DNA of 64,000 nucleotides from Minisyncoccota bacterium. Its GTDB lineage: Bacteria > Patescibacteriota > Minisyncoccia > Phycocordibacterales > CAIZLB01. The notes under the pieces were generated by a model. That model searched no databases, was not told where the DNA came from, and worked only from the letters and a program-made list of their open reading frames with translations. Positions 1-64,000 of this stretch are shown here, piece after piece. The translations under genes and the position numbers were made by a program. The stretch spans positions 4,465 to 68,464 of the forward strand of contig JAIPIA010000001.1 of assembly GCA_021734945.1 (NCBI GenBank). Direction: 5' to 3'. Every line of letters starts with the position of its first letter. Positions within the stretch are counted from its first letter, which is position 1.

Positions 1-219
1 TTTGAGACGTGTCTTCAGTTGCTTACAGATAATCCGTTGTTTGTAGTATTGAATGGATATGCTGCTGGTTATTCATCTATTGCATATGAAAACAATATGC
101 AAAGTCTTGTACGCAAATACGCTGGAACTGTAGAAAGTGGGGAACTTGCACTTCGAGAGGAAGGTCCTGCCGGTAGACTTTTACCATGTGGAATTGTTTC
201 TCGATGGAAGAAATCCTAA
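1..219 (+). CDS. hypothetical protein, C-terminal fragment (ORF open to the window edge)
   Basis: Frame 1 is open from position 1 to the stop at 217-219. No recognisable motifs. Partial. Confidence 0.25.
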   Translation, partial: FETCLQLLTDNPLFVVLNGYAAGYSSIAYENNMQSLVRKYAGTVESGELALREEGPAGRLLPCGIVSRWKKS

Positions 220-267
220 CCCTAGCTCTAAATGGCAATATAAAATATGTATTTAAATTAGAGTAGA

Positions 268-675
268 TTGAATTTAAAACTCTGGAAATATAACTATTTT
301 TATGATAAAATACCAACTATGGATGAAAAGATTGATAATCAACCTGAGTTGAATATGAATGATGAAATCGTGGAGCTCAATGAAAAAATTGATAAGTTAA
401 CTAGCTTAGCTGAAGAGAATCAACGGATGATAAAGAATCTCTATCAGAGAGCGCGGATGGCAACGGTTGTTGTCTTCTTAAAGTGGTTTATTATCATTGG
501 GTTGACTCTCGGATCTTTCTACTATATTCAACCGTTGGTTAACACTTTGGTTGGAGTTTACGGCGGTACAGGGTTTTCAGGCTTAGGTAATTCTGATAAA
601 ACTAGTAGTGCCGATGCACCAAAAACAGGTTCATTCAATTTTGGAGACTTGTCCAATTTGTTAAAATCTATATAA
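268..675 (+). CDS. hypothetical small protein: N-terminal coiled coil plus one TM helix; start may be the internal ATG at 319
   Basis: 135-aa ORF. Charged heptad-like N-terminus (DEKIDNQPELNMNDEIVELNEKIDKL), hydrophobic stretch VVVFLKWFIIIGLTLGSFYYI, Gly/Ser-rich tail. Confidence 0.4.
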   Translation: MNLKLWKYNYFYDKIPTMDEKIDNQPELNMNDEIVELNEKIDKLTSLAEENQRMIKNLYQRARMATVVVFLKWFIIIGLTLGSFYYIQPLVNTLVGVYGGTGFSGLGNSDKTSSADAPKTGSFNFGDLSNLLKSI

Positions 676-687
676 TCGTCACATACC

Positions 688-790
688 GACCAGAGATATA
701 GTCTCAGTTGGTAGAGTTACATTAGTTAGGACGGTCGGGTGTGTCTAATACGAACCTGAGGTTCGTATCGAGTATGACCTTACTAGGTCG
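688..790 (+). other. degenerate tRNA-like element (D-arm-like GTCTCAGTTGGTAGAG plus several hairpins) immediately upstream of tRNA-Phe
   Basis: TAGTCTCAGTTGGTAGAG resembles the TAGCTCAGTTGGTAGAGC D-arm of the adjacent tRNA-Phe. Perfect hairpin cgaacc-tga-ggttcg (751-765). ccgacc (688-693) is complementary to ggtcgg (736-741) and to ggtcg (786-790). No canonical cloverleaf could be built by hand. Confidence 0.2.
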
Positions 791-810
791 CATAATTTAC
801 AAAATCATAT

Positions 811-883
811 GCCGAGGTAGCTCAGTTGGTAGAGCATATCCCTGAAGAGGATGGGGTCGCGAGTTCGAGTCTCGCCCTCGGCA
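811..883 (+). tRNA. tRNA-Phe (anticodon GAA)
   Basis: Hand-folded cloverleaf. Acceptor GCCGAGG/CCTCGGC, D arm GCTC-AGTTGGTA-GAGC, anticodon arm TATCC-CTGAAGA-GGATG (U33, GAA at 34-36, G37), T arm GCGAG-TTCGAGT-CTCGC, discriminator A. CCA is not encoded. Confidence 0.85.
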
Positions 884-1151
884 CAAAGCAAAATACTCAT
901 GGATTTATCTATGGGTATTTTGATTTTAAGGCTGAGAGCTTCTGAACTGCTTCAGAAGCGGGTGAGACGAGAAAGGCTTTTCGTTATTGAATGAACGAAG
1001 TGAAATGAAATCGAAAAGCACCTGCCGATGTAGTCGGAGAGTCTCTCCCTTTGCACAAAATAAAAGTGAACAACTTATTGGCGTATAAATAAATACCTTG
1101 TATAATTAAATTACATTACAAGAATTCAGACATAATCATTGATATATAAAT

Positions 1152-1472
1152 ATGCAATCTAGCGATATACAGTTTCTTGAATACATTGTTAAGTCATTGG
1201 TAGAAAATACAGACGCAGTTAAGACAAGTCGACGAGTAGATGACATGGGAGTATTTATTGAACTTATTGTTGATCCAGCTGATATGGGAAAAATCATCGG
1301 ACGAAATGGTCACACAGCTCAGGCAATTCGAACTATCATGAAAGCTTTTGGAAAGAAGCATCAGGCAAACATCAGTATCCAGATCAAAGAACCAGCAGGT
1401 AGTGCACGAGTGGTAGGTGAGGGGGCTGCTGTAAAAAGCGTAGATGAAGCGATTGCAGATTTGAATATGTAG
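1152..1472 (+). CDS. khpA: KH-domain RNA-binding protein (KhpA/YlqC, UPF0109 family)
   Basis: 106 aa. LEYIVKSLV...DMGKIIGRNGHTAQAIRTI...ISIQI matches the KhpA KH fold with its GxxG loop. Sits in the conserved neighbourhood upstream of trmD. Confidence 0.75.
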   Translation: MQSSDIQFLEYIVKSLVENTDAVKTSRRVDDMGVFIELIVDPADMGKIIGRNGHTAQAIRTIMKAFGKKHQANISIQIKEPAGSARVVGEGAAVKSVDEAIADLNM

Positions 1473-1500
1473 TCGATTGGAAGATAAAAAAATAATAGAG

Positions 1501-1531
1501 ACACTCATACAAATGGGTGTTTTTATTTTTA
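1501..1531 (+). terminator. Rho-independent terminator after the KH gene
   Basis: Hairpin cactca-tacaaa-tgggtg (one G-U pair) followed by tttttattttt. Confidence 0.55.
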
Positions 1532-1607
1532 TTGAAATATGGAAACTATAAACTAAACAACCCGACCGATTTCTCGATAGGGTTGCGTAAGGATTTGATC
1601 CTTGTGA

Positions 1608-1769
1608 TTAGTCAGAGCAATTGTCACCGCATGAATCACAAGATCTGAGTATATCCCCAGGTCTTCTTTGATCAAGAAGTTGAGCAATAAAACGTGTTTT
1701 TGAAGTTGTTTTTCTTTTCCGAGGTTTTTTGATCGCTTTACTCTTTTGGTTGGGCGTCTTACTTTTCAT
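1608..1769 (-). CDS. possible small basic protein (53 aa) with a C-terminal Cys cluster; below the ORF-track size cutoff
   Basis: Minus-strand ATG at 1769, stop at 1608-1610. Translation MKSKTPNQKSKAIKKPRKRKTTSKTRFIAQLLDQRRPGDILRSCDSCGDNCSD. AGAGGA lies 8 nt upstream of the ATG. Sits in an otherwise ORF-free 500-nt gap between the KH gene and trmD. Confidence 0.25.
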   Translation of the reverse strand: MKSKTPNQKSKAIKKPRKRKTTSKTRFIAQLLDQRRPGDILRSCDSCGDNCSD

Positions 1770-2039
1770 ATTTGTGGTCCTCTATCTTTGTACTTATTGT
1801 TTTTTTCTTCACGCAATTATAGAAATATATATTACATCAAATTACACCAAATCTGGTTTAATAAGTTGAAAATATATACTTTTATTTGTAAGACCAAGGA
1901 GATTGTGGTGGTCTATGCGCGCAGATAAGGAGATTAATCTCTGTTTATAAGATTACTACCTAATATTAATAAAATCAAGGTATTGTTTATATTTACTTGT
2001 TGAAGGCTGTATATTTGTGTAGTATTTACTTAATTAATT

Positions 2040-2831
2040 ATGGCTAAAGAAAACTTGTTAGCAAAAAAGAAGATTCAACAGGTCGCAAAAGTTCAGTCAA
2101 AGAAGCCTGTTACATTCCATCTCATAACTCTCTTTCCAGAGTCTTTTGCCTCATACCTCAATGAGTCTATTCTGGCGCGAGCACAGAAGGATAAGCTTAT
2201 ATCTGTTAAGTATTATAATCCTAGAGATTTTGTAAAACCGACTGGTGCTCAGAAAAAGAACGAACGACCATACCTACGAGTTGATGATAAGCCATATGGT
2301 GGAGGTCCTGGAATGGTTATGCAGGCCGAACCTATTTTAAAAGCTATTGAAAAAGCTCTAAAAAGCACCTCTAAGGGAGCCTCTAAAAAATTGTCTAAAA
2401 AGACTCTTATCGTCTTTCTCGCACCGTCTGGCGAACAGTTCACAAACACTCTTGGTACGACATATGCAAAAGAATATTCAGACATCATTGTAATCTGTGG
2501 AAGATATGAAGGAATAGACGCACGCATCAAAAAAGTTTTTAAAATGGTTGATATAACAGTTGGACCTTTTGTTACAACAGGTGGCGAACTCCCAGCTATG
2601 ATAATGATAGACGTGATTGCACGACAGATACCTGGAGTACTTGGAAATTTTGACAGTAGGGAAGAATCTCGAGCCTCATCTCGTGACTCGTATACTCGTC
2701 CAGAAGTTTTGATGTATAAAGGAAAGAAATATAAAGTGCCTGAAGTTCTCTTGTCAGGGAATCACAAACTTATAGATGAATGGAGGGTAAGTGAAGAGAG
2801 AAAAGGTGGTGAAAGGAAGCTTACAGTTTAA
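2040..2831 (+). CDS. trmD: tRNA (guanine37-N1)-methyltransferase TrmD, with a Lys-rich N-terminal extension
   Basis: TrmD signatures YGGGPGMVM, CGRYEGIDARI and TGGELPAMIMIDVIAR. About 25-aa K-rich N-terminus MAKENLLAKKKIQQVAKVQSKKP. Confidence 0.9.
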   Translation: MAKENLLAKKKIQQVAKVQSKKPVTFHLITLFPESFASYLNESILARAQKDKLISVKYYNPRDFVKPTGAQKKNERPYLRVDDKPYGGGPGMVMQAEPILKAIEKALKSTSKGASKKLSKKTLIVFLAPSGEQFTNTLGTTYAKEYSDIIVICGRYEGIDARIKKVFKMVDITVGPFVTTGGELPAMIMIDVIARQIPGVLGNFDSREESRASSRDSYTRPEVLMYKGKKYKVPEVLLSGNHKLIDEWRVSEERKGGERKLTV

Positions 2832-2855
2832 ACAAAGAATTCTTCTAAAAGTCCT

Positions 2856-2884
2856 TTGAATATAAGCCAGTAATAATGTATAAT
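2856..2884 (+). promoter_or_regulatory. sigma70-like promoter upstream of the giant surface-protein gene
   Basis: -35 TTGAAT (2856-2861), 17-nt spacer, extended -10 TGtTATAAT (2877-2884). The ATG is at 2930. Confidence 0.35.
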
Positions 2885-2929
2885 TTACAGTATATTTTAT
2901 ATTTATTCAGAAAATTATAAAAACTTTGC

Positions 2930-5900
2930 ATGCTATCAAAATATAAAAATAGAAAATTATATGTCTCTCTTTTGCTTGTATGTTTTCTTGTTGTTTTTTC
3001 TTTGATAAAATTTAATTCTGTATCAGCGGCAACTACCTCAGCCCCAAGAAGTCTTGGTGGTTCAATCACCTCATCTACTTCGATTACTCTTACTTGGCTT
3101 CCACCTGCTGTAGGTGCAGCTACAGTTACTGATTATTTAGTTGAATACAAGCTCTCAGCCGATTCATCATGGACAACATTTACTGATGGTGTATCGACTG
3201 CTACAACCACAACAGTTACAGGGCTTACAAATGGCTCAAACTATGATTTTCGTATATCAGCTATCAATATCGATGGGACGAGCACTCCCTCATATGTGAT
3301 TTCAATAGTTTCATGGGTGTCGGCAACCGGTGGTACAGTAACAGAAGTTGGAGGTTATCGTCTTCATACATTTACATCAAGTAGTAGTATTTCATTTCAA
3401 AGTGGAGGATCAGTTGAAACACTTATCGTCGGTGGAGGTGGAGGTGGAGGCACTACTGTTGCTGGTGGAGGTGGAGCGGGAGGTGTTGTCTCAACTTCAA
3501 CTAATGTCTCATCAGGTACTCTAGCTGTTACAGTTGGTGGAGGTGGAGCGGGAGGCGTAAATGGTGCGGCTGGTGCCAATGGATCAAATGGTGCGACATC
3601 AACTTTTAATTCTATTAGTGCATCTGGAGGTGGAGCTGGTGCGGGTTTTAATACGGCTGGTTCGGCAGGTGCTTCAGGTGGAGGAACTGGTGCTAATAGT
3701 ACTGGTGCGGGAGGTACCGCTATTTCAGGGCAAGGTTTTGCTGGAGGTACTGGAGCGAGCGCTACTCTTAATGCTGGTGGAGGTGGAGGTGGAGCGGGAG
3801 GTGTTGGAGGTAATGGACTTAATGGGGTGGCAGGAAATGGAGGTACTGGTGTTCAGAGTTCAATTACAGGAACAGCTGTTTATTATGGAGGTGGAGGTGG
3901 GGGAGGAAGCCGAACTAGTTCTGGAGGTATTTCTGCCGGAGTTGGAGGTAATGGAGGTGGAGGTGCTGGAGGAATTTCAACAGTTGGATATGCCGGAACT
4001 GCAAACACTGGAGGTGGAGGAGGAGGAGGCGGTTTTAATGGAGCACATCTTGGTGGAGGTAATGGAGGAAGTGGAATAATTATAATTAGATATCCAGTAG
4101 TTTTCAGTGGAATTTTGCAAGTTCCAGTCATTTCTTCTGCTGTGTCAAATACTCAAAAAGTGACACTTGTTTGGTCGATAGGTCAAGGTTCATCTCCGCA
4201 GATTACAGATTTTAAGATTGAATACAAGCTCTCAGCCGATTCATCATGGACAACATTTACTGATGGTGTATCGACTGCTACAACCACAACAGTAACAGGG
4301 CTTACAAATGGTCAGAGCTATGACTTTAGAATTTCATCCATAAATTCTTCAAGTGCAACAAGTGATCCTTCAGATACTGTTACAGTAACACCAAATGTAT
4401 CAGTGCCGAGTACTCCACAAAATATTTTTATAACCGTTGGCTCCAGCACAAGAGCTATTCTCACATGGGATGCACCGGTGTTAGATAACGGCGCAAGTAC
4501 AACAGACTATCTTATCGAATACAAGCTCTCAGCCGATTCATCATGGACAACATTTACTGATGGTGTATCGACTGCTACAACCACAACAGTTACAGGGCTT
4601 TTAGATACTTTATCATATGATTTTCGGGTATCCGCTATTAATAGTGTGGGCACAAGTTCACCATCAAGTACCGTGACTGACACGCCGGGATATTTTGTAC
4701 TAGTTGATAATTTCGATACCTCTGTAATTAATACCTCTAAGTGGACTGAATTTGATGCTGCTGTTGGTGGTAGCGGAGGAAGTGCTGGTAATGTGCAACA
4801 GAGTGCTGGAAAACTTTCGGTTACTGGAAACAGCGCATGGGGACAAAACGGACTTCAATCTAATGCTACATTCAGTAGGTCATTTGGTGATGTTGAAGTC
4901 AAGGTAACCATGACTGGAAGCTGTACAGTAGGAACTAGTTTTAATTTTGGATATGGAGATATAAATTTTGGAGCAGCGGGTACGTACTCATATATTATAT
5001 CAAAAGCTGGTAGTTCATGGACTCTTTACTATTTCCAAAATGGGAGCAACTCCACTTCTGTTCCTATGTCGGGTATACCTTGTACAACGGGTAATGATGT
5101 GACTTTAAGGATGGTAGCCTTACAGGCTGGTGGAGTAAGTGTATTTGTAGGCACTTCAACAACCCCTGTTGCGACGGTGGCGAGTGGAACCTTTAATAAT
5201 AAAAAAGTATGGCTTCAGACAAACGGTAATGGGGATATTACTACTTTTGATAATCTTCGGGTGTCTGAACCATTGTCTTTACCCCTTGCTCCTGGATCAA
5301 TAGTTGTATCTCCTGCTGACTCTCAAGTAGATTTGTCTTGGGTGGCAGGCAACGCAAATGGTTCAACAATTACTGATTATCAATTACAGTATAAACTCCC
5401 TACAACCGCAACTTGGACTACTTTTAGTGATAGTGTCTCAACAAGTACTACGGGTAGTATTATGGGATTAACAAACGGTATTATATATAATTTTCGAGTT
5501 GTTCCAATAAGTAATAACGGTACGGGAACTCCTTCTGTTGCTGTAAGTTCAGCTGCTCGAATTACTACTCTTGCAGCTCCAACCGCCACTTCTGTTTCTA
5601 TACTTGGAACACCTACAGTTGATGAGACACTCCGTGGATATTATTTATTTGCTGACCCTAATGGAGATATTGAGGGTTCTTCCACATATAGATGGCTTGT
5701 ATCAAACACTGCTGGTGGTACATATACTCCAATCTCTGGTGCTATAAGTAACACTTATGTTGTAACTTCCAATGAGTCTGGAAAGTATCTCAAGTTTGAA
5801 GTAACTCCTGTATCTAGTATTGGGCCTTATGTGGGATCTGCAGTATTAAGTTCATCTTCATTGCAAGTTGCTACAACAAGTTATATCAATCACATTCTTT

Positions 5901-8900
5901 CAACAGGACAAAGTCTGTCTGTAGGCTGGAATGGAACTCCTGCTCTTACAACAACTCAGCCATATTCTAATAAAATGCTTACAGGTGGATCAGGTTCAAC
6001 TTTTACACCACTTATTGAATCAAGTGTTGAGTCTATGAGTAGTTCACTTGGAAACTCACTCACGTATCTTTCACCAAATGCAAGCTTTCAAAGCGCAGTA
6101 ACAATGCATGGTATTCCTTCTTATTCATATTCACAAATTAAAAAGGGAACCTCAGCATACACAACTGGGATGACTCAAACAACAAATGTGTTTAATGCTG
6201 CAGCGGGACTCGGTAAAGTTGACCGTGTAATTGGTGTTACTGTAATACATGGAGAAACAGATAATGTGAATGGAAATGGTCTAGCATATGAAGGTTACCT
6301 ACATGAATGGCAAACTGACTATGATACGGATGTTCGTGCAATTACCGGCCAATCTGATACGGTTCCAATGTTTACTGACCAGACAAGTTCTCACACTGGT
6401 TATGGATATACAACATCACTAATTCCGGTTGCCCAGTTGGCCGCTTCAGAAGATTATCCAGGGATGAATATCCTAGTTGCTCCAAAATATTTTCTTACAT
6501 ATGTTGATGGAGGACATTTAAATAACGTAAGCTACAGATGGCTTGGAGAATATTATGCAAAGGTAATGAAGAAAGTAGTCATCGACAAAGAAACGTGGAG
6601 ACCACTTAGTCCTGACTCAATTGTTAGAAACGGGAATACTATATATGCAAAATTTCACGTTCCTGCTGGTCCGTTGGTTATTGATACAACTAATGTATTA
6701 GCTAAATCCAACTATGGTTTTGAATACTATGATACGGCTTCAACTACATCGATCAGTAGTGTGTCACTCATTAACTCTGATACAGTAAAAATTGTTTTAA
6801 ATGGAACTCCTACAGGCTCAGATCAGAGACTCCGATATGCATATACAGGTGTTGGTGCTTATGGTACTGCACCAGGAGCACAAAGTTCTGGTTCTGCTCG
6901 AGGAAATCTTCGTGATAGTGACCCTGCTGTGCCTCTATACGCCACGACAACTTCAAATGCTAATAACCTATATAACTGGACTGTACAGTTTGATAAACCA
7001 ATAACAGATGATACAACTGCACCGTCTCAGTCAAATATTTCATCGAGTCCAGGAGTTTCTACAAGTACTATCACATGGTTTACAAATGAAAACTCAGACA
7101 CTCAGGTTGAGTACGGTACAACATCAACTATATACACAGCTTCAACTACACTGGATTCATCAGTTCTTTCATCATCACATGGTGTAACACTGACAGGCCT
7201 TAGTTCAAATACAACTTATTATTATCGTGTTATATCTCGAGATATTGCTCAAAATAGAACCAATTCTTCTGAACAGACATTTACAACATCAGCTGGTGCT
7301 CCGGTTCTGTCAGAGCCATCTCAAGTAACAAGTGTTGTTGCTGCGACAAGTACTCCTTCGCAAGCTACAATTACTTTTGCTACATCTTCTTCAGACGGTG
7401 GGTCATCGATTTTATATTATACTGCAAGTTCAACACCTGGAGGATATACAGCTACATCTACTGGTAGTCCAATTATCGTCACTGGACTTACAAATGGAAC
7501 TGCCTATACATTTACTGTAACAGCTACAAATGCAATCGGTGTTTCAGCTTTGTCTACTGCTTCAAACTCTGTGACACCACTTGCTCTACCCGACACTACA
7601 CCTCCAACTGTCTCTATCACAGCACCAACAGACAGCTCAACAATATTAGGTAGTACCGTCACAATATCTGCAGACTCATCTGATAATGTTGGTGTAGTCG
7701 GTGTTCAATTCTATCGTGACTCAAATGTTGCAATTGGATCAGAAGATACTACAAGCACATATGGTGTAACATTTGATTCTACGGCCGTATCAAATGGTTC
7801 ACATACAATATTTGCAGTTGCGCGAGATGTGGCAGGGAATTATGCAACATCAACATCAGTTACTGTTACCGTAGACAATCCACCAACTCCAGTTACTCAA
7901 ACTCTCACACTTGATGCTGCAACGTCTGTAGGTACAAGTTCTGCAATTTTTAATGTAACAGTAGTGAGTGATGGATATGCTTCATCATCACTCCTCGGAT
8001 TTGAATATGGCACTACTACTTCATATGGTTCAACACTCACATTAGGTGGAAGCTTTGGTGTGGGTTCATACTACAATACTGCCTTTGACCTCATACCAAA
8101 TACTACATATCACTTTAGAGCATATACAACCAACTCTGCTGGAACTGCTTCATCTTCAGACTTAACATTCACTACACTGTCTCTGAATACTACACCTTCT
8201 GCCATCACAGCAAGTCCATTAAACACATCTGCTACCATTACATGGATAACCTCAGATCCAGCTTCGTCACAAGTAATATTTGGTCTCACAACCTCATATG
8301 GGTCAAGTACAACCGTCACTAACATTTCACCAAGGGTTACATCTCACGGTGTATCAGTGGTTGGTCTTACCTCGTGCACCCTATACCACTATCAAGTTTC
8401 AGGAACTGATGTCACATCTGTAACATCGACAAGTTCTGATCAGACATTTGTAACTACAGGTTGTAGTGCGAGTGCTCCAATCACTGCAAGTAATGAAGGA
8501 AGTATTACTACATCAGCTGGAGGAACACTTACACAAGATCAGATTACAATCACTGTACCTACAGGATTCACAGGAACTTCATCATCTGCTGTATTTCAAG
8601 CTCACAAACTCGACGGTTCTGTATTTTTCAACTCAATCTCTGCACCAACAGGATTAGTTAGCGTAGGAGGAAATGTATTCAATCTTAAAGCTCTAACGGA
8701 TTCATCAACATTACTCACCACATTTGATGCACCAATTACAGTCGTCTTGTCATATTCACCATCTGATATTACAGGTGTAGATGAATCAACTCTTTGGATA
8801 TATCGATATGATGGAAGTCAGTGGTATCCGCTTTCAAACTGTACGACAGATACAGGATCCCACACTGTGACATGTGAGACTTCAAACTTCTCTGACTTTA

Positions 8901-9469
8901 GTATTTTTGGCGAGAGTTCTACTATTGAAACATCTACTGGTGGCTGTTCAACAACATATTACACAGAAGGAAACATTAACTACCAAAGCAGATGTGGAGT
9001 TGTGACTGTAGTTAATACTAACACTCCCATAGCTGTATCAAGTGGAAGTACTGGCGGTTCCACATCAAATGTAACACCTACTACATCAAGTACCGTTGCA
9101 ACTTCAACACAAACCACAACAGTTCATACTGATTCATGTCTCCCAGGATACCTATTCAATATCTTAACTGGACAGCGGTGTCAAACTACATCTGTTACAG
9201 AAAACCCTTCAACAAATACAGCTACTACATATATCTTTTCTAGAAACCTCAAGTTTGGTTCAACAGGAGAAGACGTACGACAACTCCAGATATTCCTAAA
9301 CTTTAAAGGATTCATGGTATCAACTACTGGTGCCGGATCAGTTGGAAAGGAGACTGACTACTTTGGTCCTGCTACACGAACTGCTTTAATTAAGCTCCAG
9401 AAAGCAAAGAACATCAAACCATCCATTGGATATTTTGGACCTATTACAAGAGGGATTGTTGGGAGGTAG
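2930..9469 (+). CDS. giant secreted or cell-surface protein (2179 aa): signal/TM anchor, three FN3-like repeats, Gly-rich region, Ig-like (Big) domains, C-terminal peptidoglycan-binding (PG_binding_1-like) domain
   Basis: N-terminal hydrophobic segment LYVSLLLVCFLVVFSLIKFNSVSA. Three copies of TDYL(I/V)EYKLSADSSWTTFTDGVSTATTTTVTGL..YDFR. About 220 aa of GGGxGG repeats. Ig-like TPPTVSITAP...VQFYRD...HTIFAVARDVAGN. C-terminal FGSTGEDVRQLQIFLN...YFGPATRTALIKLQ, typical of a PG-binding domain. Confidence 0.8.
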   Translation: MLSKYKNRKLYVSLLLVCFLVVFSLIKFNSVSAATTSAPRSLGGSITSSTSITLTWLPPAVGAATVTDYLVEYKLSADSSWTTFTDGVSTATTTTVTGLTNGSNYDFRISAINIDGTSTPSYVISIVSWVSATGGTVTEVGGYRLHTFTSSSSISFQSGGSVETLIVGGGGGGGTTVAGGGGAGGVVSTSTNVSSGTLAVTVGGGGAGGVNGAAGANGSNGATSTFNSISASGGGAGAGFNTAGSAGASGGGTGANSTGAGGTAISGQGFAGGTGASATLNAGGGGGGAGGVGGNGLNGVAGNGGTGVQSSITGTAVYYGGGGGGGSRTSSGGISAGVGGNGGGGAGGISTVGYAGTANTGGGGGGGGFNGAHLGGGNGGSGIIIIRYPVVFSGILQVPVISSAVSNTQKVTLVWSIGQGSSPQITDFKIEYKLSADSSWTTFTDGVSTATTTTVTGLTNGQSYDFRISSINSSSATSDPSDTVTVTPNVSVPSTPQNIFITVGSSTRAILTWDAPVLDNGASTTDYLIEYKLSADSSWTTFTDGVSTATTTTVTGLLDTLSYDFRVSAINSVGTSSPSSTVTDTPGYFVLVDNFDTSVINTSKWTEFDAAVGGSGGSAGNVQQSAGKLSVTGNSAWGQNGLQSNATFSRSFGDVEVKVTMTGSCTVGTSFNFGYGDINFGAAGTYSYIISKAGSSWTLYYFQNGSNSTSVPMSGIPCTTGNDVTLRMVALQAGGVSVFVGTSTTPVATVASGTFNNKKVWLQTNGNGDITTFDNLRVSEPLSLPLAPGSIVVSPADSQVDLSWVAGNANGSTITDYQLQYKLPTTATWTTFSDSVSTSTTGSIMGLTNGIIYNFRVVPISNNGTGTPSVAVSSAARITTLAAPTATSVSILGTPTVDETLRGYYLFADPNGDIEGSSTYRWLVSNTAGGTYTPISGAISNTYVVTSNESGKYLKFEVTPVSSIGPYVGSAVLSSSSLQVATTSYINHILSTGQSLSVGWNGTPALTTTQPYSNKMLTGGSGSTFTPLIESSVESMSSSLGNSLTYLSPNASFQSAVTMHGIPSYSYSQIKKGTSAYTTGMTQTTNVFNAAAGLGKVDRVIGVTVIHGETDNVNGNGLAYEGYLHEWQTDYDTDVRAITGQSDTVPMFTDQTSSHTGYGYTTSLIPVAQLAASEDYPGMNILVAPKYFLTYVDGGHLNNVSYRWLGEYYAKVMKKVVIDKETWRPLSPDSIVRNGNTIYAKFHVPAGPLVIDTTNVLAKSNYGFEYYDTASTTSISSVSLINSDTVKIVLNGTPTGSDQRLRYAYTGVGAYGTAPGAQSSGSARGNLRDSDPAVPLYATTTSNANNLYNWTVQFDKPITDDTTAPSQSNISSSPGVSTSTITWFTNENSDTQVEYGTTSTIYTASTTLDSSVLSSSHGVTLTGLSSNTTYYYRVISRDIAQNRTNSSEQTFTTSAGAPVLSEPSQVTSVVAATSTPSQATITFATSSSDGGSSILYYTASSTPGGYTATSTGSPIIVTGLTNGTAYTFTVTATNAIGVSALSTASNSVTPLALPDTTPPTVSITAPTDSSTILGSTVTISADSSDNVGVVGVQFYRDSNVAIGSEDTTSTYGVTFDSTAVSNGSHTIFAVARDVAGNYATSTSVTVTVDNPPTPVTQTLTLDAATSVGTSSAIFNVTVVSDGYASSSLLGFEYGTTTSYGSTLTLGGSFGVGSYYNTAFDLIPNTTYHFRAYTTNSAGTASSSDLTFTTLSLNTTPSAITASPLNTSATITWITSDPASSQVIFGLTTSYGSSTTVTNISPRVTSHGVSVVGLTSCTLYHYQVSGTDVTSVTSTSSDQTFVTTGCSASAPITASNEGSITTSAGGTLTQDQITITVPTGFTGTSSSAVFQAHKLDGSVFFNSISAPTGLVSVGGNVFNLKALTDSSTLLTTFDAPITVVLSYSPSDITGVDESTLWIYRYDGSQWYPLSNCTTDTGSHTVTCETSNFSDFSIFGESSTIETSTGGCSTTYYTEGNINYQSRCGVVTVVNTNTPIAVSSGSTGGSTSNVTPTTSSTVATSTQTTTVHTDSCLPGYLFNILTGQRCQTTSVTENPSTNTATTYIFSRNLKFGSTGEDVRQLQIFLNFKGFMVSTTGAGSVGKETDYFGPATRTALIKLQKAKNIKPSIGYFGPITRGIVGR
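3143..3236 (+). repeat. intragenic direct repeat, copy 1 (near-identical at DNA level; FN3 core)
   Basis: gaatacaagctctcagccgattcatcatggacaacatttactgatggtgtatcgactgctacaaccacaacagttacagggctt recurs almost verbatim at 4220 and 4517. Confidence 0.8.
3421..4080 (+). repeat. GGN-codon low-complexity tract encoding the Gly-rich region
   Basis: Runs of ggtgga/ggaggt codons. Opposite-strand Pro-rich ORFs (3397..3579, 3883..4131) are mirror artefacts. Confidence 0.7.
4220..4313 (+). repeat. intragenic direct repeat, copy 2
   Basis: Same ~90-nt block as 3143-3236. Confidence 0.8.
4517..4610 (+). repeat. intragenic direct repeat, copy 3
   Basis: Same ~90-nt block as 3143-3236. Confidence 0.8.
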
Positions 9470-9687
9470 AGGAAAATTTTATTTTAACCTTGACACCCTA
9501 TGTCAACAACACTACCCACAAGCTCCAAAAACGCCTATAAATAAGACCCCTCAGTAGTCCACACCTTTGTCAACATTGACTAATTGACACCTGTGGATAA
9601 ATCGTTTAATATAAGAATCCTGTGTAAGACGATTGAGTTTTGACCGGCTCTTCGCAGAAACTCCTTATCACCTAGCTTAGTGAGAGA

Positions 9688-9770
9688 CATGAAAGATATA
9701 TCTATCTTTCATGTCCGAACGAGTGACGGTGATATATGAGGGTAAACCTCATATATTTATAGCTTTATTT
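9688..9770 (+). promoter_or_regulatory. two strong hairpins in the rpoB upstream leader; the second is followed by a T-rich tract
   Basis: Perfect 10-bp stem catgaaagat/atctttcatg (9688-9713). 8-bp stem atatgagg/cctcatat (9734-9754) followed by atttatagctttatttt. Could be a terminator or attenuator upstream of rpoB. Confidence 0.3.
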
Positions 9771-10014
9771 TGCATATTCAAACCTTTAATTATTTATCTT
9801 AAATACACACCTTCAGCTCAATATTGGGTCAACAATGTTTCTGGAGGTGTTTGTTTAATTTATTAATTCTAGAAATGTTTATAAAAATAATTCTTTAAAA
9901 AAGTAGAGTGCCGATTTGTACTAAAATGCAATGACAGCAAATGACTGAATAAGACCTTTATTAGATCGGAAACAATTTTCGTAAATTTAAACGCATAAAA
10001 CGCTCACAATATTT

Positions 10015-13000
10015 ATGTCTCGACCAAAGAAATATTTTTCACGTTTCAAGGAACCGCTCACACCGCTTCCAAACTTAGTAGAAGGACAGCTCGACTCATA
10101 TAAATGGCTCCTTGAAAAAGGACTTAAAACTGTATTTGATGAGTTCGTAGGGATTAAGGATTATTCAGACAAAAAGTTCGAACTTGATTTTACAGGCTTT
10201 GAACTCGTAAAACCAAAGTACGACGAATTTTACGCTAAAGAAAATAAGCTCAACTATGAAGGAGGTCTTAAGGTGATGATTAAACTTAAGAATAAGATCT
10301 TCGGTTCTACAAAAGAACAGGAAGTATTCATGGCTGATTTCCCGATGATGACAAATCACGGTACTTTTATTATTAATGGTATTGAGCGACTTATAGTTCC
10401 ACAGATCATCCGTTCATACGGTGCTTTTTTTGTTTCTTCTGAAACAAAAGGTAAAAACTATTTCGGTGCAAAAATCATCCCTGCACGAGGTGCATGGATT
10501 GAACTTGAAAGTGACGCTGATGGAGCTATCTACGTGCGAATCGACCGAAAACGAAAGTTTGCAGTTACTTCACTTCTACGAGCTTTTGGCGCTGAAACAG
10601 ATTCAGACATCAAGGCGCTTTTCAAAGGAAATGAAAATGCAACATCATATATAGAGACAAGTCTTGCAAAAGATCACGCGAAGACAAAAGATGAAGCGTA
10701 TATCGAAATCCACAAGCGACTTCGAGATGGAGACCTCGCTACAGCTGAAAACGCTCGAGAATTCTTCACGGCTCTCATTGGTCCTGAGCGATATGACCTC
10801 TCAAAAGTAGGACGATTCCGATTTAATCAGCGATTTGAAAAATCAATGGAAGAGAAGGCGCTTGCCCAAATGACACTCTCTATTGATGACATCGTTGCTA
10901 TAATTTCAAAAATTATAGAACTTAACCTCAATCCAAACTCAATCAACGACGATATCGATCACCTCGGTTCACGACGTGTGCGATTTGTTGGTGAACTTCT
11001 CCAGCAGAAAATCCGAGTTGGTATGACACAGATTAAGCGAAACATTCAGAACCGAATGTCGACTATTGATACAGACGCTTCACTTCCAGTGCAGTTTGTT
11101 TCTCCACGTCCACTTCAGGCTCGAATTAAAGAATTCTTTACAACAAACCAGTTGTCACAGTTCATGTCACAGGAAAACATCCTTGCAGAAATTGAACACC
11201 TTCGACGTATTTCAGCCCTCGGTCAGGGAGGCCTTACACGAGAGCGAGCTGGTATTGAAGTTCGAGATGTGCACCCATCACATTATGGCCGAATCTGTCC
11301 TATTCATACACCTGAAGGTCAGAACATTGGTCTTGTATTGCAGCTTGCAACATATGCTCGAATCAACCACTTCGGTATGATCGAAACTCCATATGCAAAA
11401 GTGAAAGCCGGAAAGATCACAAAAGAAATTGTGTACCTGAATGCACTTGAAGAAGAAGGATTCAAGATCGCACATGCCGCAACTGAATATGATGCAGCTG
11501 GTCTTATAAAAGATCAGAATGTTGAAGTTCGAATCAAAGGTGAGCCAGTTATTATTGATCGTAGTGAAGTAGACTTTATAGATGTTGCACCTGAACAGGC
11601 ATTCTCAGTTTCTACATCTATGATTCCATTTATGAACCACGATGATGCCAACCGAGCTCTCATGGGTTCTAACATGCAGAAGCAGGCTACTCCTTGTATT
11701 GTTCCTGAGGCTCCACTTGTTGCAACAGGTATTGAATCAAAAGCAGCTGAAGATACAGGACGAGTTATTCTAGCTCCAGAGGATGGAACTATTACATATG
11801 TAGATGCATCAAAAGTCATTCTCAAGGGCGCTAAGCAGGATTATGAATATAAACTCACAATCTTCAACAGAACAAACCAGTTCACAGCTTCACACCAGCG
11901 ACCAACAGTTTCACTTAATCAGAAAGTTAAGCGAGGTGATGTGCTCGTAGATACATCTACATCTGTAGATGGTCAGATGGCGCTTGGACAAAACTGTCTC
12001 GTTGCATTCATGACATGGTCTGGATCAAACTATGAAGATGCGATTATTCTTTCAGAACGACTTGTAAAAGATTCAAAGTTTACAACTATTCACATTGAAG
12101 AATTCGTAATCAACGTACGAGATACAAAGCTTGGGCCCGAAGTTACAACTCACGATATTCCAAACGTAGGTGAAGGGCGACTCAAGAACCTCGATGTAGA
12201 TGGTATCGTCCGAGTAGGTGCTGAAGTTCGACCTGGAGATATCCTTGTTGGAAAAATTACTCCAAAGACAGAAACTCAGCTTACTCCAGAAGAACGACTC
12301 CTCCGATCTATCTTCGGTGAAAAATCACGAGATGTAAAAGATACATCAAAGCGATTGGAAAATGGAAAGAAAGGACGAGTTATTGGTATCAAGATTTTCT
12401 CTCGAGAAAAAGGAGACAAACTCGATTCTGGAATCCTCAAGCGAATTCACATTGAAGTTGCTGTTCTTCGAAACGTATCAGTGGGTGATAAGCTCGCTGG
12501 ACGACACGGAAACAAAGGTGTTATCTCACGAATTCTTCCAGTTGAAGATATGCCATATATGGCAGACGGAACTCCTGTGGATGTAATTCTTACTCCACTC
12601 GGTGTACCTTCACGTATGAACCTCGGTCAGATTCTCGAACTCCACCTCGGTCTTGCTGCAAAAGCTCTCAACTACCAAGCTATCGTTCCACCATTCATGG
12701 GTGCTACTGTAGATGAAGTAAAAGAGGAGCTTGTTAAAGCTGGATACAATGAGACTGGAAAAATGAAACTATTTGACGGACGAACAGGTGAAGCGTTTGC
12801 ACAGGATATTGCGGTTGGTTACATGTACATATTGAAACTTCACCACATGGTTGATGACAAGATTCACATGCGATCTATTGGTCCCTACTCTCTCATTACT
12901 CAGCAACCACTTGGAGGTAAAGCTCAAGGAGGAGGTCAGAGATTCGGAGAAATGGAAGTGTGGGCACTCGCTGGTTATGGAGCAGCTCATACTCTTCGAG

Positions 13001-13209
13001 AAATGTTGACTATTAAGTCTGATGACATTCAAGGTCGTTCTCAGGCATTCGATTCTATCGTTAAAGGTCAGAAGCTTTTGGAACCAAACACTCCAGCATC
13101 ATTCAATGTACTCCTTGCAAACTTGCGAGGTCTTGGCATCGATGTAGAGCTTATGAAAGAGACTGAAGACGGTCAGATTATTACTACTGATGAAGTTCTT
13201 GCAGATTAA
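10015..13209 (+). CDS. rpoB: DNA-directed RNA polymerase subunit beta
   Basis: 1064 aa, collinear with RpoB. Conserved blocks include GQNIGLVLQLATYARIN, NMQKQATP, GDKLAGRHGNKGVIS and QRFGEMEVWALAGYGA. Confidence 0.97.
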   Translation: MSRPKKYFSRFKEPLTPLPNLVEGQLDSYKWLLEKGLKTVFDEFVGIKDYSDKKFELDFTGFELVKPKYDEFYAKENKLNYEGGLKVMIKLKNKIFGSTKEQEVFMADFPMMTNHGTFIINGIERLIVPQIIRSYGAFFVSSETKGKNYFGAKIIPARGAWIELESDADGAIYVRIDRKRKFAVTSLLRAFGAETDSDIKALFKGNENATSYIETSLAKDHAKTKDEAYIEIHKRLRDGDLATAENAREFFTALIGPERYDLSKVGRFRFNQRFEKSMEEKALAQMTLSIDDIVAIISKIIELNLNPNSINDDIDHLGSRRVRFVGELLQQKIRVGMTQIKRNIQNRMSTIDTDASLPVQFVSPRPLQARIKEFFTTNQLSQFMSQENILAEIEHLRRISALGQGGLTRERAGIEVRDVHPSHYGRICPIHTPEGQNIGLVLQLATYARINHFGMIETPYAKVKAGKITKEIVYLNALEEEGFKIAHAATEYDAAGLIKDQNVEVRIKGEPVIIDRSEVDFIDVAPEQAFSVSTSMIPFMNHDDANRALMGSNMQKQATPCIVPEAPLVATGIESKAAEDTGRVILAPEDGTITYVDASKVILKGAKQDYEYKLTIFNRTNQFTASHQRPTVSLNQKVKRGDVLVDTSTSVDGQMALGQNCLVAFMTWSGSNYEDAIILSERLVKDSKFTTIHIEEFVINVRDTKLGPEVTTHDIPNVGEGRLKNLDVDGIVRVGAEVRPGDILVGKITPKTETQLTPEERLLRSIFGEKSRDVKDTSKRLENGKKGRVIGIKIFSREKGDKLDSGILKRIHIEVAVLRNVSVGDKLAGRHGNKGVISRILPVEDMPYMADGTPVDVILTPLGVPSRMNLGQILELHLGLAAKALNYQAIVPPFMGATVDEVKEELVKAGYNETGKMKLFDGRTGEAFAQDIAVGYMYILKLHHMVDDKIHMRSIGPYSLITQQPLGGKAQGGGQRFGEMEVWALAGYGAAHTLREMLTIKSDDIQGRSQAFDSIVKGQKLLEPNTPASFNVLLANLRGLGIDVELMKETEDGQIITTDEVLAD

Positions 13210-13288
13210 GTTTTAAGAAATTAAGTCGTTTCAAAATACTTAAAATTATCTAAAATAAAAATCAAAAGAATTTAACTCAAAAATAATC

Positions 13289-16200
13289 ATGAAAAACATA
13301 CATAACAACAATCTTCCAAGAACAATCGACGACTTCGAAGCAGTTATTTTGAAGCTTGCTTCACCTGAACGAATTCGAGAGTGGTCATTTGGTGAGGTTA
13401 CAAAACCTGAGACGATGAACTATCGAACTCAGCGATCTGAAAAGAACGGTCTTTTCGATGAAAAAATCTTCGGTCCTGAACGAGACTACGAATGTTACTG
13501 TGGAAAATATAAGGGAATTCGATATAAGGGAATTGTCTGTGAAAAATGTGGAGTAGAGCTCACACGATCAATCGTTCGACGAGAACGAATGGGTCACATC
13601 GAGCTTTGTGTTCCTGTTTCTCACATCTGGTACCTCCGAACAATGCCATCACGAGTTGCAACAATTCTCGGAATGAGTGCAGCTGATATTGAAAAAGTTG
13701 TGTACTTTGCTGGTTACCTTATTACAAAAGTAAACAAGGATCAGAAAGAATCACTTCTTAAAGAACTCGACAATGAATACAAGAATAAAGTTAAGTCTCT
13801 TTCTGATGAAAAATCAAAGGAAGCTCTTACTGAACTCCTTATGGGTGCTAAGCGAGAAATCGAAAGTATCACTGAAGGAAAAGTTCTTGATGAAGTTGAA
13901 TATCACAAGTTCTCACTTAAGTATGGTACAGCGTTTGAAGCTGGAATCGGTGCTGAAGCAGTATTCAATATTTTCAAAAATCTTGATACAAAGAAGCTTC
14001 TTGCTTCACTTGAAGAAACAATGCAAAAAGTTTCTGCGGCTGATCGAGAAAAACTATTCCGACGAGTTAGTCTTTTGAAATCTATGTCACGATCAGGTAT
14101 TCGACCTGAGTGGATGTTCATCAACGCTCTTCCTGTTATCCCAGCAGCACTTCGACCTATGGTTGCTCTTGAAGGTGGACGACACGCTACATCTGATGTA
14201 AACGATCTTTACCGACGAGTTATTAACCGAAACAATCGACTTCGAAAACTTAAGGAAATTAATGCTCCTGACGTTATTCTTCGAAACGAAAAGCGAATTC
14301 TACAGGAGGCTGTTGATGCACTTATCGACAACTCTATCCGACACGGAAGTGCTGTATACGCAGGACTCAATGCTGCACAGCGACGACCTCTTAAGTCACT
14401 TGCTGACAACCTAAAAGGTAAGCGAGGTCTCTTCCGACAGAACCTTCTCGGTAAACGAGTAGACTACTCTGGACGATCAGTAATCGTTGTAGGTCCAGAT
14501 CTTAAGTTGAACCAGTGTGGTCTTCCAAAGCACATGGCACTTGAGCTCTTCCGACCATTCGTTATCTCAGAACTCTTGAAGCGAGAAATGGCATTCAACA
14601 TTCGAGGAGCATCACGACTTATTGATGATGGTATTCCAGAAGTATGGGCTATTCTTGAACAAGTTATTCAGAACAAGCGAGTACTTCTAAACCGAGCTCC
14701 AACACTTCACCGACTTTCTATTCAGGCTTTCAAGCCAGTATTGATTGAAGGTAATGCTATCCAGGTTCATCCACTTGTATGTTCTCCATTCAACGCCGAC
14801 TTCGACGGAGATACTATGGCCGTTCACGTTCCACTTTCAGAAGAAGCACAGAAAGAAGCTGAGATGATCATGGAATCTTCAAAGAACATCTTGAAGCCAG
14901 GAACTGGTGATTCAACTGTTACAAAGAAGATGCTCGACATCGTACTTGGTTCATACTGGATGACTAAAGCAGTTACAGGTGAAAAGGGAGAAGGAAAAGT
15001 ATTTGGTGGTCCAGAAGAAGCTGTTACAGCACAATCATTTGATATCGTCTCATACCGAGCTGCTATCAAAGTTCTTGCTCCAACAACTGGTGAACTTGCT
15101 GAAAAGTACAAAGCATTTGAAGGAAAAGTATTCGACACAACAGTTGGACGAATTCTCTTCAACAATCTTTTGCCAGCTGACTATGCATTCATTAACAAAG
15201 AAATCACAAACTCTGTGATGAACGGAATTATGGATGACATTATTACTCACCGAGGAAGTGAAAATGTTCATGGACTTATCGACTCTATCAAAGAGTTCGG
15301 ATTCAAGTACGTAACAAAATCTGGTGTTACTTGGTCAATCGATGACATCAAGATTCCTGAAGGTAAAGGTGCACTCGTTGATGCTGCTACTATCAAGTCA
15401 GCGGCGGTTACAGCTGAATATAACGACGGTCTCCTTTCTGAAGAAGAAAAGACTCGAAAGAATGTGGAAATTTGGCAGGATACAAAGTCAGAAATTGAAA
15501 AGCTCGTTGATCAGGCTCTCGACAAGAACAGTCCTGTATACGACATGGTGAAGTCAGGTGCCCGAGGTTCCCTTGGTAACCTTACTCAGATGGTTGGTAT
15601 GAAAGGTCTTATTGCAAACGCGCAAGGAGAGACAATCGAACTTCCAATCATTTCATCTTTCAAAGAAGGATTTACACCGATTGAATACTTCATTTCTACT
15701 CACGGTGCCCGAAAAGGTATGACTGACACAGCCTTGAACACGGCTCGAGCCGGTTACCTTACACGACGACTCTTCGTAGTTGCTCAGTCAGTAATGATTA
15801 CCGAAGAAGACTGTGGATCAAAAGATGGTGTTGCAATTCACCGAGTAGGTTCATCTGGTATCAGTACATCACTTGTAAAAAGTGTGACTGGACGAGTACT
15901 TTCAAAAGATACTACAAATGCAGCGGGAGAAGTTCTCTTCAAACGAAATCACCTTGTTACAAAAGATGATGCAGCCGTTCTTGAAAAAGCTGGACTCAAC
16001 GAAGTCTGGGTACGATCACCTCTTAACTGTAAGACAGAGCTTGGCGTTTGTGCGCAGTGTTACGGATATGACCTTGGTAGAAATAGACTTGTAGAAGTTG
16101 GAGAAGCTGTTGGAACAGTCGCTGCACAGGCGATTGGTGAACCAGGTACACAGCTTACAATGCGTACGTTCCACGCCGGAGGTGTAGCTACAGTGGGTGG

Positions 16201-16984
16201 AGACATCACGGCGGGTCTTCCTCGAATCGAAGAAATCTTCGACAATCGAACTCCAAAGAATCCAGCCGTTATTGCAACTCTTGATGGTGTGATTACAGAT
16301 ATTCGAGAAGTTAACAAAGAACGAGTTATTAAACTTCTTCCTGATGTGCCAACAAAATCAAAGAAGGGAAGCGAAGTAGAATATGTATTCCACTATGCAC
16401 GAACTCCTATTGTAAAAGTTGGACAGCACGTTTCAAAGGGTGATTTCCTTACTGACGGTTCTGCAGATCTAGAAGAACTCTTTGTTCTAGCAGGAAAGGA
16501 GCGAGCTCAGGAATATATCATTGCTGAAGCGAAGAAGATTTATGAACTTCAGGGTGAAAACGTTTCTCGAAAGCATCTCGAAGTTATTGTACGAGAAATG
16601 TTTGGACGAGTACGAGTTTCAGAAGCAGGAGACACTCCATTTGCAGTTGGCGACTATGTTGAACGATTTGAATTTGATCAAACAAACCGACGAACAAAGA
16701 TGGATGGCGGTATTGAAGCAAAAGCAAATCCAGTTGTGATGGGTATCGCAGAAGCGTCACTTAACCGACGAAGTTTCCTTTCAGCAGCTTCATTCCAGCA
16801 CACAAACCGAATGCTTATCTCTGCATCACTTAAAGCTAACAAGGATCCACTCTACGGTATTATGGAAAACGTAATTATCGGACGATTGATTCCTGCTGGA
16901 ACAGGATTCAAGGGGAGCAAGAAGTACGAAATGATCGAGAAATTCAAAGAAGAAGCAATGCGAGAAAATCAGGAGAACGCATAG
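13289..16984 (+). CDS. rpoC: DNA-directed RNA polymerase subunit beta'
   Basis: 1231 aa. N-terminal Zn ribbon CYCGKYKG...CEKCGVE, catalytic NADFDGD, trigger-loop and bridge-helix blocks. Confidence 0.97.
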   Translation: MKNIHNNNLPRTIDDFEAVILKLASPERIREWSFGEVTKPETMNYRTQRSEKNGLFDEKIFGPERDYECYCGKYKGIRYKGIVCEKCGVELTRSIVRRERMGHIELCVPVSHIWYLRTMPSRVATILGMSAADIEKVVYFAGYLITKVNKDQKESLLKELDNEYKNKVKSLSDEKSKEALTELLMGAKREIESITEGKVLDEVEYHKFSLKYGTAFEAGIGAEAVFNIFKNLDTKKLLASLEETMQKVSAADREKLFRRVSLLKSMSRSGIRPEWMFINALPVIPAALRPMVALEGGRHATSDVNDLYRRVINRNNRLRKLKEINAPDVILRNEKRILQEAVDALIDNSIRHGSAVYAGLNAAQRRPLKSLADNLKGKRGLFRQNLLGKRVDYSGRSVIVVGPDLKLNQCGLPKHMALELFRPFVISELLKREMAFNIRGASRLIDDGIPEVWAILEQVIQNKRVLLNRAPTLHRLSIQAFKPVLIEGNAIQVHPLVCSPFNADFDGDTMAVHVPLSEEAQKEAEMIMESSKNILKPGTGDSTVTKKMLDIVLGSYWMTKAVTGEKGEGKVFGGPEEAVTAQSFDIVSYRAAIKVLAPTTGELAEKYKAFEGKVFDTTVGRILFNNLLPADYAFINKEITNSVMNGIMDDIITHRGSENVHGLIDSIKEFGFKYVTKSGVTWSIDDIKIPEGKGALVDAATIKSAAVTAEYNDGLLSEEEKTRKNVEIWQDTKSEIEKLVDQALDKNSPVYDMVKSGARGSLGNLTQMVGMKGLIANAQGETIELPIISSFKEGFTPIEYFISTHGARKGMTDTALNTARAGYLTRRLFVVAQSVMITEEDCGSKDGVAIHRVGSSGISTSLVKSVTGRVLSKDTTNAAGEVLFKRNHLVTKDDAAVLEKAGLNEVWVRSPLNCKTELGVCAQCYGYDLGRNRLVEVGEAVGTVAAQAIGEPGTQLTMRTFHAGGVATVGGDITAGLPRIEEIFDNRTPKNPAVIATLDGVITDIREVNKERVIKLLPDVPTKSKKGSEVEYVFHYARTPIVKVGQHVSKGDFLTDGSADLEELFVLAGKERAQEYIIAEAKKIYELQGENVSRKHLEVIVREMFGRVRVSEAGDTPFAVGDYVERFEFDQTNRRTKMDGGIEAKANPVVMGIAEASLNRRSFLSAASFQHTNRMLISASLKANKDPLYGIMENVIIGRLIPAGTGFKGSKKYEMIEKFKEEAMRENQENA

Positions 16985-17080
16985 TTGGACGCCTAGTTAC
17001 AATTAAATATAAGCATCGCGAAACATATACAAAAGATAGCGCGAACTTAGCACGTTGATTAATAACTTAATAAAAGGCTC

Positions 17081-17262
17081 CAACTCATATTCTGAGTCAC
17101 ACTGGAAGAAATTTGCGAAAGCGAACAACAACCAATGAGGCTCAGAAATATGAGTTGAAGTTGAACTTTAATCTTAATTTCGCCGCCGCGCCAGTCGAGT
17201 CCAAGTGCAATCGACTCGACACGAACCAGCTGGTTCGGACATTGCGCGGTACGATTTCGCAA
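17081..17262 (+). other. structured spacer between rpoC and dnaG: a long imperfect inverted repeat plus a locally GC-rich multi-hairpin segment
   Basis: caactcatattctgag (17081-17096) pairs with ctcagaaatatgagttg (17141-17157), about 16 bp with one bulge. The GC-rich block contains gtcgagtc...gactcgac (8-bp stem), gaaccagctggttc (palindrome), and gccgcgc...gcgcggt closing complementarity. There is no T-run, so this is not a simple terminator. Confidence 0.3.
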
Positions 17263-17268
17263 AATCGC

Positions 17269-19065
17269 ATGTCATCAGCTGCAGAAACAATTAAAGACAG
17301 ACTCGGAATTGTAGAAGTGGTTAGTTCGTACATCAAGATTGATAAATCTGGAGGAAACTACAAAGGCCGATGTCCGTTCCATCATGAGAAAACACCATCG
17401 TTTTTTGTGTCGCCTGCACGAAATAGTTACTATTGTTTTGGGTGTGGACAGAAAGGAGATATTTTTACGTTTGTACAAGAATTTGAGAAAGTTGATTTCA
17501 TCGGCGCTCTAAAGATTTTAGCTGAGAAAGCTGGTGTAGAGCTTCAGCAGTTTAAGAATGAAAACAAAGGTGAGAATGATCGACTTCGATCAATACTCGA
17601 CGCTTCAACAAAATTCTACGAGCAAAATTTGCATGCACCAAAAAATGCAAAGGCTATTCAATATTTGCATGAACGTGGACTAACTGACAAAACTATACAA
17701 GATTGGAGAATTGGTTATGCTGAAAATGAATGGCGCCGATTGCATGATTTTTTGCTTACAAAAAATGTTGGACAAATTGATATGGAAAAAGTTGGGCTTA
17801 TAAAGAAGTCTGAAAAAGAGGGAGCTCGAGTAGATTCTGTATACGACAGATTCCGAGCACGTATTATGTTTCCATTGTTTGATCCGTCATCTCGAGTTAT
17901 AGGATACTCTGGACGAATTTTTGGTGTACCTGATGAAGATGGTCCAAAATATCTAAATAGTCCTGATACAGTTCTATTTAATAAATCCGAAACACTATAC
18001 GGATATCACAAAGCCAAAGATGGCATCCGAGAGTGGAGATATACAATACTTGTTGAAGGACAAATGGATTTGCTTATGTGTCACCAGTCAGGATTTACAA
18101 ATACTGTTGCGACATCTGGAACATCACTCACAAATCAACATTTGGAAAAATTGCAGAAATTATCAGATAATCTTCTAATAGTTTTTGATGCTGATAATGC
18201 AGGAGTGAGAGCTACTGTAAAGGCATGGGTATCACTCGCGCTGCCTATGGGTATGGACGTTAAAGTTGCATCACTTCCAAAAGGGGATGACCCAGCTTCA
18301 CTTCTCAAAAAAGATAAGAGTAGTTTTACTAACTCGATAAAAGACAAAAAACACATTATAATATATTTGACGGACTACTTGTGTGGAAAAGGTCTTTCGA
18401 AAGATGAATTAATGAAGGAAATAAGAAAAGAAGTTGTTCCTCTTATTGCACTCATAAAAAGTGTAATCGAAAGTTCAAGTTTCATTTCAAAGGTGAGTAT
18501 TAGGACAGACATATATGAATCTGATTTAAGAAAAGAAGTAGAAGAAGTACGAATGCGAATTATTTCAGGCGAAAATATCAATGATACTGACGAAAGCACA
18601 AGTGATTCAAAAAATTCAAATACAAAAGATACTCACCCGTTATCGGGACAAAAAAATATTAAAGAAGGAAGTTTAATACATGATATTGTGTTAAGAAGAG
18701 TGGGGGCACTGCTAGTATGGTTTAAAAATTCAAACCGTGATGTTTCGGGTGTCTTAGAAAAAATATCACACATTTTACCAGAGTCAGATTTTATATATTT
18801 CAAACACAGTACAGAAAACTCACCAGAAGAGTTACTTTTTGAAGCAGAAGTTCTCTTTGATGGAAGCAAACACATTGAGAAAGATATGGATGATCTGCTG
18901 TACGAACTAGAAGAAAGAAGTCTCAAGCATAGGCTGTCAGAGACGATGATGGAGTTAGGGCTAGCAGAGAAGAAACATGATACCGCAAAAGCTGAAGAAT
19001 TAATCAAAATTTGCCAAGAAATTTCACTTAAATTATCGGGATTAAATAAGAGAAAAGACGGATGA
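17269..19065 (+). CDS. dnaG: DNA primase DnaG
   Basis: CHC2 zinc finger CPFHHEKTPSF...YYCFGCGQKGD, TOPRIM block ILVEGQMDLLMCHQSG and FDADNAG. The true start is the ATG at 17269 (MSSAAETIKD). The longer ORF from 17113 reads through the structured spacer. Confidence 0.88.
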   Translation: MSSAAETIKDRLGIVEVVSSYIKIDKSGGNYKGRCPFHHEKTPSFFVSPARNSYYCFGCGQKGDIFTFVQEFEKVDFIGALKILAEKAGVELQQFKNENKGENDRLRSILDASTKFYEQNLHAPKNAKAIQYLHERGLTDKTIQDWRIGYAENEWRRLHDFLLTKNVGQIDMEKVGLIKKSEKEGARVDSVYDRFRARIMFPLFDPSSRVIGYSGRIFGVPDEDGPKYLNSPDTVLFNKSETLYGYHKAKDGIREWRYTILVEGQMDLLMCHQSGFTNTVATSGTSLTNQHLEKLQKLSDNLLIVFDADNAGVRATVKAWVSLALPMGMDVKVASLPKGDDPASLLKKDKSSFTNSIKDKKHIIIYLTDYLCGKGLSKDELMKEIRKEVVPLIALIKSVIESSSFISKVSIRTDIYESDLRKEVEEVRMRIISGENINDTDESTSDSKNSNTKDTHPLSGQKNIKEGSLIHDIVLRRVGALLVWFKNSNRDVSGVLEKISHILPESDFIYFKHSTENSPEELLFEAEVLFDGSKHIEKDMDDLLYELEERSLKHRLSETMMELGLAEKKHDTAKAEELIKICQEISLKLSGLNKRKDG

Positions 19066-19124
19066 AGTAATTATTAAAACAAGTTCAAGAATATTTCAAA
19101 ATTATAAAACCATTTACAAATCAT

Positions 19125-20456
19125 ATGAAGAAAAATACAAATAAAAAAGCAAAACCAGTAGTCAAAGCAAAATCATCTAAACCAACAGCCAAGCCAGCAA
19201 AGAAATCATCTCCTGCAAAAAAATTTGAAGCTAAAAAAACTCATGGTCACGCACCCGCAAAGGCTACTACTAAGACAACAAAGCCAGCTCAAAAAGTAGC
19301 ACACAAATCTGATTCAAAAAATAAAGAGGTAAAGAAGAGTGGTCCTCTTACTCCTCTTCCACCTCCAAAAAAGAGTAAAGAAGAAATGGCGTGGGACGTG
19401 AAAGCTAATGTTCTTCTTCAACGTGGAAAGGATCGAGGTTTTGTAACGTATGATGAAATTTTGAAAGAGTTCCCAAACATTGAACTTGATGTGATGTTTC
19501 TCGATTATTTGTATGAAAAATTCTCTACAGCTGGCATTGATATTCTTGAAGGAGGAGGACTACTTGATTTCAAACAAGAGGAAGAAGATATGCTTAAGAA
19601 GTACAGTATGAATAAGAGTGATTCTTCATACGACTCTATCCAAATGTATCTCAAGGAAATCGGACAGTACCCATTGATTGCTGCTCAGGAAGAAAAAGAT
19701 CTTGCGAAACGAATTCAGGCAGGAGATATAGAAGCGAAGAACTTGCTCGCAAAGGCAAACCTCCGACTTGTAGTCTCTATTGCCAAAAAATATGCAAACC
19801 GATCACCAGACCTTACACTTCTAGACCTTATTCAGGAAGGTAACCTTGGTCTTTTCAAGGCTGTAGATAAATTCGACTGGTCAAAGGGATTCAAATTTTC
19901 AACATATGCAACATGGTGGATTCGACAGTCTATTACGCGAGCTCTTGCTGATCAGTCACGAACAATTCGTGTACCAGTTCACATGGTAGAAACTATTGCC
20001 AAGTACAAGCAGGTTGTACGACGACTCTTCCAAGACCTTGGGCGAGAACCACTTCCAGAAGAAATCGCAACAGAAATGGGTCTTGATGTAGACAAGATTT
20101 ACACAATTGAAAAGATCGATCAGAACACCGTGTCGCTTGATACTCCTGTAAATGATGACGATGACAAGGCTTCTGCATTCGGTGACTTTATTGCTGATGA
20201 TAAAATTCTTTCACCAGATCAGGAATCGTCACGACGAATCCTTGCAGATCAGGTTCAAGAAATTCTTGGAGACCTTTCAGAAAAGGAGCGAGAAATTCTT
20301 GCACTTCGACATGGACTCAATGATGGTATCCAACACACACTTGAGGAAGTAGGAAAGATGTTCGGAGTTACTCGAGAACGAATTCGACAGATTGAAGCAA
20401 AGGCTCATGAAAAGATTCGACAGCACGAGAAGGTGAATCGGTTGAAGAATTACTAG
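19125..20456 (+). CDS. rpoD: RNA polymerase sigma-70 factor RpoD, with an ~85-aa K/A/P-rich N-terminal tail
   Basis: Region 2 ([48 protein letters not shown]) and region 4 ([20 protein letters not shown]). N-terminus [27 protein letters not shown]... The dnaG-rpoD pair is the conserved macromolecular-synthesis operon. Confidence 0.9.
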
Positions 20457-20549
20457 TAGATTTATATAGCACGGTCTGGATGGTCTGATAATAGGAAAAT
20501 CTGATTGTTGAAAATAAAATTCCCATCAAAATTTAATAAAAAAACTTAA

Positions 20550-20582
20550 CCCCGCACTCATCATGCGGGGTTTGGTGTTGTT
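20550..20582 (+). terminator. Rho-independent terminator after rpoD
   Basis: ccccgca-ctcatca-tgcgggg stem-loop followed by tttggtgttgtt. Confidence 0.65.
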
Positions 20583-20624
20583 GGACGAGATGTTTTAAGT
20601 CTTGCTCAACGACGTGAAGCGATA

Positions 20625-21446
20625 TCAATTACGTGTTTTATTTGTTTTGATAATTCCTCGACGTATAATTTTTAGCATTAGTATGTAGACGCATATACTA
20701 AAACCGTGTAAGAGCACTTTACCTTTGAGGTCTCCATGATGGAGATAGTAAGTCGCTAACGTAAAGCAAACAAATGTGAGCGTCGTAATAGTTGTTTGCT
20801 CTTTCCTTACCCTTAGCATTTGATCCTTTTTGGTTGCTTTGTAATATGGACGAACTCCACAAGACATCAGAACTGGTCCGAAGCAACAAAATGGGAGTAG
20901 GGTATAAACAATGAAGGGATACATGTTTGCAAACTGGTGCATGACCAGAAGGCAGACTGGGGCAATTAAGCACCATAGCACGCGTCTTGGGTCGTGTGCA
21001 ATCCAATTTGTTTGTTCAACATCTTTAACGGTCTCATCTTCTGAATCGTCCTCACTGTTGTCTCTAAGGTAGCACCACTCGTATCTCCTGAAAATTATCG
21101 GAATTAAGAATGCTGAGTAGACTACAGCAAACACAGATAGAGCTGGAGCTGGGGCTACCAGTACAATTTCTGAACATTTTTTGTACGGTGTCTGTATGAT
21201 TATTGAGAAGTTCAAAGCCATAGAAACTAAAGAGACAGCCATACAGAGAAGACTGAAAGTAAGGCTTGCGTGGAGAAATGAAATCCCAGTAAGCCTTTCA
21301 ATCCAGTGGAAAAGGGGTTTAACGAAGATCCTCATAAAGAGGTTCTCAATGGTACTTATGAATTTCATGTCGAGGTCCTGGGTTGAGTTGTGGTTTTGTT
21401 CTAGTTGTTCTACAGATATATAAACACATATAAGACTATTGGTCAA
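20625..21446 (-). CDS. hypothetical polytopic membrane protein (start uncertain; may use an internal Met)
   Basis: 273-aa ORF with 5-6 hydrophobic helices and an acidic loop NSEDDSEDE. No family recognised. Confidence 0.45.
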   Translation of the reverse strand: MTNSLICVYISVEQLEQNHNSTQDLDMKFISTIENLFMRIFVKPLFHWIERLTGISFLHASLTFSLLCMAVSLVSMALNFSIIIQTPYKKCSEIVLVAPAPALSVFAVVYSAFLIPIIFRRYEWCYLRDNSEDDSEDETVKDVEQTNWIAHDPRRVLWCLIAPVCLLVMHQFANMYPFIVYTLLPFCCFGPVLMSCGVRPYYKATKKDQMLRVRKEQTTITTLTFVCFTLATYYLHHGDLKGKVLLHGFSICVYILMLKIIRRGIIKTNKTRN

Positions 21447-21483
21447 TGAAGCTCAATAAAGTGCATCGCGATATACTGTACCT

Positions 21484-24400
21484 ATGAAATCCGCTGAAAG
21501 TGCCAACTCAAAACCTCATGTAACTTTTGAAGACCGATACAAAAAGCTTAACACCGCTCAAAAGAAAGCAGTAGATACTATTGAAGGTCCACTCCTTGTG
21601 GTTGCAGGTCCAGGCTCAGGTAAAACAGAAATCCTCAGTTTGCGTGTTGCTAAAATCCTAAAAGAAGCACAGATTCTCCCATCAAATATTCTTTGTCTCA
21701 CCTTTACCGATTCAGCAGCTGTAAACATGCGTGACCGACTCTCACGACTTATTGGCGCTGAGGCGTATCGTGTTTCGATTCATACATTTCACAGCTTCTC
21801 AGTGGATATTATTCAAAAATATCCTGAGTTTTTTTATAAAGGTGCAATCTTTAGTCCTGCCGATGCGGTTTCACAGATTGGAATTTTGGAAAGTATTTTC
21901 GACTCATTGCCGCACAAAGATTTATTGAAGTCTTCGCACCCAGAAGAAGGTTATACGTATTTACAAGATGTTTCTAGAGTAATCGGATATTTGAAGAAGG
22001 CAGGCATTACTCCAAGTCGCTTTGCAGATATCATTGAGAAAAATAGTGAGGCTGTAGAAAAAATAAATTCAATCCTTGTACCTGCAGCAGAAAAGCGTGT
22101 ATCAGCTGCTGTTATTGCAGAACTTAAAAATGCTGCAGAATCTTTAAGATCTTGTTCGACTGCGGGCGGGGCATCAGAGACTGGGCAATATATTGGCGAA
22201 TTTCCTGCACTTGAACATGCAGTTGCTCTGACACTACTTGAAGCTATTGATACAGCTGAAAAGACTGAGAAAAATGAGCCTATTTCAAAATGGAAAGCTA
22301 AGTGGTTTAAAGCCAACGATGAGGGAGAAAAGGTGTTTAGAGACACATTAAACCTCGATAAAATGCGCTCTGTGGCACATATATATAAGCAGTACCGTGA
22401 GGTCATGCATGCGCGTTGCCTGTTCGATTTCGACGATATGATATTGGACGTGATTGAGGCGATTCAAACGCATCCACGGCTCAAATTTGACCTTCAGGAG
22501 CAATATCAGTACGTGTTGGTAGACGAGTTTCAGGATACCAACAATGCCCAAATGAAGATTCTTTCTTTAGTGCTTGATGCTGAGGTAAATGAGGGTCGAC
22601 CGAACATTATGGTAGTGGGAGATGACGACCAAGCAGTATACAAATTTCAAGGTGCTGAACTTTCAAATATTCTCAATTTTAAGGAAATGTATACCGATGT
22701 TGAGGTTGTAAACATGACTGCCAACTATCGATCTACACAGGAAATTCTCGATACAGCGACAAAGATTATTCGAAAAGGAGAACATCGTCTTGAAAATATT
22801 TTGCCTGCATTTGAAAAGACTTTGGTGTCTTCAAATAAAGATTTGGCAAAAGGTGGAATTGTACACAAAGTATTTGATACAAGTCTTCACGAATATCACT
22901 ATGTATCACGAAGAATCAAATCTTTGATTGAGTCAGGTGTACCTGCGGAAGATATCGCAGTGATTGCACGAAAACATAAACAACTTGAAGCGATTGTACC
23001 GTATCTACAAGGTGCACGAGTACCTATTCGATATGAAAGAGAACAGAACGTATTCCTTGAGCCTCATATTGAACAGATTATAATCATGTCTCGATTTATT
23101 CAATCAGTGTCTGCAAAAGATATGCAGGAGGCTGATGAATTTTTGCCAAAGATTTTAGCGTTTCCATTCTTTAGTGTTTCTCGAATCGCAATTTGGAATA
23201 TTTCTAAACAAGCATATGCAGAGCGGAAGACATGGCTTGAGTGCATGCTTGAAGATACGAGTGGATCGCTCGCGCCTCTAGCAAACTTTTTTATTGAGCT
23301 CGGCGCCATGGCCCGTGTTGAGCCTCTCGAAAAAGTACTCGATATTCTTATTGGTGCGCACGTTGAACTGATTGCTGAATCTGAAGAGGATGAAGATCTA
23401 GCAGAAGATGCTACGAATGTTGCGCAAGGAAAGGCTGAAAAAAGTACGCAGAAAAATCCAGGTGTTGCAGAAAAATCTGCAAAGATGCACGCAGACACAA
23501 ACAGCAAATATGCAATCGGCGGATACTCAAGTCCTTTCAAGGCGTATTACTTTAGTAAGGAACGATTCGAGCATGCACGAGCTGAATACTTAGCATTCCT
23601 CTCAAGTCTCCGAGTATTTGTGCGAGCACTTCGAGAATTTAAAGGTAAGGATGGTAGTGCTGAGCAACTCTATATTAGCGACCTTATTTACTTCGTTGAT
23701 ATTCATGTGAAGAATGGTATTACGCTCAATGACCTCAGCCCGTTTGCAAACTCTTCAAAAGCGGTGAGTCTTCTTTCTGCTCACAAAGCTAAGGGTCTCG
23801 AATTCGACACAGTGTTTGTGCTTTCTTGCCAAGACGATGTCTGGGCTGGACGAGGTGCACCAAAGCGAATCTCAATGCCTGCAAACCTTCCTATTGAACC
23901 AGCAGGAGACAATGAAGACGATCAACTTCGACTTTTTTATGTAGCACTTACACGAGCAAAGCGAAATTTGTATATGACATCATACAAAATTAAAGATGAT
24001 GGAAAAGAATCACAGAAACTTCGATTTCTTACTGAGCACGAAGAAACTGACGCTCCAATGGAAAAAGAATTCGGAACTATTTACACTCCAGAAACTCATG
24101 AACTTCTTACTTCGTCTTGGCTTCTATATCACACACCACCATTCATGGGTGAAGAAGAGGAATTGCTTAAATCATTACTTGAAAACTATCAACTTTCAGT
24201 AACACATCTCAATAACTTTTTAAATGTTTCTAAGGGTGGTCCTCAGTCTTTCCTTGAACAAAATCTTCTACGATTTCCACAAGCTAAAACCCCATCTAGT
24301 GCGTACGGTACAGCAATCCACAGTACGCTTGAACGTGTGTCTGTAAAACTTCGACACGACGGTATTCTTGCAACTAAAGAAGAATGTCTCGATTGGTTCA

Positions 24401-25062
24401 CTCAGTACCTTCGAAAAGAAAGACTTTCAAATCAGGATTTCGATCAATACAGTGAACGTGGTCTCACGGCGTTGGATGCTTTTTATGACCAGCGAATTGC
24501 TCCACAAGGCGATGTAAGTGGAGATGCAAGTACTAAGGTTCAAGGTGGTACTAGCGGATTCAAAGCAACTGATAAGACAGAAATTAACTTTAAAGATCAA
24601 GGAGTAGTTATTGAGAGCATGGTTGGCGACGAAAGACTAAAAGCACACCTCACAGGTAAGCTTGATCGTCTCGTAGACTTGGGTGGTGGGCGAGCAGAGG
24701 TTATAGACTATAAAACTGGCAAAGCTAAAAGCGAATGGAAGCCGGGCACTGAGTATGAAAAAATAAAATTGTATGAGTATGAAAGACAGCTCATGTTCTA
24801 TCATATCCTCCTTGAGCAAGCGCGAGACTATAAGCGAAACTTTAGATTTGAAAAAGGAGTTTTACAATTCGTAGAACCTTTGCAGAATGGAAAAATAGTA
24901 GAGCTTGCACTTAATGAGGACGCAGAAAAGAAAACTCGTACAGAACGATTGGCGCTCATTGTCTTCAATAAAATAATAAACCTAGATTTTCCTGATACAT
25001 CTACATATGGTGAGAAGCTTGAGGATATAATTGCTTTTGAGGATAGTTTGTTGGGAAAATAG
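21484..25062 (+). CDS. UvrD/PcrA-family SF1 helicase fused to a C-terminal RecB-type PD-(D/E)XK nuclease (AddA-like)
   Basis: Walker A AGPGSGKTE, motifs LCLTFTDSAA, VLVDEFQDTN and VGDDDQAVYKFQGA, helicase C-terminal KGLEFDTVFVL and LFYVALTRAK. C-terminal nuclease signature GKLDRLVDLGG...EVIDYKTGK...YERQLMFY. No addB/recC partner in the window. Confidence 0.85.
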   Translation: MKSAESANSKPHVTFEDRYKKLNTAQKKAVDTIEGPLLVVAGPGSGKTEILSLRVAKILKEAQILPSNILCLTFTDSAAVNMRDRLSRLIGAEAYRVSIHTFHSFSVDIIQKYPEFFYKGAIFSPADAVSQIGILESIFDSLPHKDLLKSSHPEEGYTYLQDVSRVIGYLKKAGITPSRFADIIEKNSEAVEKINSILVPAAEKRVSAAVIAELKNAAESLRSCSTAGGASETGQYIGEFPALEHAVALTLLEAIDTAEKTEKNEPISKWKAKWFKANDEGEKVFRDTLNLDKMRSVAHIYKQYREVMHARCLFDFDDMILDVIEAIQTHPRLKFDLQEQYQYVLVDEFQDTNNAQMKILSLVLDAEVNEGRPNIMVVGDDDQAVYKFQGAELSNILNFKEMYTDVEVVNMTANYRSTQEILDTATKIIRKGEHRLENILPAFEKTLVSSNKDLAKGGIVHKVFDTSLHEYHYVSRRIKSLIESGVPAEDIAVIARKHKQLEAIVPYLQGARVPIRYEREQNVFLEPHIEQIIIMSRFIQSVSAKDMQEADEFLPKILAFPFFSVSRIAIWNISKQAYAERKTWLECMLEDTSGSLAPLANFFIELGAMARVEPLEKVLDILIGAHVELIAESEEDEDLAEDATNVAQGKAEKSTQKNPGVAEKSAKMHADTNSKYAIGGYSSPFKAYYFSKERFEHARAEYLAFLSSLRVFVRALREFKGKDGSAEQLYISDLIYFVDIHVKNGITLNDLSPFANSSKAVSLLSAHKAKGLEFDTVFVLSCQDDVWAGRGAPKRISMPANLPIEPAGDNEDDQLRLFYVALTRAKRNLYMTSYKIKDDGKESQKLRFLTEHEETDAPMEKEFGTIYTPETHELLTSSWLLYHTPPFMGEEEELLKSLLENYQLSVTHLNNFLNVSKGGPQSFLEQNLLRFPQAKTPSSAYGTAIHSTLERVSVKLRHDGILATKEECLDWFTQYLRKERLSNQDFDQYSERGLTALDAFYDQRIAPQGDVSGDASTKVQGGTSGFKATDKTEINFKDQGVVIESMVGDERLKAHLTGKLDRLVDLGGGRAEVIDYKTGKAKSEWKPGTEYEKIKLYEYERQLMFYHILLEQARDYKRNFRFEKGVLQFVEPLQNGKIVELALNEDAEKKTRTERLALIVFNKIINLDFPDTSTYGEKLEDIIAFEDSLLGK

Positions 25063-25080
25063 TAATTTTAATGGGAACTA

Positions 25081-25905
25081 TTAAGAATTCAGTTTGACGA
25101 GTTTTCTCGCAATCTTTTCATTTTGGTCATATTTTTTAAGCATGTACTTCGTTGAATCAAACATACTTTTAATTAAATCAAAGACGTCCTTGTTTTTTAT
25201 TATCACTCCAAATTCTTCAAACCAATTCACAATAGCTACTTTGTCTTCGTAAAGATATATTTCTGCTTTTGTATCTTTTAAAAAGATTGCTGGCAATGAG
25301 GCGGTGTCTGCAGATCTGTTCGAAAAGCTTTTCAAAAGTTCCTCTGCTTCTTTTTTTGTTAATGTCTCTACCATTGAATCAGTACCTTTTTCGTGAATAA
25401 TTCCTTCAGCTATAAGTTTTTTTGAATTAACGATTCTGTTAAATTTAATTATCTCACTAATAGGATTTAGTGTTATTGCACCAATGATAGACTTTTCCGG
25501 CTGGATACCGTAGAAGCGAGAATGGGGTGCCATTTTAGCAATGTCTTCGAATACTTGTATAACATTTTCATTACCTTGATTTAGTACTAGTGCTGACGAT
25601 TTTGAAATATCTACTGTAAGATTTTTCTTAGTAATTTCTTTATTTTGCAAAAAGAGGGAGGCGTATTTCTTTTGAACGTCCTCAATCTTTTCAGTGCTCC
25701 AGTATATTTTTTTCTTCTCCTGTCTTTTTTTAATGAAGCCTCTTTGTTCGAGGCGAGGGAGGATGTAATAGAGTGACGTCCTTGGAATGTTACTAAGTAT
25801 TGAAAGTTCAGAAATTACTAATTTTTGTTTAGAAAGGGATTTTATTATTGATAAATCATTTGAGTCCAAACCCAATAAAAGTGCATTTTCTTTAGATAAA
25901 AACAT
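25081..25905 (-). CDS. TrmB-like winged-helix transcriptional regulator
   Basis: N-terminal HTH SDLSIIKSLSKQKLVISELSILSNIPRTSLYYILPRLEQRGFIKK resembles the TrmB N-terminal domain. C-terminal alpha/beta region. Confidence 0.5.
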   Translation of the reverse strand: MFLSKENALLLGLDSNDLSIIKSLSKQKLVISELSILSNIPRTSLYYILPRLEQRGFIKKRQEKKKIYWSTEKIEDVQKKYASLFLQNKEITKKNLTVDISKSSALVLNQGNENVIQVFEDIAKMAPHSRFYGIQPEKSIIGAITLNPISEIIKFNRIVNSKKLIAEGIIHEKGTDSMVETLTKKEAEELLKSFSNRSADTASLPAIFLKDTKAEIYLYEDKVAIVNWFEEFGVIIKNKDVFDLIKSMFDSTKYMLKKYDQNEKIARKLVKLNS

Positions 25906-26045
25906 ATAAGAAGTGTATAATATGTCGAAATTTTAGTCAAATTAAGTATATAAATATGTTTAAAAATAAGGTTATTTTAGAATATTTGGTATAGAAATAT
26001 TCTCTTTTACATACCTTATTTATGTGTGTTATAGTTTTTCACATT

Positions 26046-27131
26046 ATGAATAAACAAATTAAAATAATAGGTGTTCTAATAGTGGTTGTTGCTATTTTTG
26101 GTATATTAAATATTACTAATCAGAATAAAGAATCAAAGGTAGTGACCCTTGGTTTAATGCTTCCATTGTCAGGAGATTATGCTGTTGCTGGTCAAAACTA
26201 TCAAAAAGGAGTTGAGTTAGCTTTGAATCAATACAAAAAGCAGTTTCCAAATAAAACTATAAAATTAGTAGTAGAAGACGATGGTTTCGATGTTAAAAAA
26301 GGAGTTAGTGCATATAAGAAATTGATTAATTATGATCATATCGATGCTTTGATGATGCTTTCAACGCCAGTAATTGATGCAATACACGAAGATGTAGTAA
26401 AAGACGGCATTCCTGTGATGCAACTTGGTGTTCAGACTGTAGGTATTTCTGATGATAATATTTTGCAGATGAGTCCATCGGGTGAAACTCCTTTGAGAGA
26501 GTTTGCACAGTACTTGGAAAAGAATCACACCTTTTCTAAAGTTGCTGTTGTATACGACAATACTGGTGCAGGAAATAGTTTTTATAAAGCTTTTAGTGAA
26601 GGGTATTCTAAGGACTTTTCTCCTTTCATTATTAACACTAAAGCTGATATTCGTGGGCATGCTATAAAAATTGCTGCTGAAAAATATGATGCTGTCGTTA
26701 TTTTAACTTCACCCGAGAATGGTGCGCTCTTTGTTAAAGAAATTTCAACACTAGATAAAACTCTACCTTTCTTTGGGTTCGATGCTCAACTTCAAACAGG
26801 TTTTGCTGATTATGGAAGAATACTGGGTGGAACTGATAAGTTGAATGGTGCAGAGTCTCTCTGGTTAAAATCTGGTAATGCTGATCAGTTTAAAAAATTA
26901 TATGCTGAAAAGTATAATACAGAGCCAGGATTTATATCAGATTTCGGCTATGATATTTTAAATGTGCTTATGAAAAATTATTCTAACGACAAGACAAGCT
27001 GGTTGAATAATATAAAGAAAGAGAACAAAGAAGGTGTTTCGGGTCCTATTTCATTTGATAATAACGGTGTAAGAATTCAGCCTATTGTTATAAATAAGGT
27101 AATAGATGGTAAGTTGATCCAGATACAATAA
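26046..27131 (+). CDS. ABC-transporter periplasmic substrate-binding protein, branched-chain amino-acid (LivK/Peripla_BP_6) type; orphan, with no adjacent permease or ATPase
   Basis: Signal/TM anchor, then VVTLGLMLPLSGDYAVAGQNYQKGVELALN, typical of type-I PBPs of the Liv family. Confidence 0.7.
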   Translation: MNKQIKIIGVLIVVVAIFGILNITNQNKESKVVTLGLMLPLSGDYAVAGQNYQKGVELALNQYKKQFPNKTIKLVVEDDGFDVKKGVSAYKKLINYDHIDALMMLSTPVIDAIHEDVVKDGIPVMQLGVQTVGISDDNILQMSPSGETPLREFAQYLEKNHTFSKVAVVYDNTGAGNSFYKAFSEGYSKDFSPFIINTKADIRGHAIKIAAEKYDAVVILTSPENGALFVKEISTLDKTLPFFGFDAQLQTGFADYGRILGGTDKLNGAESLWLKSGNADQFKKLYAEKYNTEPGFISDFGYDILNVLMKNYSNDKTSWLNNIKKENKEGVSGPISFDNNGVRIQPIVINKVIDGKLIQIQ

Positions 27132-27175
27132 AATAATGATCTAACTTAAATTAAGGAGAAAAAAAGTGAGTAAAC

Positions 27176-27212
27176 AAAAAAACCACCAGACTTTCATCGG
27201 TGGTTTTTTTTG
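27176..27212. terminator. bidirectional Rho-independent terminator between the SBP gene and the convergent dsbA-like gene
   Basis: aaaaaccacc-agactttcatc-ggtggttttttt, with A-run and T-run flanks. Confidence 0.6.
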
Positions 27213-27237
27213 TATTTAATTTAATCGAATAAGGAGA

Positions 27238-27981
27238 TTACTTTAAGAAACTATCAAGTACCGCCTTCATTGATTCGTAAGGAAGCGCTCCGAGACTTGA
27301 ACCCTGGTCGTTCACTAGAGGAACTGTCTGAACCTTTGATCCATCTTTTACCAAGAGAACTGTGTAAGGTGTACCTCGAGCACCAGCTTTGAGGCCTGCA
27401 TTTTTAGCTTCAGTGATCTTTGCTTTGTATTTTCCACTATCAAGACATTTTACAAAAGCTGCTTTATCCAAACCTACTTGTTCTGCGAATTCAGGAAGCT
27501 TAGCGAGATCTAGACCATCGTTTGATGGAGTGTTTTCGTAAACTGTTCCAATGTAATCCCAGAAAGCTTTTGCTCCACCAAGTTCATTTGCACATTCAGT
27601 TGCTTCAGCTTCTTTTGGTGCTTTTGTGTGGAAATCAAGAGGGAAGTGTCGGTATACCCAAGCAATCTTTCCAGCTTTTCCGTACTCACTAAAAATCTTT
27701 GAGAGTGTCTGATGATGTCGTTTACAGAAAGGACATTCAGTATCTGAATATTCAACGATAGTAACCTTTGCTTTTGAAGCATCTCCTTGAATGTGGTCAA
27801 CTTCTGTAACTGGAGCAATTTCTACTTCAGGAGCACCTTGTGCGTTTTTAGCAATATCAGCAACTCCTACTTTCGCTCCAACGTTAGCTGGTTTTGAATT
27901 TGTAAGATAGATAGCACCTGCGATAAGTGCACCTGCGACTATTATTGAAACTGGAACAACTAATTTGTGAATGGTATGCAT
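27238..27981 (-). CDS. DsbA-family thiol:disulfide oxidoreductase, membrane-anchored (paralog 1 of 3)
   Basis: TM anchor, then thioredoxin fold with CPFC active site (VTIVEYSDTECPFCKRHH) and AWVYRHFPLDFH. Close paralog of 46030..46752. Confidence 0.75.
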   Translation of the reverse strand: MHTIHKLVVPVSIIVAGALIAGAIYLTNSKPANVGAKVGVADIAKNAQGAPEVEIAPVTEVDHIQGDASKAKVTIVEYSDTECPFCKRHHQTLSKIFSEYGKAGKIAWVYRHFPLDFHTKAPKEAEATECANELGGAKAFWDYIGTVYENTPSNDGLDLAKLPEFAEQVGLDKAAFVKCLDSGKYKAKITEAKNAGLKAGARGTPYTVLLVKDGSKVQTVPLVNDQGSSLGALPYESMKAVLDSFLK

Positions 27982-28087
27982 TTGTATTTTGTGCGGTCGT
28001 GCCTCAATCGTTCTGAATGTGGCACTTTGCAAATGATTAATAAATTATGGTCTCAATTATATCATGTAACTCTCAAGTCTAAAAAGC

Positions 28088-28672
28088 CTAAAACGGCAAA
28101 CTAAATGTCATCTTTGTACCGTCACTGTCCTCCCAGCCCGTAGTGTCTATATTGAATTCCACTATTTGCTCATTGTTTCGATAGTCTTTGTATTTGAGCT
28201 TTTTATTCTCGAGTGCATAGTCATGTACTTTCTTTGTAACTTTTACGTCATCAATACAGTATTTGATTATCTTTTCAATTTCACCTTTTTTCCACCACTC
28301 TACAGCTTCGAGACCGTTTCCACTTTTTCCAATACCTAGTGTTCCTTCTGCTATTGCGCCAAGGCCAACTCGATGACCGAGAGACTTACGAACCTCTTTG
28401 AGAAGATCCAAACTTTTCATCTTTAGAATGTCGCCTGAATAATATTTGTTAAGTAATGGCAAGTCAAAATGATCACCATTGAATGTGACTATGGTGTCTG
28501 CTTTTTCCAATATAGGCCAGAGCTTTGAAAGGTCTTCTTGTAAGTAACTTTCATATGTCTCATTGAAAGGATTATAAATACATACAACAGAAATATCTAA
28601 CAATGTTGGATCAGATTTTCCAACATCTTGAAAAATGTTTCTGGTTTCTATGTCTAGGTATACTTTTTTCAT
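28088..28672 (-). CDS. DEDD-type 3'-5' exonuclease, RNase H-like fold (YprB/PolB-exo-like)
   Basis: Motif I VYLDIETRN (D-x-E), FNGDHFDLPLL, C-terminal YCIDDV. 194 aa. Confidence 0.6.
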   Translation of the reverse strand: MKKVYLDIETRNIFQDVGKSDPTLLDISVVCIYNPFNETYESYLQEDLSKLWPILEKADTIVTFNGDHFDLPLLNKYYSGDILKMKSLDLLKEVRKSLGHRVGLGAIAEGTLGIGKSGNGLEAVEWWKKGEIEKIIKYCIDDVKVTKKVHDYALENKKLKYKDYRNNEQIVEFNIDTTGWEDSDGTKMTFSLPF

Positions 28673-28677
28673 CTTAT

Positions 28678-29946
28678 TTATTCCGTCTTTGCTAAATCCT
28701 TAATTGTATAAGTCTTTGATTTTACCTCATCTTCTCCAATTATAACAACTTGAGGAATAGAAAGTTTGCGTGCAGCTTTTGTTTGGTCGCTTATATTTTT
28801 GTAAGAATAGTTGAGCGCTACATTTGTTCCTTTTCCGTCAGCACCTCCTGTAGTACGGAGTTCGTTTGCAACTTCTTCAGCGTACGCTTTGCATTCTACA
28901 TCCATAATACAAATCATAATCTGTGTAGTTGATGTTTGTGCAGGAAGTAGTCCGTGAGTATCTAGAAAATCTCGAATAGTTACATCGCCCATACCAAAAC
29001 CAAATGCAGGAAGTGATTCGCCACCAAAAAGACTCATAAGGTTGTCATATCGTCCACCACCAAAAAGTGAACGATTGTTTGCAGGGTCTGTATCGAATAC
29101 TTCAAAGACAGTACCTGTATAGTAGTCGAATCCACGGATGATATTTTCATCATACTCAACATTTGTAACTCCTCGTGCTTGTAGAGATGAGATAACCAAA
29201 TCAAGTTCTTCTTTTGCTTGTCGAATAGCAGGGAAGGCCATTGCTTCTTCGTACTGTGAACTTGTGTGACTGAGATTTAGGAATTCAAAAGGCTTGCCAA
29301 CAATCTTTTCTGCTTCCATGTAGAATACTTCTTCAGGCATCTTAGCTTTTTTATCCATGTGTCGCTGAAGAGCTTTTGACTGAGCCTCATCAAGTTCATA
29401 CCATGTTCCAAACACAGCGTTCATGAGTTTTCGACTACTCACTTTAATAATAAAGTCAGAATTTTTAGCACCAAAATTTTTCATAATCTCATATGCAACT
29501 GCAATCAACTCTACATCAGCTTCTGTAGTTCCTAGACCAAACATATCCACGTTGAGTTGCCAGTGTTCTCGTAGTCGTCCACGCTGTGGTCTTTCGTATC
29601 GGAATACATTTGGAATTGAATACCATCGAAGAGGAAAGCCAAGCTCTCGTCGCTTGCCAGCAACCATACGTGCAACAGTTGGAGTCATTTCAGGTCGAAG
29701 TGTAACTTCTCGATCCCCTCGGTCTGTGAATGTATATGTTTGCTCATTTACAATTTCTTCACTTGTCTTTGCTTTATAAAGTTCTGCAGGTTCAAGAATA
29801 GAGGCGTTATATTCAGTAAAGCCAAATTTTTCAACAGTTTTTTTCCATACAGAAAATATATGGTTTTGGATGGCCATATCTTCTGGATAAAAATCTCGTA
29901 CGCCCTTGTAGGGTTCTGTACTTACATTGCTGTTGTTTTTTGACAT
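28678..29946 (-). CDS. hisS: histidine--tRNA ligase
   Basis: Class II motifs GVRDFYPED, TLRPEMTPTVAR, RWYSIPNVFRYERPQRGRLREHWQ, GGGRYDNL, and the anticodon-binding domain. Start taken as MSKNNSN. Confidence 0.92.
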   Translation of the reverse strand: MSKNNSNVSTEPYKGVRDFYPEDMAIQNHIFSVWKKTVEKFGFTEYNASILEPAELYKAKTSEEIVNEQTYTFTDRGDREVTLRPEMTPTVARMVAGKRRELGFPLRWYSIPNVFRYERPQRGRLREHWQLNVDMFGLGTTEADVELIAVAYEIMKNFGAKNSDFIIKVSSRKLMNAVFGTWYELDEAQSKALQRHMDKKAKMPEEVFYMEAEKIVGKPFEFLNLSHTSSQYEEAMAFPAIRQAKEELDLVISSLQARGVTNVEYDENIIRGFDYYTGTVFEVFDTDPANNRSLFGGGRYDNLMSLFGGESLPAFGFGMGDVTIRDFLDTHGLLPAQTSTTQIMICIMDVECKAYAEEVANELRTTGGADGKGTNVALNYSYKNISDQTKAARKLSIPQVVIIGEDEVKSKTYTIKDLAKTE

Positions 29947-29975
29947 AATACATACTATTCTAACGTATAATTCAA

Positions 29976-30884
29976 ATGAATGTAATCTCCAAAGACGAAT
30001 TAATACGTGGTCTTCTTGATACCTCTGCACTAGAGGGTGGTTTAGACGTTTCAGGGGTTGTTGCAGATTCTGTTCCAGAGGTAAAAGGGTCTTTGGTTCA
30101 TACTATTAAGGGGATAATCCCAGTGTATAAGGAGTGGGGTAAGACGCCTCTTGAAATGCTTAATTTGCTCAAGGAAAAATATCCAAGAATAGCAGATCTG
30201 CCTTTGAGTTATGCAGGGAGACTTGATCCTCTCGCAGAGGGACTCATGCTTGTACTTGTAGGTGATACAAATCAGGATAGGGAAAAATACCTACATCTCG
30301 ATAAGACATATGAAGTCGAAATTCTATTTGGAGTAAAGACAGATACGGGTGACTTGTTTGGTATTCCAGAAGTTGAAGGGCATGTTTCTAGCTCGTTTGA
30401 ATCTTCTTCTAATGATTTAGAAGAAATACTAAAATCTTTTGTAGGCAAACAGCAGTTTCCATATCCTGTGTATTCATCTAAAACTGTGCAGGGTAAACCT
30501 CTTTTTCAGTGGATGAATGAAGGTAAAATAAGTGAGATTGAAATTCCTAAGACAGATGTCGAAATTTATTCGATTAAGACCTTAGGTAAATTACAGAACA
30601 TAAACGGCACAGCAATTTTAGAAAAAATTGAGAACTCACTTAAGATTGTAAAAGGAGATTTTAGATATAAAGAAATAGAGGAAGGATGGAATACTCTTCT
30701 TAGTGAAAAAGTGTGTCAGAATTTTTATACACTAAAAATTGAATGTTCATGTTCATCAGGTACGTATATGAGAGTTCTTGCTGAAGAAATCGGTAAGAAA
30801 GTTGATATGCCTTCTTTGGCGTATTCAATACGCCGAACACTGGTTGGGGAAGTTGATATTGTTAAAGCTATACATATTGTGTAG
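29976..30884 (+). CDS. truB: tRNA pseudouridine(55) synthase TruB, with an unusual ~45-aa N-terminal extension
   Basis: KEWGKTPLEML (substrate-binding motif), catalytic-Asp motif AGRLDPLAEGLMLVLVGDTNQ, KTYEVEILFGVKTDTGD. Only about 29 nt separate it from the divergent hisS start. Confidence 0.85.
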   Translation: MNVISKDELIRGLLDTSALEGGLDVSGVVADSVPEVKGSLVHTIKGIIPVYKEWGKTPLEMLNLLKEKYPRIADLPLSYAGRLDPLAEGLMLVLVGDTNQDREKYLHLDKTYEVEILFGVKTDTGDLFGIPEVEGHVSSSFESSSNDLEEILKSFVGKQQFPYPVYSSKTVQGKPLFQWMNEGKISEIEIPKTDVEIYSIKTLGKLQNINGTAILEKIENSLKIVKGDFRYKEIEEGWNTLLSEKVCQNFYTLKIECSCSSGTYMRVLAEEIGKKVDMPSLAYSIRRTLVGEVDIVKAIHIV

Positions 30885-30965
30885 TAAATACTTGTAGTCG
30901 TTTGCACTGGTTTTTTTTTATTTTTTATTTATCTGTACATCATGTCTCCTTGCTAGGATGCTGAT

Positions 30966-32054
30966 ATGCCCAAAGATGCTTCAGTTCTATCTGCTTCAAG
31001 TGATGTATCAATAAAACATATTGAGTATGTTGCTTCGTATATTGATGAACTTATTTCGTCTGCCTGTAGGATGGATGTGAGCGACATACATATAGATCCA
31101 AAAGCTGAGTATACCGATGTGAAGTTTCGTATCGCAGGTAAATTACTACTGCACGATAGATTTAAAAAGGATTCTCATGAGGAGTTTGTCGGTCGGATCA
31201 AGATTCTTTCAAAGATGCGAACAGACGTACATGATAAAAACCAAGATGGTCGTTTCTATTTTGATAATGAATCAGTTGATAAAGATCAGGGAACTAAGTC
31301 AGGGCACTCCGTCGAGCGTATTGACCTTCGTGTTTCAATATTACCCACTTTTTTCGGTGAAAATATTGTCATACGAGTTTTGCGCCCAGAGCTTCAACGT
31401 GACAAGAGGCTGGTTGATTTAGGCATATCAGAAGAACAATCGACACATATATTGGAGGCTGTTGGTCGTGAACAGGGAATCATAATTATTGCTGGACCAA
31501 CAGGTTCTGGTAAAACAACAACTATATATACAATACTGTCACACCTTTCTAAATTAAATAAAAATATAGTTACATTAGAAGATCCGATAGAGTATGTCGT
31601 TCCTGGTATCAGACAGGTTCAGATTTCCGAACCTGCAGACTTTGGTTTCAGCAAAGCACTTCGTGCACTGCTTCGGCAAGACCCAGATATTATTATCATT
31701 GGAGAGATACGAGACAGTGATACAGCAAATCTGGCTTTTCAGGCCTCACTTACTGGGCATTTAGTTATTACAACCATTCATGCCGAGGATTGCGCGGGTG
31801 TTTATTCTAGGCTTTCAAATCTTGGAGTGAGTAAGGATATGATGCACTCACTTACATTGATGATGAGCCAGCGTCTGATTGAGACGGCTGATCATAGACG
31901 TAGAGGTGTCTTTGAAGTCATACCAGTTGAAGGAAAAGCAAAAGTAACTCTGTTCCAAAATACATTTCCAGAATACATACGTAAAGCTTTGCAAAAGCAA
32001 GGTGTACTTTTACTTGAGGACTCACTTAAAAATATAAGAGAAAATCATGAGTAA
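30966..32054 (+). CDS. type II secretion/type IV pilus assembly ATPase, GspE/PilB/ComGA family (short form)
   Basis: Walker A IIIAGPTGSGKTTTIYTIL, Asp box TLEDPIEYVVPGIRQVQ, Walker B DPDIIIIGEIRD, His box TTIHAED. Confidence 0.85.
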   Translation: MPKDASVLSASSDVSIKHIEYVASYIDELISSACRMDVSDIHIDPKAEYTDVKFRIAGKLLLHDRFKKDSHEEFVGRIKILSKMRTDVHDKNQDGRFYFDNESVDKDQGTKSGHSVERIDLRVSILPTFFGENIVIRVLRPELQRDKRLVDLGISEEQSTHILEAVGREQGIIIIAGPTGSGKTTTIYTILSHLSKLNKNIVTLEDPIEYVVPGIRQVQISEPADFGFSKALRALLRQDPDIIIIGEIRDSDTANLAFQASLTGHLVITTIHAEDCAGVYSRLSNLGVSKDMMHSLTLMMSQRLIETADHRRRGVFEVIPVEGKAKVTLFQNTFPEYIRKALQKQGVLLLEDSLKNIRENHE

Positions 32055-33111
32055 GTCACTGCAACATATTTTCAAATACCTTTCGATATATATTAGCGCT
32101 TCTTTAGACATTAGTACTTCGATTGATCTTGTGTGCAAAAGATTAAAGCATAAAAAGATTCTATCTATATTTAAGGAAATTCAAGAAAAAATTAAGGAAG
32201 GCAAAAGCTTTAAAGATGCTTGCATTGTTCTCAAAAATGAGAAAATGCTGGATGGTGTAGCGTGGTCACTGCTTAGTTCTGCAGAGCATGGTGGAAATAT
32301 TTCTGGTGCATGTTTATCAATCTCGAAGCATTTAGATGAACAGTCCAAAATCAAATCGTCACTTGTCGGCGCGCTGGCATATCCAGTAGGTATGTTTGTT
32401 GCATCTATTTTGATGGTTTTGTTTTTGATAACAATTGCTTTTCCAAAAATTATCCCATTATTCAAGTCTATGAACGCACCTATACCAGCCACTACTCAGT
32501 TTTTACTTAATATTTCTTCATTTATTTCTAATTGGGGCGTTTATGTATTGATGTTGTCCGCAGGTGTCTTAGCGGTTTGTTCAAGGCTGTATTACAAGGA
32601 AAATACTTTCAAATTCAGGGTACAGTTCTGTATCCTTAAAGTACCTATTATTTCCAAAATATTGCTTTTCAAAGAATACGTAAACATTGCATCTTCCATT
32701 TCATTACTTCTCAAAAACAACAAAACACTAGAGGAGTCTATCTTGGTTGCTATGGAGTCATGTGTTTATGTTCCTATAGTTGTCGAATTGAATTCAATTC
32801 TTCAAAATATTGTGTCAGGTCAAAAAATATCAGCCGCGTTCGACTTAACTTTAAGTAAAGGTAAGGGACATTCTTTCTTTTCGGAAGAGTGGATTGATTT
32901 GATAAGTGTCGGAGAGATAACAGGTTCATTACCTCAGTCGTTTGGGGATATATCTAACTTACACGCAACTCGATACAAAGACGCAGTACAGGTACTCATG
33001 CGTAGCTCTGAACCGATCGCGCTGTGTTGCACTGCTGTGGTCGTCCTTTTTATTGCTCTTTCGGTGGTTACTCCTATGTATTCCATTATTCAACAGGTTC
33101 AAGGGCAATAA
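32047..33111 (+). CDS. type IV pilus/T2SS platform protein, GspF/PilC/ComGB family
   Basis: 354 aa. Two GspF-like repeats with three TM segments. Overlaps the ATPase gene by 8 nt, indicating operon coupling. Confidence 0.8.
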   Translation: MSKSLQHIFKYLSIYISASLDISTSIDLVCKRLKHKKILSIFKEIQEKIKEGKSFKDACIVLKNEKMLDGVAWSLLSSAEHGGNISGACLSISKHLDEQSKIKSSLVGALAYPVGMFVASILMVLFLITIAFPKIIPLFKSMNAPIPATTQFLLNISSFISNWGVYVLMLSAGVLAVCSRLYYKENTFKFRVQFCILKVPIISKILLFKEYVNIASSISLLLKNNKTLEESILVAMESCVYVPIVVELNSILQNIVSGQKISAAFDLTLSKGKGHSFFSEEWIDLISVGEITGSLPQSFGDISNLHATRYKDAVQVLMRSSEPIALCCTAVVVLFIALSVVTPMYSIIQQVQGQ

Positions 33112-33126
33112 TTAAATCAATATAAA

Positions 33127-34560
33127 ATGCAGAGTACAAATTTAAATGGATGTTGTAGAAATAGCAGAGGTCTCAGTATTTTGGAAGTTCTTATTGCTGT
33201 CGCGATTGTTTCTTTTGTATTTATTCCAGCAGTGGAAATTTTGTATTCAATACAACCCAAAAGTATTTTAGAAATATTGAGTAGTAATAGCGCTACGAAA
33301 AATCAATATTTAAAGAAGCTAGTGTTCGAAAGAGGGGACTTAGAAGTTATTTCTGGAAAGGGAGGTGTTTGGAAATCATATTCAAATTCAAATACATTAT
33401 TTACAAAGCAATCCTGTACAGATTTTAATCCAATAGGTTTTAATAGTACAACTCAAGATGGAGGTGTATCACAAGGTGGGTCTATAAAACCTCTTCTCTA
33501 TACATACACCAAAGAGGAATTAGGTATTAGCACAACTACTATACTGACTGGCACTGCCATTATTGGTCAAAATTTATATATAAGCGCAGATTCATCTAGT
33601 ACTACTGAGCCTGACATACTTGTTTACAATATTTCCTCAGACTTGTATAGCTCCGCTAGTGTTTTCACAATAGGGAATCACAATACTTTTAGACCAACAC
33701 TCACATTACTTCAATCAAAAGAGACAGGGCCAGGTATCTCATCTATTCAAAGTAGGGGAAAATATCTTGTTGCATCAAACACAAGTGTAAAAAGTCAGGT
33801 AGATATATTTGATACAAGCTTATCAAAACAAATGTCACTTACTATTCTAGGATCAAACAGTAGTACCACTCCACTTACAAAAGTCGTACTACACGCCAAC
33901 AATATGATTGTCGTGGGTACAGAAAAAAGCGTTTTACCTGAGATACATATATTTGATATTAATTCAGGTAATGTTGTGCGCACAGTAGAAACTGGTTATG
34001 GAATAAACGATATGGTAGTTAACAATAATTTATTAATTGTTGCGGGGCCTCGCGACCCAGAGATTGAAGTATTTGAGTTGAGTACAGGTCAGAAAATCGG
34101 ACAATATGATCTGCCTGGAGGTTCTGGAAATGCAAAAGTTTTATTACCTTTTGGTGATTTACTATATGTCGCTAGGACAAAAGGTGGAAATGAATTTGTC
34201 GTTCTTGATATGAGTGGAGGCATCCAAGATTTAACAAATTCTACGCCAGAGTCTAGAAATATAATTTTTACTGAAATTGCAAATCAAAAAATTAATTGGA
34301 GTGTGGATACAATGCTCACTTATGAACAATTTGTTCCACTGTTTTCAGCCGATGAGTATAAAGAATTTCAGTTATATAAGATCTCAGATACAAATCAAAT
34401 TCAATTACTTGCAACACTCGATTTACCTGCCCGAGTTACAAGTGCAATGTGCTTTAAGAATACAATATGGACCACATTTAGAGATCCTGAATTTTTTAAT
34501 ACTAATCCATCGAACACCTCTGCACAGACATTAGGTTTGATTATATTTAATATTCAATGA
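33127..34560 (+). CDS. large prepilin-like protein (477 aa) with class III signal peptide; possible minor pilin or tip adhesin
   Basis: N-terminal RG|LSILEVLIAVAIVSFVF, with Glu at +5 after the predicted prepilin-peptidase cleavage site. Long beta-rich C-terminal domain. Confidence 0.6.
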   Translation: MQSTNLNGCCRNSRGLSILEVLIAVAIVSFVFIPAVEILYSIQPKSILEILSSNSATKNQYLKKLVFERGDLEVISGKGGVWKSYSNSNTLFTKQSCTDFNPIGFNSTTQDGGVSQGGSIKPLLYTYTKEELGISTTTILTGTAIIGQNLYISADSSSTTEPDILVYNISSDLYSSASVFTIGNHNTFRPTLTLLQSKETGPGISSIQSRGKYLVASNTSVKSQVDIFDTSLSKQMSLTILGSNSSTTPLTKVVLHANNMIVVGTEKSVLPEIHIFDINSGNVVRTVETGYGINDMVVNNNLLIVAGPRDPEIEVFELSTGQKIGQYDLPGGSGNAKVLLPFGDLLYVARTKGGNEFVVLDMSGGIQDLTNSTPESRNIIFTEIANQKINWSVDTMLTYEQFVPLFSADEYKEFQLYKISDTNQIQLLATLDLPARVTSAMCFKNTIWTTFRDPEFFNTNPSNTSAQTLGLIIFNIQ

Positions 34561-34588
34561 ATTAAGTCCAGTAAAAATTAAAATTACA

Positions 34589-35062
34589 ATGTATAAAAGA
34601 ATGATTAAAAATAGAGCAGGACTGTCTTCGTTGAATAAGCAGGGTATTACTTTATTGGAGGTCCTTCTATATATTGCGATTTTTACAGTACTTTGCGTCT
34701 CAGTAGTGTATCTATATATTTCTATCAGTAAGGCTGCAAATGATGTAAAAACAAGTATTAAGCGGGCAGAGATTGCATTCTTTGTGTACGAAATATCAAG
34801 ACATAAGATTGACACGCAAGGGCCATTTACTCCAGACCTGTTAACAGTTGAGGACTTTTCTAGAGTACTAAAATATTATCCAAATATAAATATGAAAGAA
34901 ATTCAAGTTGAGCTAGTGGATGTTAATAATAGCAATAGCGGTAACAATAATTTGGCGGCAGTAAATCAGCGTGCAAAGATTACGTATAAAATTGCTTTCA
35001 AGGGGGTAAATAGACTATCTGAAAAAATATTTCTTCACACATTCTATATTGATTTGCTGTAA
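34589..35062 (+). CDS. type IV pilin-like / pseudopilin (157 aa)
   Basis: N-terminal KQG|ITLLEVLLYIAIFTVLCV prepilin cleavage/methylation motif, with Glu at +5. Confidence 0.6.
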   Translation: MYKRMIKNRAGLSSLNKQGITLLEVLLYIAIFTVLCVSVVYLYISISKAANDVKTSIKRAEIAFFVYEISRHKIDTQGPFTPDLLTVEDFSRVLKYYPNINMKEIQVELVDVNNSNSGNNNLAAVNQRAKITYKIAFKGVNRLSEKIFLHTFYIDLL

Positions 35063-35138
35063 TGTACATTAAAAATGTGGATTAAATTTAATTACTCGCA
35101 AACACCCACATATCTATTTATGTTATTATATTCCTAAT

Positions 35139-35858
35139 ATGACATACGGATATCAACAAGGTGGAAGTTATGGTAGCCACAAGCAAGCTCTTGGCTTCGA
35201 TGCTGGTGCTTCTGAACGAATGCGAATGGATGCTGCAATAAAAGAGCAACATCGAGTAGAAAGAGAGCGCGCAAAACTACAATTAAAGGATGTCGAGCAA
35301 AAATTTGAACATAATAAAACTGAAATATCGCACAAGGAGGTAGAAGCACGGCGCCTCATTGCGGAAATTACACATGCAATGCATGAACTTCAAGAGTTTG
35401 AACGAACAGTAAAACTAATGGTAGACAAAGAGCATACGACAAAGATACAGATTAGTGATACAGGTACAAAAATTCAAGATGCTCAAAGGCAAGAAATTCA
35501 AAAGAAAAAAGATCTTGAGCTACTGAATCGTGACATTGAGCAAATAGAAAGACAAATATCATTGCTTCAGCAAAAACTTAATGACCATAAAAAGCATACA
35601 TATGATTTAAGTATTGAAATTCAAAAATTATCAGTACTCATCAAGCAACTTGAAAGCCTTGAGAATAAAGAGCAGGCAGATGTATCTCACGTAAGGTCAG
35701 AAGCACAGTATAAAGCAAAAGATTTAGATACAAAAAAACGAGCTATTCAGACTATGGATCAGAAGCGTATGCGAGAGATTGGTGAAATAGATAGATTAAA
35801 GCAAGAAAATGTCCATCTAGAAAATGAAATCCGACAGCTCGAAATAAAAGCAAAATAA
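35139..35858 (+). CDS. hypothetical coiled-coil protein
   Basis: 239 aa. Almost entirely charged heptad repeats (E/K/Q/L-rich) after a Gly-rich N-terminus. Confidence 0.5.
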   Translation: MTYGYQQGGSYGSHKQALGFDAGASERMRMDAAIKEQHRVERERAKLQLKDVEQKFEHNKTEISHKEVEARRLIAEITHAMHELQEFERTVKLMVDKEHTTKIQISDTGTKIQDAQRQEIQKKKDLELLNRDIEQIERQISLLQQKLNDHKKHTYDLSIEIQKLSVLIKQLESLENKEQADVSHVRSEAQYKAKDLDTKKRAIQTMDQKRMREIGEIDRLKQENVHLENEIRQLEIKAK

Positions 35859-35879
35859 TAGCAGGATTTGCAAACGGGC

Positions 35880-37484
35880 TTAGATTAAACTCTTTCCTGT
35901 CATCGTACTCGGCTTTTCAATTTCAAAATATGAGAGAATTGTCGGGGTAATATCCGCAAGTGTTCCATAAATACCTTTTTCATGTGCTTCAGCGGTGAGG
36001 CTCGCTGGTTTGAGCACGGTGTCTTTATCTGTAAATACAGCAGGAACTGGGTTGATAGTGTGAGCTGTGTGCTTGTCGCCAGTTGTCTGGTCGACGTTTA
36101 CTTCGGCATTTCCATGATCAGCTGTTACAAAAGCTATAGCCTGATTTGGTCGAGCTTTGAGGGCATCAAGTACTCGTCCCAGTTGTGTATCTACAGTCTC
36201 TACAGCTTTGATAATGGCAGGAACATTTGCAGTGTGCCCAACCATGTCAGGGTTTGCAAAGTTTATGAAAATAAAATTCATACCTGCGTTTATTTCCTCT
36301 ATAGCTTTATCAGCGATGGCTTCGGCACGCATCTCAGGTGCTTGGTCATGTGTCTGTACATCTTTTCGACTTGCAAGAAGAATATGTTTTTCGCCATCAT
36401 ATGGTTTTTCAACCCCACCGTTTAGGAAATACGTAGCATGGGGAAATTTTTCTGTCTCCGCAATGTGCGCTTGAGTAAATCCTGCGCCAGCAAGTTCTTT
36501 TGCAAGAGTTGTTTCAATGAGAGCAGGTGGAAAAGCAATGAGACATCCAGCTTCAGCACTGTATTCACTTCCATATGAAGTCAACGTTGCAAATCGTACG
36601 TTGTTGAGAGGTTGATCATGATCACCACGGATTTTTTCAAGCATTTTCATAGAAAGCATTCGTGCACGGTCTGCCCGGAAGTTGAAGAAGAATACTCCAT
36701 CATTGTCTGCGATATTACAACCCATTCCGTCTGGTGCTGGACAAACCATTGGTTCAAGATGCTCGTCAACTTTTCCATCTTTGTACAGTTGTTTCAAAAA
36801 TTCTGATGGTTTAATTTCACAGATGTGACCTTTTGATTCGAAAAGAGCTTGTTCAACTTTTGAAAGTCGATCCCAGTTATTATCTCGATCCATTGCAAAG
36901 AATCGCCCTGAAACTGTGGCGATAAAACTCATGTGAGTTTCGTCATTTATTTCAATAAGCAGTCGCTCAAGATCTTCAAGATATTGTGCTGCACTTTGTG
37001 GAGGTGTATCACGTCCATCAGTAAATACATGAAGTGCAACTTTTTTGATACCAGCATTTTTTGCAGCTCTGATAAATGCAAAGAGGTGATCAGAATGACT
37101 ATGTACTCCACCTTCACCAATCAAACCTTGAACATGTAGCGTCGATGTATTATCGAGAACATGTTTGAAAAGGGTAGTGAATGCAGGGTTTGTATCATAC
37201 TCACCACTAACGATAGCTTTTTTTATTCGCACTAAGTCTGTGTCGATAGCTTTTCCAGCACCAATAGTTGTGTGACCAATTTCACTATTTCCCATTTGAC
37301 CCTCAGGTAGACCAACAGCCAACCCACTTGCCTCGAGAAGTGTGTGCGGATACTCATTCCAAATACGATTGAAAACTGGAGTTTGCGCAGCTGCTACTGC
37401 ATTATCTTTTGAATCTTCTCGATAGCCCCAACCATCGAGGACGATAATGAGTGCTTGTCTGTCTTTAGGGTTTGTTTTTGTCAT
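35880..37484 (-). CDS. gpmI: 2,3-bisphosphoglycerate-independent phosphoglycerate mutase
   Basis: LIIVLDGWGYRED, MGNSEIGHTTIGAG, ADHGN and other iPGM blocks. 534 aa. Confidence 0.92.
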   Translation of the reverse strand: MTKTNPKDRQALIIVLDGWGYREDSKDNAVAAAQTPVFNRIWNEYPHTLLEASGLAVGLPEGQMGNSEIGHTTIGAGKAIDTDLVRIKKAIVSGEYDTNPAFTTLFKHVLDNTSTLHVQGLIGEGGVHSHSDHLFAFIRAAKNAGIKKVALHVFTDGRDTPPQSAAQYLEDLERLLIEINDETHMSFIATVSGRFFAMDRDNNWDRLSKVEQALFESKGHICEIKPSEFLKQLYKDGKVDEHLEPMVCPAPDGMGCNIADNDGVFFFNFRADRARMLSMKMLEKIRGDHDQPLNNVRFATLTSYGSEYSAEAGCLIAFPPALIETTLAKELAGAGFTQAHIAETEKFPHATYFLNGGVEKPYDGEKHILLASRKDVQTHDQAPEMRAEAIADKAIEEINAGMNFIFINFANPDMVGHTANVPAIIKAVETVDTQLGRVLDALKARPNQAIAFVTADHGNAEVNVDQTTGDKHTAHTINPVPAVFTDKDTVLKPASLTAEAHEKGIYGTLADITPTILSYFEIEKPSTMTGKSLI

Positions 37485-37644
37485 TTTGGGTTGAAAATTC
37501 GGATTGGTTATTGAATGGCCGAAATTACGGCCTATGCCCTTATTTGGCTGAATAATATAAGGGAGATTATACAGGATTTACAAGATTTGAGAAAAGAGTA
37601 GGATAAACGAAAACCGTGGGCAAAAGTGCCTAACATTACGGTCT

Positions 37645-38244
37645 TTGACAGTTAAAATTCAAAACACACTTTTTCCCATGACTAAGAAACCTTTTGTTAT
37701 TCCTACCTTTCTGAAGCAAGTGATTTTTGCCGTTCTTCCAATGAATGGTTACCGAGCTTGTGACCTGATTACGCTCTTCCAGAGAGGAATCGAAACCGCC
37801 CGAGGAGTCGGCCAACATATCAATTCTGATGATACCATTACTGGAGGCGTTCAGATCTTTTCTTCGGAAACTGGTATGTTCAGCGCCTACGCTGCTGTGT
37901 TGGCCTCATATTGCCAAGATAAGTGGCGGATTGCTGACTATCCGTATGCTACCATCCCTATGACTGGACTCGTGGCGTCAGAAGATCCTGGTGACGAGCC
38001 ACGAATGGAATTCCTGAGAGGCTTGATGCCACCACCCTCGATGGAGACACAATGCCTTGTTCTTGTCGTCAGTGAGGCACAAAGTCTTGTGATGCCAAAT
38101 GCTTTATGCCAGCTCGCTGGATTTCCACAGAGGTACGATGAGTTTAAGAATGGTGTTTTGTCGCCGTACCGTTTCCTCAGTGTTACGGTGGATATGCAAA
38201 CCGGCGGGGTCAGCTTCGTAAAGAATGAAAAGGCAGACTGGTGA
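37645..38244 (+). CDS. hypothetical protein in a locally GC-rich segment (possible horizontal acquisition); start possibly at 37678
   Basis: 199-aa ORF. GC is visibly higher than the flanks. No recognisable motifs. Confidence 0.35.
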   Translation: MTVKIQNTLFPMTKKPFVIPTFLKQVIFAVLPMNGYRACDLITLFQRGIETARGVGQHINSDDTITGGVQIFSSETGMFSAYAAVLASYCQDKWRIADYPYATIPMTGLVASEDPGDEPRMEFLRGLMPPPSMETQCLVLVVSEAQSLVMPNALCQLAGFPQRYDEFKNGVLSPYRFLSVTVDMQTGGVSFVKNEKADW

Positions 38245-38337
38245 AGATAATTTAATCACCTCCTACATTCTTAGAATGCTCAAAATGGGTCGCTTTAGTT
38301 TAAAGACTGTGGCGCCTTTTTGTTTATTTAATAAAAA

Positions 38338-38817
38338 TTATATAGAAAAATTAGTTATCGTTTTTAGCGCAAATAATCCGATCATAATTGCAAATATTCC
38401 CACTGCTAAAACTACAAACCAAAACCTCGCATAGTTGAACCACCAAACCTCGTTGGATTCTTGATCCAATATTTCATCGAAGATACCGCAGATCGTAGCA
38501 ATAAAAAGTGTCACACCAAGAATTGTTCCTCGGGTCGAAGCTGAAATATCATCAGAGATACTGTAGTACCAAGGAAATATAAATGTTGTCACCGATATGG
38601 ATATCGTGAAGAATAGAATTAAATAAATAATATTTCGTGCATATTTCAAATGCCAATTGGGGTGTTCCAGGTCTTTCGATAAGATTTCCTCAGCGTCATT
38701 GTAAGTATTAAAAAAAGCGAAGTTATCTAAAAATACTCTCTCAAGTAGGCTTTTGTGTCTAGGTTTTTCGTCATCATCCATAAAGTTTATTAATAATAGT
38801 ATAGCAAACAAAAACAC
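38338..38817 (-). CDS. hypothetical membrane protein
   Basis: 159 aa, 4 predicted TM helices. Confidence 0.45.
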   Translation of the reverse strand: MFLFAILLLINFMDDDEKPRHKSLLERVFLDNFAFFNTYNDAEEILSKDLEHPNWHLKYARNIIYLILFFTISISVTTFIFPWYYSISDDISASTRGTILGVTLFIATICGIFDEILDQESNEVWWFNYARFWFVVLAVGIFAIMIGLFALKTITNFSI

Positions 38818-38869
38818 CGCACATTTCTGTACGGTGTTTTATGTTTCAAATCTTTATCGAGTGAGATAC

Positions 38870-40360
38870 TTAAGCTTTGAAAGCTCCACGTCCAGCAAAC
38901 ACAGCTTTCTTTCCGAGCTGTTCTTCGATTCGGAGAAGTTCATTGTACTTAGCTACTCGGTCAGTTCGACAGAGTGAACCAGTCTTGATCTGTCCGCATC
39001 CAAGTCCTACTACAAAGTGAGCAATAGTTGTGTCTTCTGTCTCGCCAGATCGGTGAGAGATAACACATGTCATTTTTGCAGCATTAGCCATTTTGATAGC
39101 AGCAATAGTTTCAGTTACAGAACCAATCTGATTGAGCTTGATAAGAATAGAGTTACCAGCTTTTCGTTCAATACCAGTCTTAAGTCGGTCAATGTTTGTT
39201 ACGAAAAGATCATCTCCTACAATCTGAACTTTCTTTCCAGATGATTTTGTAAGCTGTTCATATCCAGCCCAGTCATCTTCTGAGAATCCATCTTCAATAG
39301 ATACGATAGGATACTTTGTAAGCCATTCTTCGTAGAATGCGACCATTTCAGGAGTTGAAAGAGTTCGGTTTTCACTTGTGAGTTCATATGTACCGTTCTT
39401 TGTTTCGCCAACTACACCATTTGCAACATCAGCAGTCACGCTGTCAGCTCCAGCTTTGTAAAGCTCAGTTGAAGCGGCGTCGATTGCAATAGCAATATCT
39501 TTTCCAGGAGCGTACCCAGCTTTTTCAATAGCTTCAAGAATAACTTTGAGAGCGTTCTCATTGTTTCCAAGTGATGGTGCATATCCACCTTCGTCACCAG
39601 TAGTTGTTCCAAGACCCTTGTCATGGAGAATTTTCTTCAACGCGTGGAACACTTCAGCACCCATTTGTAGTGCCTGTGCCCAACTCTTTGCACCAACTGG
39701 CATTACCATGAATTCCTGAAGGTCAGTAGATTTTTCAGCATGCTTTCCTCCGTTCAAGATGTTCATCATTGGAAGGGGAAGCGACATTGGCTTTCCAGTC
39801 TTTGCAATATCAGCGAAGTACTTATATAGAGGTTTCTTCTGTGACTTTGCAGCTGCGTGTGCGAATGCAAGTGAGATTCCAAGAATCGCGTTAGCACCAA
39901 GAACAGCTTTGTTGTGTGTTCCGTCGAGTTCTATCATTCGAGCGTCGAGAGTTTCCTGGTTGAATTGCTTTCCAACAAGAGCCTTTCGAAGTGGACCGTT
40001 TGCATTTGCAACAGCTTTGAGTACACCCTTTCCTCCGTATCGCTTCTTATCACCATCTCGAAGTTCGATTGCTTCGTATGAACCTGTAGATGCTCCTGAT
40101 GGAACAGCAGCTCGTCCAAATGATCCGTCTGCAAGAGTAACATCTACTTCAACAGTAGGGTTTCCTCGTGAGTCGAGAATTTCTCGTCCAACAATCGCTT
40201 TGATTTTTGGAAGAGCATTTTTAGGGATTGCTGGGGCTACGGCTTTTTTAGCTGATGTCACAGGCTTTGATGACTTAGCTGAAGGTCTTGCAACAGGTTT
40301 TACTGATGCCTTAATTGGAGCCTTTACACTAACTGTTTTCTTTACTGGTTTTGATGCCAT
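38870..40360 (-). CDS. eno: enolase (phosphopyruvate hydratase), with a ~55-aa K/A/P-rich N-terminal tail
   Basis: [36 protein letters not shown], and the enolase catalytic C-terminal domain. N-terminus [47 protein letters not shown]. Confidence 0.92.
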
Positions 40361-40603
40361 AGATTTCGGTTTTTAGATCTGAAAGATCTGAATTTTTATT
40401 AAAATTTATATTAATTTAGACGAGGGGTATTGTAACATATTTAAGAAACTTGTGGATAACGTAGTGATTTTAAGTGTACTAAAAATGAGGTAAAAAATAC
40501 CTATAATTATAGCCTTAGAATTGATGTGAAATTTAGAACTTTTTGAGCGAAAATTTAACCAAAATCAGTAGACTAAGGAAGATTTAATTATTAGAATATT
40601 TTT

Positions 40604-40780
40604 ATGAAGAAAAATAAAAATAATTTTGAAGAATTGTTTAAAAAACGTAGAAAGGAAGCAGATTTGCGCATGAAAGAAATGAGGGCAGACACAAAAAGAT
40701 TTGTTGCAAAAATAAATGAGATTTTACTTAGAAATAAAATTAGGAGAGAAGCTGGTGAAGAAAGAATTATTGAATATTAA
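40604..40780 (+). CDS. possible small basic protein (58 aa)
   Basis: MKKNKNNFEELFKKRRKEADLRMKEMRADTKRFVAKINEILLRNKIRREAGEERIIEY. Below the ORF-track cutoff, upstream of dus. Confidence 0.25.
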   Translation: MKKNKNNFEELFKKRRKEADLRMKEMRADTKRFVAKINEILLRNKIRREAGEERIIEY

Positions 40781-40829
40781 ACGTGGCTTGAATCAAAAGT
40801 ACTCTTAGCGTAGACTGAACACACTATAT

Positions 40830-42044
40830 ATGTCGTTTAGCTGGCTCAAAAATTCGCTTGCAAAAATAGCTTCAAAAATGTCTAAATCTGGATCGCCTGT
40901 AAAAAGCGACCCTGTCTTTTTAGGTTTTTGGAAAGATATCGACGCTCGCGCGAAAGCACAAAACCGACCACTCTATGTGCTTGCACCAATGGCAGACGTA
41001 ACTGATTGTGCATTTCGAAAAATGATAAACAAGTACGGCAAACCTGATGTGACTTGGACAGAGTTTGTGTCAGCTGATGGGCTTATGCGAGCAACTCCTG
41101 AAGGTAAGTCAAAGCTTATGCGCGATTTACTTTTTAATGTGAAAAATGAAAGTGGGGAATTTGTGGATGAAAGACCTATTGTTGCTCAACTTTTTTCATC
41201 AAATGCTCAATATATGAGAGAGGCTTGTAAGCTGGTAGCAAATCTTGGGTACGACGGGATTGATATAAATATGGGATGTCCTGATAAAGGAATCGAGAAG
41301 CAGGGTTGTGGAAGTGCAATGATAAAGACGCCAAAGAAAGCTCAAGAGATTATTCGTGCTGCAAAAGAGGGAGCTGTGCGAGATGATGGGACGCGCATTC
41401 CTGTAACAGTAAAGACTCGTATTGGTTATAACAAAAATGAACTTGAGACATGGTTGCCTGCACTTCTTGAAGCTGGTCCTGCTGCTATTACACTGCATGC
41501 ACGTACTCGAAAAGAAATGTCAAAAGTGCCAGCACAATGGGAACACCTGAAACGAGCAGTTGAAATACGTGATGAATTTTTTGCAAAAAAGATAGCGTCT
41601 GAAAAAGGTAAGGGAAATGACGCAAAAAAAGTTGACAGTACAAGGCAACAAAAAACTTTAATACTTGGAAATGGTGATGTGCTTTCAATACAAGATGGAT
41701 ATGAAAAATGTAAAGAAACTGGTGCTGATGGTGCAATGATTGGACGAGCTATTTTTGGTAATCCTTGGTTGTTTCGAAATTTAAATGGTGAAGATGCGGA
41801 CGTCGGTGCACCGGGTCCATCTTACATTCCAACTTTGCAAGAAAAACTTCTAACAATGGTTGAACATACAAAAGAATTTGAAAAGTATTTGGGTGATATT
41901 AAAAATTTCGCAATTATGAAAAAGCATTACAAAGCGTATGTGAATGGGTTTGATGGGGCGAAAGAATTACGAATGGAATTAATGGAAAAAGCATTTAATG
42001 CAGAGGTAGTGGAGGGGATAGTTAAGGATTTTTTGTCGAAATAA
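40830..42044 (+). CDS. dus: tRNA-dihydrouridine synthase (Dus family)
   Basis: LAPMADVTDCAFR, DINMGCP, PVTVKTRIG. FMN-binding TIM-barrel signatures. Confidence 0.85.
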   Translation: MSFSWLKNSLAKIASKMSKSGSPVKSDPVFLGFWKDIDARAKAQNRPLYVLAPMADVTDCAFRKMINKYGKPDVTWTEFVSADGLMRATPEGKSKLMRDLLFNVKNESGEFVDERPIVAQLFSSNAQYMREACKLVANLGYDGIDINMGCPDKGIEKQGCGSAMIKTPKKAQEIIRAAKEGAVRDDGTRIPVTVKTRIGYNKNELETWLPALLEAGPAAITLHARTRKEMSKVPAQWEHLKRAVEIRDEFFAKKIASEKGKGNDAKKVDSTRQQKTLILGNGDVLSIQDGYEKCKETGADGAMIGRAIFGNPWLFRNLNGEDADVGAPGPSYIPTLQEKLLTMVEHTKEFEKYLGDIKNFAIMKKHYKAYVNGFDGAKELRMELMEKAFNAEVVEGIVKDFLSK

Positions 42045-42165
42045 AAACTAATAGCGTCAGACTGGTGAGAGTCTAACGCTAGATAGGTGTGTTGATCCGA
42101 AAACCAACCGTTGAGTGCCGTAGTCTGCGTGTCGCTTATCGCATTTTGCAGCCCTAGAGTGAGAG

Positions 42166-42798
42166 TCAATTCATGATGTTGTCCCATAAGTACTTAACCC
42201 GTCGGGTGAAGCTGGATTTGTTCCAGATACTTGTGGAATTTTTTTTGCCATCTTTACCATGTTCAATGGGTTCCTCATTCCACTTTCGTGTTATTGGATT
42301 CCATATATAGTGGAGGCTGAATCGAACTCGATCAGAGAGCTCGTTACATTGCATCAAGTAAAATGCTCTGCCAGTATTTTCATAGAGGATCGCGCAGCTT
42401 TCTGCGAACTCTCCGTCAAGCCATTGGATGCGTGCGTACCCGTCTTCATCCGATGCTACCTTCGTCGATGCTATTGCGAGTACAGTCAAGGATGCATATT
42501 CACGAACAAGGTATGGAGGTAAAAACCATAGTGCAAGTTTGAGAATATACTTGTATCTGACTCGACAGATGAGCAATCGCTCGCTGTCGGCGGAAAGGTT
42601 GATGCCTTCTTCTCCAAATTTAATTGACGGATTTTTCAAGTCCGCCGATTCCGGAAAAACGCAGTGCTCACTGTTTACCAGGAGTCTTTTGAGGAACTCG
42701 TGGAGGGTGATTGCTTTAACCTTGTTGAGCAGCTTTTTCCTTTTGTCAGGCCACTTAGGTGGTCTCCAGAGTATTAGTCTGGATGATGTCTTTTTCAT
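42166..42798 (-). CDS. hypothetical protein
   Basis: 210-aa ORF. No recognised motifs. Lies at the edge of a GC-rich intergenic block. Confidence 0.35.
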   Translation of the reverse strand: MKKTSSRLILWRPPKWPDKRKKLLNKVKAITLHEFLKRLLVNSEHCVFPESADLKNPSIKFGEEGINLSADSERLLICRVRYKYILKLALWFLPPYLVREYASLTVLAIASTKVASDEDGYARIQWLDGEFAESCAILYENTGRAFYLMQCNELSDRVRFSLHYIWNPITRKWNEEPIEHGKDGKKNSTSIWNKSSFTRRVKYLWDNIMN

Positions 42799-43449
42799 GG
42801 GGAAGCGGTTGGTTGGGGAGTTTGGTTGTATTTAATTTTCAAAAATCTGGAATAGGGGATGTCGTTTGGGGTCTCCGACGGCCATATTGCTAATATGTCC
42901 CTTAGTCGCGCTGAATCGCGTGGAGGTATTAGACCATAATATAGAATGATAGTCTATGGATGATTTTTTATTAAAATTATTTAAAAACATGGAGAGTCTG
43001 CAGGGTATTGACAGGCTTGGAATAATTAGTAATATTATTTTTAGTCCATGGACGCAAAGTCTCTCACAAGAGAACCTTACCGCAAGGTGAGTGCGAGCCC
43101 ATGGAAACATGGACTCTTTTGCTGAAGTGGCAACAAACCACAAACGCTACCACAACAAACAGAGGATAAATACCATGAAGAGCACCTTCCAAAAGTTCAC
43201 CGCCAAGGTTTCGGCATTCTTCGCCTGCTTCGCCGCCGAAACCAAGGTTGGCACTGCCTAGTCCTGGACGCCGTCTTCACGGCATCCAGGCGCCATAATC
43301 TAAAAGCATAAAATAGCTAGTACATGTACAAAAACGTCGCTTTCTATCCCACAAGAAACCGGTCATTGTACCTTCTCCTTGTCTCGGACTGACGACATCA
43401 AGTAAGTCATGTATGTGCGCCCCAACGAGCTCTACGAAAGTATCTCACT

Positions 43450-43490
43450 GGACCCCTCTCACGCTCTGCGCGAGGGGTCCTTTTATTTTT
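43450..43490 (+). terminator. strong Rho-independent terminator (plus strand) ending a GC-rich ORF-poor segment upstream of dnaX
   Basis: ggacccctc-tcacgctctgcgc-gaggggtcc followed by ttttattttt. Confidence 0.7.
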
Positions 43491-43608
43491 GTATATTTTG
43501 TAATATTTCAAGATTTTCGAACACTTTAGATAAACCTCTTTATCTTTTCATTTCTCATAAACTTTACTCTCTCGCCCATATCACTCCTCTGATATATAAT
43601 GTCCTCAT

Positions 43609-44778
43609 ATGACATCTACAAATCACGCATCTAACGGCGGTGCCACACACTCATCAACAGGACAGACTTCATCACCTGCAAAACCCCACCTTTCTTTATA
43701 CAGAAAATATCGACCGCATACATTTGCTGATGTTGTTGGACAGTCCCATATTGTGGACGTACTCAAACAGTCTGTTGAAAAGGGAACTGTTGGGCATGCA
43801 TATCTTTTTTGTGGATCACGTGGAACTGGTAAGACATCTATTGCACGTATCTTTGCGCGAGCACTTGGTACGACTATAAACGACTTGTATGAAATTGATG
43901 CCGCATCAAATACAAGTGTTGATGATATTCGAGAACTTTCTGAAGCGGTACATACAGTGCCACTTGAATCAAAATACAAAGTATACATTTTGGACGAAGT
44001 CCACATGCTTTCAAAAGCGGCGTTTAACGCATTTCTCAAAACACTTGAAGAACCACCAAAGCATGTCATCTTTATTCTCGCTACAACTGAAACAGAAAAA
44101 CTTCCAGATACAATAGTGTCACGATGTGAGGTGTACAATTTCAAAAAACCAACAGCTGAAATGTTGAAGAGTCATGTACTTGATATTGCACAAAAAGAGG
44201 GAGCTGAAATTGAAACATCTGCAGCAGAACTTGTTGCATTACTTGGTGATGGATCTTTCCGAGACACACTCAGTACATTACAAAAAGTGTTGAGCTATAC
44301 AGGTACAGATAGTAATGCTACACATGGTTCAACTGATGGTGCCAGTGGTACGAAAAAAAGTGCAACAATAACTCTCGAACAAGTTGAACAAATTACAGGT
44401 GCACCAAAAGCAGTTGTGGTTTCTGATTTTGTAAAAGGTCTTGTACTCAAAGATGCCAGTCTTGCATTAACTGCGCTCGGTACAGCCGGACGAGAAAATC
44501 TCGATATGAAAGTATTTGCAAAGCTTGCTATGACGAGACTACGATACATGCTCATGCGAACAATTGCAGAAAAAGAGGCGAGCGTGCTTGCAAGTGATTT
44601 GTCTGCTGGTGATGTAGTTATGTTTAATGATTTGGCGAAACAGGTAACAGGTCAGCAGATTGCAGGAGTGCTCAAACGAATGCTTGAGGTATATCACTCA
44701 ATAGGTAAAACATATGTACAGAGTTTGCCACTTGAGCTTGTGGTTGGGGAGGTTGTAGGTTCAGCTGTGGGGAAGTAG
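43609..44778 (+). CDS. dnaX: DNA polymerase III subunit gamma/tau (short form)
   Basis: YRPHTFADVVGQSHIV, Walker A GSRGTGKTS, Walker B YILDEVHMLS, sensor-1 ILATTE, SRCEVYNF. Confidence 0.88.
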   Translation: MTSTNHASNGGATHSSTGQTSSPAKPHLSLYRKYRPHTFADVVGQSHIVDVLKQSVEKGTVGHAYLFCGSRGTGKTSIARIFARALGTTINDLYEIDAASNTSVDDIRELSEAVHTVPLESKYKVYILDEVHMLSKAAFNAFLKTLEEPPKHVIFILATTETEKLPDTIVSRCEVYNFKKPTAEMLKSHVLDIAQKEGAEIETSAAELVALLGDGSFRDTLSTLQKVLSYTGTDSNATHGSTDGASGTKKSATITLEQVEQITGAPKAVVVSDFVKGLVLKDASLALTALGTAGRENLDMKVFAKLAMTRLRYMLMRTIAEKEASVLASDLSAGDVVMFNDLAKQVTGQQIAGVLKRMLEVYHSIGKTYVQSLPLELVVGEVVGSAVGK

Positions 44779-44910
44779 ATTGTCGGTCGCGAGGTCTAGT
44801 CTTTGTAGCCTTAAAGCAGTTTTTGAAAATTGATTTACCCCTATAAAAATGGTAATCTAATCGCACGTTTATATAGGCAAATGTAGCAAATGGCTACAGT
44901 AAACAAATAT

Positions 44911-44981
44911 TGGGAGATCGTCTAATGGTAGGACAACAGATTTTGGTTCTGTTTATCTAGGTTCGAGTCCTAGTCTCCCAG
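44911..44981 (+). tRNA. tRNA-Gln (anticodon TTG)
   Basis: Hand-folded. Acceptor TGGGAGA/TCTCCCA, D arm GTCT-AATGGTA-GGAC, anticodon arm ACAGA-TTTTGGT-TCTGT (U33, TTG, G37), T arm CTAGG-TTCGAGT-CCTAG, discriminator G. Confidence 0.75.
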
Positions 44982-45123
44982 CAATCATGTGAGCCCGACC
45001 GAGACGGCTAAAATCGCCGTTTAGGTCAGTAAGTTTTGAAGACCAGTCATGGTCTCGAACTTTCACAAATCACACGATACTATTCCGTCCATTGCATACA
45101 CAGCTCCGTGCAGTATCCAGAAC

Positions 45124-45157
45124 AAAAAATCACCTTACTAAAAAGGTGATTTTTTGT
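45124..45157. terminator. bidirectional Rho-independent terminator
   Basis: atcacctt-actaaa-aaggtgat flanked by A6 and T5. Confidence 0.55.
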
Positions 45158-45161
45158 TAAA

Positions 45162-45578
45162 ATGAAATCCTACCCTCTTATGTCCATAAAGATTCCTAAA
45201 ATAATAATTTTCAGTGTCATCACGTTTACTCTCTACGTGATTCTTTTTGGATTTTCTCAGTTCGGAATGGGTGCAAATGGACAAGCTGTAAACTGTCCAT
45301 TTTCTGGTCATTCAATGTCTATTTGCAATATGAATATCACTGAGCATATTCAAGAATGGCAGGCAATGTTCACCACACTGCCATCAAAGGATGCCATCGC
45401 TATTCTTTTTGCACTATTCCTTTTTGTTGCTTTGCAAAAATTGACTCCATGGAAGACCTTCTCATTTCCTGAAATAAAAAAGGTACACACCTACTTTTTA
45501 CCTAAAGACCGTTTTCACATATTTGACCCGCTTAAAGATGCTTTTTCAAGAGGTATTCTAAATCCCAAACTTTTTTAA
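45162..45578 (+). CDS. hypothetical membrane protein with Cys/His-rich periplasmic segment (possible metal binding)
   Basis: 138 aa. Two TM helices. CPFSGHSMSICNMNITEH between them. Heads the metal/disulfide gene cluster. Confidence 0.4.
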   Translation: MKSYPLMSIKIPKIIIFSVITFTLYVILFGFSQFGMGANGQAVNCPFSGHSMSICNMNITEHIQEWQAMFTTLPSKDAIAILFALFLFVALQKLTPWKTFSFPEIKKVHTYFLPKDRFHIFDPLKDAFSRGILNPKLF

Positions 45579-45652
45579 GTTTTTATTTTGTTGAAAACAC
45601 GCCTGTTGCGTGTTTGGTTTGTCATTATTAAGTCTAATTTTTAACATCACGC

Positions 45653-46024
45653 ATGAACAAAAATATTATAATAGTTGGTCTCGTCGCACTGATACTTGGT
45701 ACAGGTATTGGATACATGATTAACTCTGTCAAACACGGCTCGCATGATAAGAGTAGTTATCATGACACCAAAGCTCCTGCAACTATGGAACACACGATGT
45801 CTGGGATGACAGCAAGCCTTAATGGAAAAACAGGTGAAGCTCTTGAAATAGCTTTTCTTGAGGGAATGATTACACATCATGAAGGTGCTGTTGCTATGGC
45901 AAAGGAGCTTAAGGCTGGCACAAAGCGTCCAGAACTTCAGAAAATGGCAGACGACATTATCAATGCTCAAACTTCAGAGATAACTACGATGAAGGGATGG
46001 CTTAATCAATGGTTTGGAAGATAA
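45653..46024 (+). CDS. DUF305-family protein (four-helix metal-associated periplasmic protein)
   Basis: Signal anchor, then LEIAFLEGMITHHEGAVAMAKE...MADDIINAQTSEI, the characteristic DUF305 His motif. Confidence 0.7.
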   Translation: MNKNIIIVGLVALILGTGIGYMINSVKHGSHDKSSYHDTKAPATMEHTMSGMTASLNGKTGEALEIAFLEGMITHHEGAVAMAKELKAGTKRPELQKMADDIINAQTSEITTMKGWLNQWFGR

Positions 46025-46029
46025 ATATT

Positions 46030-46752
46030 ATGGAAGAAAAAACACAAACAACTCAAAAAAATAATCTTGCAATGCCGATTGCTGTAGTGATTGCCGGAGC
46101 ACTCATCGCTGGTGCGGTTCTCTATGGTGGAGGCAAAACACCTACTGCTGGTCAGCCACAACAACAGGTAGCACAAAAGCAAACAGGTGATCTTGAAAAG
46201 ATGACGCCAGTTTCATCTAAAGACCACATCCGAGGTGACATAAATGCTCCTGTGAAAGTTGTTGAATATTCTGATACTGAATGTCCGTTCTGTAAGAGAT
46301 TCCAAACAAGCATGAATGAGGTAATGGATACGTATGGTAAAGAAGGGAAAGTAGCTTGGGTGTATCGACATTTTCCAATTGACCAGCTTCACTCAAAAGC
46401 ACGAAAAGAAGCTGTTGCTATGGAGTGTGCCAATGAATTAGGAGGAAATGACAAGTTCTGGGAGTATGCAGACCGTTTGTATGAAGTGACTCCTGCAAAC
46501 AACGGACTGGATTTAGCTGAACTTCCAAAGATTGCGGAATATGTCGGATTAGATAAGGCAAAATTTAGCACTTGTCTTGCAAGCACGAGATATGACAAAC
46601 ACATCCAAGATGAAGTAGAGAACGCACAGGCAACAGGTGGCAATGGAACGCCGTGGAGTATCGTGGTCGGAAAGGATGGTAAGAAATATCCTCTCTCTGG
46701 TGCACAGCCGATATCTGCTATTAAGCAACTTATTGACCTCGCATCTAAATAG
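46030..46752 (+). CDS. DsbA-family thiol:disulfide oxidoreductase (paralog 2)
   Basis: CPFC active site (VKVVEYSDTECPFCKRF). AWVYRHFPIDQLHSKARKEA...ECANELGG is nearly identical in pattern to 27238..27981. Confidence 0.75.
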   Translation: MEEKTQTTQKNNLAMPIAVVIAGALIAGAVLYGGGKTPTAGQPQQQVAQKQTGDLEKMTPVSSKDHIRGDINAPVKVVEYSDTECPFCKRFQTSMNEVMDTYGKEGKVAWVYRHFPIDQLHSKARKEAVAMECANELGGNDKFWEYADRLYEVTPANNGLDLAELPKIAEYVGLDKAKFSTCLASTRYDKHIQDEVENAQATGGNGTPWSIVVGKDGKKYPLSGAQPISAIKQLIDLASK

Positions 46753-46754
46753 CC

Positions 46755-47300
46755 ATGATTCTCAATGCTTTACAAACAGTATTTCGGAAACCTGCCTACG
46801 GGATTCTTGCACTTTTCGTAAGTGCGTCGGCGTTTGTTCTTGCCGTATGGCTCTCAAACATCCGACTGGTTGCGGGCGTAGTCATTTCACCCGATGTTCC
46901 TTTGTTAAGTAAGATTGAATTACCACTGAGTCTCTTGGGTTCGATTGGAACTAATTTCACATTGTTGTCCGCCTCTTACACGGTCTTAATCTCGATTCTT
47001 TTTGGAATATATATCGCAATGATGACATATTTCCTTAAACGTCGAATCAAGGATGTTGCTCAAGGAGGAATCGCTACGGGATTCTTGGGTGTAGTAAGCG
47101 GAGTCTTGGGTGTTGGATGCGCCGCTTGCGGTTCGTTTCTCCTCACAAGCCTTACGCTGTTCGGTGCAGGAGGAGTGCTGACATTCCTACCGCTCGGTGG
47201 AAGTGAATTTGGAATCATTGGAGTAATCTTGCTTGGTCTTGCCGTCTATATGACTGCAAAGAAAATTCAAGACCCTCAGGTATGTAACATTCAGAATTAA
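46755..47300 (+). CDS. hypothetical polytopic membrane protein with an intramembrane CxxC (GCAACGS); candidate redox partner
   Basis: 181 aa, 4-5 TM helices. Cys pair inside a hydrophobic segment. Sits between dsbA and dsbB. Confidence 0.45.
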   Translation: MILNALQTVFRKPAYGILALFVSASAFVLAVWLSNIRLVAGVVISPDVPLLSKIELPLSLLGSIGTNFTLLSASYTVLISILFGIYIAMMTYFLKRRIKDVAQGGIATGFLGVVSGVLGVGCAACGSFLLTSLTLFGAGGVLTFLPLGGSEFGIIGVILLGLAVYMTAKKIQDPQVCNIQN

Positions 47301-47305
47301 AAGTT

Positions 47306-47749
47306 ATGAAAAAATTAATTAACAAAATATCTGTCGAAACGATTCACTACGCAATCCTGCTTCAGGCGGGTATTGCAATGGCTGGAAGCCTATTCTTCAG
47401 CGAGGTAATGGCTTTACCGCCGTGCGTGCTGTGCTGGTATCAGCGTATCGCCATGTATCCGATAGTGATACTGACAACCATCGGAATTATCCGAAACGAT
47501 AGAAAGACATACATCTCAGTCCTCGCACTCGCTATTCCTGGTCTTCTAATATCGATCTATCATAATCTCCTATATTGGAAAATACTTCCAGAAAGTGTTG
47601 CTCCGTGTACGCTTGGAATATCTTGCACAACGAAGTTCTTTGAGTGGTTTGGATTTATAACCATTCCATTTATGGCACTTATGGCGTTCACTATTATTAC
47701 GATACTTGGACTTATTAGCTTAAAGAAAAATACATATGAAAAATCTTAA
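47306..47749 (+). CDS. dsbB: disulfide bond formation protein B (DsbB/BdbC family)
   Basis: 147 aa, 4 TM helices. First periplasmic loop carries PPCVLCWYQR (CxxC). Second Cys pair CTLGISC. Confidence 0.75.
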   Translation: MKKLINKISVETIHYAILLQAGIAMAGSLFFSEVMALPPCVLCWYQRIAMYPIVILTTIGIIRNDRKTYISVLALAIPGLLISIYHNLLYWKILPESVAPCTLGISCTTKFFEWFGFITIPFMALMAFTIITILGLISLKKNTYEKS

Positions 47750-48389
47750 AATTATTATCGGTATATTCGCACTTATCGTCGTTGTCTTTCTGATTGCAAA
47801 AGGAGGCTACAAAAAGTCTGAAGACACGGCGGAACGAGCAAACATCACTCAGTCTTCCGCACTTGAAATCAGAGCAAATGACTGGGTGTTGGGAACGAGT
47901 ACTGCAAAGGTCACCATCGTCGAGTATCTAGACTTCGAGTGTGAAGCTTGTGGTGCGTATTACCCAATTATTACAAAGATCAAAGAGGAGTACAAGGACG
48001 ATGTGCGACTTGTCATCCGATACTTCCCATTGCCAGGACACAAAAATTCTAGAACTGCGGCGCACGCAGTCGAATCAGCTGGAAAGCAAGGAAAGTTCTT
48101 CGAAATGTACAACATCCTATTTGCCAAGCAGTCTGAGTGGGGCGAACAGCAAATGGCAAATCAAGACCAGTTTGAGAAATATGCTCTGGAAGCTGGTGTG
48201 AATATTGAACAGTGGAAAAAGGATGTGACGAGTGATGAGGTGAAGAATCGAGTTGAAGAGAGCTACAAAGAAGCAGTGAGTCTCAATCTACAAGGGACAC
48301 CCTCATTCTTTCTCAATGGAAAGAGAATTCAAAATCCACAAGGGTATGAAGCCTTCAAGAAATTAATCGAAGATGCACTTAAAAATTAA
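47736..48389 (+). CDS. DsbA-family thiol:disulfide oxidoreductase (paralog 3, CEAC active site)
   Basis: VTIVEYLDFECEACGAYYP, thioredoxin fold. Translationally coupled to dsbB by a 14-nt overlap. Confidence 0.75.
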   Translation: MKNLKIIIGIFALIVVVFLIAKGGYKKSEDTAERANITQSSALEIRANDWVLGTSTAKVTIVEYLDFECEACGAYYPIITKIKEEYKDDVRLVIRYFPLPGHKNSRTAAHAVESAGKQGKFFEMYNILFAKQSEWGEQQMANQDQFEKYALEAGVNIEQWKKDVTSDEVKNRVEESYKEAVSLNLQGTPSFFLNGKRIQNPQGYEAFKKLIEDALKN

Positions 48390-48413
48390 TTACTAAATAA
48401 AATACATAAAACC

Positions 48414-48602
48414 ATGAATATCAAAGCGTCAATACAGGCACTAAAAGACCATGCCAAAGAAGAGGTCAGAATCCATAGAGAAATTATCAAGGAAACCAAA
48501 GGAGATGGAAAGCATTTGGTCAAAAAGCATCTTGCTGACACCGTAGAAATTCACAAGAAATTTTGGAAGGAGCTAAAGGAATCCCTTAAAAGTAAAAAAT
48601 AA
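48414..48602 (+). CDS. hypothetical small helical protein (62 aa)
   Basis: K/E-rich, no Cys. Immediately upstream of the P-type ATPase gene, 1-nt spacing. Confidence 0.35.
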   Translation: MNIKASIQALKDHAKEEVRIHREIIKETKGDGKHLVKKHLADTVEIHKKFWKELKESLKSKK

Positions 48603-48603
48603 T

Positions 48604-50511
48604 ATGTCCAAAGCTTGCTGTGGAGATACAGAAAAAATCGTCGAAGAAAAAAAGATAAACTGGCGTACCATTGCTACGGTTATTTCTGGTATCGGTACTG
48701 TTCTGGGTTTTCTCCTCTCGTATGCTGGGGTATCTGAAAACATAACCAGTGTTCTTTTTCTTATCTCGATAGTCGTCGGAGGTGTCTTTGTCGTACAGGG
48801 TGCATTTGAAGGACTTACCAAGAAGAAGTTTTTGAACATTGAGTTTCTTGTGGTCATTGCTTCTATTGGAGCCCTGTACCTCGGAGAGCTTGGAGAGGCA
48901 TCTGCTGTTATTTTCTTCTTTTCGCTTGCCGAAGCTTTTGAAAGCTTTGGTGTGAAGCGTTCAAGAAAGGCTCTTGAAGAACTGGTGAAGAATAATCCAA
49001 AGCAAGCAACACTCAAAGATGGCAGAGTTCTCGATATTGATTCCGTGCAGTTGAATGCAATCGTTGTCATGAAGCCAGGTGATCTCATTCCCCTCGATGG
49101 GACAATCATTCTTGGCACGAGTGCTATAAACGAAGCTTCAATCACGGGAGAATCGCTTCCAAAGGATAAAATCGTTGGCGATGCTGTCTATGCTGGAACT
49201 ATAAACGTAAACGGCTATCTTGAAATAAGGGTTACAAAAATAAGTAAGGATTCTACTATCTCAAAGATTGTTGAACTAGTATCGAGTGCTCAAGAATCAA
49301 AGACGCAGTCTGAGGAGTTTGTAGACAGTTTTGCTAAGTACTACACACCAGCAGTCGCTCTTGTAGCCCTCCTCATAGTCGCCATACCCGTACTTTTCTT
49401 TGATGGCAGTTTCTTGATTTGGCTTGAGCGAGCTATCACACTTCTCGTTGTCGCTTGTCCTTGTGCACTTGTAATTGCGACGCCTGTCACAGTAACCTCA
49501 GCTCTCGGCGGTGCATCAAAGAAAGGAATACTTATAAAAGGTGGAAAGTTCTTGGAACTTTTAGGAAAAGTAAATGTGATTGCGTTCGACAAAACAGGTA
49601 CGCTCACTATCGGCAAACCTGTTGTTACTGATGTCATTGTCTTCAATGGCTTTACTGAGCAGGAATTACTCGAAGATGTTGCTGGTATGGAGTCATTCTC
49701 CACACATCCACTCGCAGAAGCCATCATTGATTATGCAAAGAAAAAAGGAATCACTCCCCATCAAATGGAATCGTACCAGAACATTCCTGGCAAAGGAGGA
49801 AAAGCAATCTGTAAAATCTGTGACGACCTTGAACATTGTGTTGGCAACCTTAAGATGATGGATGCTCACAATGTATCTGTCGATGAGATAACCAAAGACA
49901 CTGAGAAGTTTGAAAAAGAGGGTAAGACGGTTGTCTTGGTGAGTGAAAAAGACAAGGTGATGGGAATGCTCGCAATATCAGATATTGTTCGAGAAGCTTC
50001 AGCTAACACTATACATACTCTTTCTTTAAACAACGTTTCGTCTGCAATGCTAACTGGTGACAATGTCCACAGTGCAAAATATATTTCTGAAGAACTCGGC
50101 ATACAGAATGTTTTTGCTGGACTTCTGCCTGAAGAAAAAGTGGAAAAGATAAGAGAGCTTAAAGAAAAGTACGGAGTTGTCGCAATGGTGGGTGACGGAG
50201 TAAATGACGCACCCGCTCTCGCACTCTCTGACGTGGGCATCGCTATGGGTGGCAAGGGAACGGACATTGCCCTCGAAACTGCTGATATGGTTTTGATGAA
50301 TGACCGTATTGAACTCATACCTGATATCGTGAAGCTCGGAAAACGAACACTCGGAACCATAAAAGTTAATGTCGCTCTGGCAGTCGGTTCAAAACTTGTC
50401 TTCGTTGGATTGGCTATCTTTGGAATGGCGAACCTTGGGGTGGCAATTGCTACAGATACGGGGGTCGCGATACTGGTGATATTGAATGGACTTAGGCTAT
50501 TTAAGTCTTAA
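48604..50511 (+). CDS. heavy-metal translocating P1B-type ATPase, likely Zn/Cd/Pb (P1B-2) type; lacks a classical HMA domain
   Basis: CPC in TM6 (VACPCALVIATP), DKTGTLT, GDGVNDAPAL. TM7 Lys (KVNVALAVGSKL) and TM8 DTG favour P1B-2. N-terminal Cys pair MSKACCGD. Confidence 0.8.
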   Translation: MSKACCGDTEKIVEEKKINWRTIATVISGIGTVLGFLLSYAGVSENITSVLFLISIVVGGVFVVQGAFEGLTKKKFLNIEFLVVIASIGALYLGELGEASAVIFFFSLAEAFESFGVKRSRKALEELVKNNPKQATLKDGRVLDIDSVQLNAIVVMKPGDLIPLDGTIILGTSAINEASITGESLPKDKIVGDAVYAGTINVNGYLEIRVTKISKDSTISKIVELVSSAQESKTQSEEFVDSFAKYYTPAVALVALLIVAIPVLFFDGSFLIWLERAITLLVVACPCALVIATPVTVTSALGGASKKGILIKGGKFLELLGKVNVIAFDKTGTLTIGKPVVTDVIVFNGFTEQELLEDVAGMESFSTHPLAEAIIDYAKKKGITPHQMESYQNIPGKGGKAICKICDDLEHCVGNLKMMDAHNVSVDEITKDTEKFEKEGKTVVLVSEKDKVMGMLAISDIVREASANTIHTLSLNNVSSAMLTGDNVHSAKYISEELGIQNVFAGLLPEEKVEKIRELKEKYGVVAMVGDGVNDAPALALSDVGIAMGGKGTDIALETADMVLMNDRIELIPDIVKLGKRTLGTIKVNVALAVGSKLVFVGLAIFGMANLGVAIATDTGVAILVILNGLRLFKS

Positions 50512-50569
50512 AAATATAGACATTTTATCTCTGGAAATGATGCTGTTTTTGGGTTAAAATGGATAGCCT

Positions 50570-51757
50570 ATGCGAAAAAAGATACTGGTAGCCACTGTCC
50601 TCGGATTGATGGTGATTGTACCCATAATCAGTCTGAAAGTGACAGGTTTAGAGTCAATAAAAGATACAAATCAAGATATTGTGGTCGCTAAGTCACTGAG
50701 CGATCTTCCTGTTGGCGAAGTTAAGGAGTATCAAGTACAGAAGGGTGATACTTTTGCCGGTGTCATGACCAATATGGGTATTCAATATGACGAAGCTCTT
50801 GCCATCATGAACTCTTCAAAAGATACTTTTGATTTCACTAAAATAAATGCTGGAAAGTTCTTGAAGTTTGTGTTTGTTAACGAAGCTTTTGCAGCGATGG
50901 AATATCCGCTCAACAGCGACACTGTCATTCATGTTAAAAGAGAAGATGATTCTTTCAAGATAACTGAGGAAGATATTCCGTACAATATTGAGATGACGAC
51001 AGCTAAGGGCACAATTACTGATTCTTTGTTTGTTGCGGCTCAGGATGTTGGAGTTGAGGATAAGGTTACGTTAAAACTTGCAGATATATTTTCTAGCGAC
51101 ATAGACTTTGCTACTGATATCCAAGACGGCGATTCGTTCTCTGTCGTGTATGAAAAGAGAACGTTAGATGGCAAGCCTGCCAGTGCGGGAAAAGTGCTTG
51201 GTGCAAAATTTACAAATGACGGTACAACTTACACCGCTTTTCGTTACAATGATGGATTCTATAATGAAGACGGAGAGTCACTCACTCGTCAATTTCTCAA
51301 ATCTCCACTCAACTATGCTCGTATAAGTTCGGGATTCAGTTTTAAGCGAACAAATCCAGTGACTAAACAGGTTACTCCTCATCGTGCTATTGATTACGCC
51401 GCATCTGCAGGTACTCCTGTTATTGCAACTGCTGATGGAACGGTCTCTGTTGCTGGTTCAAAAGGAGGTCTGGGAATAACGGTAGAGTTAAAGCATGGCG
51501 AGTATCTTACGCAATACGCTCATCTCTCAGATATTGCGGACGGTATTAAAAAGGGCGTCGATGTAAAACAAGGAGACATTGTCGGCTACGTAGGTTCAAC
51601 AGGCATTTCAACTGGTCCACATTTGCAGTATGCAATGTTTAAGAATGGTAACCCTATCAACCCATTAGATACGGATTTCCCAAGAGGAGAAGCTTTGAGT
51701 GATTCTGAAAAACCTAATTTTGATTCTGTAAAAAATAAATTACTAGGTCTTATCTAG
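50570..51757 (+). CDS. M23-family metallopeptidase (LytM/lysostaphin-like), secreted
   Basis: HRAIDYAASAGTPVIATADG, HGEYLTQYAHLS, GYVGSTGISTGPHLQYAM (HxxxD ... HxH motifs). Signal anchor. Confidence 0.8.
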   Translation: MRKKILVATVLGLMVIVPIISLKVTGLESIKDTNQDIVVAKSLSDLPVGEVKEYQVQKGDTFAGVMTNMGIQYDEALAIMNSSKDTFDFTKINAGKFLKFVFVNEAFAAMEYPLNSDTVIHVKREDDSFKITEEDIPYNIEMTTAKGTITDSLFVAAQDVGVEDKVTLKLADIFSSDIDFATDIQDGDSFSVVYEKRTLDGKPASAGKVLGAKFTNDGTTYTAFRYNDGFYNEDGESLTRQFLKSPLNYARISSGFSFKRTNPVTKQVTPHRAIDYAASAGTPVIATADGTVSVAGSKGGLGITVELKHGEYLTQYAHLSDIADGIKKGVDVKQGDIVGYVGSTGISTGPHLQYAMFKNGNPINPLDTDFPRGEALSDSEKPNFDSVKNKLLGLI

Positions 51758-53070
51758 TTGCTGAGTGATAGCACCTTATCCTTAAGTGTCAGTTTACTTT
51801 TTAGGTGACTCAGTAGTTCTCGCTTTTCGTATAGAGGTCTCTTTCTTAGAATGTGCTTGGCGTAGTTGCGTATATCTATATCTTTTATTTTTACTTTCTC
51901 TTTGACTTCTTTTCCTAGTACTGATTCTTGAAATTCATTATGAGCTTCTATTTCAGCTCTAATTCTGTCTTTCATTCCGATTTCATCTAGTGATATCACA
52001 TCAAGTACATTTGCTAATTGTTCTATCAAGTCTTCTTCTCGTACATACCCGCATTGGCAATTTTTATCCTTAAATTTAGTGCATCCATAGTAGACGTAGC
52101 GATTTGTCGTTCCGTCTTTAAGTTTCTTGAATTTCTCGTCAGCGGTTATGCCTGATCCACATAGTCCGCAGGTAATCATCTTGGTAAAGGCGAACTCCTT
52201 ATCCTGAGTCCTTGTTAGGTGATCGTTGCTTATCTTATCCTGCACTTGGTTATATAAATCTTTCGTGATGATCGGCTCGTGCTTTCCGACATACCATTGT
52301 CCGCTTCCTTTCGGGTACTCAAATTCGCCGTAGTAGAAAGTGCTTTTGAGAATTATGTACACATTACTCAGTGTCAGTGGCTTTCCGTGCTTTGTCTTGA
52401 ATCGTATGTCCTCAGCTAACCACTTGAAGAGCTTCCGTCCAGACCATCCGTCGTATGCTACTTTCTCGAACATCTGTTTAATCACATGAGCTCTTTGCTC
52501 ATCGGGCATCACCTCACACTTTCTGTTCCTGTCAGAGTGGCTCAGATAACCCGTTGGGGGAACTGATGGCCATAATCCCATTTCGCATCTCGCTCGAAGT
52601 CCTCGCTTTACGTTCACCATCTTGTTGTCGTTCTCCAGTTTCGCTTGGCTTCCCAAAATCATCAGAAGGAATTTCTCATTTGGATTGTTTGTGAACTTCT
52701 GTCCGTAAGTGCGGATTTCGTGCAGAAGCTTCTGATCCATCAGGTCTACTACCGACCCAAGGTCACCAGCATTTCTGCTTAATCGGTCGGGTTCCCATGT
52801 CAGGATTCCGTTAAATTTTCCTTGTCTTATTTCACTGATCAGCTCGTTATATACAGGTCTTTGTCCAACCTCTTTTGATGAGTGCGATTCTCGCTTTATT
52901 TCGACTATTTCTAAACCCTCTCGCTCGGCGAGACTTATCATCTCTTTAACCTGCGATTCTATTGATAATGCTTGTTTGTCTTCTTGCTCTGTTGATTTGC
53001 GAGCATAGAGGCAGTACTTAATCGGTATGACCTCCTCAGGCTTCTCTGGTTGCTTGTTTTCTATCTTCAT
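51754..53070 (-). CDS. large serine recombinase (resolvase/invertase catalytic domain, recombinase domain and zinc ribbon); probable integrase of the downstream island
   Basis: N-terminal YARKSTEQED...SIESQ catalytic Ser motif, DRLSRN, C-terminal CGLCGSG...YYGC zinc ribbon. 438 aa. Confidence 0.85.
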   Translation of the reverse strand: MKIENKQPEKPEEVIPIKYCLYARKSTEQEDKQALSIESQVKEMISLAEREGLEIVEIKRESHSSKEVGQRPVYNELISEIRQGKFNGILTWEPDRLSRNAGDLGSVVDLMDQKLLHEIRTYGQKFTNNPNEKFLLMILGSQAKLENDNKMVNVKRGLRARCEMGLWPSVPPTGYLSHSDRNRKCEVMPDEQRAHVIKQMFEKVAYDGWSGRKLFKWLAEDIRFKTKHGKPLTLSNVYIILKSTFYYGEFEYPKGSGQWYVGKHEPIITKDLYNQVQDKISNDHLTRTQDKEFAFTKMITCGLCGSGITADEKFKKLKDGTTNRYVYYGCTKFKDKNCQCGYVREEDLIEQLANVLDVISLDEIGMKDRIRAEIEAHNEFQESVLGKEVKEKVKIKDIDIRNYAKHILRKRPLYEKRELLSHLKSKLTLKDKVLSLSN

Positions 53071-53169
53071 ACCTACATTGATGACGCTGATTGCTCTAGG
53101 AGTCTAGAGCGTCCTAGACTGGCTAAGTCGGTAACTTTTTAGGCTCAAAATCTTTCAAAATTAGCATTT

Positions 53170-56100
53170 TTGTTGTATGATTTGTTGCAAATATACACCA
53201 TGAGTGCCTCAAAATTTAAATTTTTAAAAGATGCTCCTATTGGAAAAGAATCCCAAGGTTTTTTTGATTTCTATCATAAAAATATAGCCCCAGCATTAAA
53301 GACAATTGTTGAAAATGATTCATGTGTTCATACTGTTGGTTTATTTGGGAAATGGGGTAGCGGAAAAAGTACTATTATCAAACTACTTAAAGAGGGTGGA
53401 GTTGAGGATGCGACCATCGTAGAATTCGACTGTTGGAAATATGAAAAGGATTCACTGAGAAGACAGTTGCTTTTACAGATCGCTAAAGATCTTGGTGTGA
53501 GTAGAAAGAATATCGATGAACTAGAAAAAGAGCTTTATTTTTCTTTGAGCGAAACTATAAATGAAAAAGTATCAATTTCTTGGGGATATCTAAAGAAAGT
53601 GGCACTTATTTCTTTCGCTTTTCTTCTGCCGGTAGGTTTTATAACATGGCAAATATTTCCTGATGTTGCTACACAATGGAAACTTTGGGTTGGCACTAGT
53701 TTTTCTCTAGTCTTATCCATTGCATTGTTAGTAGAGAAGGTGTTGGGTGATGATTTCAAAAAAATTATAATGGTCTCACCAATAACTGCCTCAAAAGCCC
53801 AACTCAGCTCCCCAGAACAGTTTGAGCGTTCTTTTATAAAGATATTAAAAACTACAAAAATCGATAAACAAAAAATTATTATTGTTATTGATAACCTTGA
53901 TCGTGTTGAATCGAAGGTAGCAACTGAGGTTTTGGCAACTCTCAAAACATTTTTAGAGATAAGTGAAGATAATTTGGGAAAAAAGAAGGTGATATTTCTT
54001 GTTCCGTGCGACTTTGATGCGATTAAAAAATCTGCTCCAAGTGCTGAGTTAGCGGATGAATTTTTAAGAAAGATTTTTAATGTAGTGATTTGGACACCTG
54101 AGTTCATCGATGTCGATATTCGAACATTTATAAAAGAACAAATAAGTCAGACTGGCGATATCAAAACTCACCTTGATGAAGAAGATGTAATTTTGGTCAT
54201 TGATTCCGCCTTTGCTAATAGCCCCAGAGAAATAAAACAATTTATAAACAATCTCATTTCTTCACTGATTGTTGCTTCTGAAACGGAAGTAAAAGATATT
54301 GTAGAAAAGAATGTTGCTTATATGGCAAAAGTACTTGTACTCATGCATAAATATCCAAAGGCATTTCAGAATCTAAAAAAGCTTTGGTATGCTCCTGAGG
54401 AAATTATTAATACTTATGAAGAGGTTCTCATAAAACATGAAAAAGAGGAATTTAACGAAGGCTTCAAAAATTTCATGCTGAGCACAAGCCGGATCACAGT
54501 ACTAGATGCTGAACCTTTCATTTATTTAAAGAAGCCTGTTGTATCTAATCGATTAACTAATGCAGACCCCATCCGACTTAGCCTTATTGAAGCAAAAGAG
54601 ACGGAGGCAAAAGACTTGGTGCAATCTGAGACTGACAAAGTTGCCCTTGTTGAGTTCATTATATCTATTTTGAATAAGTACCAGAACCAACCCGAAATAC
54701 TGAAGAACGTATTTATTACGCAACTTTCGATATTTAAAGAACTCAATATTTCAATTACAAAAAATTATTTAAACAAAGTAGGATCTCTTTTGGACGGTAA
54801 GGTATGGCCATATTTTCAAGATCTAAAGACAGACTTGATTTTTAGTTTTATTATCGCAGATGCTCAATTAGAACAGAATTTAAAGAAAAACATCCTAGAG
54901 CGGTATGTCTTGGCTTTAACTTCTACAGAAGAGTTTAAGAATTTTCAAAAAATAGAAATAGCAAAATTGATAATTAAAAGTTTGATTGAACATCAAAATC
55001 TGCTTACACCTGATCAAAAAATTAAGTTTGCACAGTCAATTGAACAAATATATACAGGTAAAGAAGACGTGATTGAATTATTTGTAAAAGCTGATGACCG
55101 TGGGCAGTTAATAACTAAGAAGACATTAGAGCAAGTAATAACAGGTAGTACTTTAGAGAATTTCTCTCTTAGGAAGGATCTATTCGTTAGCTTTCAGAAA
55201 TTGATTTCACTAAGAAAACTATTTTCTTTAATCTACGTTAAATTATCAGAATTATTGTCTCAACATAATACAAAACAGCCAGCTTTCGGTGAAGAAAAGG
55301 AACAGTATTTAAAACAGGTTCTTGAGCTAATATCCAAATATAAAGATGACCTTGCTCAGGTTCCAAAACCTGACGTAATTGAACTTGTAAGGTTGAATAT
55401 ACAAACGTTTAATAATATTAGCTCTTGGGATCAGCGGATTACGATTATCAATATCCTACAGCACTTACAGAGTATTGCAGATGATGGTCAAAAAGCGGAG
55501 ATAGGGTCTTTACTGAGTCAGTTTATACAGAATGCGACACCTGCGACTGTTCAAAAAATGTTTGCTTATTGGAAAATAACTTACATTCAATCTCTTATTA
55601 CAAAATTATTGACGCAATTACAACCGAGAATATCTTCAGATAAGATTTTTGCAAAAGTTATTTATGATTTTGCATCAACTGAGACCAGATTGGCAATATT
55701 AAAGTATCTTATTACTAACGAACATGATGCAACTATCGACTTTATCGGAACTCTTGCTGAAGGTGATTTTAATCGGGTTGAGGTAGTAAAAATGTTCTTG
55801 GATAAAGCTAAAACACTTCAAGCTAGCGATCGTGTAAGAATATATGATTTCATTTCTGAAAAAATTAGTATAAATGATGAGGTCGCTATAAAAGACCTTG
55901 TTGTAGAGCAAATCCGAGAATTACTTAATCAAGATGAACAAAATGTTTCCAAGGTTGGTTTTGATTTCTTTTGTAAGTCAGATTTTCTCGGGGAAGCTAA
56001 AAAGCGAGATGCTATCATAAAACCCGCGCTTGAATATCTTAGACAAGCTGGAAAAACTATAACTGAACAAAATAGTTACACGCTAAAAGCCATAGCCTCT

Positions 56101-56421
56101 TTTTTCAATAAACTACAGGAGACACCGCAAAAAGATTTTGTGTACTCTCTATTCAATATGTTGAGACCTGATAGAAATATGCAAACTATTGAAACTAGTC
56201 TTGAGAATTTGTTACTTGTTAAACCAGCTTTTGGCACATACGAGAAAGATTACAAAGATTTACTTGAGTCCCTAAAGAATTGGACTCAAGAAAACACAAA
56301 AACAAAGGTAATAGAGGCCATTGTTAGTCTTAAATCATTAGGTAATTTAAGTACCGAAGAAAAAGACTTTTGGAACTCAGTTGATGAGTTACTACCCAAA
56401 AAAGGAGAATCAGAAGTTTAA
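53170..56421 (+). CDS. KAP-family P-loop NTPase with TM helices inserted in the NTPase domain (Tmn-like); start possibly at 53200
   Basis: Walker A GLFGKWGSGKST, FDCWKYEKD, two hydrophobic helices (LISFAFLLPVGFITW, GTSFSLVLSIALLV) between Walker A and Walker B IIIVIDNLDR, KAP motif NSPREIKQFINNL. About 650-aa alpha-helical C-terminal region. Confidence 0.8.
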   Translation: MLYDLLQIYTMSASKFKFLKDAPIGKESQGFFDFYHKNIAPALKTIVENDSCVHTVGLFGKWGSGKSTIIKLLKEGGVEDATIVEFDCWKYEKDSLRRQLLLQIAKDLGVSRKNIDELEKELYFSLSETINEKVSISWGYLKKVALISFAFLLPVGFITWQIFPDVATQWKLWVGTSFSLVLSIALLVEKVLGDDFKKIIMVSPITASKAQLSSPEQFERSFIKILKTTKIDKQKIIIVIDNLDRVESKVATEVLATLKTFLEISEDNLGKKKVIFLVPCDFDAIKKSAPSAELADEFLRKIFNVVIWTPEFIDVDIRTFIKEQISQTGDIKTHLDEEDVILVIDSAFANSPREIKQFINNLISSLIVASETEVKDIVEKNVAYMAKVLVLMHKYPKAFQNLKKLWYAPEEIINTYEEVLIKHEKEEFNEGFKNFMLSTSRITVLDAEPFIYLKKPVVSNRLTNADPIRLSLIEAKETEAKDLVQSETDKVALVEFIISILNKYQNQPEILKNVFITQLSIFKELNISITKNYLNKVGSLLDGKVWPYFQDLKTDLIFSFIIADAQLEQNLKKNILERYVLALTSTEEFKNFQKIEIAKLIIKSLIEHQNLLTPDQKIKFAQSIEQIYTGKEDVIELFVKADDRGQLITKKTLEQVITGSTLENFSLRKDLFVSFQKLISLRKLFSLIYVKLSELLSQHNTKQPAFGEEKEQYLKQVLELISKYKDDLAQVPKPDVIELVRLNIQTFNNISSWDQRITIINILQHLQSIADDGQKAEIGSLLSQFIQNATPATVQKMFAYWKITYIQSLITKLLTQLQPRISSDKIFAKVIYDFASTETRLAILKYLITNEHDATIDFIGTLAEGDFNRVEVVKMFLDKAKTLQASDRVRIYDFISEKISINDEVAIKDLVVEQIRELLNQDEQNVSKVGFDFFCKSDFLGEAKKRDAIIKPALEYLRQAGKTITEQNSYTLKAIASFFNKLQETPQKDFVYSLFNMLRPDRNMQTIETSLENLLLVKPAFGTYEKDYKDLLESLKNWTQENTKTKVIEAIVSLKSLGNLSTEEKDFWNSVDELLPKKGESEV

Positions 56422-56513
56422 AATTAGACCTAATTCCCTTACTGGGATACCTGTAGGTAACTTTATTTTTTCTTTCTACACATTTTATCTGATTCAAGCT
56501 AACATGTAGATTA

Positions 56514-57335
56514 ATGGCAAAGAAGATTTTAGCTTACATAAAACAAAAACCTCACTTTTCACACAAAGATTTTGTACTGTATCTTGGTGATTCTACTGAT
56601 ATTCTCAACTCACTTCCTGAAGGTTCAATAGATATGATTTTTGCAGATCCTCCGTACATGCTTTCAAACGGAGGCTTTACTGTTCATGCTGGAAAAATGG
56701 TAAGTGTCGACAAAGGAAACTGGGACAAGAGTAAGGGATTTGATGAGGATTATGCTTTTCACAAAAGATGGTTGGAAGCGTGTCATAGGGTTTTAAAACC
56801 ACATGGCACCATCTGGGTTAGTGGCACCTATCACTCTATCTATCAATGTGGTCATGCAATTCAATCAATTGGCTTCCATGTCTTAAACGATATTACTTGG
56901 TTTAAACCAAACGCATCACCAAACCTTAGTTGCCGTTTCTTTACCGCAAGTCACGAGACGATTCTTTGGGCTAGGAAACATAAGAAAGCAAAACACACTT
57001 TCAATTACGATTTGATGAAAAATGGTGAATGGGCAGAAGATTTTATAAAGAAGCCTAATTTACAAATGCGTTCAGTGTGGGCAGTTAATCCTCCAAAGAA
57101 AGAAGAGAAGAAATTTACAAAGCACCCAACACAAAAACCCCTTTCACTTCTTGAGAGAATTGTCTTAGCTAGTACTAATAAGGGAGACATTGTACTCGAC
57201 CCATTTACTGGAAGTTCAACAACAGGAATCGCCGCGAAAAAGCACGGACGAAAGTTTATCGGTATTGATACTGAGGAGAAGTACTTAGATCTTTCTCAAA
57301 AACGCTTTCAAGATTTAGTCGGGGCTGGTAATTAA
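56514..57335 (+). CDS. beta-class N6-adenine/N4-cytosine DNA methyltransferase (DpnA/M.HinfI-like)
   Basis: Motif IV IFADPPY precedes motif I LDPFTGSSTTGIAAKKHGRKFIGID (beta permutation). Also TKHPTQKPLSLLERI. Confidence 0.85.
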   Translation: MAKKILAYIKQKPHFSHKDFVLYLGDSTDILNSLPEGSIDMIFADPPYMLSNGGFTVHAGKMVSVDKGNWDKSKGFDEDYAFHKRWLEACHRVLKPHGTIWVSGTYHSIYQCGHAIQSIGFHVLNDITWFKPNASPNLSCRFFTASHETILWARKHKKAKHTFNYDLMKNGEWAEDFIKKPNLQMRSVWAVNPPKKEEKKFTKHPTQKPLSLLERIVLASTNKGDIVLDPFTGSSTTGIAAKKHGRKFIGIDTEEKYLDLSQKRFQDLVGAGN

Positions 57336-58173
57336 CTATTACCACTTCGGATATTTTTCCACGTTTATCAGATTTTGAATTAATCATTCTATTGGCGTAT
57401 ACAGGAATCTGTTTATATCCAGAATATATTTCTTGAATAAAAGGTGCACTTGAATTGCTGAGCATTACATATACACCTTTTTTGTCGAGTTCAATAAATA
57501 AGTCTCGAAGCTTTATTTGGTCATCTTTAGAAAAAGAATCTTTACTGTAACTAGTAAAACTGGATGTCTCGGAAAGTGGGTGATACGGCGGATCAAAATA
57601 TACAAAATCTCCAGCTTTAGCATTCTTTACAGCATCAACAAATGAACCGCTCGTTATTTTAGCATTTGAAAGTATTTTAGAAACTGATCGCAGGTTTTCC
57701 TCGTCTACAATTTTTGGATTCTTGTAACTACCAATCGGTACATTGAATCCACCTTTTGAATTTTCTCGATACACACCATTAAATGCTGTCTTATTGAAGA
57801 AGAGGAAGTAGAGACTCTTATCAAAGTCTTCATGAGATAATGAATTATATCTTTCCCGTAATGCATAATAAACCTCTTTGCGAGCAATCTCGTCTTTTTT
57901 GAGAAAATCTTCCTCAAGTTTCTTAAGAGACTTTATCAATCCCTCTACATCATTCTTTATGTGAATATAAGTCTGAGCAAGTGTTTTATTTATATCGTTG
58001 ATATGTGCCTTTTTAGGATTAATTGAAAAAAATACCGCACCTCCACCGATAAAGGGTTCAAAGTATGAATTAAATTCTTTCGGGAAAAGACTCTCGAACT
58101 GAGCAAGAAGTTGTCCCTTTCCACCTACCCATTTTAGGAATGGTTTTGCTTTTTTAGTGTTATTTAACTTCAC
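57256..58173 (-). CDS. alpha-class Dam-family N6-adenine DNA methyltransferase (DpnM/GATC-type)
   Basis: PFLKWVGGKGQLL, motif I YFEPFIGGGAVFF, INDIN, motif IV VYFDPPYHP. The 3' 80 nt overlap the convergent beta-methyltransferase gene. Confidence 0.85.
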   Translation of the reverse strand: MKLNNTKKAKPFLKWVGGKGQLLAQFESLFPKEFNSYFEPFIGGGAVFFSINPKKAHINDINKTLAQTYIHIKNDVEGLIKSLKKLEEDFLKKDEIARKEVYYALRERYNSLSHEDFDKSLYFLFFNKTAFNGVYRENSKGGFNVPIGSYKNPKIVDEENLRSVSKILSNAKITSGSFVDAVKNAKAGDFVYFDPPYHPLSETSSFTSYSKDSFSKDDQIKLRDLFIELDKKGVYVMLSNSSAPFIQEIYSGYKQIPVYANRMINSKSDKRGKISEVVIVNYQPRLNLESVFEKDLSTSPQYQYR

Positions 58174-58248
58174 GGTTCCATTTTATCATTTTGGAATCAA
58201 TAAGCCTATATCATTGTTATTGGACTGATTTTGTGATTAAATTGAATC

Positions 58249-58773
58249 ATGAAAATAGGAGGGATTGGAGGTGCTAATACAAAATCAGGGCTCCATTTTG
58301 AAGGAAGGGTTGATTTCCTTGAGGTTCTTAAGACTGTGTCTGGATACGAAGTAAAGGAAGATGGATCAATCTTATTTCAAGGCAAGGTGGTTGCTCTCAA
58401 CCTTCGAAAGAGTCGACTCTACAAATACCTTGAAAGCAAGGGTGTAAACCATAAAGAAATTCTATCAAAGAAGCTTCTACCTGATGATGCGATCCTGATT
58501 CTTGGCACTAATGCATTTTATGTAATTGAAATTAAGTTTCAGAGTGTCGCAGGATCGGTAGATGAAAAATTACAGACATGTCATTTTAAAAAACGACAGT
58601 ATGAAAAGCTAATGGATTCACTCGGTGTAAAAGTTGAGTATATTTATATTCTAAGTGAGTGGTTCCAAGCACCTGCATACAAAGATGTACTCGCATATAT
58701 CAAGGAGGTTGACTGCGATTATTTCTTTGAAGAAATCACACTAAATCGACTAGGTCTTCCGTCTCCAAAATAA
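58249..58773 (+). CDS. candidate type II restriction endonuclease (PD-(D/E)xK fold), 174 aa
   Basis: LPDDAILILGTNAFYVIEIKFQ gives a textbook PD-x(13)-EIK signature. Adjacent to the two methyltransferases. Confidence 0.4.
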   Translation: MKIGGIGGANTKSGLHFEGRVDFLEVLKTVSGYEVKEDGSILFQGKVVALNLRKSRLYKYLESKGVNHKEILSKKLLPDDAILILGTNAFYVIEIKFQSVAGSVDEKLQTCHFKKRQYEKLMDSLGVKVEYIYILSEWFQAPAYKDVLAYIKEVDCDYFFEEITLNRLGLPSPK

Positions 58774-59340
58774 TTATCTGAAGCCTGGCATCGCTGACTG
58801 GAGCACTTCGGTATAATGTTTGTTTCCATCGATATAATCTCTCAGTATTAATAGAAGATTTTTAAACATATATGCTCCTGGGTTTATTTTCTCGTTTTTA
58901 CAGAACAGCTCAATCATTATTGCTACATAGTCCAAAGAAAGTGTGTAGTCTTGTTCGATGTGTGCATATCTTGTCGTAATTTCATTGATAGTTTCAAGTT
59001 GATATTTATTTCTGTCTTCAACAGATATAAATGGTGATGTACGTTCGTAGAAATCGATATAGTACTGAACTATAGATCGTACATCATCTCGGTACTGCGG
59101 AATTTTTAACAATAAATCTACCACCCAAAAAGTGTGAGTTGGTGGAGTCATTACTTTACTAGCTCCAGGCACGAGAATTTTTATAACAAAGTCTATGTCT
59201 GGTCTCGTGCCTCGATTACCTTGGAATAATCCAATCAAGGTTCCGTCACGAGTTGCATATGTTTTAAAGGCGACGAGGCGAGGTCTCAGCTGTCCGAGGT
59301 CAGTTCCATTATAGTATTTTGAATTATAGATGTGTGGCAT
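58774..59340 (-). CDS. hypothetical protein (188 aa); possible second R-M or defense component
   Basis: Tail-to-tail with the PD-(D/E)xK gene, with abutting stop codons. No recognised motif. Confidence 0.35.
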   Translation of the reverse strand: MPHIYNSKYYNGTDLGQLRPRLVAFKTYATRDGTLIGLFQGNRGTRPDIDFVIKILVPGASKVMTPPTHTFWVVDLLLKIPQYRDDVRSIVQYYIDFYERTSPFISVEDRNKYQLETINEITTRYAHIEQDYTLSLDYVAIMIELFCKNEKINPGAYMFKNLLLILRDYIDGNKHYTEVLQSAMPGFR

Positions 59341-59510
59341 TAGGTCAATTATAGCAAAAAGTAGACTGTTGGTAACCCGAGCTTCGCAAGGCTCTATATC
59401 TAAGCTAGAGTCTAGATAGATAGCTCTGTTTTTGCTATCATGTACTTATACAACAAAGACCTAACCCCTTAGAAAACGCTTAGTTTCCTAAGGATATGGT
59501 CGGAATAATA

Positions 59511-59680
59511 AAACCGCTACAGTATAGAAGACTCCTCGTCAGAGTCACTGTAGCGGTCGCGTACCCGAAAGGGTATGTGGGTCTGATCGAAAGATTGGAT
59601 CACAATGGCGGGGAGTCTTCTGTCTCACGACTCAAGGCTTCTTGCTAATTACCAGCATTAAGTCAAAACCGCTACAGTGA
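59511..59680 (+). repeat. GC-rich structured element bounded by 13-bp direct repeats (aaaccgctacagt) with nested inverted repeats
   Basis: The direct repeat sits at 59511-59523 and 59666-59678, with an inverted copy actgtagcggt at 59547-59557. gaagactcc (59527) pairs with ggagtcttc (59612). tacccGAAAgggta is a tetraloop hairpin. GC content is far above the flanks. Confidence 0.4.
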
Positions 59681-60150
59681 CTCAAAAAAATAATGATCTG
59701 GATAAGATCAATAAAAATATCTACATTAAAACCTATGTGGTCAGTATTGTTTCGTACCTGATTCTCGTAGGACTCATCTCAACCTTTCTTGAAAGTCCGT
59801 TTATTCAAACACTTTTAGTTACAGCAGGAGCTCTTCTTGTTTGGACTATATTCAAATCGATCATTGGTTCAGTTACATTCAATTTGTTCTTTAGAAATGA
59901 TCTAATTGAAAAGTACCTACACGAGTTTAAGGCGAATGATTTTCCTAAACCACAGGATTATGAAATGGAAGAGGTTGAATCGTACTTACAAACAATTGCG
60001 ATGAATCCTGATAATCATCCAAAAAATATTGTTGCCACAGGAATGCTTAGCGAATTTGGGCACGCCCGTACTCAAGGAAGTATGCTCGTCTTACTCAGAC
60101 TGACAAAGGTTATGAAAAAGGCTTTGAGGAAATATAGCTACTTCAGTTAA
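59677..60150 (+). CDS. hypothetical membrane protein (GTG start inside the direct repeat; start uncertain)
   Basis: 157-aa ORF with two TM helices. Confidence 0.3.
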   Translation: MTQKNNDLDKINKNIYIKTYVVSIVSYLILVGLISTFLESPFIQTLLVTAGALLVWTIFKSIIGSVTFNLFFRNDLIEKYLHEFKANDFPKPQDYEMEEVESYLQTIAMNPDNHPKNIVATGMLSEFGHARTQGSMLVLLRLTKVMKKALRKYSYFS

Positions 60151-60550
60151 TAGGTTATCCACATTCGATATCTCAAAAACTCTATAAAGTAGCGTTATTT
60201 TGAAAGTGACAGAAATGAGTCTCAAAAAGACACTTGCAGTCTCATGATTTGTGATAAAATAATCACAGAAGCACTAAGACATCCCCCATATTGAAACGGC
60301 TGAGAATCAAATCAGCTAAGTCTATGCAATGTAGCCTAGATGGAAAACCCACAGAAACTATCTTCTGATAGTAGAATGACGCTGGTGACCATATCTGGCA
60401 ATAGAAATTTTTAACTCCAAAGGTTAAAGGTTCTATTGCTTGCAGGTCGACACAATAGACAAAAACCCGCCTTTGGTATTAAAGATAACTTTGATATCGT
60501 AGGCGGTTTTTTGTTGCTTCTAGATTACAAATTAATTATCTAGCAAGTAT

Positions 60551-61873
60551 ATGAACAAAGAAAATCTAAAGATTGTGTACGTCTCAATCTACAGCCTTGT
60601 CGCAAATGACAAGAATCCACGCAAATGGAGTGAGGAACAAAAGGAACAGCTCAAGGAAAGCATCAAACGATTCGGCAACGTCGATCCGATAATCGTGAAC
60701 ACACACGAGGAAAGGAAAAATATAATCGTCGGAGGACATTTTCGTGTGGAAGCGTGTAAGGAACTGGGATACAAGAATATGCCAGTCGTATTCGTGAATC
60801 TCACACCAGAAAAAGAAGCAGAACTAAACCTTAGACTCAACCGCAATCAAGGAGAGTTTGATCTTGAGATGCTCGCTGAGTTCGACAGCTCAATGCTTCT
60901 TGATATTGGATTTACTTCAGAAGATATCGACGATATTTTTCCAACTGACAAAAATGAAGAGCAATTTGATCTACAAAAGGAATTGGATAAGCTCGATATC
61001 ACAGTCGAAGCCAAGAAAGGTGAAATATACGATCTCGATGGGTCACGACTTATGATTGGTGATTCTACAATCGAAGCAGATATGTTGAAACTCATAGGTG
61101 ACAACAAAGTGGACATGGTTCTTACAGATCCTCCATATATTCTTGATTATCTAAAAGGTAAAGGTCGTGGTAAAGATGGTCCGACTGTCGGGTTCGGTTC
61201 AAAGAAGAATCGCAGATATTTGGAGACTGATGTTTTACCTGAAAACTTCTCTGATCTATGGATGGCAAATGTCGCAAAGGTACAAAAACCAGACTTCTCG
61301 ATTATTATCTTTGAGAATCCTAAAAATCTACGAACCATATGGAATGCACTCGAGGTTCATTGGAAATACAGAAACACTATCACATGGCATGTACCAAATC
61401 GTATGCAGGGATTTTCTGCTTCAAACAAGTTCTTCAACAAGACAGATATCGCACTCGTTGGATCTTCAGGAGAAGTAAATCTCAATCTTGAACCAGAAGA
61501 AGGCTTGTTCCAAAACGAATATGAGAATGCAATATTTGCCACTTCAGGAAAACCTCACTTTGAGCCGTATGAGAAAGGAAAGAAAATCTGTCCGACAGAC
61601 TTCATATCTCATACCGCCGCAGATAAAAAGTCTTCAGGGCAAGAAATTATCTTCGGAACAAAACCAATTGAGCTCCTCATTCCATATCTGAAAGTACTCA
61701 CCAAGAGAAATGATCTCATTCTTGAACCATTCGGAGGAAGTGGAAGTACGCTCATCGCTTCAGTGAAGATGGGTCGCCGTTGCTTCATTATGGAAAAATC
61801 ACACGTATATGCAGAAGTCATTATGAACCGCTGGGAGAAAGAGACTGGTAAGAAGCGTAAGAAAATTAACTAG
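60551..61873 (+). CDS. ParB-like nuclease domain fused to a beta-class N6A/N4C DNA methyltransferase (phage/plasmid-type orphan methylase)
   Basis: N-terminal ParB/Srx fold (IVYVSIYSLVANDKNPRKW...IIVGGHFRVEACKELG). Then methyltransferase motif IV VLTDPPY and motif I LEPFGGSGSTLIAS. Confidence 0.8.
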   Translation: MNKENLKIVYVSIYSLVANDKNPRKWSEEQKEQLKESIKRFGNVDPIIVNTHEERKNIIVGGHFRVEACKELGYKNMPVVFVNLTPEKEAELNLRLNRNQGEFDLEMLAEFDSSMLLDIGFTSEDIDDIFPTDKNEEQFDLQKELDKLDITVEAKKGEIYDLDGSRLMIGDSTIEADMLKLIGDNKVDMVLTDPPYILDYLKGKGRGKDGPTVGFGSKKNRRYLETDVLPENFSDLWMANVAKVQKPDFSIIIFENPKNLRTIWNALEVHWKYRNTITWHVPNRMQGFSASNKFFNKTDIALVGSSGEVNLNLEPEEGLFQNEYENAIFATSGKPHFEPYEKGKKICPTDFISHTAADKKSSGQEIIFGTKPIELLIPYLKVLTKRNDLILEPFGGSGSTLIASVKMGRRCFIMEKSHVYAEVIMNRWEKETGKKRKKIN

Positions 61874-61875
61874 AT

Positions 61876-62262
61876 ATGGCAGTAGATCTAAAGATCAAGA
61901 AGCAAAAGGAAGTTCTGCTTGAGCATCTGCGTACTGTGCCGATTGTTGAAGTAGCTTGCAAGAAAGGAGGAATCTCCAGAGCTACTTTCTATCGCTGGTG
62001 TAGTGACGATGAAGAGTTCAAGACAGAAGTTGAGAACGCCAAGGTAGATGGTGTTGAGAACATAAACGATATGTCGGAAGCTCAACTCATTTCTCTCATC
62101 AGAGAGAAAAAGTATCAAGCTATAGCACTGTGGCTCAAGAACAATCACTATAGATTTATGTCGGAGGACAAGCAAAACCTCATCAGGAAAGTTCAAAAGA
62201 AAACCGAGCTTAATCTCCAACAGAAGGAGTTACTCAAAGAAGCCCTCAAACATTACAAATGA
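61876..62262 (+). CDS. terminase small-subunit-like HTH protein
   Basis: N-terminal HTH ACKKGGISRATFYRWCSDDEEF, typical of TerS and phage DNA-binding proteins. Overlaps the next gene via ATGA. Confidence 0.4.
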   Translation: MAVDLKIKKQKEVLLEHLRTVPIVEVACKKGGISRATFYRWCSDDEEFKTEVENAKVDGVENINDMSEAQLISLIREKKYQAIALWLKNNHYRFMSEDKQNLIRKVQKKTELNLQQKELLKEALKHYK

Positions 62263-63449
62263 AAAAACTATCTCCAGAAGTAATACAGGCAGTCATTAAT
62301 GACACTGCCGTGCGAACTGCACTCGTGTACCAAAATCACGAGGCATTTTGCAGTATCTACCTCAGGAGACATTTGAAATATGAGTTTGCTTGGTTCCATA
62401 AGGAGATGTTTCGGATTACCGAGTCATACCAACACAAGCTCAACGTATTCATGGCATTTAGAGGTTCAGGAAAGTCGACAATCCTGAACCTTTCTAATGT
62501 CCTGTGGAGTATTACAGGAAAGCATCAAAAGAAATTTGTAATAGTAGTAAGCAAGACTCGTGTTCAGTCACAATCTCATTTCGATAACATAAAGCAAGAA
62601 CTCGAAGAAAACGAATTACTCAAACATGACCTCGGTCCATTCCAAGCGACCAAGGAAGATTGGGGTGCATACACTATTGAAATACCAAAGTACGGAGCAA
62701 AGATTATGTGCATTGGAGCCAATCAAAACATACGAGGACTCAAGTATCGTGATCACCGTCCTGACCTAATTATCTGTGACGATATCGAGGATATAAACTC
62801 ATTTACTGACAGAGACCAAATCAAGACTCTCTATGACTGGTTTATGGGAGAACTCTGGTCTATCGGTGACGAAACTATAAATATTGTTGTTCTTGGAAAC
62901 TTGCTCAGCCCATCTTCAATCATGATTAAGTTGTACAAAGCTATTAAGAAAAAAGAAATGCCGGGCATATTCAAAGCGTATCCGCTTCTCGATGATTACA
63001 ATCGCATTCTATGGTCAGCAAAGTATCCTGATGCAAAGACTATTAAAGAAATTGAGCGAGGTTTGCCACGACCACGACGAGATGACTTATATACAATATT
63101 CTCTCGTGAATATTTGTTAGATATGTCCTTGGTTGATACTGATGAGATGCTAGAGAAGCACAAAACACCAATACGTGCTGGCGGAAAGACAGTAAAGAGT
63201 TTTGATATCTCTGCTCCAATGTGGGCTATTGGAACAGTGTGGTATTTTCCTGATGATTTAAGTAATTTCAATTTAGCCGTTGATGATCTGGATGGTTATC
63301 CACTTGAGAAATATATTGAAATTGAAAAGGAATATATTAAATTACAGCAAGAGAAGTATCCAAACTATCAGGTAAAGGTGAGAGGCAGTCAAGGTGAGTC
63401 ACGTGGGTTTGAGGATCACCCTGATAGACCGATGAGGTATAGGGGGTAG
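62259..63449 (+). CDS. terminase large-subunit-like ATPase (short; nuclease domain appears truncated or divergent)
   Basis: Walker A AFRGSGKST, Walker B LIICDDIED, with TerL-like spacing. Only 396 aa. Confidence 0.45.
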   Translation: MKKLSPEVIQAVINDTAVRTALVYQNHEAFCSIYLRRHLKYEFAWFHKEMFRITESYQHKLNVFMAFRGSGKSTILNLSNVLWSITGKHQKKFVIVVSKTRVQSQSHFDNIKQELEENELLKHDLGPFQATKEDWGAYTIEIPKYGAKIMCIGANQNIRGLKYRDHRPDLIICDDIEDINSFTDRDQIKTLYDWFMGELWSIGDETINIVVLGNLLSPSSIMIKLYKAIKKKEMPGIFKAYPLLDDYNRILWSAKYPDAKTIKEIERGLPRPRRDDLYTIFSREYLLDMSLVDTDEMLEKHKTPIRAGGKTVKSFDISAPMWAIGTVWYFPDDLSNFNLAVDDLDGYPLEKYIEIEKEYIKLQQEKYPNYQVKVRGSQGESRGFEDHPDRPMRYRG

Positions 63450-63476
63450 TCTGGTTTTTGACTTATTATTGTGTTC

Positions 63477-63506
63477 TTGCAATATACCCCCTAGGGGGTA
63501 TATAAT
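63477..63506 (+). promoter_or_regulatory. sigma70-like promoter with an embedded perfect 20-bp palindrome; predicted CsoR operator
   Basis: -35 TTGCAA (63477-63482), 18-nt spacer consisting of tataccccctagggggtata (63483-63502, a perfect palindrome), -10 TATAAT (63501-63506). csoR ATG at 63516. Confidence 0.5.
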
Positions 63507-63515
63507 ATATTTATT

Positions 63516-63779
63516 ATGAATTCAAACAAACAAAAGTTAATTCGACGCTTAAAGATTGTAGAGGGTCAGGTACGAGGATTACAGGAGATGCTTGCAAAAG
63601 ATGCATACTGCATCGACATAATTACTCAAACATCGGCGGTCAAACAAGCACTCTCAGGTATTGAAGATGCTCTAATGGAAAATCATTTGAGTACATGTGT
63701 AATTTCTCAAATAAAGAAAGGTAAAGAAAAAACAGCTGTTCAAGAAATACTTAAGGTTTATCAACTTAAAAGAAAATAA
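63516..63779 (+). CDS. csoR: CsoR/RcnR-family metal-sensing transcriptional repressor (copper-sensitive operon repressor)
   Basis: LIRRLKIVEGQVRGLQEML..DAYCIDIITQTSAV..AL.....HLSTCV has the conserved C-H-C metal ligands and the DUF156 fold. 87 aa. Confidence 0.8.
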   Translation: MNSNKQKLIRRLKIVEGQVRGLQEMLAKDAYCIDIITQTSAVKQALSGIEDALMENHLSTCVISQIKKGKEKTAVQEILKVYQLKRK

Positions 63780-63782
63780 AAC

Positions 63783-64000
63783 ATGAACACACCAAAAACC
63801 TACAAAATAAAAGGGATGCACTGTGCTTCATGTGCAGGCATCATCGAAAAAACTTTCAAGAAAACTGAAGGTGTTGAATCGGTTGAAGTAAATTACGGAA
63901 CTGAAACTGCCAAAGTAGCGTTTGATGAATCAAAGACTAATCCGCACCATCTCTCAGAGAAAATAGAAAAGCTTGGTTATACGCTCATTCTTCCCGATGA
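63783..64000 (+). CDS. heavy-metal-associated (HMA) domain protein, N-terminal part: CopZ-like chaperone or the N-terminus of a CopA Cu-ATPase; truncated by the window end
   Basis: YKIKGMHCASCAGIIEK (GMxCxxC) ferredoxin-like HMA fold, immediately downstream of csoR. Confidence 0.8.
   Translation, partial: MNTPKTYKIKGMHCASCAGIIEKTFKKTEGVESVEVNYGTETAKVAFDESKTNPHHLSEKIEKLGYTLILPD

Follow-up and report, generated by a model that had tools for sequence, protein, structure and literature searches.

A candidate structured non-coding RNA gene directly upstream of dnaX in a Paceibacterota genome

In Firmicutes, ffs, the SRP RNA gene, lies upstream of dnaX. The locus described here resembles ffs/scr in that a putative non-coding RNA gene stands immediately 5' of dnaX on the same strand, but the predicted RNA (43042-43495, +), at ~450 nt, is about four times as long as 4.5S RNA, is hypervariable instead of universally conserved, and matches no SRP model. 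With 6S RNA (ssrS) it shares fast evolution, structure and a stand-alone character; it differs in being more than twice as long, in having no Rfam 6S match, and in its predicted multi-domain fold, which lacks the rod with a central bubble. Bacteria of the candidate phyla radiation, to which the present genome belongs, are uncultivated and have tiny genomes, and to our knowledge almost nothing is known about their regulatory RNAs.

Stand-alone sRNA genes of the kind found in surveys of GC-rich intergenic regions (PMC6429828, PMC8632094) carry a promoter and a Rho-independent terminator of their own, are richer in GC than the AT-rich genomes around them, fold into several hairpins with single-stranded loops, show no coding signal and occur in a narrow phylogenetic range; the predicted unit is like them in each of these respects. 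It is, however, longer than most base-pairing sRNAs, and its body is replaced by unalignable types among close relatives. SgrS/SgrT, RNAIII/hld and the type I toxin mRNAs combine, as the unit does, a structured RNA with a short ORF whose start codon lies hidden in a helix. Unlike in those systems, the ORF of the unit is unconserved, uses rare codons and has no hydrophobic segment of membrane length, nor is there an evident antisense partner such as type I toxin mRNAs have.

We propose that the segment at ~43042-43495 (+) of the window, the whole 64,000-nt stretch of DNA that was analysed, is a gene for a structured non-coding RNA that stands as a transcription unit of its own and is confined to one Paceibacterota clade; its terminator would also insulate a leaderless dnaX, and its product would act in trans. 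To this reading we give about an even chance of being correct. Its main rivals, both unlikely, are, in descending order, a rapidly decaying spacer without function whose terminator insulates dnaX, and a transcript that encodes a small protein or has a dual function.

The segment lies in a gap (42799-43608) between an orphan gene at 42166-42798 (-) and dnaX at 43609-44778 (+). DnaX of the window is identical to an NCBI protein assigned to 'Candidatus Pacebacteria', and the genome belongs to Paceibacterota (Parcubacteria, candidate phyla radiation). The gap is without a credible gene and holds short ORFs only, and the public gene calls of the identical contig place nothing within it, which bears out its description in the first-pass annotation as ORF-poor. 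The same annotation called the block at 42800-43490 GC-rich; this holds for 43041-43495 (GC 0.49) but not for 42800-43040 (0.378, against a window mean of 0.390). GC at 43100-43399 reaches the 98th percentile among 300-nt windows, and the predicted RNA is C- and A-rich and G-poor. In AT-rich genomes, raised GC classically marks structured RNA, and searches of GC-rich intergenic regions exploit this (PMC6429828).

As to extent, the block as first delimited stands for about 43040-43495, whereas its first ~240 nt fall outside the element and more likely serve the orphan gene as divergent promoter and 5' region. The divergent control region between that gene and the RNA unit (42799-43007; GC 0.378, folding z ~-1) probably lies outside the RNA. 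Within this region is the motif ATTAGACCATAATA (42928-42941), which is conserved in the related loci L001, L014, L040, L041 and L043 and in the sequence types A and B described below, and which is the only gap sequence kept in nearly all relatives. An origin of replication was considered for the gap and rejected: there is no DnaA-like box in it, let alone a cluster, window-wide box counts equal chance, and the cumulative skew climbs steadily across the region with no switch. Beyond the gap, a 12-bp hairpin with T-runs at 42048-42107, between the convergent orphan gene and dus, the gene of tRNA-dihydrouridine synthase, has the look of a bidirectional terminator, and a tRNA-Gln (UUG) gene at 44911-44981 (+) lies directly 3' of dnaX, where some tRNA gene is found in many related loci.

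SRP RNA, RNase P RNA, tmRNA and 6S RNA had been named as candidates for the block, with the ffs-dnaX linkage as a pointer. Neither idea survived an Infernal-type Rfam scan, which the first-pass annotation had itself suggested: no family matched the gap at the gathering score and none of the four did at E<=10, the scan of 42600-43700 at E<=10 yielding only a terminator look-alike and a 24-nt fragment in the gap. Equivalent regions of 20-27 related loci gave no match at gathering or at permissive (E<=1-5) thresholds. Outside the gap, Rfam recognised two tRNAs and one LOOT RNA in the window, the latter (RF03000) at 59458-59601 (+) with 51.8 bits, the gathering threshold being 46.4; ARAGORN found tRNA-Phe and tRNA-Gln only in the window, and no tmRNA. 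Thus, the four named families are unsupported, and the linkage of ffs to dnaX does not hold in this lineage.

The hallmarks of the individual families gave the same picture. There was no covariance match including the helix 8/domain IV loops and the GNAR tetraloop of SRP RNA, no RNase P type A/B match with the conserved P4 regions, and no tRNA-like domain with a tag reading frame as in tmRNA; for 6S RNA there was neither a covariance match nor a ~180-nt rod with a large central bubble, the prediction being a chain of domains of ~450 nt. By eye, neither the SRP domain IV motif nor a GAGGAAAGUCC-like RNase P motif was seen in the gap. A very divergent form of one of these universal RNAs is the most improbable of the readings that we weighed. 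It could draw on the position of ffs in Firmicutes and on the rapid evolution of 6S RNA, which models often fail to detect. Against it stand the negative Rfam and ARAGORN searches, the multi-domain fold and a length that exceeds that of 4.5S and 6S RNA; moreover, the unit is unalignable between genomes with 90% identical dnaX, which is not expected of a universal RNA.

At the sequence level, a promoter and an intrinsic terminator frame the non-coding stretch, as in a stand-alone sRNA gene. The sigma-70-like promoter TTGACA-16-TAATAT (43008-43035, +), absent from the first-pass annotation, lies just 5' of the GC-rich part and predicts a transcription start at ~43042. Sites with at least 10 of 12 promoter matches number ~30 in 64 kb on both strands, this one among them, and only two of those on the plus strand, this and one other, have a perfect TTGACA. 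L040 carries TTGACA-17-TAATAT at the equivalent relative position. The terminator (43434-43495, +) consists of the stem 43450-43458/43472-43480 (GGACCCCTC/GAGGGGTCC) and a T-run (43481-43491), with an A-rich 5' flank able to pair with the T-run. At ~-24 kcal/mol it ranks first on the plus strand in a scan of the window, confirming that it is as strong as had been claimed; a simple terminator scan missed the 43450-43480 stem because its loop exceeds 8 nt.

Downstream of the RNA unit and outside it lie the promoter and start of dnaX (43570-43611, +), with a -10 box TATAAT at 43595-43600 followed, after 8 nt, by the ATG at 43609. The sequence TTTTTAATATATAATGTCACCATATG at this promoter is near-invariant across relatives. 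Nearly all genes of the window lack a Shine-Dalgarno (SD) motif, and many have a TATAAT-like -10 box 5-9 nt before the ATG (examples are the starts at 29976 (+), 35139 (+), 43609 (+), 25905 (-) and 59340 (-)), which suggests that translation in this genome is mostly leaderless or SD-less. The anti-SD sequence is reported to be missing in about half of Parcubacteria (PMC9297842), and the SD-less genes of the window fit this. Most likely, judging from these starts, the dnaX mRNA is leaderless and has its own promoter, which would make the upstream unit a separate transcription unit.

The dnaX start also bears on the idea of a cis-acting dnaX leader, an attenuator or riboswitch-like element with a regulated terminator, for which the location directly 5' of dnaX, on the same strand and with a terminator at its end, would speak. 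We consider such a leader very unlikely. An attenuator or riboswitch would have no promoter between itself and its gene, but here a promoter-like box directly precedes the ATG of dnaX, and the near-invariant series of -10 TATAAT, 8 nt and ATG separates terminator and dnaX in all relatives, leaderless starts being usual. L011 and L021, which have no gap, keep the same dnaX start; the body of the element is hypervariable while DnaX is 85-94% identical; and no Rfam riboswitch or leader matches. The stop codon of the short ORF in the unit lies ~190 nt before the terminator stem.

Folding supports the unit. Excess stability over dinucleotide shuffles is confined to ~42900-43600 (z -2 to -4.9, both strands), the flanking coding windows lying mostly at z ~-1.8 to +1.6 with a few more negative. 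The stretch 43040-43495 has a z of -5.1 against shuffles, and of -2.8 without the terminator. Three hairpins quoted in the first-pass annotation are all present, at 42880-42900, 42907-42920 and 43263-43290; the stretch with the first two folds no better than shuffles (z ~-1).

At the 5' end of the predicted RNA is a three-way domain (43045-43105, +), in which the helix UCCAUGG/CCAUGGA closes two hairpins, one of them CUUACC-GCAA-GGUGAG (pair probabilities 0.76-0.93). Next comes a long imperfect hairpin (43108-43177, +) with the helix 43108-43112/43173-43177 (P = 0.72) and a 14-nt CA-rich apical loop at 43132-43145 (AACAAACCACAAAC; unpaired probability ~0.9). In the prediction, the 3' strand of this hairpin pairs with the start codon (AUG) of the short ORF. 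The 9-bp hairpin GGUUUCGGC/GCCGAAACC (43207-43243, +) has a 19-nt C/U-rich loop and a pair probability of 1.00, and the GC-rich hairpin (43263-43290, +) begins 2 bases past the stop codon of the ORF. To its 3' side stands the A-rich single-stranded motif AAAAGCATAAA (43302-43312, +); AAAAGCAWAAA has one match in the whole window, in this A-rich linker, against 0.32 expected window-wide. A long-range imperfect 3' hairpin domain (43320-43414, +; P ~0.73) follows. Predicted to be unpaired are the CA-rich segment 43132-43145, the C/U-rich segment 43216-43234 and the A-rich segment 43290-43319, which includes AAAAGCAUAAA.

The short ORF in the unit had been reported at 43182-43271; it exists, but it occupies 43175-43261 (+) and encodes 28 amino acids (MKSTFQKFTAKVSAFFACFAAETKVGTA, an MK...GTA peptide). 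Its synonymous-codon score is lower than that of 99.85% of equal-length gene windows, its GC3 is 0.78 against 0.30 for the genes of the window, and it draws on rare codons: five GCC, three ACC, and also AGC, TCG and GGC. The peptide has no homologue among 5.8 billion proteins and no Pfam match, and its hydrophobic run of ~10 residues would not span a membrane as a helix. A comparable ORF exists in L040 alone (23 codons, starting MK and ending GTA plus stop), and nine of the 11 differences between the two fall at codon positions 1 and 2. Translation of the 28-codon ORF is unlikely on these measures; the ORF is probably a by-product of T-poor composition, and 43175-43261 should not be called as a gene.

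The alternative that the unit is the mRNA of this peptide, its structured flanks serving as UTRs, possibly a dual-function sRNA or type I toxin-like transcript, has some footing in the A-rich, unstructured-looking stretch before ATG AAG, as at many genes here, in the equivalent place of the L040 ORF, and in the start codon kept in most other relatives as NTG-AAG-stop. We nevertheless find it unlikely. Besides the atypical codons, the paired AUG, the missing homologues and the short hydrophobic run, the changes between window and L040 avoid concentrating at position 3, and the ORFs of the relatives have two to five codons or are absent. A type I toxin-antitoxin system would moreover have a conserved small membrane-spanning peptide, and the present ORF is neither conserved nor membrane-spanning.

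At the spot equivalent to the ORF, most other relatives have NTG-AAG-stop, L031 has ATG-GAA-stop (ATG GAA TAG), L036 a five-codon ORF (GGGAGG-N6-ATG TTC GCA TAC TTC TAG), and L043 none. The two-codon ORF (A/T)TG AAG TA(G/A) recurs in type A and B units, often with GGAGG 5-10 nt upstream, which is odd for a lineage without SD use; it is found at 3541-3549 in L001, at 3218-3226 in L014, and at about 1437-1445 in L027, 2614-2622 in L028, 2594-2602 in L037 and 347-355 in L044. We considered reading this mini-ORF (SD-like GGAGG plus NTG-AAG-stop) as a leader peptide but decided against it: SD sequences are not in use in this genome (PMC9297842), L043 lacks the motif, and L031 and the window have altered forms of it.

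For comparison we used dnaX neighbourhoods from Paceibacterota/Parcubacteria MAGs with DnaX 84-90% identical. Nearly all share one layout: dus, the orphan gene on the minus strand, an ORF-free gap of 580-810 nt, and dnaX with its conserved promoter. Taken between the putative -10 box and the T-run, the unit is 420-520 nt long in every lineage, and all ten units of relatives fold above shuffles even without their terminators (z -1.5 to -3.5), with raised GC in each. The central sequence, in contrast to the flanks, falls into several types that are mutually unalignable by BLAST and nhmmer: type A (L014, L034, L027, L031), type B (L028, L037, L042, L043, L044, L001), the type of the window, and others in L036, L040 and L041. 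Some genomes with unalignable types have dnaX 90% identical at the nucleotide level and 75% at 4-fold sites. Dus is 75-88% and DnaX 85-94% identical, while most pairs of the orphan protein share just 21-40% identity. With its conserved edges and its divergent centre and orphan gene, the dus-dnaX interval is therefore a hypervariable island.

Within the types, selection and compensatory change could be seen. The 3' ~350 nt of type A are 88-92% identical between lineages in which dnaX is 85-87% identical overall and 64-71% at 4-fold sites, so that, as far as the alignments go, the 3' half of type A is shown to be under purifying selection; recent exchange instead of selection could also produce such conservation. 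Insertions and deletions in it span 1 or 2 nt, and coding is therefore excluded. Substitutions keep away from the predicted helices, which supports the structure indirectly: paired positions make up 16 of 66 variable columns, against 53% of all columns. The type B core forms two hairpins with 90% of cells paired, and six of its 12 pairs have changed on both sides; its covariation score exceeds that of all 500 shuffles, and the pairing collapses when partners are slid. For the type B terminator domain, a ~100-nt hairpin, three of 500 shuffles reach the observed score. The covariation support is moderate because the structures tested were drawn from the same small alignments (five to six sequences). 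Conservation and covariation, proposed in the first-pass annotation as a check, thus yielded compensatory pairs in type B and selection in type A, but none for the copy in the window, which has no close relative. The motif ATCAAGT recurs without a fixed position and was dropped.

These comparisons bear on the leading rival, a functionless spacer or decayed DNA in which only the dnaX-insulating terminator and the flanking promoters work and the hairpins are incidental. That the centre cannot be aligned between types even at 90% identical dnaX, that the models of types A and B fail on the window, that the adjoining orphan gene also evolves very fast, and that the folding z is equally negative on the minus strand across the gap are all what such a spacer would lead one to expect. 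Yet type A is more conserved in its 3' half than dnaX, the units keep to lengths of 420-520 nt, compensatory pairs occur in type B, and 10 of 10 units fold above shuffles with raised GC. Decay of a protein gene left no trace either: tblastx and tblastn against the gaps of relatives found nothing, a Pfam scan of all ten gap ORFs gave no significant match, and a 56-aa frame had no homologue among 5.8 billion proteins. The pseudogene reading was rejected, there being no residual protein similarity in any frame, and a spacer in general we consider unlikely.

How the window copy is linked to those of its relatives is a separate matter. Blastn and nhmmer against the relatives gave no match for its central part, and HMMs from types A and B did not detect it. 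The covariance model that we built on the type B core recovered all type B copies (E 1e-12 to 1e-21) but, also with filters off, missed L040, type A and the window. The unit of the window itself has no close relative, and its structure is for that reason without covariation support. Since the models miss the window copy, homology is argued from its position, its length, its architecture and some short motifs. Among the latter, AAAGCAAA stands directly after the corresponding variable hairpin in types A and B. With L040 the window shares the canonical promoter and similar sequence around the ORF start; a 40-nt local alignment of the two has 29 of 40 positions identical, a score that none of 300 shuffles reaches (p ~0.003). 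After the common TTGGCACNGCCTAG, L040 has a different 9-bp hairpin in place of the window's 43263-43290. The resemblance, weak but significant, suggests that the window copy is related to that of L040, and we infer that it has the same function as the copies of the relatives.

The other variable component of the island is the orphan gene, with counterparts in L001, L027, L028, L031, L034, L037, L040, L041 and L043. Between genomes that share 75-94% identity in Dus and DnaX, its protein reaches only 21-40%; neither Pfam nor PADLOC has a match for it, and just four clusters among 1.8 billion representative proteins contain it; a single-sequence AlphaFold model, with a pLDDT of 40, is unusable. 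On the sequences compared, the gene is very fast-evolving and clade-specific. No similarity was found to phage genomes. RNA and protein might be partners in a conflict-type module, a toxin-antitoxin or defence pair, given that both are hypervariable between conserved housekeeping genes and are predicted to be divergently transcribed from a common control region. However, the orphan protein matches nothing in PADLOC or Pfam, the RNA types do not track the protein groups, L036 has an RNA-like gap but no orphan gene, and no repeats, reverse transcriptase or nuclease lie nearby; we regard the pairing as improbable. Equally speculative is the broader view of the dus-dnaX interval as a two-part hypervariable island in which the RNA body is swapped like a cassette while promoter, terminator and short motifs stay fixed, which would amount to an RNA-based conflict or host-interaction system undescribed in the candidate phyla radiation.

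The dnaX neighbourhood appears to be recombination-prone. L041 has a 312-aa orphan ORF at 1990-2928 (-) filling its gap, and extra cargo 3' of dnaX includes an IS200-type Y1 transposase at 2151-2609 (+) in L044 and a serine recombinase at 2022-3626 (-) in L042.

We return to the reading of a stand-alone non-coding RNA gene. The idea of a structured non-coding RNA put forward in the first-pass annotation fares well in its general form, through the frame of promoter and terminator, the excess of folding, the non-coding character of the ORF and the units of the relatives, but not in the families it named. Transcription would start at TTGACA-16-TAATAT and stop at the strong intrinsic terminator, which would shield the leaderless dnaX promoter from read-through. 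Several hairpin domains would present the unpaired CA-rich, C/U-rich and A-rich segments, and through these exposed segments the RNA might act in trans, by base-pairing with other RNAs or by binding protein. Complementarity of the RNA to the 5' ends of the dnaX and orphan mRNAs was no better than that of shuffles. Transcription of the unit, the position of its 5' end and its action in trans are what we infer from the layout described above.

If true, a syntenic, selected and fast-diversifying RNA locus beside dnaX, an essential replication gene, would count among the few concrete sRNA candidates of the candidate phyla radiation and would offer a handle on gene regulation in these bacteria. For annotation the result is negative: the element is not an SRP RNA, RNase P RNA, tmRNA or 6S RNA gene.

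More distant Paceibacterota (L003, L004, L006, L007, L008 and L020, with DnaX 50-68% identical) have ORF-poor dus-dnaX stretches of 250-1000 nt that end in a terminator just 5' of a leaderless-looking dnaX and have no Rfam match; non-coding transcription units may generally be sited between dus and dnaX in the phylum. Elsewhere in the window, a second ORF-free gap of 545 nt (9470-10014) lies 5' of a 1064-aa ORF that begins at 10015. It contains TTGACA-17-TAATAT at 9584-9612 (+), a perfect TTATCCACA at 9592-9600 (-), and a strong terminator-like hairpin with a T-run at 9800-9857 (+), and could be another sRNA, of ~240 nt, or a leader.

Follow-up and report, generated by a model that had tools for sequence, protein, structure and literature searches.

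An 11.7-kb capsid-less integrative element carrying defence genes and a structured RNA in a Paceibacteria chromosome

The window (the whole stretch of DNA that was analysed, 64,000 nucleotides from the chromosome of a member of the Paceibacteria within the Patescibacteria) contains an insertion of 11.7 kb, which separates the csoR promoter from the 3' end of the housekeeping gene for an M23 peptidase. One end is occupied by a large serine recombinase (LSR) of the Ccr/SprA type (438 aa, 51754..53070, minus strand), which consists of the Resolvase, Recombinase, and Zn_ribbon_recom domains (PF00239, PF07508, and PF13408) and carries the catalytic motif YARKST. The enzyme matches the integrase family phrog_95 (3.5e-66), its residues 19-411 align with the SPbeta integrase SprA/YokA (PDB 9dxh, 3e-15), and its best NCBIfam match is CcrB (9e-39, below the cutoff). 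Upstream of the gene lies a conserved leader (53071..53139, minus strand, CTAGACT...GCGTCAT), at which homology with relatives stops and the cargo starts.

The first cargo cassette encodes a KAP-family P-loop NTPase (1083 aa, 53170..56421, plus strand; PF07693 at 1.6e-26) with weak matches to PifA/QatA in PADLOC and QatA in NCBIfam. The second cassette comprises an N6_N4 (CcrM/DpnA-like) DNA methylase (56514..57335, plus strand; PF01555, 1.3e-64; PADLOC MTase_II, 3e-101), a Dam-class (D12) adenine methylase (57256..58173, minus strand; PF02086, 2.5e-67; TIGR00571 dam, 3.7e-90, above the cutoff), and a 174-aa protein (58249..58773, plus strand) that matches PD-(D/E)XK weakly and whose gene accompanies the Dam gene in locus L022 and is also present in L012. 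The cassette is a DpnII-like two-methylase restriction-modification (R-M) system, with the 174-aa protein as the putative restriction endonuclease. Next to it, and likewise belonging to the cargo, lies a 188-aa open reading frame (p188, 58774..59340, minus strand) that has no family match in Pfam, PHROG, PADLOC, or NCBIfam and no homolog in other element loci. A predicted membrane protein of 157 aa (p157, 59677..60150, plus strand) occupies a variable slot between the LOOT RNA (see below) and the methylase block; it occurs in 6 loci, while relatives carry other genes (f17, f44, and f45) there instead. Cargo varies even among close relatives: where the window has KAP and the two-methylase R-M system, Bub, CBASS, type I R-M, or Shedu are found elsewhere, and L018 holds in the same slot a KAP protein with 32% identity to that of the window. 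The slots between the backbone modules hold exchangeable anti-phage cargo.

The cargo genes sit between direct copies of a GTTAYCNAC-type motif (GTTACCNAC). Copy A (GTTACCGAC, 53127-53135) lies within the recombinase leader, copy B (GTTACCTAC, 56453..56461, minus strand) separates the KAP gene from the R-M module, and copy C (GTTACCAAC, 59368-59376, minus strand) is located in a non-coding block, 69 nt before the LOOT RNA described below. A variant (GTTATCCAC, 60154..60162, plus strand) stands where the block preceding the ParB-methylase begins, and its position is matched in L011, L013, L001, L003, and L096. The window holds seven copies of GTTAYCNAC, five of them inside the element and four of those five at gene-module boundaries; the 9-mer is short, and seven copies were reached by 1 of 100 shuffles of the whole window. 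Of 34 independent metagenome loci, 15 have the motif at a distance of 62-79 nt upstream of LOOT, and none of the 34 has it in the downstream control.

The non-coding block itself (about 330 bp, 59359..59693, plus strand) is part of the backbone and is conserved with 78-95% identity across loci with different flanking cargo. It contains the orphan RNA LOOT (Rfam RF03000; 59446..59615, plus strand), which scores 51.8 bits against a gathering score of 46.4 in Rfam and 146-169 bits in covariance models built in this analysis. The RNA is structured: its approximately 165 nt form five to six helices, and it has two GAAA tetraloops. Its fold is backed by covariation, as 93.9% of cells are paired versus 33-43% when the alignment is slid, and by compensatory changes in 39 of 42 pairs. 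When loci were collected from the RNA alone (a 17-mer LOOT seed), backbone genes were present in 19 of 24 true-LOOT loci with more than 3.5 kb of DNA. The LOOT sequences of the window and of L011 are identical and yet their flanks beyond TerL differ, which argues against target programming by the RNA. The preliminary description had overlooked LOOT, p188, and p157, and it did not recognise that TerL, though short, is no fragment.

The other end of the insertion carries three backbone genes, all on the plus strand. A fusion of ParB_N and an N6_N4 DNA methylase (440 aa, 60551..61873; PF02195, PF01555; phrog_498, 1e-75) was found in 126 of the loci examined. It is followed by a TerS-like helix-turn-helix (HTH) protein (128 aa, 61876..62262), whose gene overlaps the start of TerL by 4 nt and invariably adjoins TerL across loci. 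This protein matches TerS PHROGs (E 1e-7 to 5e-6) and PF13022 (7e-6, below the cutoff); in its predicted structure (pLDDT 85), the best fold matches are the TerS rings 2ao9 and Sf6 gp1, which are not significant (E 0.4-0.9). Its sequence is weakly suggestive of TerS. The last gene encodes a TerL-type packaging ATPase of 396 aa (62259..63449; phrog_38, 1e-35) with Walker A (FRGSGKST) and Walker B (LIICDD) motifs, in which a conserved C-terminal extension of about 100 aa takes the place of the nuclease domain. Its AlphaFold model (pLDDT 90) retrieves TerL ATPase domains as the leading Foldseek matches. Of the two terminase calls made previously, TerL passes the HMM and fold checks, and TerS passes weakly.

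The short TerL had been taken for a terminase remnant, a view that is not supported. Nuclease-less TerLs, 27 of the 121 complete ones from the elements, form one monophyletic, old clade. The TerL is under strong purifying selection (dN/dS 0.03-0.18; by region, the ATPase domain gives 0.02-0.07 and the C-terminal extension 0.09-0.18). The nuclease was lost essentially once, with long diversification since. A TerL without its nuclease is unable to cut concatemers alone.

From about 51745 to 63460, the window is occupied by a discrete mobile element of the integrative type. In a related genome, csoR comes directly after the M23-peptidase gene, and the element is therefore a real insertion with exactly the boundaries proposed in the preliminary description. 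In this empty site (L297 and L298, whose M23 gene is 77% identical to that of the window), M23 is followed by 60 bp and then csoR-copA; compared with L297, left-flank homology extends up to 51742 and right-flank homology resumes at 63482. The left junction (51742..51757, no strand assigned) falls at the very 3' terminus of the M23 gene, whose stop codon (51755-51757) overlaps that of the recombinase (51754-51756), and recombinase-gene homology to L013 begins at 51775-51794. The right junction (63442..63482, no strand assigned) precedes the palindromic CsoR operator (63484-63505) by 20-35 bp; homology stops at 63442 for the closest element (L011) and at 63459 for L012, and csoR starts after the element at 63516. 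Homology at the junctions simply fades. An excised circle, an att sequence, or direct repeats at the flanks could not be defined, and no circular small contigs were present among those examined. The preliminary description was right on several points: the serine recombinase, KAP NTPase, R-M, ParB-methylase, TerS-like, and TerL genes all lie where it placed them, capsid and tail genes are absent from the entire window, the right boundary near 63.45 kb with csoR next agrees with the empty site, and the island is horizontally acquired, with its serine integrase and its terminase-type genes at opposite ends and the defence cargo in the middle.

It could be argued that Paceibacteria inherited this defence locus vertically, that it is not mobile, and that relatives without it have deleted it, since the gene order of the trio (ParB-methylase, TerS-like protein, and TerL) is conserved in many relatives and several of them share the adjacency of TerL and csoR. 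This can be given hardly any credence. In the empty site the spacing between the M23 stop codon and the operator is intact (28 nt versus 35 nt), and the reading is contradicted by this site together with L295 (M23 88% identical), where another member of the family, in opposite orientation, fills this position. The junction of the window is shared by L296 (M23 96%), and in L016 and L019 csoR adjoins the recombinase end rather than the TerL end. Other members have different flanks (for example, groES/groEL in L003), up to three divergent copies occur per genome, and identity to L005 is mosaic (methylase 87%, TerL 53%, HTH protein 49%). The preliminary description had held that gene presence and order conserved in distant relatives would indicate an ancestral origin. 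Such conservation is indeed found, yet it is that of a mobile-element family because of the differing contexts, the multiple divergent copies, and the empty site.

This family of capsid-less elements in the ultra-small Patescibacteria is large and apparently undescribed. By tblastn, 240 loci were confirmed in species-representative genomes and 487 in IMG/VR. The syntenic backbone consists of the Ccr/SprA-type recombinase, the ParB_N-methylase (often with a second methylase), the TerS-like HTH protein, and the TerL-type ATPase, with LOOT as a fifth part in about a third of members; in L009 and L053 the trio is present and the recombinase is absent within 10 kb. When all neighbouring open reading frames were clustered, only TerL, methylase, HTH protein, and recombinase were widely conserved, followed by a Zn-ribbon protein and an S24 repressor, and no capsid, portal, tail, lysis, or replication family was conserved beside the backbone.

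The order ParB-methylase, TerS, TerL is typical of the start of phage late operons, and the trio matches the corresponding PHROGs. IMG/VR pipelines, moreover, class such contigs as viral. The element might thus be seen as a degenerate prophage, a temperate phage without its structural and lysis genes whose leftovers persist by chance in a defence island; a degenerate prophage was one of the options named in the preliminary description. This reading is largely refuted and very improbable: the identical gene subset recurs in several classes of Patescibacteria, at hundreds of loci, none with portal or capsid, and random decay would not yield a recurrent backbone, a monophyletic nuclease-less clade diversifying long after the loss, and purifying selection that extends to the new C-terminus. 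True phages have a TerS-TerL-portal-like order, and their TerLs share at most 35% identity with those of the elements, a separation based on identity and not on a tree.

We regard a satellite-like or SCC-like integrative element carrying defence genes as the probable explanation. The earlier likening to a phage satellite stands as the best functional analogy, with transfer by a helper phage as its presumed part. In such an element, the recombinase would perform the observed insertion, and also excision, at the M23/csoR site, and cargo cassettes may be gained or swapped at the motif-marked module boundaries, in line with the pattern described above. The TerS/TerL/methylase module might then exploit the capsids of a helper phage or disturb its packaging, as satellites do; the loss of the nuclease from an ATPase still under selection in the window's clade favours an interference role or one dependent on the helper's nuclease. 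LOOT, which is associated with the backbone, is a putative dedicated cofactor or regulator of the element; it was detected in 36 of 100 element loci. Counted against the favoured explanation as a whole were the lack of detection of LOOT in about two thirds of family members, the absence of the replication module that is usual in classical satellites, the missing nuclease, the weak TerS call, the shortness of the 9-mer, the undefined att sequence, and loci such as L009 and L053.

A purely SCC-like alternative, which appears rather unlikely, describes a cassette-chromosome element in the service of cell defence: the recombinase would move the island as Ccr moves SCCmec, the trio would be an anti-phage module (for example, a putative terminase decoy poisoning phage packaging motors or portals) instead of serving the transfer of the element, and spread would occur by natural transformation or generalised transduction. 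CcrB as the best NCBIfam match, a conserved housekeeping gene entered by the insertion at its 3' end, cassettes bounded by a directly repeated motif, and the strongly selected ATPase of a nuclease-less TerL are all consistent with it, as are the constant embedding among defence genes and the PilB/PilC type IV pilus genes in the window, which are compatible with competence. However, the TerL of most family members is complete and includes the nuclease, and some members have an upstream HNH gene, which looks like a working packaging module; no PADLOC model matches the trio; and the LexA/S24-type repressor of more basal members suggests induction, as in a temperate element.

Like phage satellites (PICI/SaPI, cf-PICI, P4-like, and PLE), the satellite-like or SCC-like element favoured here is integrated, measures about 10-15 kb, has an integrase at one end, lacks a full set of virion genes, and carries anti-phage cargo in hotspots, a repressor (here in basal members), and packaging-specificity genes (TerS in PICIs, TerS and TerL in cf-PICIs). 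Unlike satellites, it employs an LSR instead of a tyrosine integrase, has neither a primase/replicase module nor capsid or capsid-remodelling genes, combines TerL (nuclease-less in the window's clade) with no capsid, includes a ParB-methylase and a structured RNA in its backbone, resides in Patescibacteria, and is not known to have a helper phage. With SCC (SCCmec and the composite SCC islands of staphylococci) it shares the Ccr-type LSR, an insertion site at the 3' terminus of a conserved housekeeping gene, modular cassettes between short direct repeats, and the lack of its own transfer machinery, whereas its target is the M23 peptidase/csoR intergenic region and not rlmH (orfX), its recombinase gene is single, its backbone holds terminase-type genes, ParB-methylase, and LOOT in place of cch/polA-type genes, and its cargo is defence rather than resistance. 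The trio order and families, the LSR domain architecture, and the approximately 390 residues alignable with SprA recall the late-operon start of temperate siphophages with an LSR integrase (SPbeta, phiC31, and A118 types), in which, unlike here, portal, head, tail, and lysis genes follow TerL; the TerL clade of the elements is also separate from phage TerLs (at most 35% identity). By analogy only, a nuclease-less packaging ATPase of about 330-400 aa and a structured RNA of about 165-175 nt from the same element resemble the phi29-family motor (gp16 ATPase and pRNA), and phi28 gp11 is among the fold matches of the window's TerL; however, LOOT showed no sequence or structure relationship to pRNA as far as could be assessed here, it occurs with full-length TerL too, and the element has no portal or capsid. 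Finally, IS110/IS1111 elements likewise have a structured non-coding bridge (seek) RNA of about 150-180 nt directly beside the recombinase gene at the edge of the mobile element, but the recombinase here is a classical LSR, and classical LSRs recognise DNA via protein domains.

The window comes from the chromosome of a Paceibacteria (Patescibacteria/CPR) MAG, with rpoB, rpoC, dnaG, rpoD, and a UvrD/PD-(D/E)XK helicase gene at 10–25 kb and the genes for HisRS, TruB, PilB/PilC, iPGM, enolase, and Dus at 25–44 kb. Positions 2930–9469 encode a predicted surface protein of 2179 aa with FN3 domains (five), a glycine-rich domain, Big_7/Ig domains, and a peptidoglycan-binding domain at the C-terminus. 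A discrete insertion of 11.7 kb (approximately 51745–63460) lies between an M23-peptidase gene and csoR; it combines a conserved backbone under selection with rapidly changing cargo and a structured RNA specific to its family. It is very probably an integrative element borne by a large serine recombinase (LSR), belonging to a conserved family that carries defence genes. On its left, the insertion adjoins a redox/metal block encoding DUF305, two DsbA-like proteins, DsbB, a P-type ATPase, and the M23 peptidase; csoR follows on its right. Its TerL-like protein is 100% identical to K9M11_00280 from a ‘Candidatus Pacebacteria’ assembly (383-kb contig).

The insertion site was compared by searching for relatives of the adjoining M23 peptidase and reading their contigs. 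In two of these (L297/L298, M23 77% identical), the same Dsb/SurA/M23 block runs directly into csoR-copA-HMA/DsbD-cupredoxin across a gap of 60 bp, and the window aligns with this empty site on both sides, as far as 51742 on the left and from 63482 on the right. The comparison with relatives lacking the insertion, which the preliminary description had suggested, thus upholds the island boundaries proposed there, and every gene named in it lies where it had been placed. A near-perfect palindrome before csoR (ATATACCCCCTAGGGGGTATAT, 63484–63505), kept in every relative as well as in the empty site, is presumed to be the CsoR operator and gives a reference point for the right junction. The upstream gene ends 28 nt before this palindrome in the empty site, and the TerL stop lies 35 nt before it in the window, which places the insertion at the extreme 3' end of the M23 gene; in the window, this gene now ends in element-proximal codons. 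A locus with a 96% identical M23 (L296) has the same junction as the window. In L295 (M23 88% identical), the same site holds a different family member in reversed orientation, its 494-aa TerL abutting M23, and in L016/L019 it is the recombinase end, not the TerL end, that adjoins csoR.

LSRs integrate by recombination of attP with attB through a 2-bp crossover. The att sequences are not definable at the junctions, where homology fades within approximately 15–40 bp on each side and no long direct repeat was found (the preliminary description had suggested a look for flanking ones); fading homology without a long repeat is the trace expected of such an enzyme. Searching the junction, tRNA, LOOT, and recombinase-upstream segments with blastn-short returned only chance-level shared 7–10-mers. 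No terminal overlaps indicating circular forms occurred in any whole-contig locus, and megablast of window 51–64 kb gave no match among PLSDB plasmids or INPHARED phages. Copies within one genome (OZ246396.1 and others) were considered as a guide to the element ends, but they are only 65–70% identical, hence not recent duplicates, and were uninformative.

The window and the related loci L003, L013, and L021 have a tRNA-Gln gene to the left of the recombinase. It was considered as attachment site and dropped for the window, since the empty M23-csoR site puts the left junction at 51.75 kb. The tRNA-Gln gene and approximately 150 bp downstream of it (44908–45135) are 82–83% identical to L013, the genes that follow being different, and in several basal elements the recombinase end faces a tRNA-Ser or tRNA-Gln gene. 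The tRNA block may be a second, separate integration hotspot or a preferred neighbourhood. The DUF305-DsbA-DsbB-DsbA block is located upstream of the element in the window (45653–48389) and between TerL and csoR in L012 (5245–7822), so that the position of the element relative to this block differs between two loci whose TerLs are 90% identical.

The family comprises 240 confirmed loci in a scan with each GTDB species represented by one genome, and 487 in IMG/VR. On the contigs that were read, TerL recurs beside a ParB_N-methylase fusion of approximately 440 aa, an HTH protein of approximately 128–140 aa, and a serine recombinase of approximately 440 aa. All-against-all ORF clustering of 170 loci recovered the same four families in most of them, followed by a Zn-ribbon protein (33 loci) and a LexA/S24-type repressor (24 loci). 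No portal, capsid, tail, lysis, or replication family was conserved in these 170 loci, and the backbone has no primase, helicase, or Rep family. The absence of structural phage genes, already remarked on in the preliminary description, holds for the element and for the rest of the 64-kb window. The reading as a degenerate prophage that had been offered there is not borne out, as the same backbone recurs in a large coherent family without structural genes. No helper phage was identified; true phages in the same scan have only distantly related TerLs (identity ≤35%) and the order TerS-TerL-x-(778-aa portal-like)-.... Identity within the family is mosaic: between the window and the related locus L005 it is 87% for the methylase, 53% for TerL, and 49% for the HTH protein. 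One 1.3-Mb Peribacteria chromosome holds three copies of the element that are 65–68% identical. Some members have an HNH gene upstream of the packaging genes and basal ones a LexA-like repressor. More than 40 IMG/VR ‘viral’ contigs (L095–L138) are copies of this capsid-less element, a label presumably due to their terminase, methylase, and integrase genes. No description of the family was found in the open-access literature subset.

The identification of TerL made in the preliminary description is solid by HMM and by fold. The 396-aa protein matches phrog_38 at 1.3e-35 and NCBIfam termin_lrg_T7 at 3e-14, and its Walker A (FRGSGKST) and Walker B (LIICDD) motifs are invariant. Foldseek places its AlphaFold model (pLDDT 90) with the TerLs of T4 (gp17), PhiV-1, D6E, and HK97 at E values of 7e-8 to 2e-5, and every one of its top PDB matches is a TerL ATPase domain. 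A search with a nuclease-domain HMM, derived from 86 full-length relatives, found no RNase-H-like nuclease domain in the protein. Instead, the alignment shows an extension of approximately 100 aa, modelled as one beta-hairpin and one helix, with the motifs F-E-I-S-A-P-M-W, D-D-x-D-G-Y-P, and D-R-P-x-R-Y. Among more than 2000 database relatives, the nearest 60 have 335–454 aa and lack Pfam Terminase_6C, whereas more distant ones have approximately 480–510 aa and contain it. The nuclease HMM is silent in 27 of 121 complete element TerLs, which form one clade plus one isolated truncation in a neighbour-joining tree of the ATPase domain (two losses by parsimony). In the subclade of the window, dN/dS is 0.02–0.07 for the ATPase domain and 0.09–0.18 for the C-terminal extension. 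These sequence comparisons indicate that the short TerL is a derived form under selection and not a fragment; the single nuclease-less clade and the low dN/dS, which includes the new C-terminus, go against the earlier term ‘terminase remnants’.

The 128-aa HTH protein had likewise been proposed as TerS-like, a weak but coherent assignment. It matches TerS PHROGs at 1e-7 to 5e-6 and its gene lies directly upstream of TerL, as expected for TerS; on the other hand, PF13022 scores 26.6 bits, under the 27.9 cutoff, and the TerS rings 2ao9 and 3hef, although the top fold matches of its all-helical model, have non-significant E values of 0.4–0.9. One source labels homologues of the HTH protein ‘cytidylate kinase’ or ‘ACT domain protein’. 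PADLOC has no model for the ParB-methylase/HTH/TerL trio. The TerL content of related loci varies: a tandem pair of full-length TerLs, each approximately 37–42% identical to the window TerL, precedes the recombinase in L064, L066, L081, L090, and L112–L115. Three others (L230, L212, and L201) have the order recombinase, LOOT, and, on the opposite strand, HTH and methylase. Their LOOT-HTH gap of approximately 830–980 bp is too short for a full TerL, none was found by tblastn, and they may be members that have lost TerL altogether.

The 438-aa serine recombinase has the full LSR architecture. Its N-terminal resolvase catalytic domain (PF00239, 1.1e-19, residues 21–165) contains the nucleophilic-serine motif YARKSTEQEDKQALSIESQ and is followed by PF07508 (3e-14) and the zinc ribbon PF13408 (7e-9); residues 19–411 (approximately 390) align with the SPbeta integrase structure 9dxh. 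CcrB is the top NCBIfam model, at 133 bits versus a cutoff of 900. A conserved leader precedes the recombinase start (53071–53125, minus strand, with equivalents in approximately 25 loci): (G)GTCTGGACT or CTAGACT, a spacing of 10–14 nt, and then TGCGTCAT[TC]NAT. It is often able to fold as a hairpin, in the window as GCTCTAG-ACTC-CTAGAGC, and shares the heptamer GACTCCT with the P2b hairpin of LOOT. Possible roles of this leader are those of an att arm, an operator, or a 5'-UTR element.

Around the conserved genes, the cargo changes from locus to locus. In the window it includes a KAP NTPase (PF07693, 93.7 bits versus a cutoff of 20), a Dam-class methylase (TIGR00571, 302 bits, over cutoff), and an N6_N4 partner methylase (PF01555, 218 bits); the two-methylase pair corresponds to the DpnII/MboI type. 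The two methylase genes are convergent, with an 80-nt 3' overlap on opposite strands (57256–57335). Beside them, a 174-aa protein with a weak PD-(D/E)XK match, which co-occurs with the Dam gene in the related locus L022, is a putative endonuclease. Relatives carry a Bub/ThiF ubiquitin-like system, an AAA_15/21 ATPase, ResIII/HEPN, type I R-M with DUF4435, CBASS with patatin/E1-E2/JAB, or Shedu.

Further segments adjoin the element in some relatives. In L009/L025 (another Paceibacteria genome), 241-bp inverted repeats (98% identical; 11227–11467 and 15594–15834) surround a segment of approximately 4.1 kb just downstream of the short TerL, encoding DUF1801, an HTH protein, Sacchrp_dh, and others. 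This segment is absent from L010, an independent assembly in which approximately 11263 is joined straight to approximately 15801; from these sequences, it is likely an excisable or invertible cassette beside the element. L009 also encodes a 2653-aa SpvB/YD-shell protein next to the element. In L005 (11053–13777) and L006–L008, a TfoX_N gene right after the short TerL is followed by a second LSR (474–491 aa) accompanied by a rolling-circle Rep (REP_ORF2-G2P), by their gene content apparently another small integrated element stacked on the first.

The motif GTTAYCNAC occurs seven times in the window versus 2.3 expected, and five copies lie inside the element: at the recombinase/KAP boundary (53127–53135, minus strand), the KAP/R-M boundary (56453–56461, minus), the boundary between p188 and LOOT (59368–59376, minus), the boundary between p157 and the methylase block (60154–60162), and inside the 3' region of TerL. 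The first three, all in direct orientation on the minus strand, bracket the two cargo cassettes; direct copies of GTTACCNAC bound the cargo of the window. By analogy with composite SCC islands, we infer that the motif may be a site of cassette insertion or exchange. Alternatively, it could be a regulatory operator. It is found 62–79 nt upstream of LOOT on the opposite strand in at least 22 of 35 element loci and in 15 of 34 independent metagenome loci, versus 0 of 34 in the downstream control. A second copy lies approximately 65 nt upstream of the recombinase start family-wide; where LOOT and recombinase are adjacent and divergent (L030, L040, and L098), one copy or a tandem copy stands between them.

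At the DNA level, the window and its relatives share conserved blocks split by unrelated cargo, of which block 59359–59693 is non-coding. It contains the structured RNA LOOT (RF03000, 59446–59615, plus strand), matched at 59458–59601 with 51.8 bits versus a gathering threshold of 46.4 over all 121 model positions. LOOT originates from the screen of Weinberg et al. 2017 (PMC5737381). No paper giving it a function or genomic context was found in the open-access literature subset. An RNAalifold-derived model (R1) missed the main helix and was replaced by the structure transferred from the Rfam alignment. With 36 homologues (13 at first), covariation is strong: 93.9% of cells are paired versus 33–43% in slid controls, compensatory double changes occur in 39 of 42 pairs, and none of 500 shuffles scored as high.

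Our own covariance model detects LOOT in 36 of 100 family loci. In the converse scan of a metagenome collection with a 17-mer of the LOOT loop, 38 of 80 stretches were true LOOT; of those longer than 3.5 kb, 19 of 24 have methylase, HTH, TerL, recombinase, or S24 genes and in the others the RNA is at a contig edge, which makes LOOT specific to the element family. Its location varies: downstream of the recombinase (60–100 bp, same strand), upstream of it (approximately 150–200 bp, other strand), or upstream of the methylase. In the type of the window, it lies between cargo and methylase operon. The window and the closest element (L011) have identical LOOT and different DNA past TerL, which is weak evidence against target programming in the manner of a bridge RNA. 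It appears improbable to us, but worth stating, that LOOT is an obligatory partner, either a pRNA-like part of the TerL motor or a cofactor or regulator of the LSR, which would rearrange and capture cargo at GTTACCNAC sites located at a fixed distance of approximately 68 nt from the RNA. If so, this family would represent a novel kind of mobile element, dependent on an RNA and capsid-less, that shuttles defence genes through Patescibacteria.

In the mechanism that we propose, the LSR would integrate and excise the element and would probably also be responsible for the inversions and cassette captures behind the differing module orders. The TerS-like protein, TerL, and ParB-methylase would form a phage packaging module that brings the element into the capsids of a helper phage or interferes with helper packaging. 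As the nuclease is gone in the clade of the window, the ATPase would need another nuclease (supplied by a helper TerL or by the ParB_N domain), unless its role is that of an interfering subunit. The element has TerS-like and TerL-type genes under selection, which are candidates for redirecting helper packaging or interfering with it; true helper-dependent satellite behaviour is conceivable, though we lean slightly against it.

Patescibacteria (CPR) account for a large share of bacterial diversity and have tiny genomes. To our knowledge, few mobile elements or defence systems have been recognised in them, and their gene exchange is almost uncharted. The family, present in hundreds of genomes, is an apparent vehicle of CPR defence systems (R-M, KAP, CBASS, Bub, Shedu, and DISARM-like) and offers a defined integration hotspot with modular cargo slots. 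Moreover, the orphan LOOT RNA gains a genomic home and hence a testable function, and the natural series of nuclease-less TerLs under selection is relevant to the ways in which phage packaging is subverted by satellites or defence modules. Virus-mining pipelines such as IMG/VR already misname these elements as viruses. The compact recombinase with its target site may be of interest for genome engineering. Capsid-less integrative and satellite-type elements as such are known; the family could be categorically new if LOOT proves to take part in the mechanism of the recombinase or of the ATPase.

Compared with known systems, the element is not a prophage, as portal, major capsid, tail, and lysis genes are absent. 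Its resemblance to the phi29 gp16/pRNA motor is an analogy only, and so is that to IS110 bridge-RNA elements, where the identical LOOT of the window and L011 speaks against a role as target guide. With phage satellites (PICI/P4/cf-PICI/PLE) it shares an integrase; unlike them, it has no replication module and no capsid-remodelling genes, and its integrase is of the serine instead of the tyrosine type. Its location at the 3' end of a conserved gene (M23) and the internal direct motif copies around cargo recall SCC; its target gene is a different one, no direct repeats were found at its outer junctions, and its Ccr similarity is far under the curated cutoff. In its working, the element comes closest to both a phage satellite and an SCC cassette element, and it fully matches neither class.

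What the first reader, a model, noticed from the sequence alone, without database searches (positions are those of the whole stretch)
53170..56421. KAP-family transmembrane NTPase (Tmn-like) next to a serine recombinase and an R-M cassette: candidate single-gene defense module
The 1083-aa protein has the defining KAP features. Two TM helices sit between Walker A (GKWGSGKST) and Walker B (IIIVIDNLDR), and the NPRExKxFxN motif is present. A long, uncharacterised C-terminal helical region of about 650 aa follows. KAP NTPases with membrane insertions are described as enriched in defense islands; the single-gene system Tmn is of this type, by my recollection of the defense-system literature. Here the gene lies between a large serine recombinase and a GATC-type R-M system, a classic defense-island context. 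In what looks like a reduced genome, retention of such a large gene argues for function.
Basis: partly seen in the sequence, partly recalled or inferred. Interest (0 to 1): 0.7.

Follow-up and report, generated by a model that had tools for sequence, protein, structure and literature searches.

The report
Membrane-anchored KAP NTPase defence-island gene
This is an intact 1073-residue membrane-anchored KAP-family ATPase with a long helical-repeat tail, carried on a mobile island in a tiny-genome (Pacebacteria) bacterium. Its relatives usually sit at the end of restriction-modification operons, so it is very probably an uncharacterised anti-phage gene of a known general type, but not a Tmn.

Summary
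ORF 53170-56421 probably starts at ATG 53200, giving 1073 aa. It is a KAP_NTPase (Pfam E=1.5e-26) with two hydrophobic helices between Walker A and Walker B. The rest is an all-alpha, HEAT-like solenoid of about 670 aa (AF2 pLDDT 85.5).

It is not Tmn. It scores below threshold on Pfam YobI-ATPase (17.7 bits against a cutoff of 27). It gets no PADLOC Tmn hit and no match on Escherichia plasmids.

Full-length relatives are rare: about 100 clusters at 50% identity among 1.84 billion proteins. They are spread patchily over Patescibacteria, other bacterial phyla and archaea. The solenoid occurs only in this architecture.

In 15 of 26 loci (first sample) and at least 4 of 17 (second sample), the gene is the last or an embedded gene of an R-M operon. 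The R-M types include I, III, IIG-like and EcoRI-MTase+GmrSD, and the junction is often 5 bp or less, or a 4-bp overlap. Two co-occurring type I operons with 87-88% identical HsdM and HsdR carry KAP alleles only 35% identical, which resembles HsdS swapping.

In the window the gene stands alone as cargo of an island of about 11.7 kb carrying a large serine recombinase. It is followed by two DNA methyltransferases and an unverified PD-ExK nuclease candidate.

Verdict: a new member of the known class of KAP/YobI-type membrane NTPase antiphage proteins. The mechanism is inferred, not shown.

The parts
53200..56421 (+). KAP-family membrane NTPase with C-terminal solenoid; CDS of 1073 aa, likely true start ATG 53200 (mechanical ORF starts at TTG 53170)
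53347..53370 (+). Walker A / P-loop, GKWGSGKS (aa 50-57); G55 and K56 invariant in 88 homologues
53599..53658 (+). Predicted transmembrane helix 1 (aa 134-153), preceded by KK
53683..53733 (+). Predicted transmembrane helix 2 (aa 162-178). It has a conserved small/polar face (G/S165, S/G169, S/T171). The loop between the two helices is only about 8 residues.
53875..53904 (+). Walker B, IIIVIDNLDR (aa 226-235); D231, N232, D234 and R235 invariant
54220..54252 (+). SPREIKQFINN motif (aa 341-351), a KAP signature; P342, R343 and N350 invariant
54397..56394 (+). C-terminal HEAT/ARM-like alpha-solenoid (aa about 400-1065), found only in this architecture
53154..53181 (+). Sigma-70-like promoter match (TTCAAA-16-TATGAT) just upstream of the KAP start; a consensus match only
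53094..53119 (.). Overlapping palindromes (CTCTAG..CTAGAG; GTCTAG-N6-CTAGAC) in the recombinase-cargo intergenic region. The block is conserved in sister islands L092 and L087. Possible operator.
51754..53070 (-). Large serine recombinase (438 aa), left end of the island. It is 84% identical to the recombinase of L092 and 55-63% identical to those of L007, L049 and L087.
56514..57335 (+). N6_N4 (beta-class) DNA methyltransferase, 273 aa
57256..58173 (-). Dam-family (D12) adenine methyltransferase, 305 aa; convergent with the previous gene and overlapping it by 80 nt
58249..58773 (+). 174-aa ORF with P78-D79...E94-x-K96 (PD-(D/E)xK), divergent from the Dam gene. Candidate restriction nuclease, unverified.
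58774..59340 (-). 188-aa ORF with no detectable family
60551..63449 (+). Island backbone shared with sister islands (L049, L091, L102, L105): ParB_N-MTase fusion (60551-61873), a 128-aa HTH protein (61876-62262) and a 396-aa protein (62259-63449)
44911..44982 (+). tRNA-Gln, with holB at 43609-44778. The pair recurs to the left of homologous recombinase islands in other Patescibacteria, suggesting an integration hot spot.
63516..63779 (+). CsoR-type metal-sensing repressor; first apparently chromosomal gene to the right of the island

Best explanation
The gene encodes a self-contained, membrane-tethered innate-immunity protein of the KAP P-loop NTPase class. It is carried as cargo of an island of about 11.7 kb bearing a large serine recombinase (51754-63449). 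The island lies in a variable region downstream of tRNA-Gln in a Candidatus Pacebacteria chromosome.

Shown:
- An intact cytoplasmic ORC/Cdc6-like AAA+-type NTPase core with invariant Walker A, Walker B and PRE motifs.
- A hydrophobic helical hairpin inserted between Walker A and Walker B, joined by an 8-residue loop.
- A family-specific HEAT-like solenoid of about 670 residues.
- Purifying selection over the whole length.
- A rare and patchy phyletic distribution.
- Recurrent placement at the 3' end of, or inside, R-M operons of different types, and among other defence genes.
- Exchange of divergent alleles within otherwise near-identical R-M operons.

Inferred:
- The solenoid is the sensor and binds a phage or plasmid protein.
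- Binding changes the nucleotide state and oligomerisation of the NTPase ring at the membrane.
- The clustered transmembrane hairpins, or the membrane-tethered complex itself, then disturb membrane integrity or ion balance, or block an envelope-associated step of infection. Replication stops. This parallels what is reported for Tmn and PifA.
- Co-transcription behind R-M genes makes it a second layer against phages that escape restriction.

In this window the upstream R-M genes are absent. The gene sits directly behind the conserved recombinase-proximal intergenic block, with its own promoter-like site.
For: Architecture and motifs.

Selection: pN is 0.09-0.37 against saturated pS of 0.74-0.91. 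The solenoid changes about 2-2.5 times faster than the NTPase domain. Conservation is 0.55-0.60 in the NTPase domain and 0.37-0.44 in the solenoid.

Distribution: only 104 representatives at E<=1e-3 among 1.84 billion, nearly all 1050-1110 aa with the match at about 400-1090. Full-length relatives occur in Patescibacteria, Bacteroidota, Atribacterota, Omnitrophota, Gammaproteobacteria and several archaea.

Context, first sample:
- Co-directional R-M genes lie upstream in 15 of 26 loci.
- Junctions range from a 4-bp overlap to a 5-bp gap in L087, L020, L092, L091, L005 and L017.
- The gene is embedded between DUF4391 and the Mod-Res genes in L010 and L015.

Context, second sample: at least 4 of 17 loci (L109, L112, L113, L125).

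Other defence genes in the neighbourhoods: GmrSD, PDC-S53 helicase, a weak partial Ppl-type hit (about 120 of 894 model positions), an AriA-like ATPase, RhuM, Fic, HepT, HigB/PemK and a DrmE domain.

Allele swapping: L087 against L109, from the same metagenome, gives HsdM 88%, HsdR 87%, HsdS 26% and KAP 35% identity.

Precedent: KAP NTPases fused to unknown C-terminal regions protect against phages and need both Walker B and the C-terminal region (PMC13552941). Tmn has the same layout: two transmembrane helices within the P-loop domain and a solenoid sensor (PMC13001434).
Against: There is no experiment on this family.

No recognisable effector domain (nuclease, protease, pore-former) is present.

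The transmembrane residues are poorly conserved (24% identity). This fits a membrane anchor better than a specific ion channel of the kind proposed for Tmn.

The inter-helix loop has only 8 residues, so there is no extracytoplasmic sensing surface.

Walker B is D-N rather than D-D/E (N232 invariant), so fast hydrolysis is not assured.

The solenoid is conserved in length and is alignable down to about 20% identity. This is less variable than expected for a rapidly retargeted sensor.

E. faecalis EF_KAP was reported not to act by abortive infection, so a membrane-collapse mechanism is not general to KAP defences.
Confidence: 0.6

Rival explanations
1. R-M-dependent guard or accessory subunit. 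The protein does not act alone. It monitors or regulates the neighbouring R-M complex at the membrane, for example by sensing anti-restriction proteins or loss of R-M activity, as PrrC does with EcoprrI. It fires only in that context.
For: The gene is operonic with R-M genes in 15 of 26 and at least 4 of 17 loci. There are 4-bp overlaps with hsdR or the MTase gene in L087, L109 and L020. In L010 and L015 it is embedded within the operon.. Sister islands put ABC-type ATPases (one AriA-like, one with a weak partial Ppl-type hit) in the same slot. The KAP allele is exchanged together with HsdS in L087 against L109.
Against: Close relatives (57-73% identical) are attached to unrelated R-M types: type I in L003 and L087, type III in L091 and L092, and EcoRI-MTase+GmrSD+helicase in L001. 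A specific physical partner is therefore unlikely. Eleven of the first 26 loci, including this window, have no co-directional upstream R-M gene. No conserved partner gene was found by all-against-all clustering of neighbours.
Confidence: 0.2
2. Mobile-element function rather than host defence. The protein serves the recombinase-borne island, for example by excluding competing elements or incoming DNA at the membrane, or by stabilising the island, much as PifA sits on the F plasmid.
For: It is adjacent to a homologous large serine recombinase in the window, L007, L049, L087 and L092. The recombinases are 55-84% identical while the KAPs are 24-64% identical. L108 and L128 also carry such a recombinase. 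An unrelated PifA-like KAP abuts a member of the same >=90%-identity recombinase cluster in L105. The island backbone includes a ParB-MTase and an HTH protein typical of mobile DNA.
Against: Most loci lack the recombinase (19 of 26 and 15 of 17). Sister islands with the same recombinase carry other cargo instead of KAP (L102). The family is nearly absent from viral contigs (5 weak hits to the N-terminal domain), and no full-length member is found on plasmids.
Confidence: 0.08
3. It is a true member of the Tmn (YobI-family) defence system, and therefore acts through a decameric pore, Mg2+ export and plasmolysis.
For: The layout is the same: two transmembrane helices within the P-loop domain and an alpha-solenoid C-terminus. 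Some relatives give weak YobI-ATPase hits of 25-29 bits. Tmn was described as a KAP NTPase in 2023.
Against: The window protein scores 17.7 bits on YobI-ATPase (cutoff 27) against 97.8 bits on KAP_NTPase. No PADLOC Tmn hit was found for six members at E<=10. The tblastn search of plasmids returned no Escherichia record at E<=1e-3. Tmn as detected by PADLOC is found in Pseudomonadota, Bacillota and Bacteroidota.
Confidence: 0.05
4. Housekeeping membrane NTPase of CPR bacteria, unrelated to conflict.
For: The reading frame is intact, well conserved and under purifying selection in a reduced genome.
Against: The family has only about 100 clusters at 50% identity. Its distribution is patchy across phyla and across the two prokaryotic domains. 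The neighbourhood differs in nearly every locus and is dominated by R-M and defence genes. Here it lies inside a recombinase island, flanked by housekeeping genes.
Confidence: 0.02

Closest known systems
Tmn (YobI-family transmembrane NTPase, single-gene antiphage system; PMC13001434)
   Same: An N-terminal P-loop NTPase with two transmembrane helices inserted between Walker A and Walker B. A long alpha-helical solenoid C-terminus proposed as the sensor. Stand-alone gene of about 1000-1300 aa. Found in varied contexts without a fixed operon.
   Different: A different Pfam family (KAP_NTPase passes, YobI-ATPase fails). No PADLOC Tmn hit. The inter-helix loop is 8 residues, against about 22 in Tmn. 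Transmembrane residues are poorly conserved. It is frequently operonic with R-M genes, whereas no conserved operon architecture is reported for Tmn. The host range centres on Patescibacteria.
[quoted passage not shown]
   Same: A KAP NTPase domain with a transmembrane helix within it, followed by a C-terminal region of unknown function. These proteins are shown experimentally to protect against phages and to require both Walker B and the C-terminal region. They are found next to serine recombinases.
   Different: Those were baited with small serine recombinases and have shorter C-termini (EF_KAP has 322 aa). Here the recombinase is a large one, the C-terminus is a family-specific solenoid of about 670 aa, and there is no experimental test.
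PifA (F plasmid, T7 exclusion), QatA (Qat system) and PADLOC candidate PDC-S20
   Same: All are KAP-type NTPase domains. They are the best PADLOC matches to the NTPase part: PifA 5e-13 and QatA 6e-11 for the window protein, and PDC-S20 up to 5e-23 for relatives.
   Different: The matches cover only the NTPase domain. The NCBIfam QatA score is 62 bits against a cutoff of 600. There are no QatBCD neighbours. PifA lacks transmembrane helices. PDC-S20 models are about 450 aa and lack the solenoid.
RADAR RdrA and BREX BrxC (solved defence ATPases)
   Different: They are soluble and have no transmembrane insertion. They act with partner enzymes (RdrB; the other BREX proteins). Sequence identity is 12-13%.
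PrrC/RloC and other genes embedded in type I R-M loci
   Same: An NTPase-containing defence gene inserted in, or appended to, an hsd operon and acting as a back-up to restriction. This is an analogy of context.
   Different: PrrC and RloC are ABC-ATPase plus anticodon-nuclease proteins. This protein has no nuclease domain and is membrane-anchored. It also associates with type III, IIG-like and type IV genes.

Membership tests
KAP family P-loop NTPase (Pfam PF07693) | Score above the Pfam gathering threshold on the KAP_NTPase model | tested here: met
   93.8 bits full length and 97.8 bits for the N-terminal 420 aa, against a cutoff of 20. All listed homologues carry PF07693.
KAP family P-loop NTPase (Pfam PF07693) | Walker A and Walker B intact, plus the conserved (N)PRExKxF motif | tested here: met
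   GKWGSGKS, IIIVIDNLDR and SPREIKQFINN are present. G55, K56, D231, N232, D234, R235, P342 and R343 are invariant in 88 sequences.
KAP family P-loop NTPase (Pfam PF07693) | Two (or four) transmembrane helices inserted inside the NTPase domain (Aravind et al. 2004, from my own knowledge; the paper could not be opened) | tested here: met
   Hydrophobic segments at aa 134-153 and 162-178 lie between Walker A and Walker B. AF2 shows a helical hairpin. The feature is conserved in position across the family. The prediction rests on a hydropathy scale only; no dedicated topology predictor was available.
Tmn / YobI family | Score above threshold on Pfam YobI-ATPase (PF20693) | tested here: not met
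   17.7 bits against a cutoff of 27. Of three relatives tested, one is below threshold (24.9 bits) and two just pass (27.4 and 29.2), while all score far higher on KAP_NTPase.
Tmn / YobI family | Detected by the PADLOC Tmn model (the operational definition used in PMC13001434) | tested here: not met
   No Tmn hit for the window protein or five relatives at E<=10. The paper states that Tmn is called by PADLOC.
Tmn / YobI family | Two transmembrane helices within the P-loop domain plus an alpha-solenoid C-terminal domain | tested here: met
Tmn / YobI family | Decameric pore, trigger-stimulated ATP turnover, Mg2+ export and plasmolysis | not testable with these tools
   Needs biochemistry and microscopy. 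Multimer modelling was not available.
Qat system (QatA) | NCBIfam QatA equivalog cutoff met, and QatB/C/D neighbours present | tested here: not met
   62 bits against a cutoff of 600. No QueC- or TatD-like neighbours were found in the window or in relatives.
PifA | Full-length similarity to the PifA model | tested here: not met
   The PADLOC PifA hit covers only aa 10-119 and profile positions 7-120 of 720.
Type II R-M system (the neighbouring 'GATC cassette') | A cognate methyltransferase plus a restriction endonuclease | tested here: inconclusive
   A Dam-family MTase (302 bits against 115) and an N6_N4 MTase are present. No endonuclease family was hit. The 174-aa ORF has a PD..ExK motif and a weak PDDEXK_11 hit (E=1e-3, below cutoff). 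GATC specificity is inferred from the family only.
Mobile island carrying a large serine recombinase | A recombinase at one end, variable cargo, a shared backbone, and the same chromosomal neighbourhood in different genomes | tested here: met
   Recombinases are 55-84% identical in five of the loci first examined. A ParB-MTase/HTH/~400-aa backbone is shared with L049, L091, L102 and L105. tRNA-Gln lies to the left in L007, L049, L087 and L105, and holB in L049, L087 and L105. The att sites and exact island ends were not determined.

The most novel reading that the evidence does not exclude
The family may be an exchangeable 'second specificity cassette' of R-M operons. On this reading it is a membrane-tethered solenoid sensor, co-transcribed with type I, type III or IIG-like restriction genes, and swapped between strains in the same way as HsdS. 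The supporting case is two operons with 87-88% identical HsdM and HsdR but only 35% identical KAP, from the same metagenome. It would detect phages that evade or inhibit restriction and then shut the cell down at the membrane. It would also be one of the few dedicated non-R-M, non-CRISPR immune sensors characteristic of CPR/Patescibacteria.
Probability: 0.2. Interest if true: 0.7.

Novelty: new member of a known kind. Interest (0 to 1): 0.42.

Why it matters
CPR/Patescibacteria are thought to rely mostly on R-M systems for defence, and they have few experimentally tractable systems. A rare, full-length-conserved KAP-solenoid protein that rides on recombinase islands is a concrete candidate for a second defence layer in these organisms. 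It is repeatedly appended to R-M operons of different types.

It also gives a natural test set for how membrane-anchored KAP/YobI NTPases sense and act: divergent alleles sitting in near-identical operons. For annotation, it shows that 'Tmn-like' calls based on architecture alone are unsafe. The family is KAP, not YobI, and current PADLOC models detect only its NTPase domain, through PifA, QatA and PDC-S20 models.

Tried and rejected
- Foldseek against AFDB50 was not installed, so no structural comparison with predicted YobI or Tmn models was possible.
- Aravind et al. 2004 could not be opened by DOI or by the PMC id I guessed. Its content is cited from memory only.
- A literature search for KAP together with hsdR, hsdS and NTPase found nothing. 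Makarova 2013 has no relevant mention. PMC9122126 has no whole-word 'KAP'.
- A profile search of PDB sequences with the 88-sequence alignment gave only Walker A matches to ABC transporters.
- Foldseek against the PDB with the full model returned only generic HEAT/ARM solenoids with TM-scores of 0.35 or less.
- A scan of viral contigs gave 5 weak hits to the N-terminal domain only.
- tblastn against plasmids gave 13 partial hits, none full-length and none from Escherichia.
- PDB sequence searches with the 174-aa and 188-aa ORFs found nothing. NCBI names them hypothetical.
- dN/dS could not be estimated because synonymous sites are saturated. Only pN against pS is reported.
- All-against-all clustering of neighbours found no conserved partner gene immediately downstream. 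I therefore rejected a fixed two-gene system.
- The PifA-like KAP next to the recombinase in L105 is not a member of this family.
- The hydrophobic-peak count is crude and splits some helices.
- Per-locus Pfam assignment in the second sample is incomplete. Only family counts and local phmmer matches to seed proteins were available, so 4 of 17 is a lower bound.


Full report
**1. The observation**

The ORF 53170-56421 (+) is real. The mechanical ORF starts at TTG 53170. An alignment of 88 full-length homologues begins about six residues before the conserved FKFLKD. ATG 53200 (MSASKFKFLKD...) is therefore the likely start, giving 1073 aa. This exact protein is in NCBI as 'KAP family NTPase [Candidatus Pacebacteria bacterium]' on a 383-kb contig.

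Pfam KAP_NTPase matches aa 31-352 at E=1.5e-26, 93.8 bits against a cutoff of 20. The features lie at these positions:

| Feature | Residues |
|---|---|
| Walker A, GKWGSGKS | 50-57 |
| Hydrophobic segment 1 | 134-153 |
| Hydrophobic segment 2 | 162-178 |
| Walker B, IIIVIDNLDR | 226-235 |
| NSPREIKQFINN | 340-351 |

An AlphaFold2 model built on the alignment has mean pLDDT 85.5. It shows a helical hairpin (H128-152 and H156-190) inserted in the NTPase fold. From about residue 360 to 1065 it shows an uninterrupted array of alpha-helices with pLDDT above 90.

The flanks of the hairpin are basic (KK before, EK..KK after) and the connecting loop has 8 residues. This places the NTPase and the solenoid in the cytoplasm and leaves almost nothing outside. 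The hydrophobic insert is kept in position across the family: the Walker A to Walker B distance is 134-210 residues (median 173). At least two hydrophobic segments are present in 66 of 71 members. Its sequence is poorly conserved (24% identity), apart from interfacial Trp and Lys residues and a small/polar face on helix 2 at G/S165, S/G169 and S/T171.

**2. What the parts resemble**

Foldseek matches the C-terminus only to generic HEAT/ARM solenoids such as the PP2A A subunit, CAND1, karyopherins and UTP10/20, with TM-scores of 0.35 or less. No PDB entry is related by sequence beyond the P-loop.

A phmmer search with residues 400-1073 against 1.84 billion representative proteins returned only 104 hits at E<=1e-3. 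Almost all are 1050-1110 aa long with the match at positions about 400-1090. The solenoid is therefore exclusive to this architecture. The family is rare, at about 100 clusters at 50% identity.

**3. Is it Tmn?**

No. A 2026 preprint classifies Tmn as a YobI-family NTPase with two transmembrane helices inside the P-loop domain, a decameric assembly and a C-terminal solenoid sensor. It defines Tmn operationally through PADLOC (PMC13001434). The tests here gave:

- The N-terminal 420 aa score 17.7 bits on Pfam YobI-ATPase (cutoff 27) against 97.8 bits on KAP_NTPase.
- Neither the window protein nor five relatives hit a PADLOC Tmn model, even at E<=10. The best PADLOC hits are PifA, QatA and PDC-S20, all confined to the NTPase domain.
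- NCBIfam QatA scores 62 bits against a cutoff of 600.
- tblastn against 72,556 plasmids gives 13 partial hits and no Escherichia record, although Tmn is reported to be common on F-type plasmids.

The resemblance to Tmn is therefore one of architecture, and possibly of mode of action. It is not family membership.

**4. Distribution and selection**

Full-length relatives (24-73% identical, 1055-1110 aa) occur mainly in Patescibacteria: Paceibacterota, Adlerbacteria, Staskawiczbacteria, Saccharibacteria and Gracilibacteria. They also occur in Bacteroidota, Atribacterota, Omnitrophota, Cloacimonadota, Stahlbacteria, Planctomycetota and Gammaproteobacteria, and in Halobacteriota, Aenigmatarchaeota and other archaea. 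This patchy pattern indicates horizontal transfer.

Nonsynonymous differences (pN 0.09-0.37) are far below saturated synonymous differences (pS 0.74-0.91). The solenoid changes about 2-2.5 times faster than the NTPase domain (conservation by region). The gene is thus maintained by selection along its whole length.

The family is practically absent from viral contigs.

**5. Genomic context of relatives**

This is the main new result.

In a first set of 26 non-redundant loci, 15 have R-M genes immediately upstream on the same strand:

| Upstream genes | Loci |
|---|---|
| hsdM-hsdS-hsdR, then KAP | L003, L012, L087 |
| hsdM-hsdS(-x), then KAP | L005, L021 |
| Type III mod-res, then KAP | L092, L091 |
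| Eco57I/MmeI-type MTase (± SNF2 helicase), then KAP | L013, L017, L020, L023 |
| EcoRI-MTase-GmrSD(-helicase), then KAP | L001, L008 |
| SNF2-(GmrSD)-DUF4391-KAP-Mod-Res (KAP inside the operon) | L010, L015 |

Junctions are tight: a 4-bp overlap in L087 and L020, and gaps of 3-5 bp in L092, L091, L005 and L017. Two further loci, the window and L022, have an N6_N4 MTase just downstream.

Pfam counts over 55 upstream neighbours are led by N6_Mtase (7), Eco57I (7), ResIII (5), MmeI_Mtase (5), Methylase_S (4), HSDR_N (3) and GmrSD_N (3). Downstream neighbours include N6_N4_Mtase (3), RhuM (2), a resolvase, ArdC, a relaxase, DrmE_C, HepT and Fic.

A second, more divergent metagenome sample gave at least 4 of 17 loci with co-directional upstream R-M genes (L109, L112, L113, L125). 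It also gave a divergent Dam gene (L121/L122), and large serine recombinases in L108 and L128. The figure of 4 of 17 is a lower bound because per-protein annotation was limited.

Three features argue that the gene is an autonomous module and not a subunit of a particular R-M enzyme:

- KAPs 57-73% identical to the window protein are attached to type I, type III or EcoRI-MTase+GmrSD+helicase operons.
- Eleven of the first 26 loci lack co-directional upstream R-M genes.
- No conserved partner gene emerged from clustering all neighbours.

A telling case comes from two contigs of the same metagenome. L087/L090 and L109 carry type I operons with HsdM 88% and HsdR 87% identical. Their HsdS is only 26% identical and their KAP only 35% identical. 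The KAP allele has been exchanged in the same manner as the specificity subunit, as expected for a determinant under arms-race pressure.

**6. The locus in the window**

The gene is cargo of a mobile island. The large serine recombinase (51754-53070, -) is 84% identical to that of L092. There the recombinase is followed by HTH-Mod-Res-KAP. It is 55-63% identical to the recombinases of L007, L049 and L087, where the adjacent KAPs are only 24-64% identical to the window's.

The recombinase-proximal intergenic block, including palindromes at 53094-53119, is conserved between the window, L092 and L087. In the window KAP follows it directly, with a promoter-like site at 53154-53181. The window thus looks like an R-M-less version of the same cargo slot.

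Members of the same recombinase cluster (at least 90% identity) carry other cargo. L102 has Mod-Res followed by a 915-aa ABC-type ATPase in the KAP position. That protein gives only a weak partial PADLOC Ppl hit, E=4.5e-25 over about 120 of 894 model positions. L105 has HsdM-x-HsdS-(AriA-like ATPase)-HsdR. An unrelated PifA-like KAP lies on the other side of that recombinase.

A backbone of ParB_N-MTase, a 128-aa HTH protein and a protein of about 400 aa (window 60551-63449) recurs in L049, L091, L102 and L105.

To the left lie holB, tRNA-Gln (44911-44982), Dsb genes, a P-type ATPase and an M23 peptidase. To the right lies a CsoR repressor. tRNA-Gln lies to the left of homologous islands in L007, L049, L087 (133 bp from the recombinase gene) and L105, and holB in L049, L087 and L105. 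This indicates a hot spot. The rest of the window is housekeeping: rpoB, rpoC, dnaG and an AddA-like helicase.

**7. The neighbouring 'R-M cassette'**

There are two methyltransferases. One is a beta-class N6_N4 enzyme (56514-57335). The other is a Dam-family enzyme (57256-58173). They are convergent and overlap by 80 nt.

No endonuclease family was detected. The 174-aa ORF at 58249-58773, divergent from the Dam gene, contains P78-D79...E94-I-K96 and a sub-threshold PDDEXK_11 hit. It is a reasonable but unverified nuclease candidate. GATC specificity is an inference from Dam-family membership.

**8. Mechanism**

Shown:
- The architecture: a cytoplasmic AAA+-like KAP NTPase, a membrane hairpin and a cytoplasmic solenoid.
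- Intact catalytic motifs.
- Selection, rarity and horizontal spread.
- The defence and R-M context, and allele exchange.

Inferred, by analogy with Tmn and PifA, with the experimentally validated KAP-fusion defences that need both Walker B and the C-terminal region, and with RdrA/BrxC-type oligomeric sensors: the solenoid recognises an invader protein, the NTPase domain switches or oligomerises at the membrane, and infection is halted by a membrane-level effect.

Caveats:
- No effector domain is present.
- Transmembrane residues are weakly conserved, which suits an anchor better than a selective channel.
- Walker B is D-N with an invariant Asn.
- EF_KAP was reported not to act by abortive infection.

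I put 0.6 on 'autonomous antiphage/anti-MGE sensor-effector of the KAP class', 0.2 on an R-M-dependent guard role, and less on the other rivals.

**9. Novelty**

KAP NTPases were predicted to be conflict genes in 2004 (from my own knowledge of Aravind et al.). They were shown to defend against phages in 2026, and Tmn provides a mechanistic model. This protein is therefore a new, uncharacterised member of a known kind. Current defence-system models detect only its NTPase domain.

What is new here is the family definition (a solenoid exclusive to this architecture), its concentration in CPR bacteria, its habitual position at the tail of diverse R-M operons, and the HsdS-like allele exchange. I found no paper describing this.

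Noticed in passing
window 51754-63449; L087, L092, L102, L105, L049, L091: A family of islands carrying a large serine recombinase in Patescibacteria. They share a backbone (recombinase ... ParB_N-MTase, 128-aa HTH protein, ~400-aa protein) and a cargo slot. The slot holds type I or type III R-M operons plus an accessory NTPase: this KAP, an AriA-like ATPase, or an ABC-type ATPase with only a weak partial Ppl-type hit.
   Followed up: partly
window 43609-44982; L007 3460-3531; L049 5568-5641; L087 2383-2456; L105 14552-14623: tRNA-Gln lies to the left of the recombinase islands in several genomes, and holB in three of them (L049, L087, L105). In L087 the tRNA is 133 bp from the 3' end of the recombinase gene. 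This suggests an integration hot spot. The att sites were not found.
   Followed up: partly
L087 4043-13213 against L109 2057-11243 (same metagenome, 3300025323): Two type I R-M operons have HsdM 88% and HsdR 87% identical, but HsdS is 26% and the appended KAP 35% identical. The KAP allele is swapped in the same way as the specificity subunit.
   Followed up: yes
window 53094-53119: Overlapping palindromes (CTCTAG..CTAGAG and GTCTAG-AGCGTC-CTAGAC) lie in the recombinase-cargo intergenic region. The block is about 80% conserved in L092 (3094-3151) and is recognisable in L087. Possible operator.
   Followed up: no
window 57256-57335: The convergent N6_N4 and Dam methyltransferase genes overlap by 80 nt at their 3' ends.
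   Followed up: no
window 58249-58773: A 174-aa hypothetical protein has a PD..ExK motif (P78-D79, E94-x-K96) and is divergent from the Dam gene. It is a candidate small restriction endonuclease. Its 90%-identity cluster has 12 members, and none has an informative (functional) name.
   Followed up: partly
window 59367-59692: A conserved non-coding stretch. 59367-59454 matches L087 17552-17636, immediately after a tRNA-Arg. 59511-59692 matches L091 5171-5354. It may be a module junction or an att-like remnant inside the island.
   Followed up: no
window 48604-50511 and 63516-63779: A P-type (CopA-like) ATPase and a CsoR-type metal repressor lie on opposite sides of the island. The island may have split a metal-resistance locus.
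   Followed up: no
L105 11307-14444: A different, PifA-like KAP NTPase (1045 aa; PADLOC PifA 1.6e-27) overlaps the 3' end of a recombinase from the same >=90%-identity cluster as the window's. It shares only motif-level similarity with the window protein.
   Followed up: yes
L001 5200-7914: The 904-aa helicase between GmrSD and KAP is a full-length match to the PADLOC candidate PDC-S53 (E=0). The same locus has a phage capsid gene (SU10_MCP) downstream.
   Followed up: partly
L133 2341-5345: One family member is split into two ORFs of 492 and 521 aa. This is either a frameshifted pseudogene or an assembly error.
   Followed up: no
window 53890-53892 (N232): The family's Walker B is hhhhD-N-[LI]-D-R, with the Asn invariant in 88 sequences instead of the usual acidic residue. 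It may act as a slow switch rather than a motor.
   Followed up: no
window 2930-9469: A 2179-aa protein with FN3, Ig-like and glycine-rich domains and a C-terminal peptidoglycan-binding domain. It is probably a giant surface protein of this CPR bacterium.
   Followed up: no
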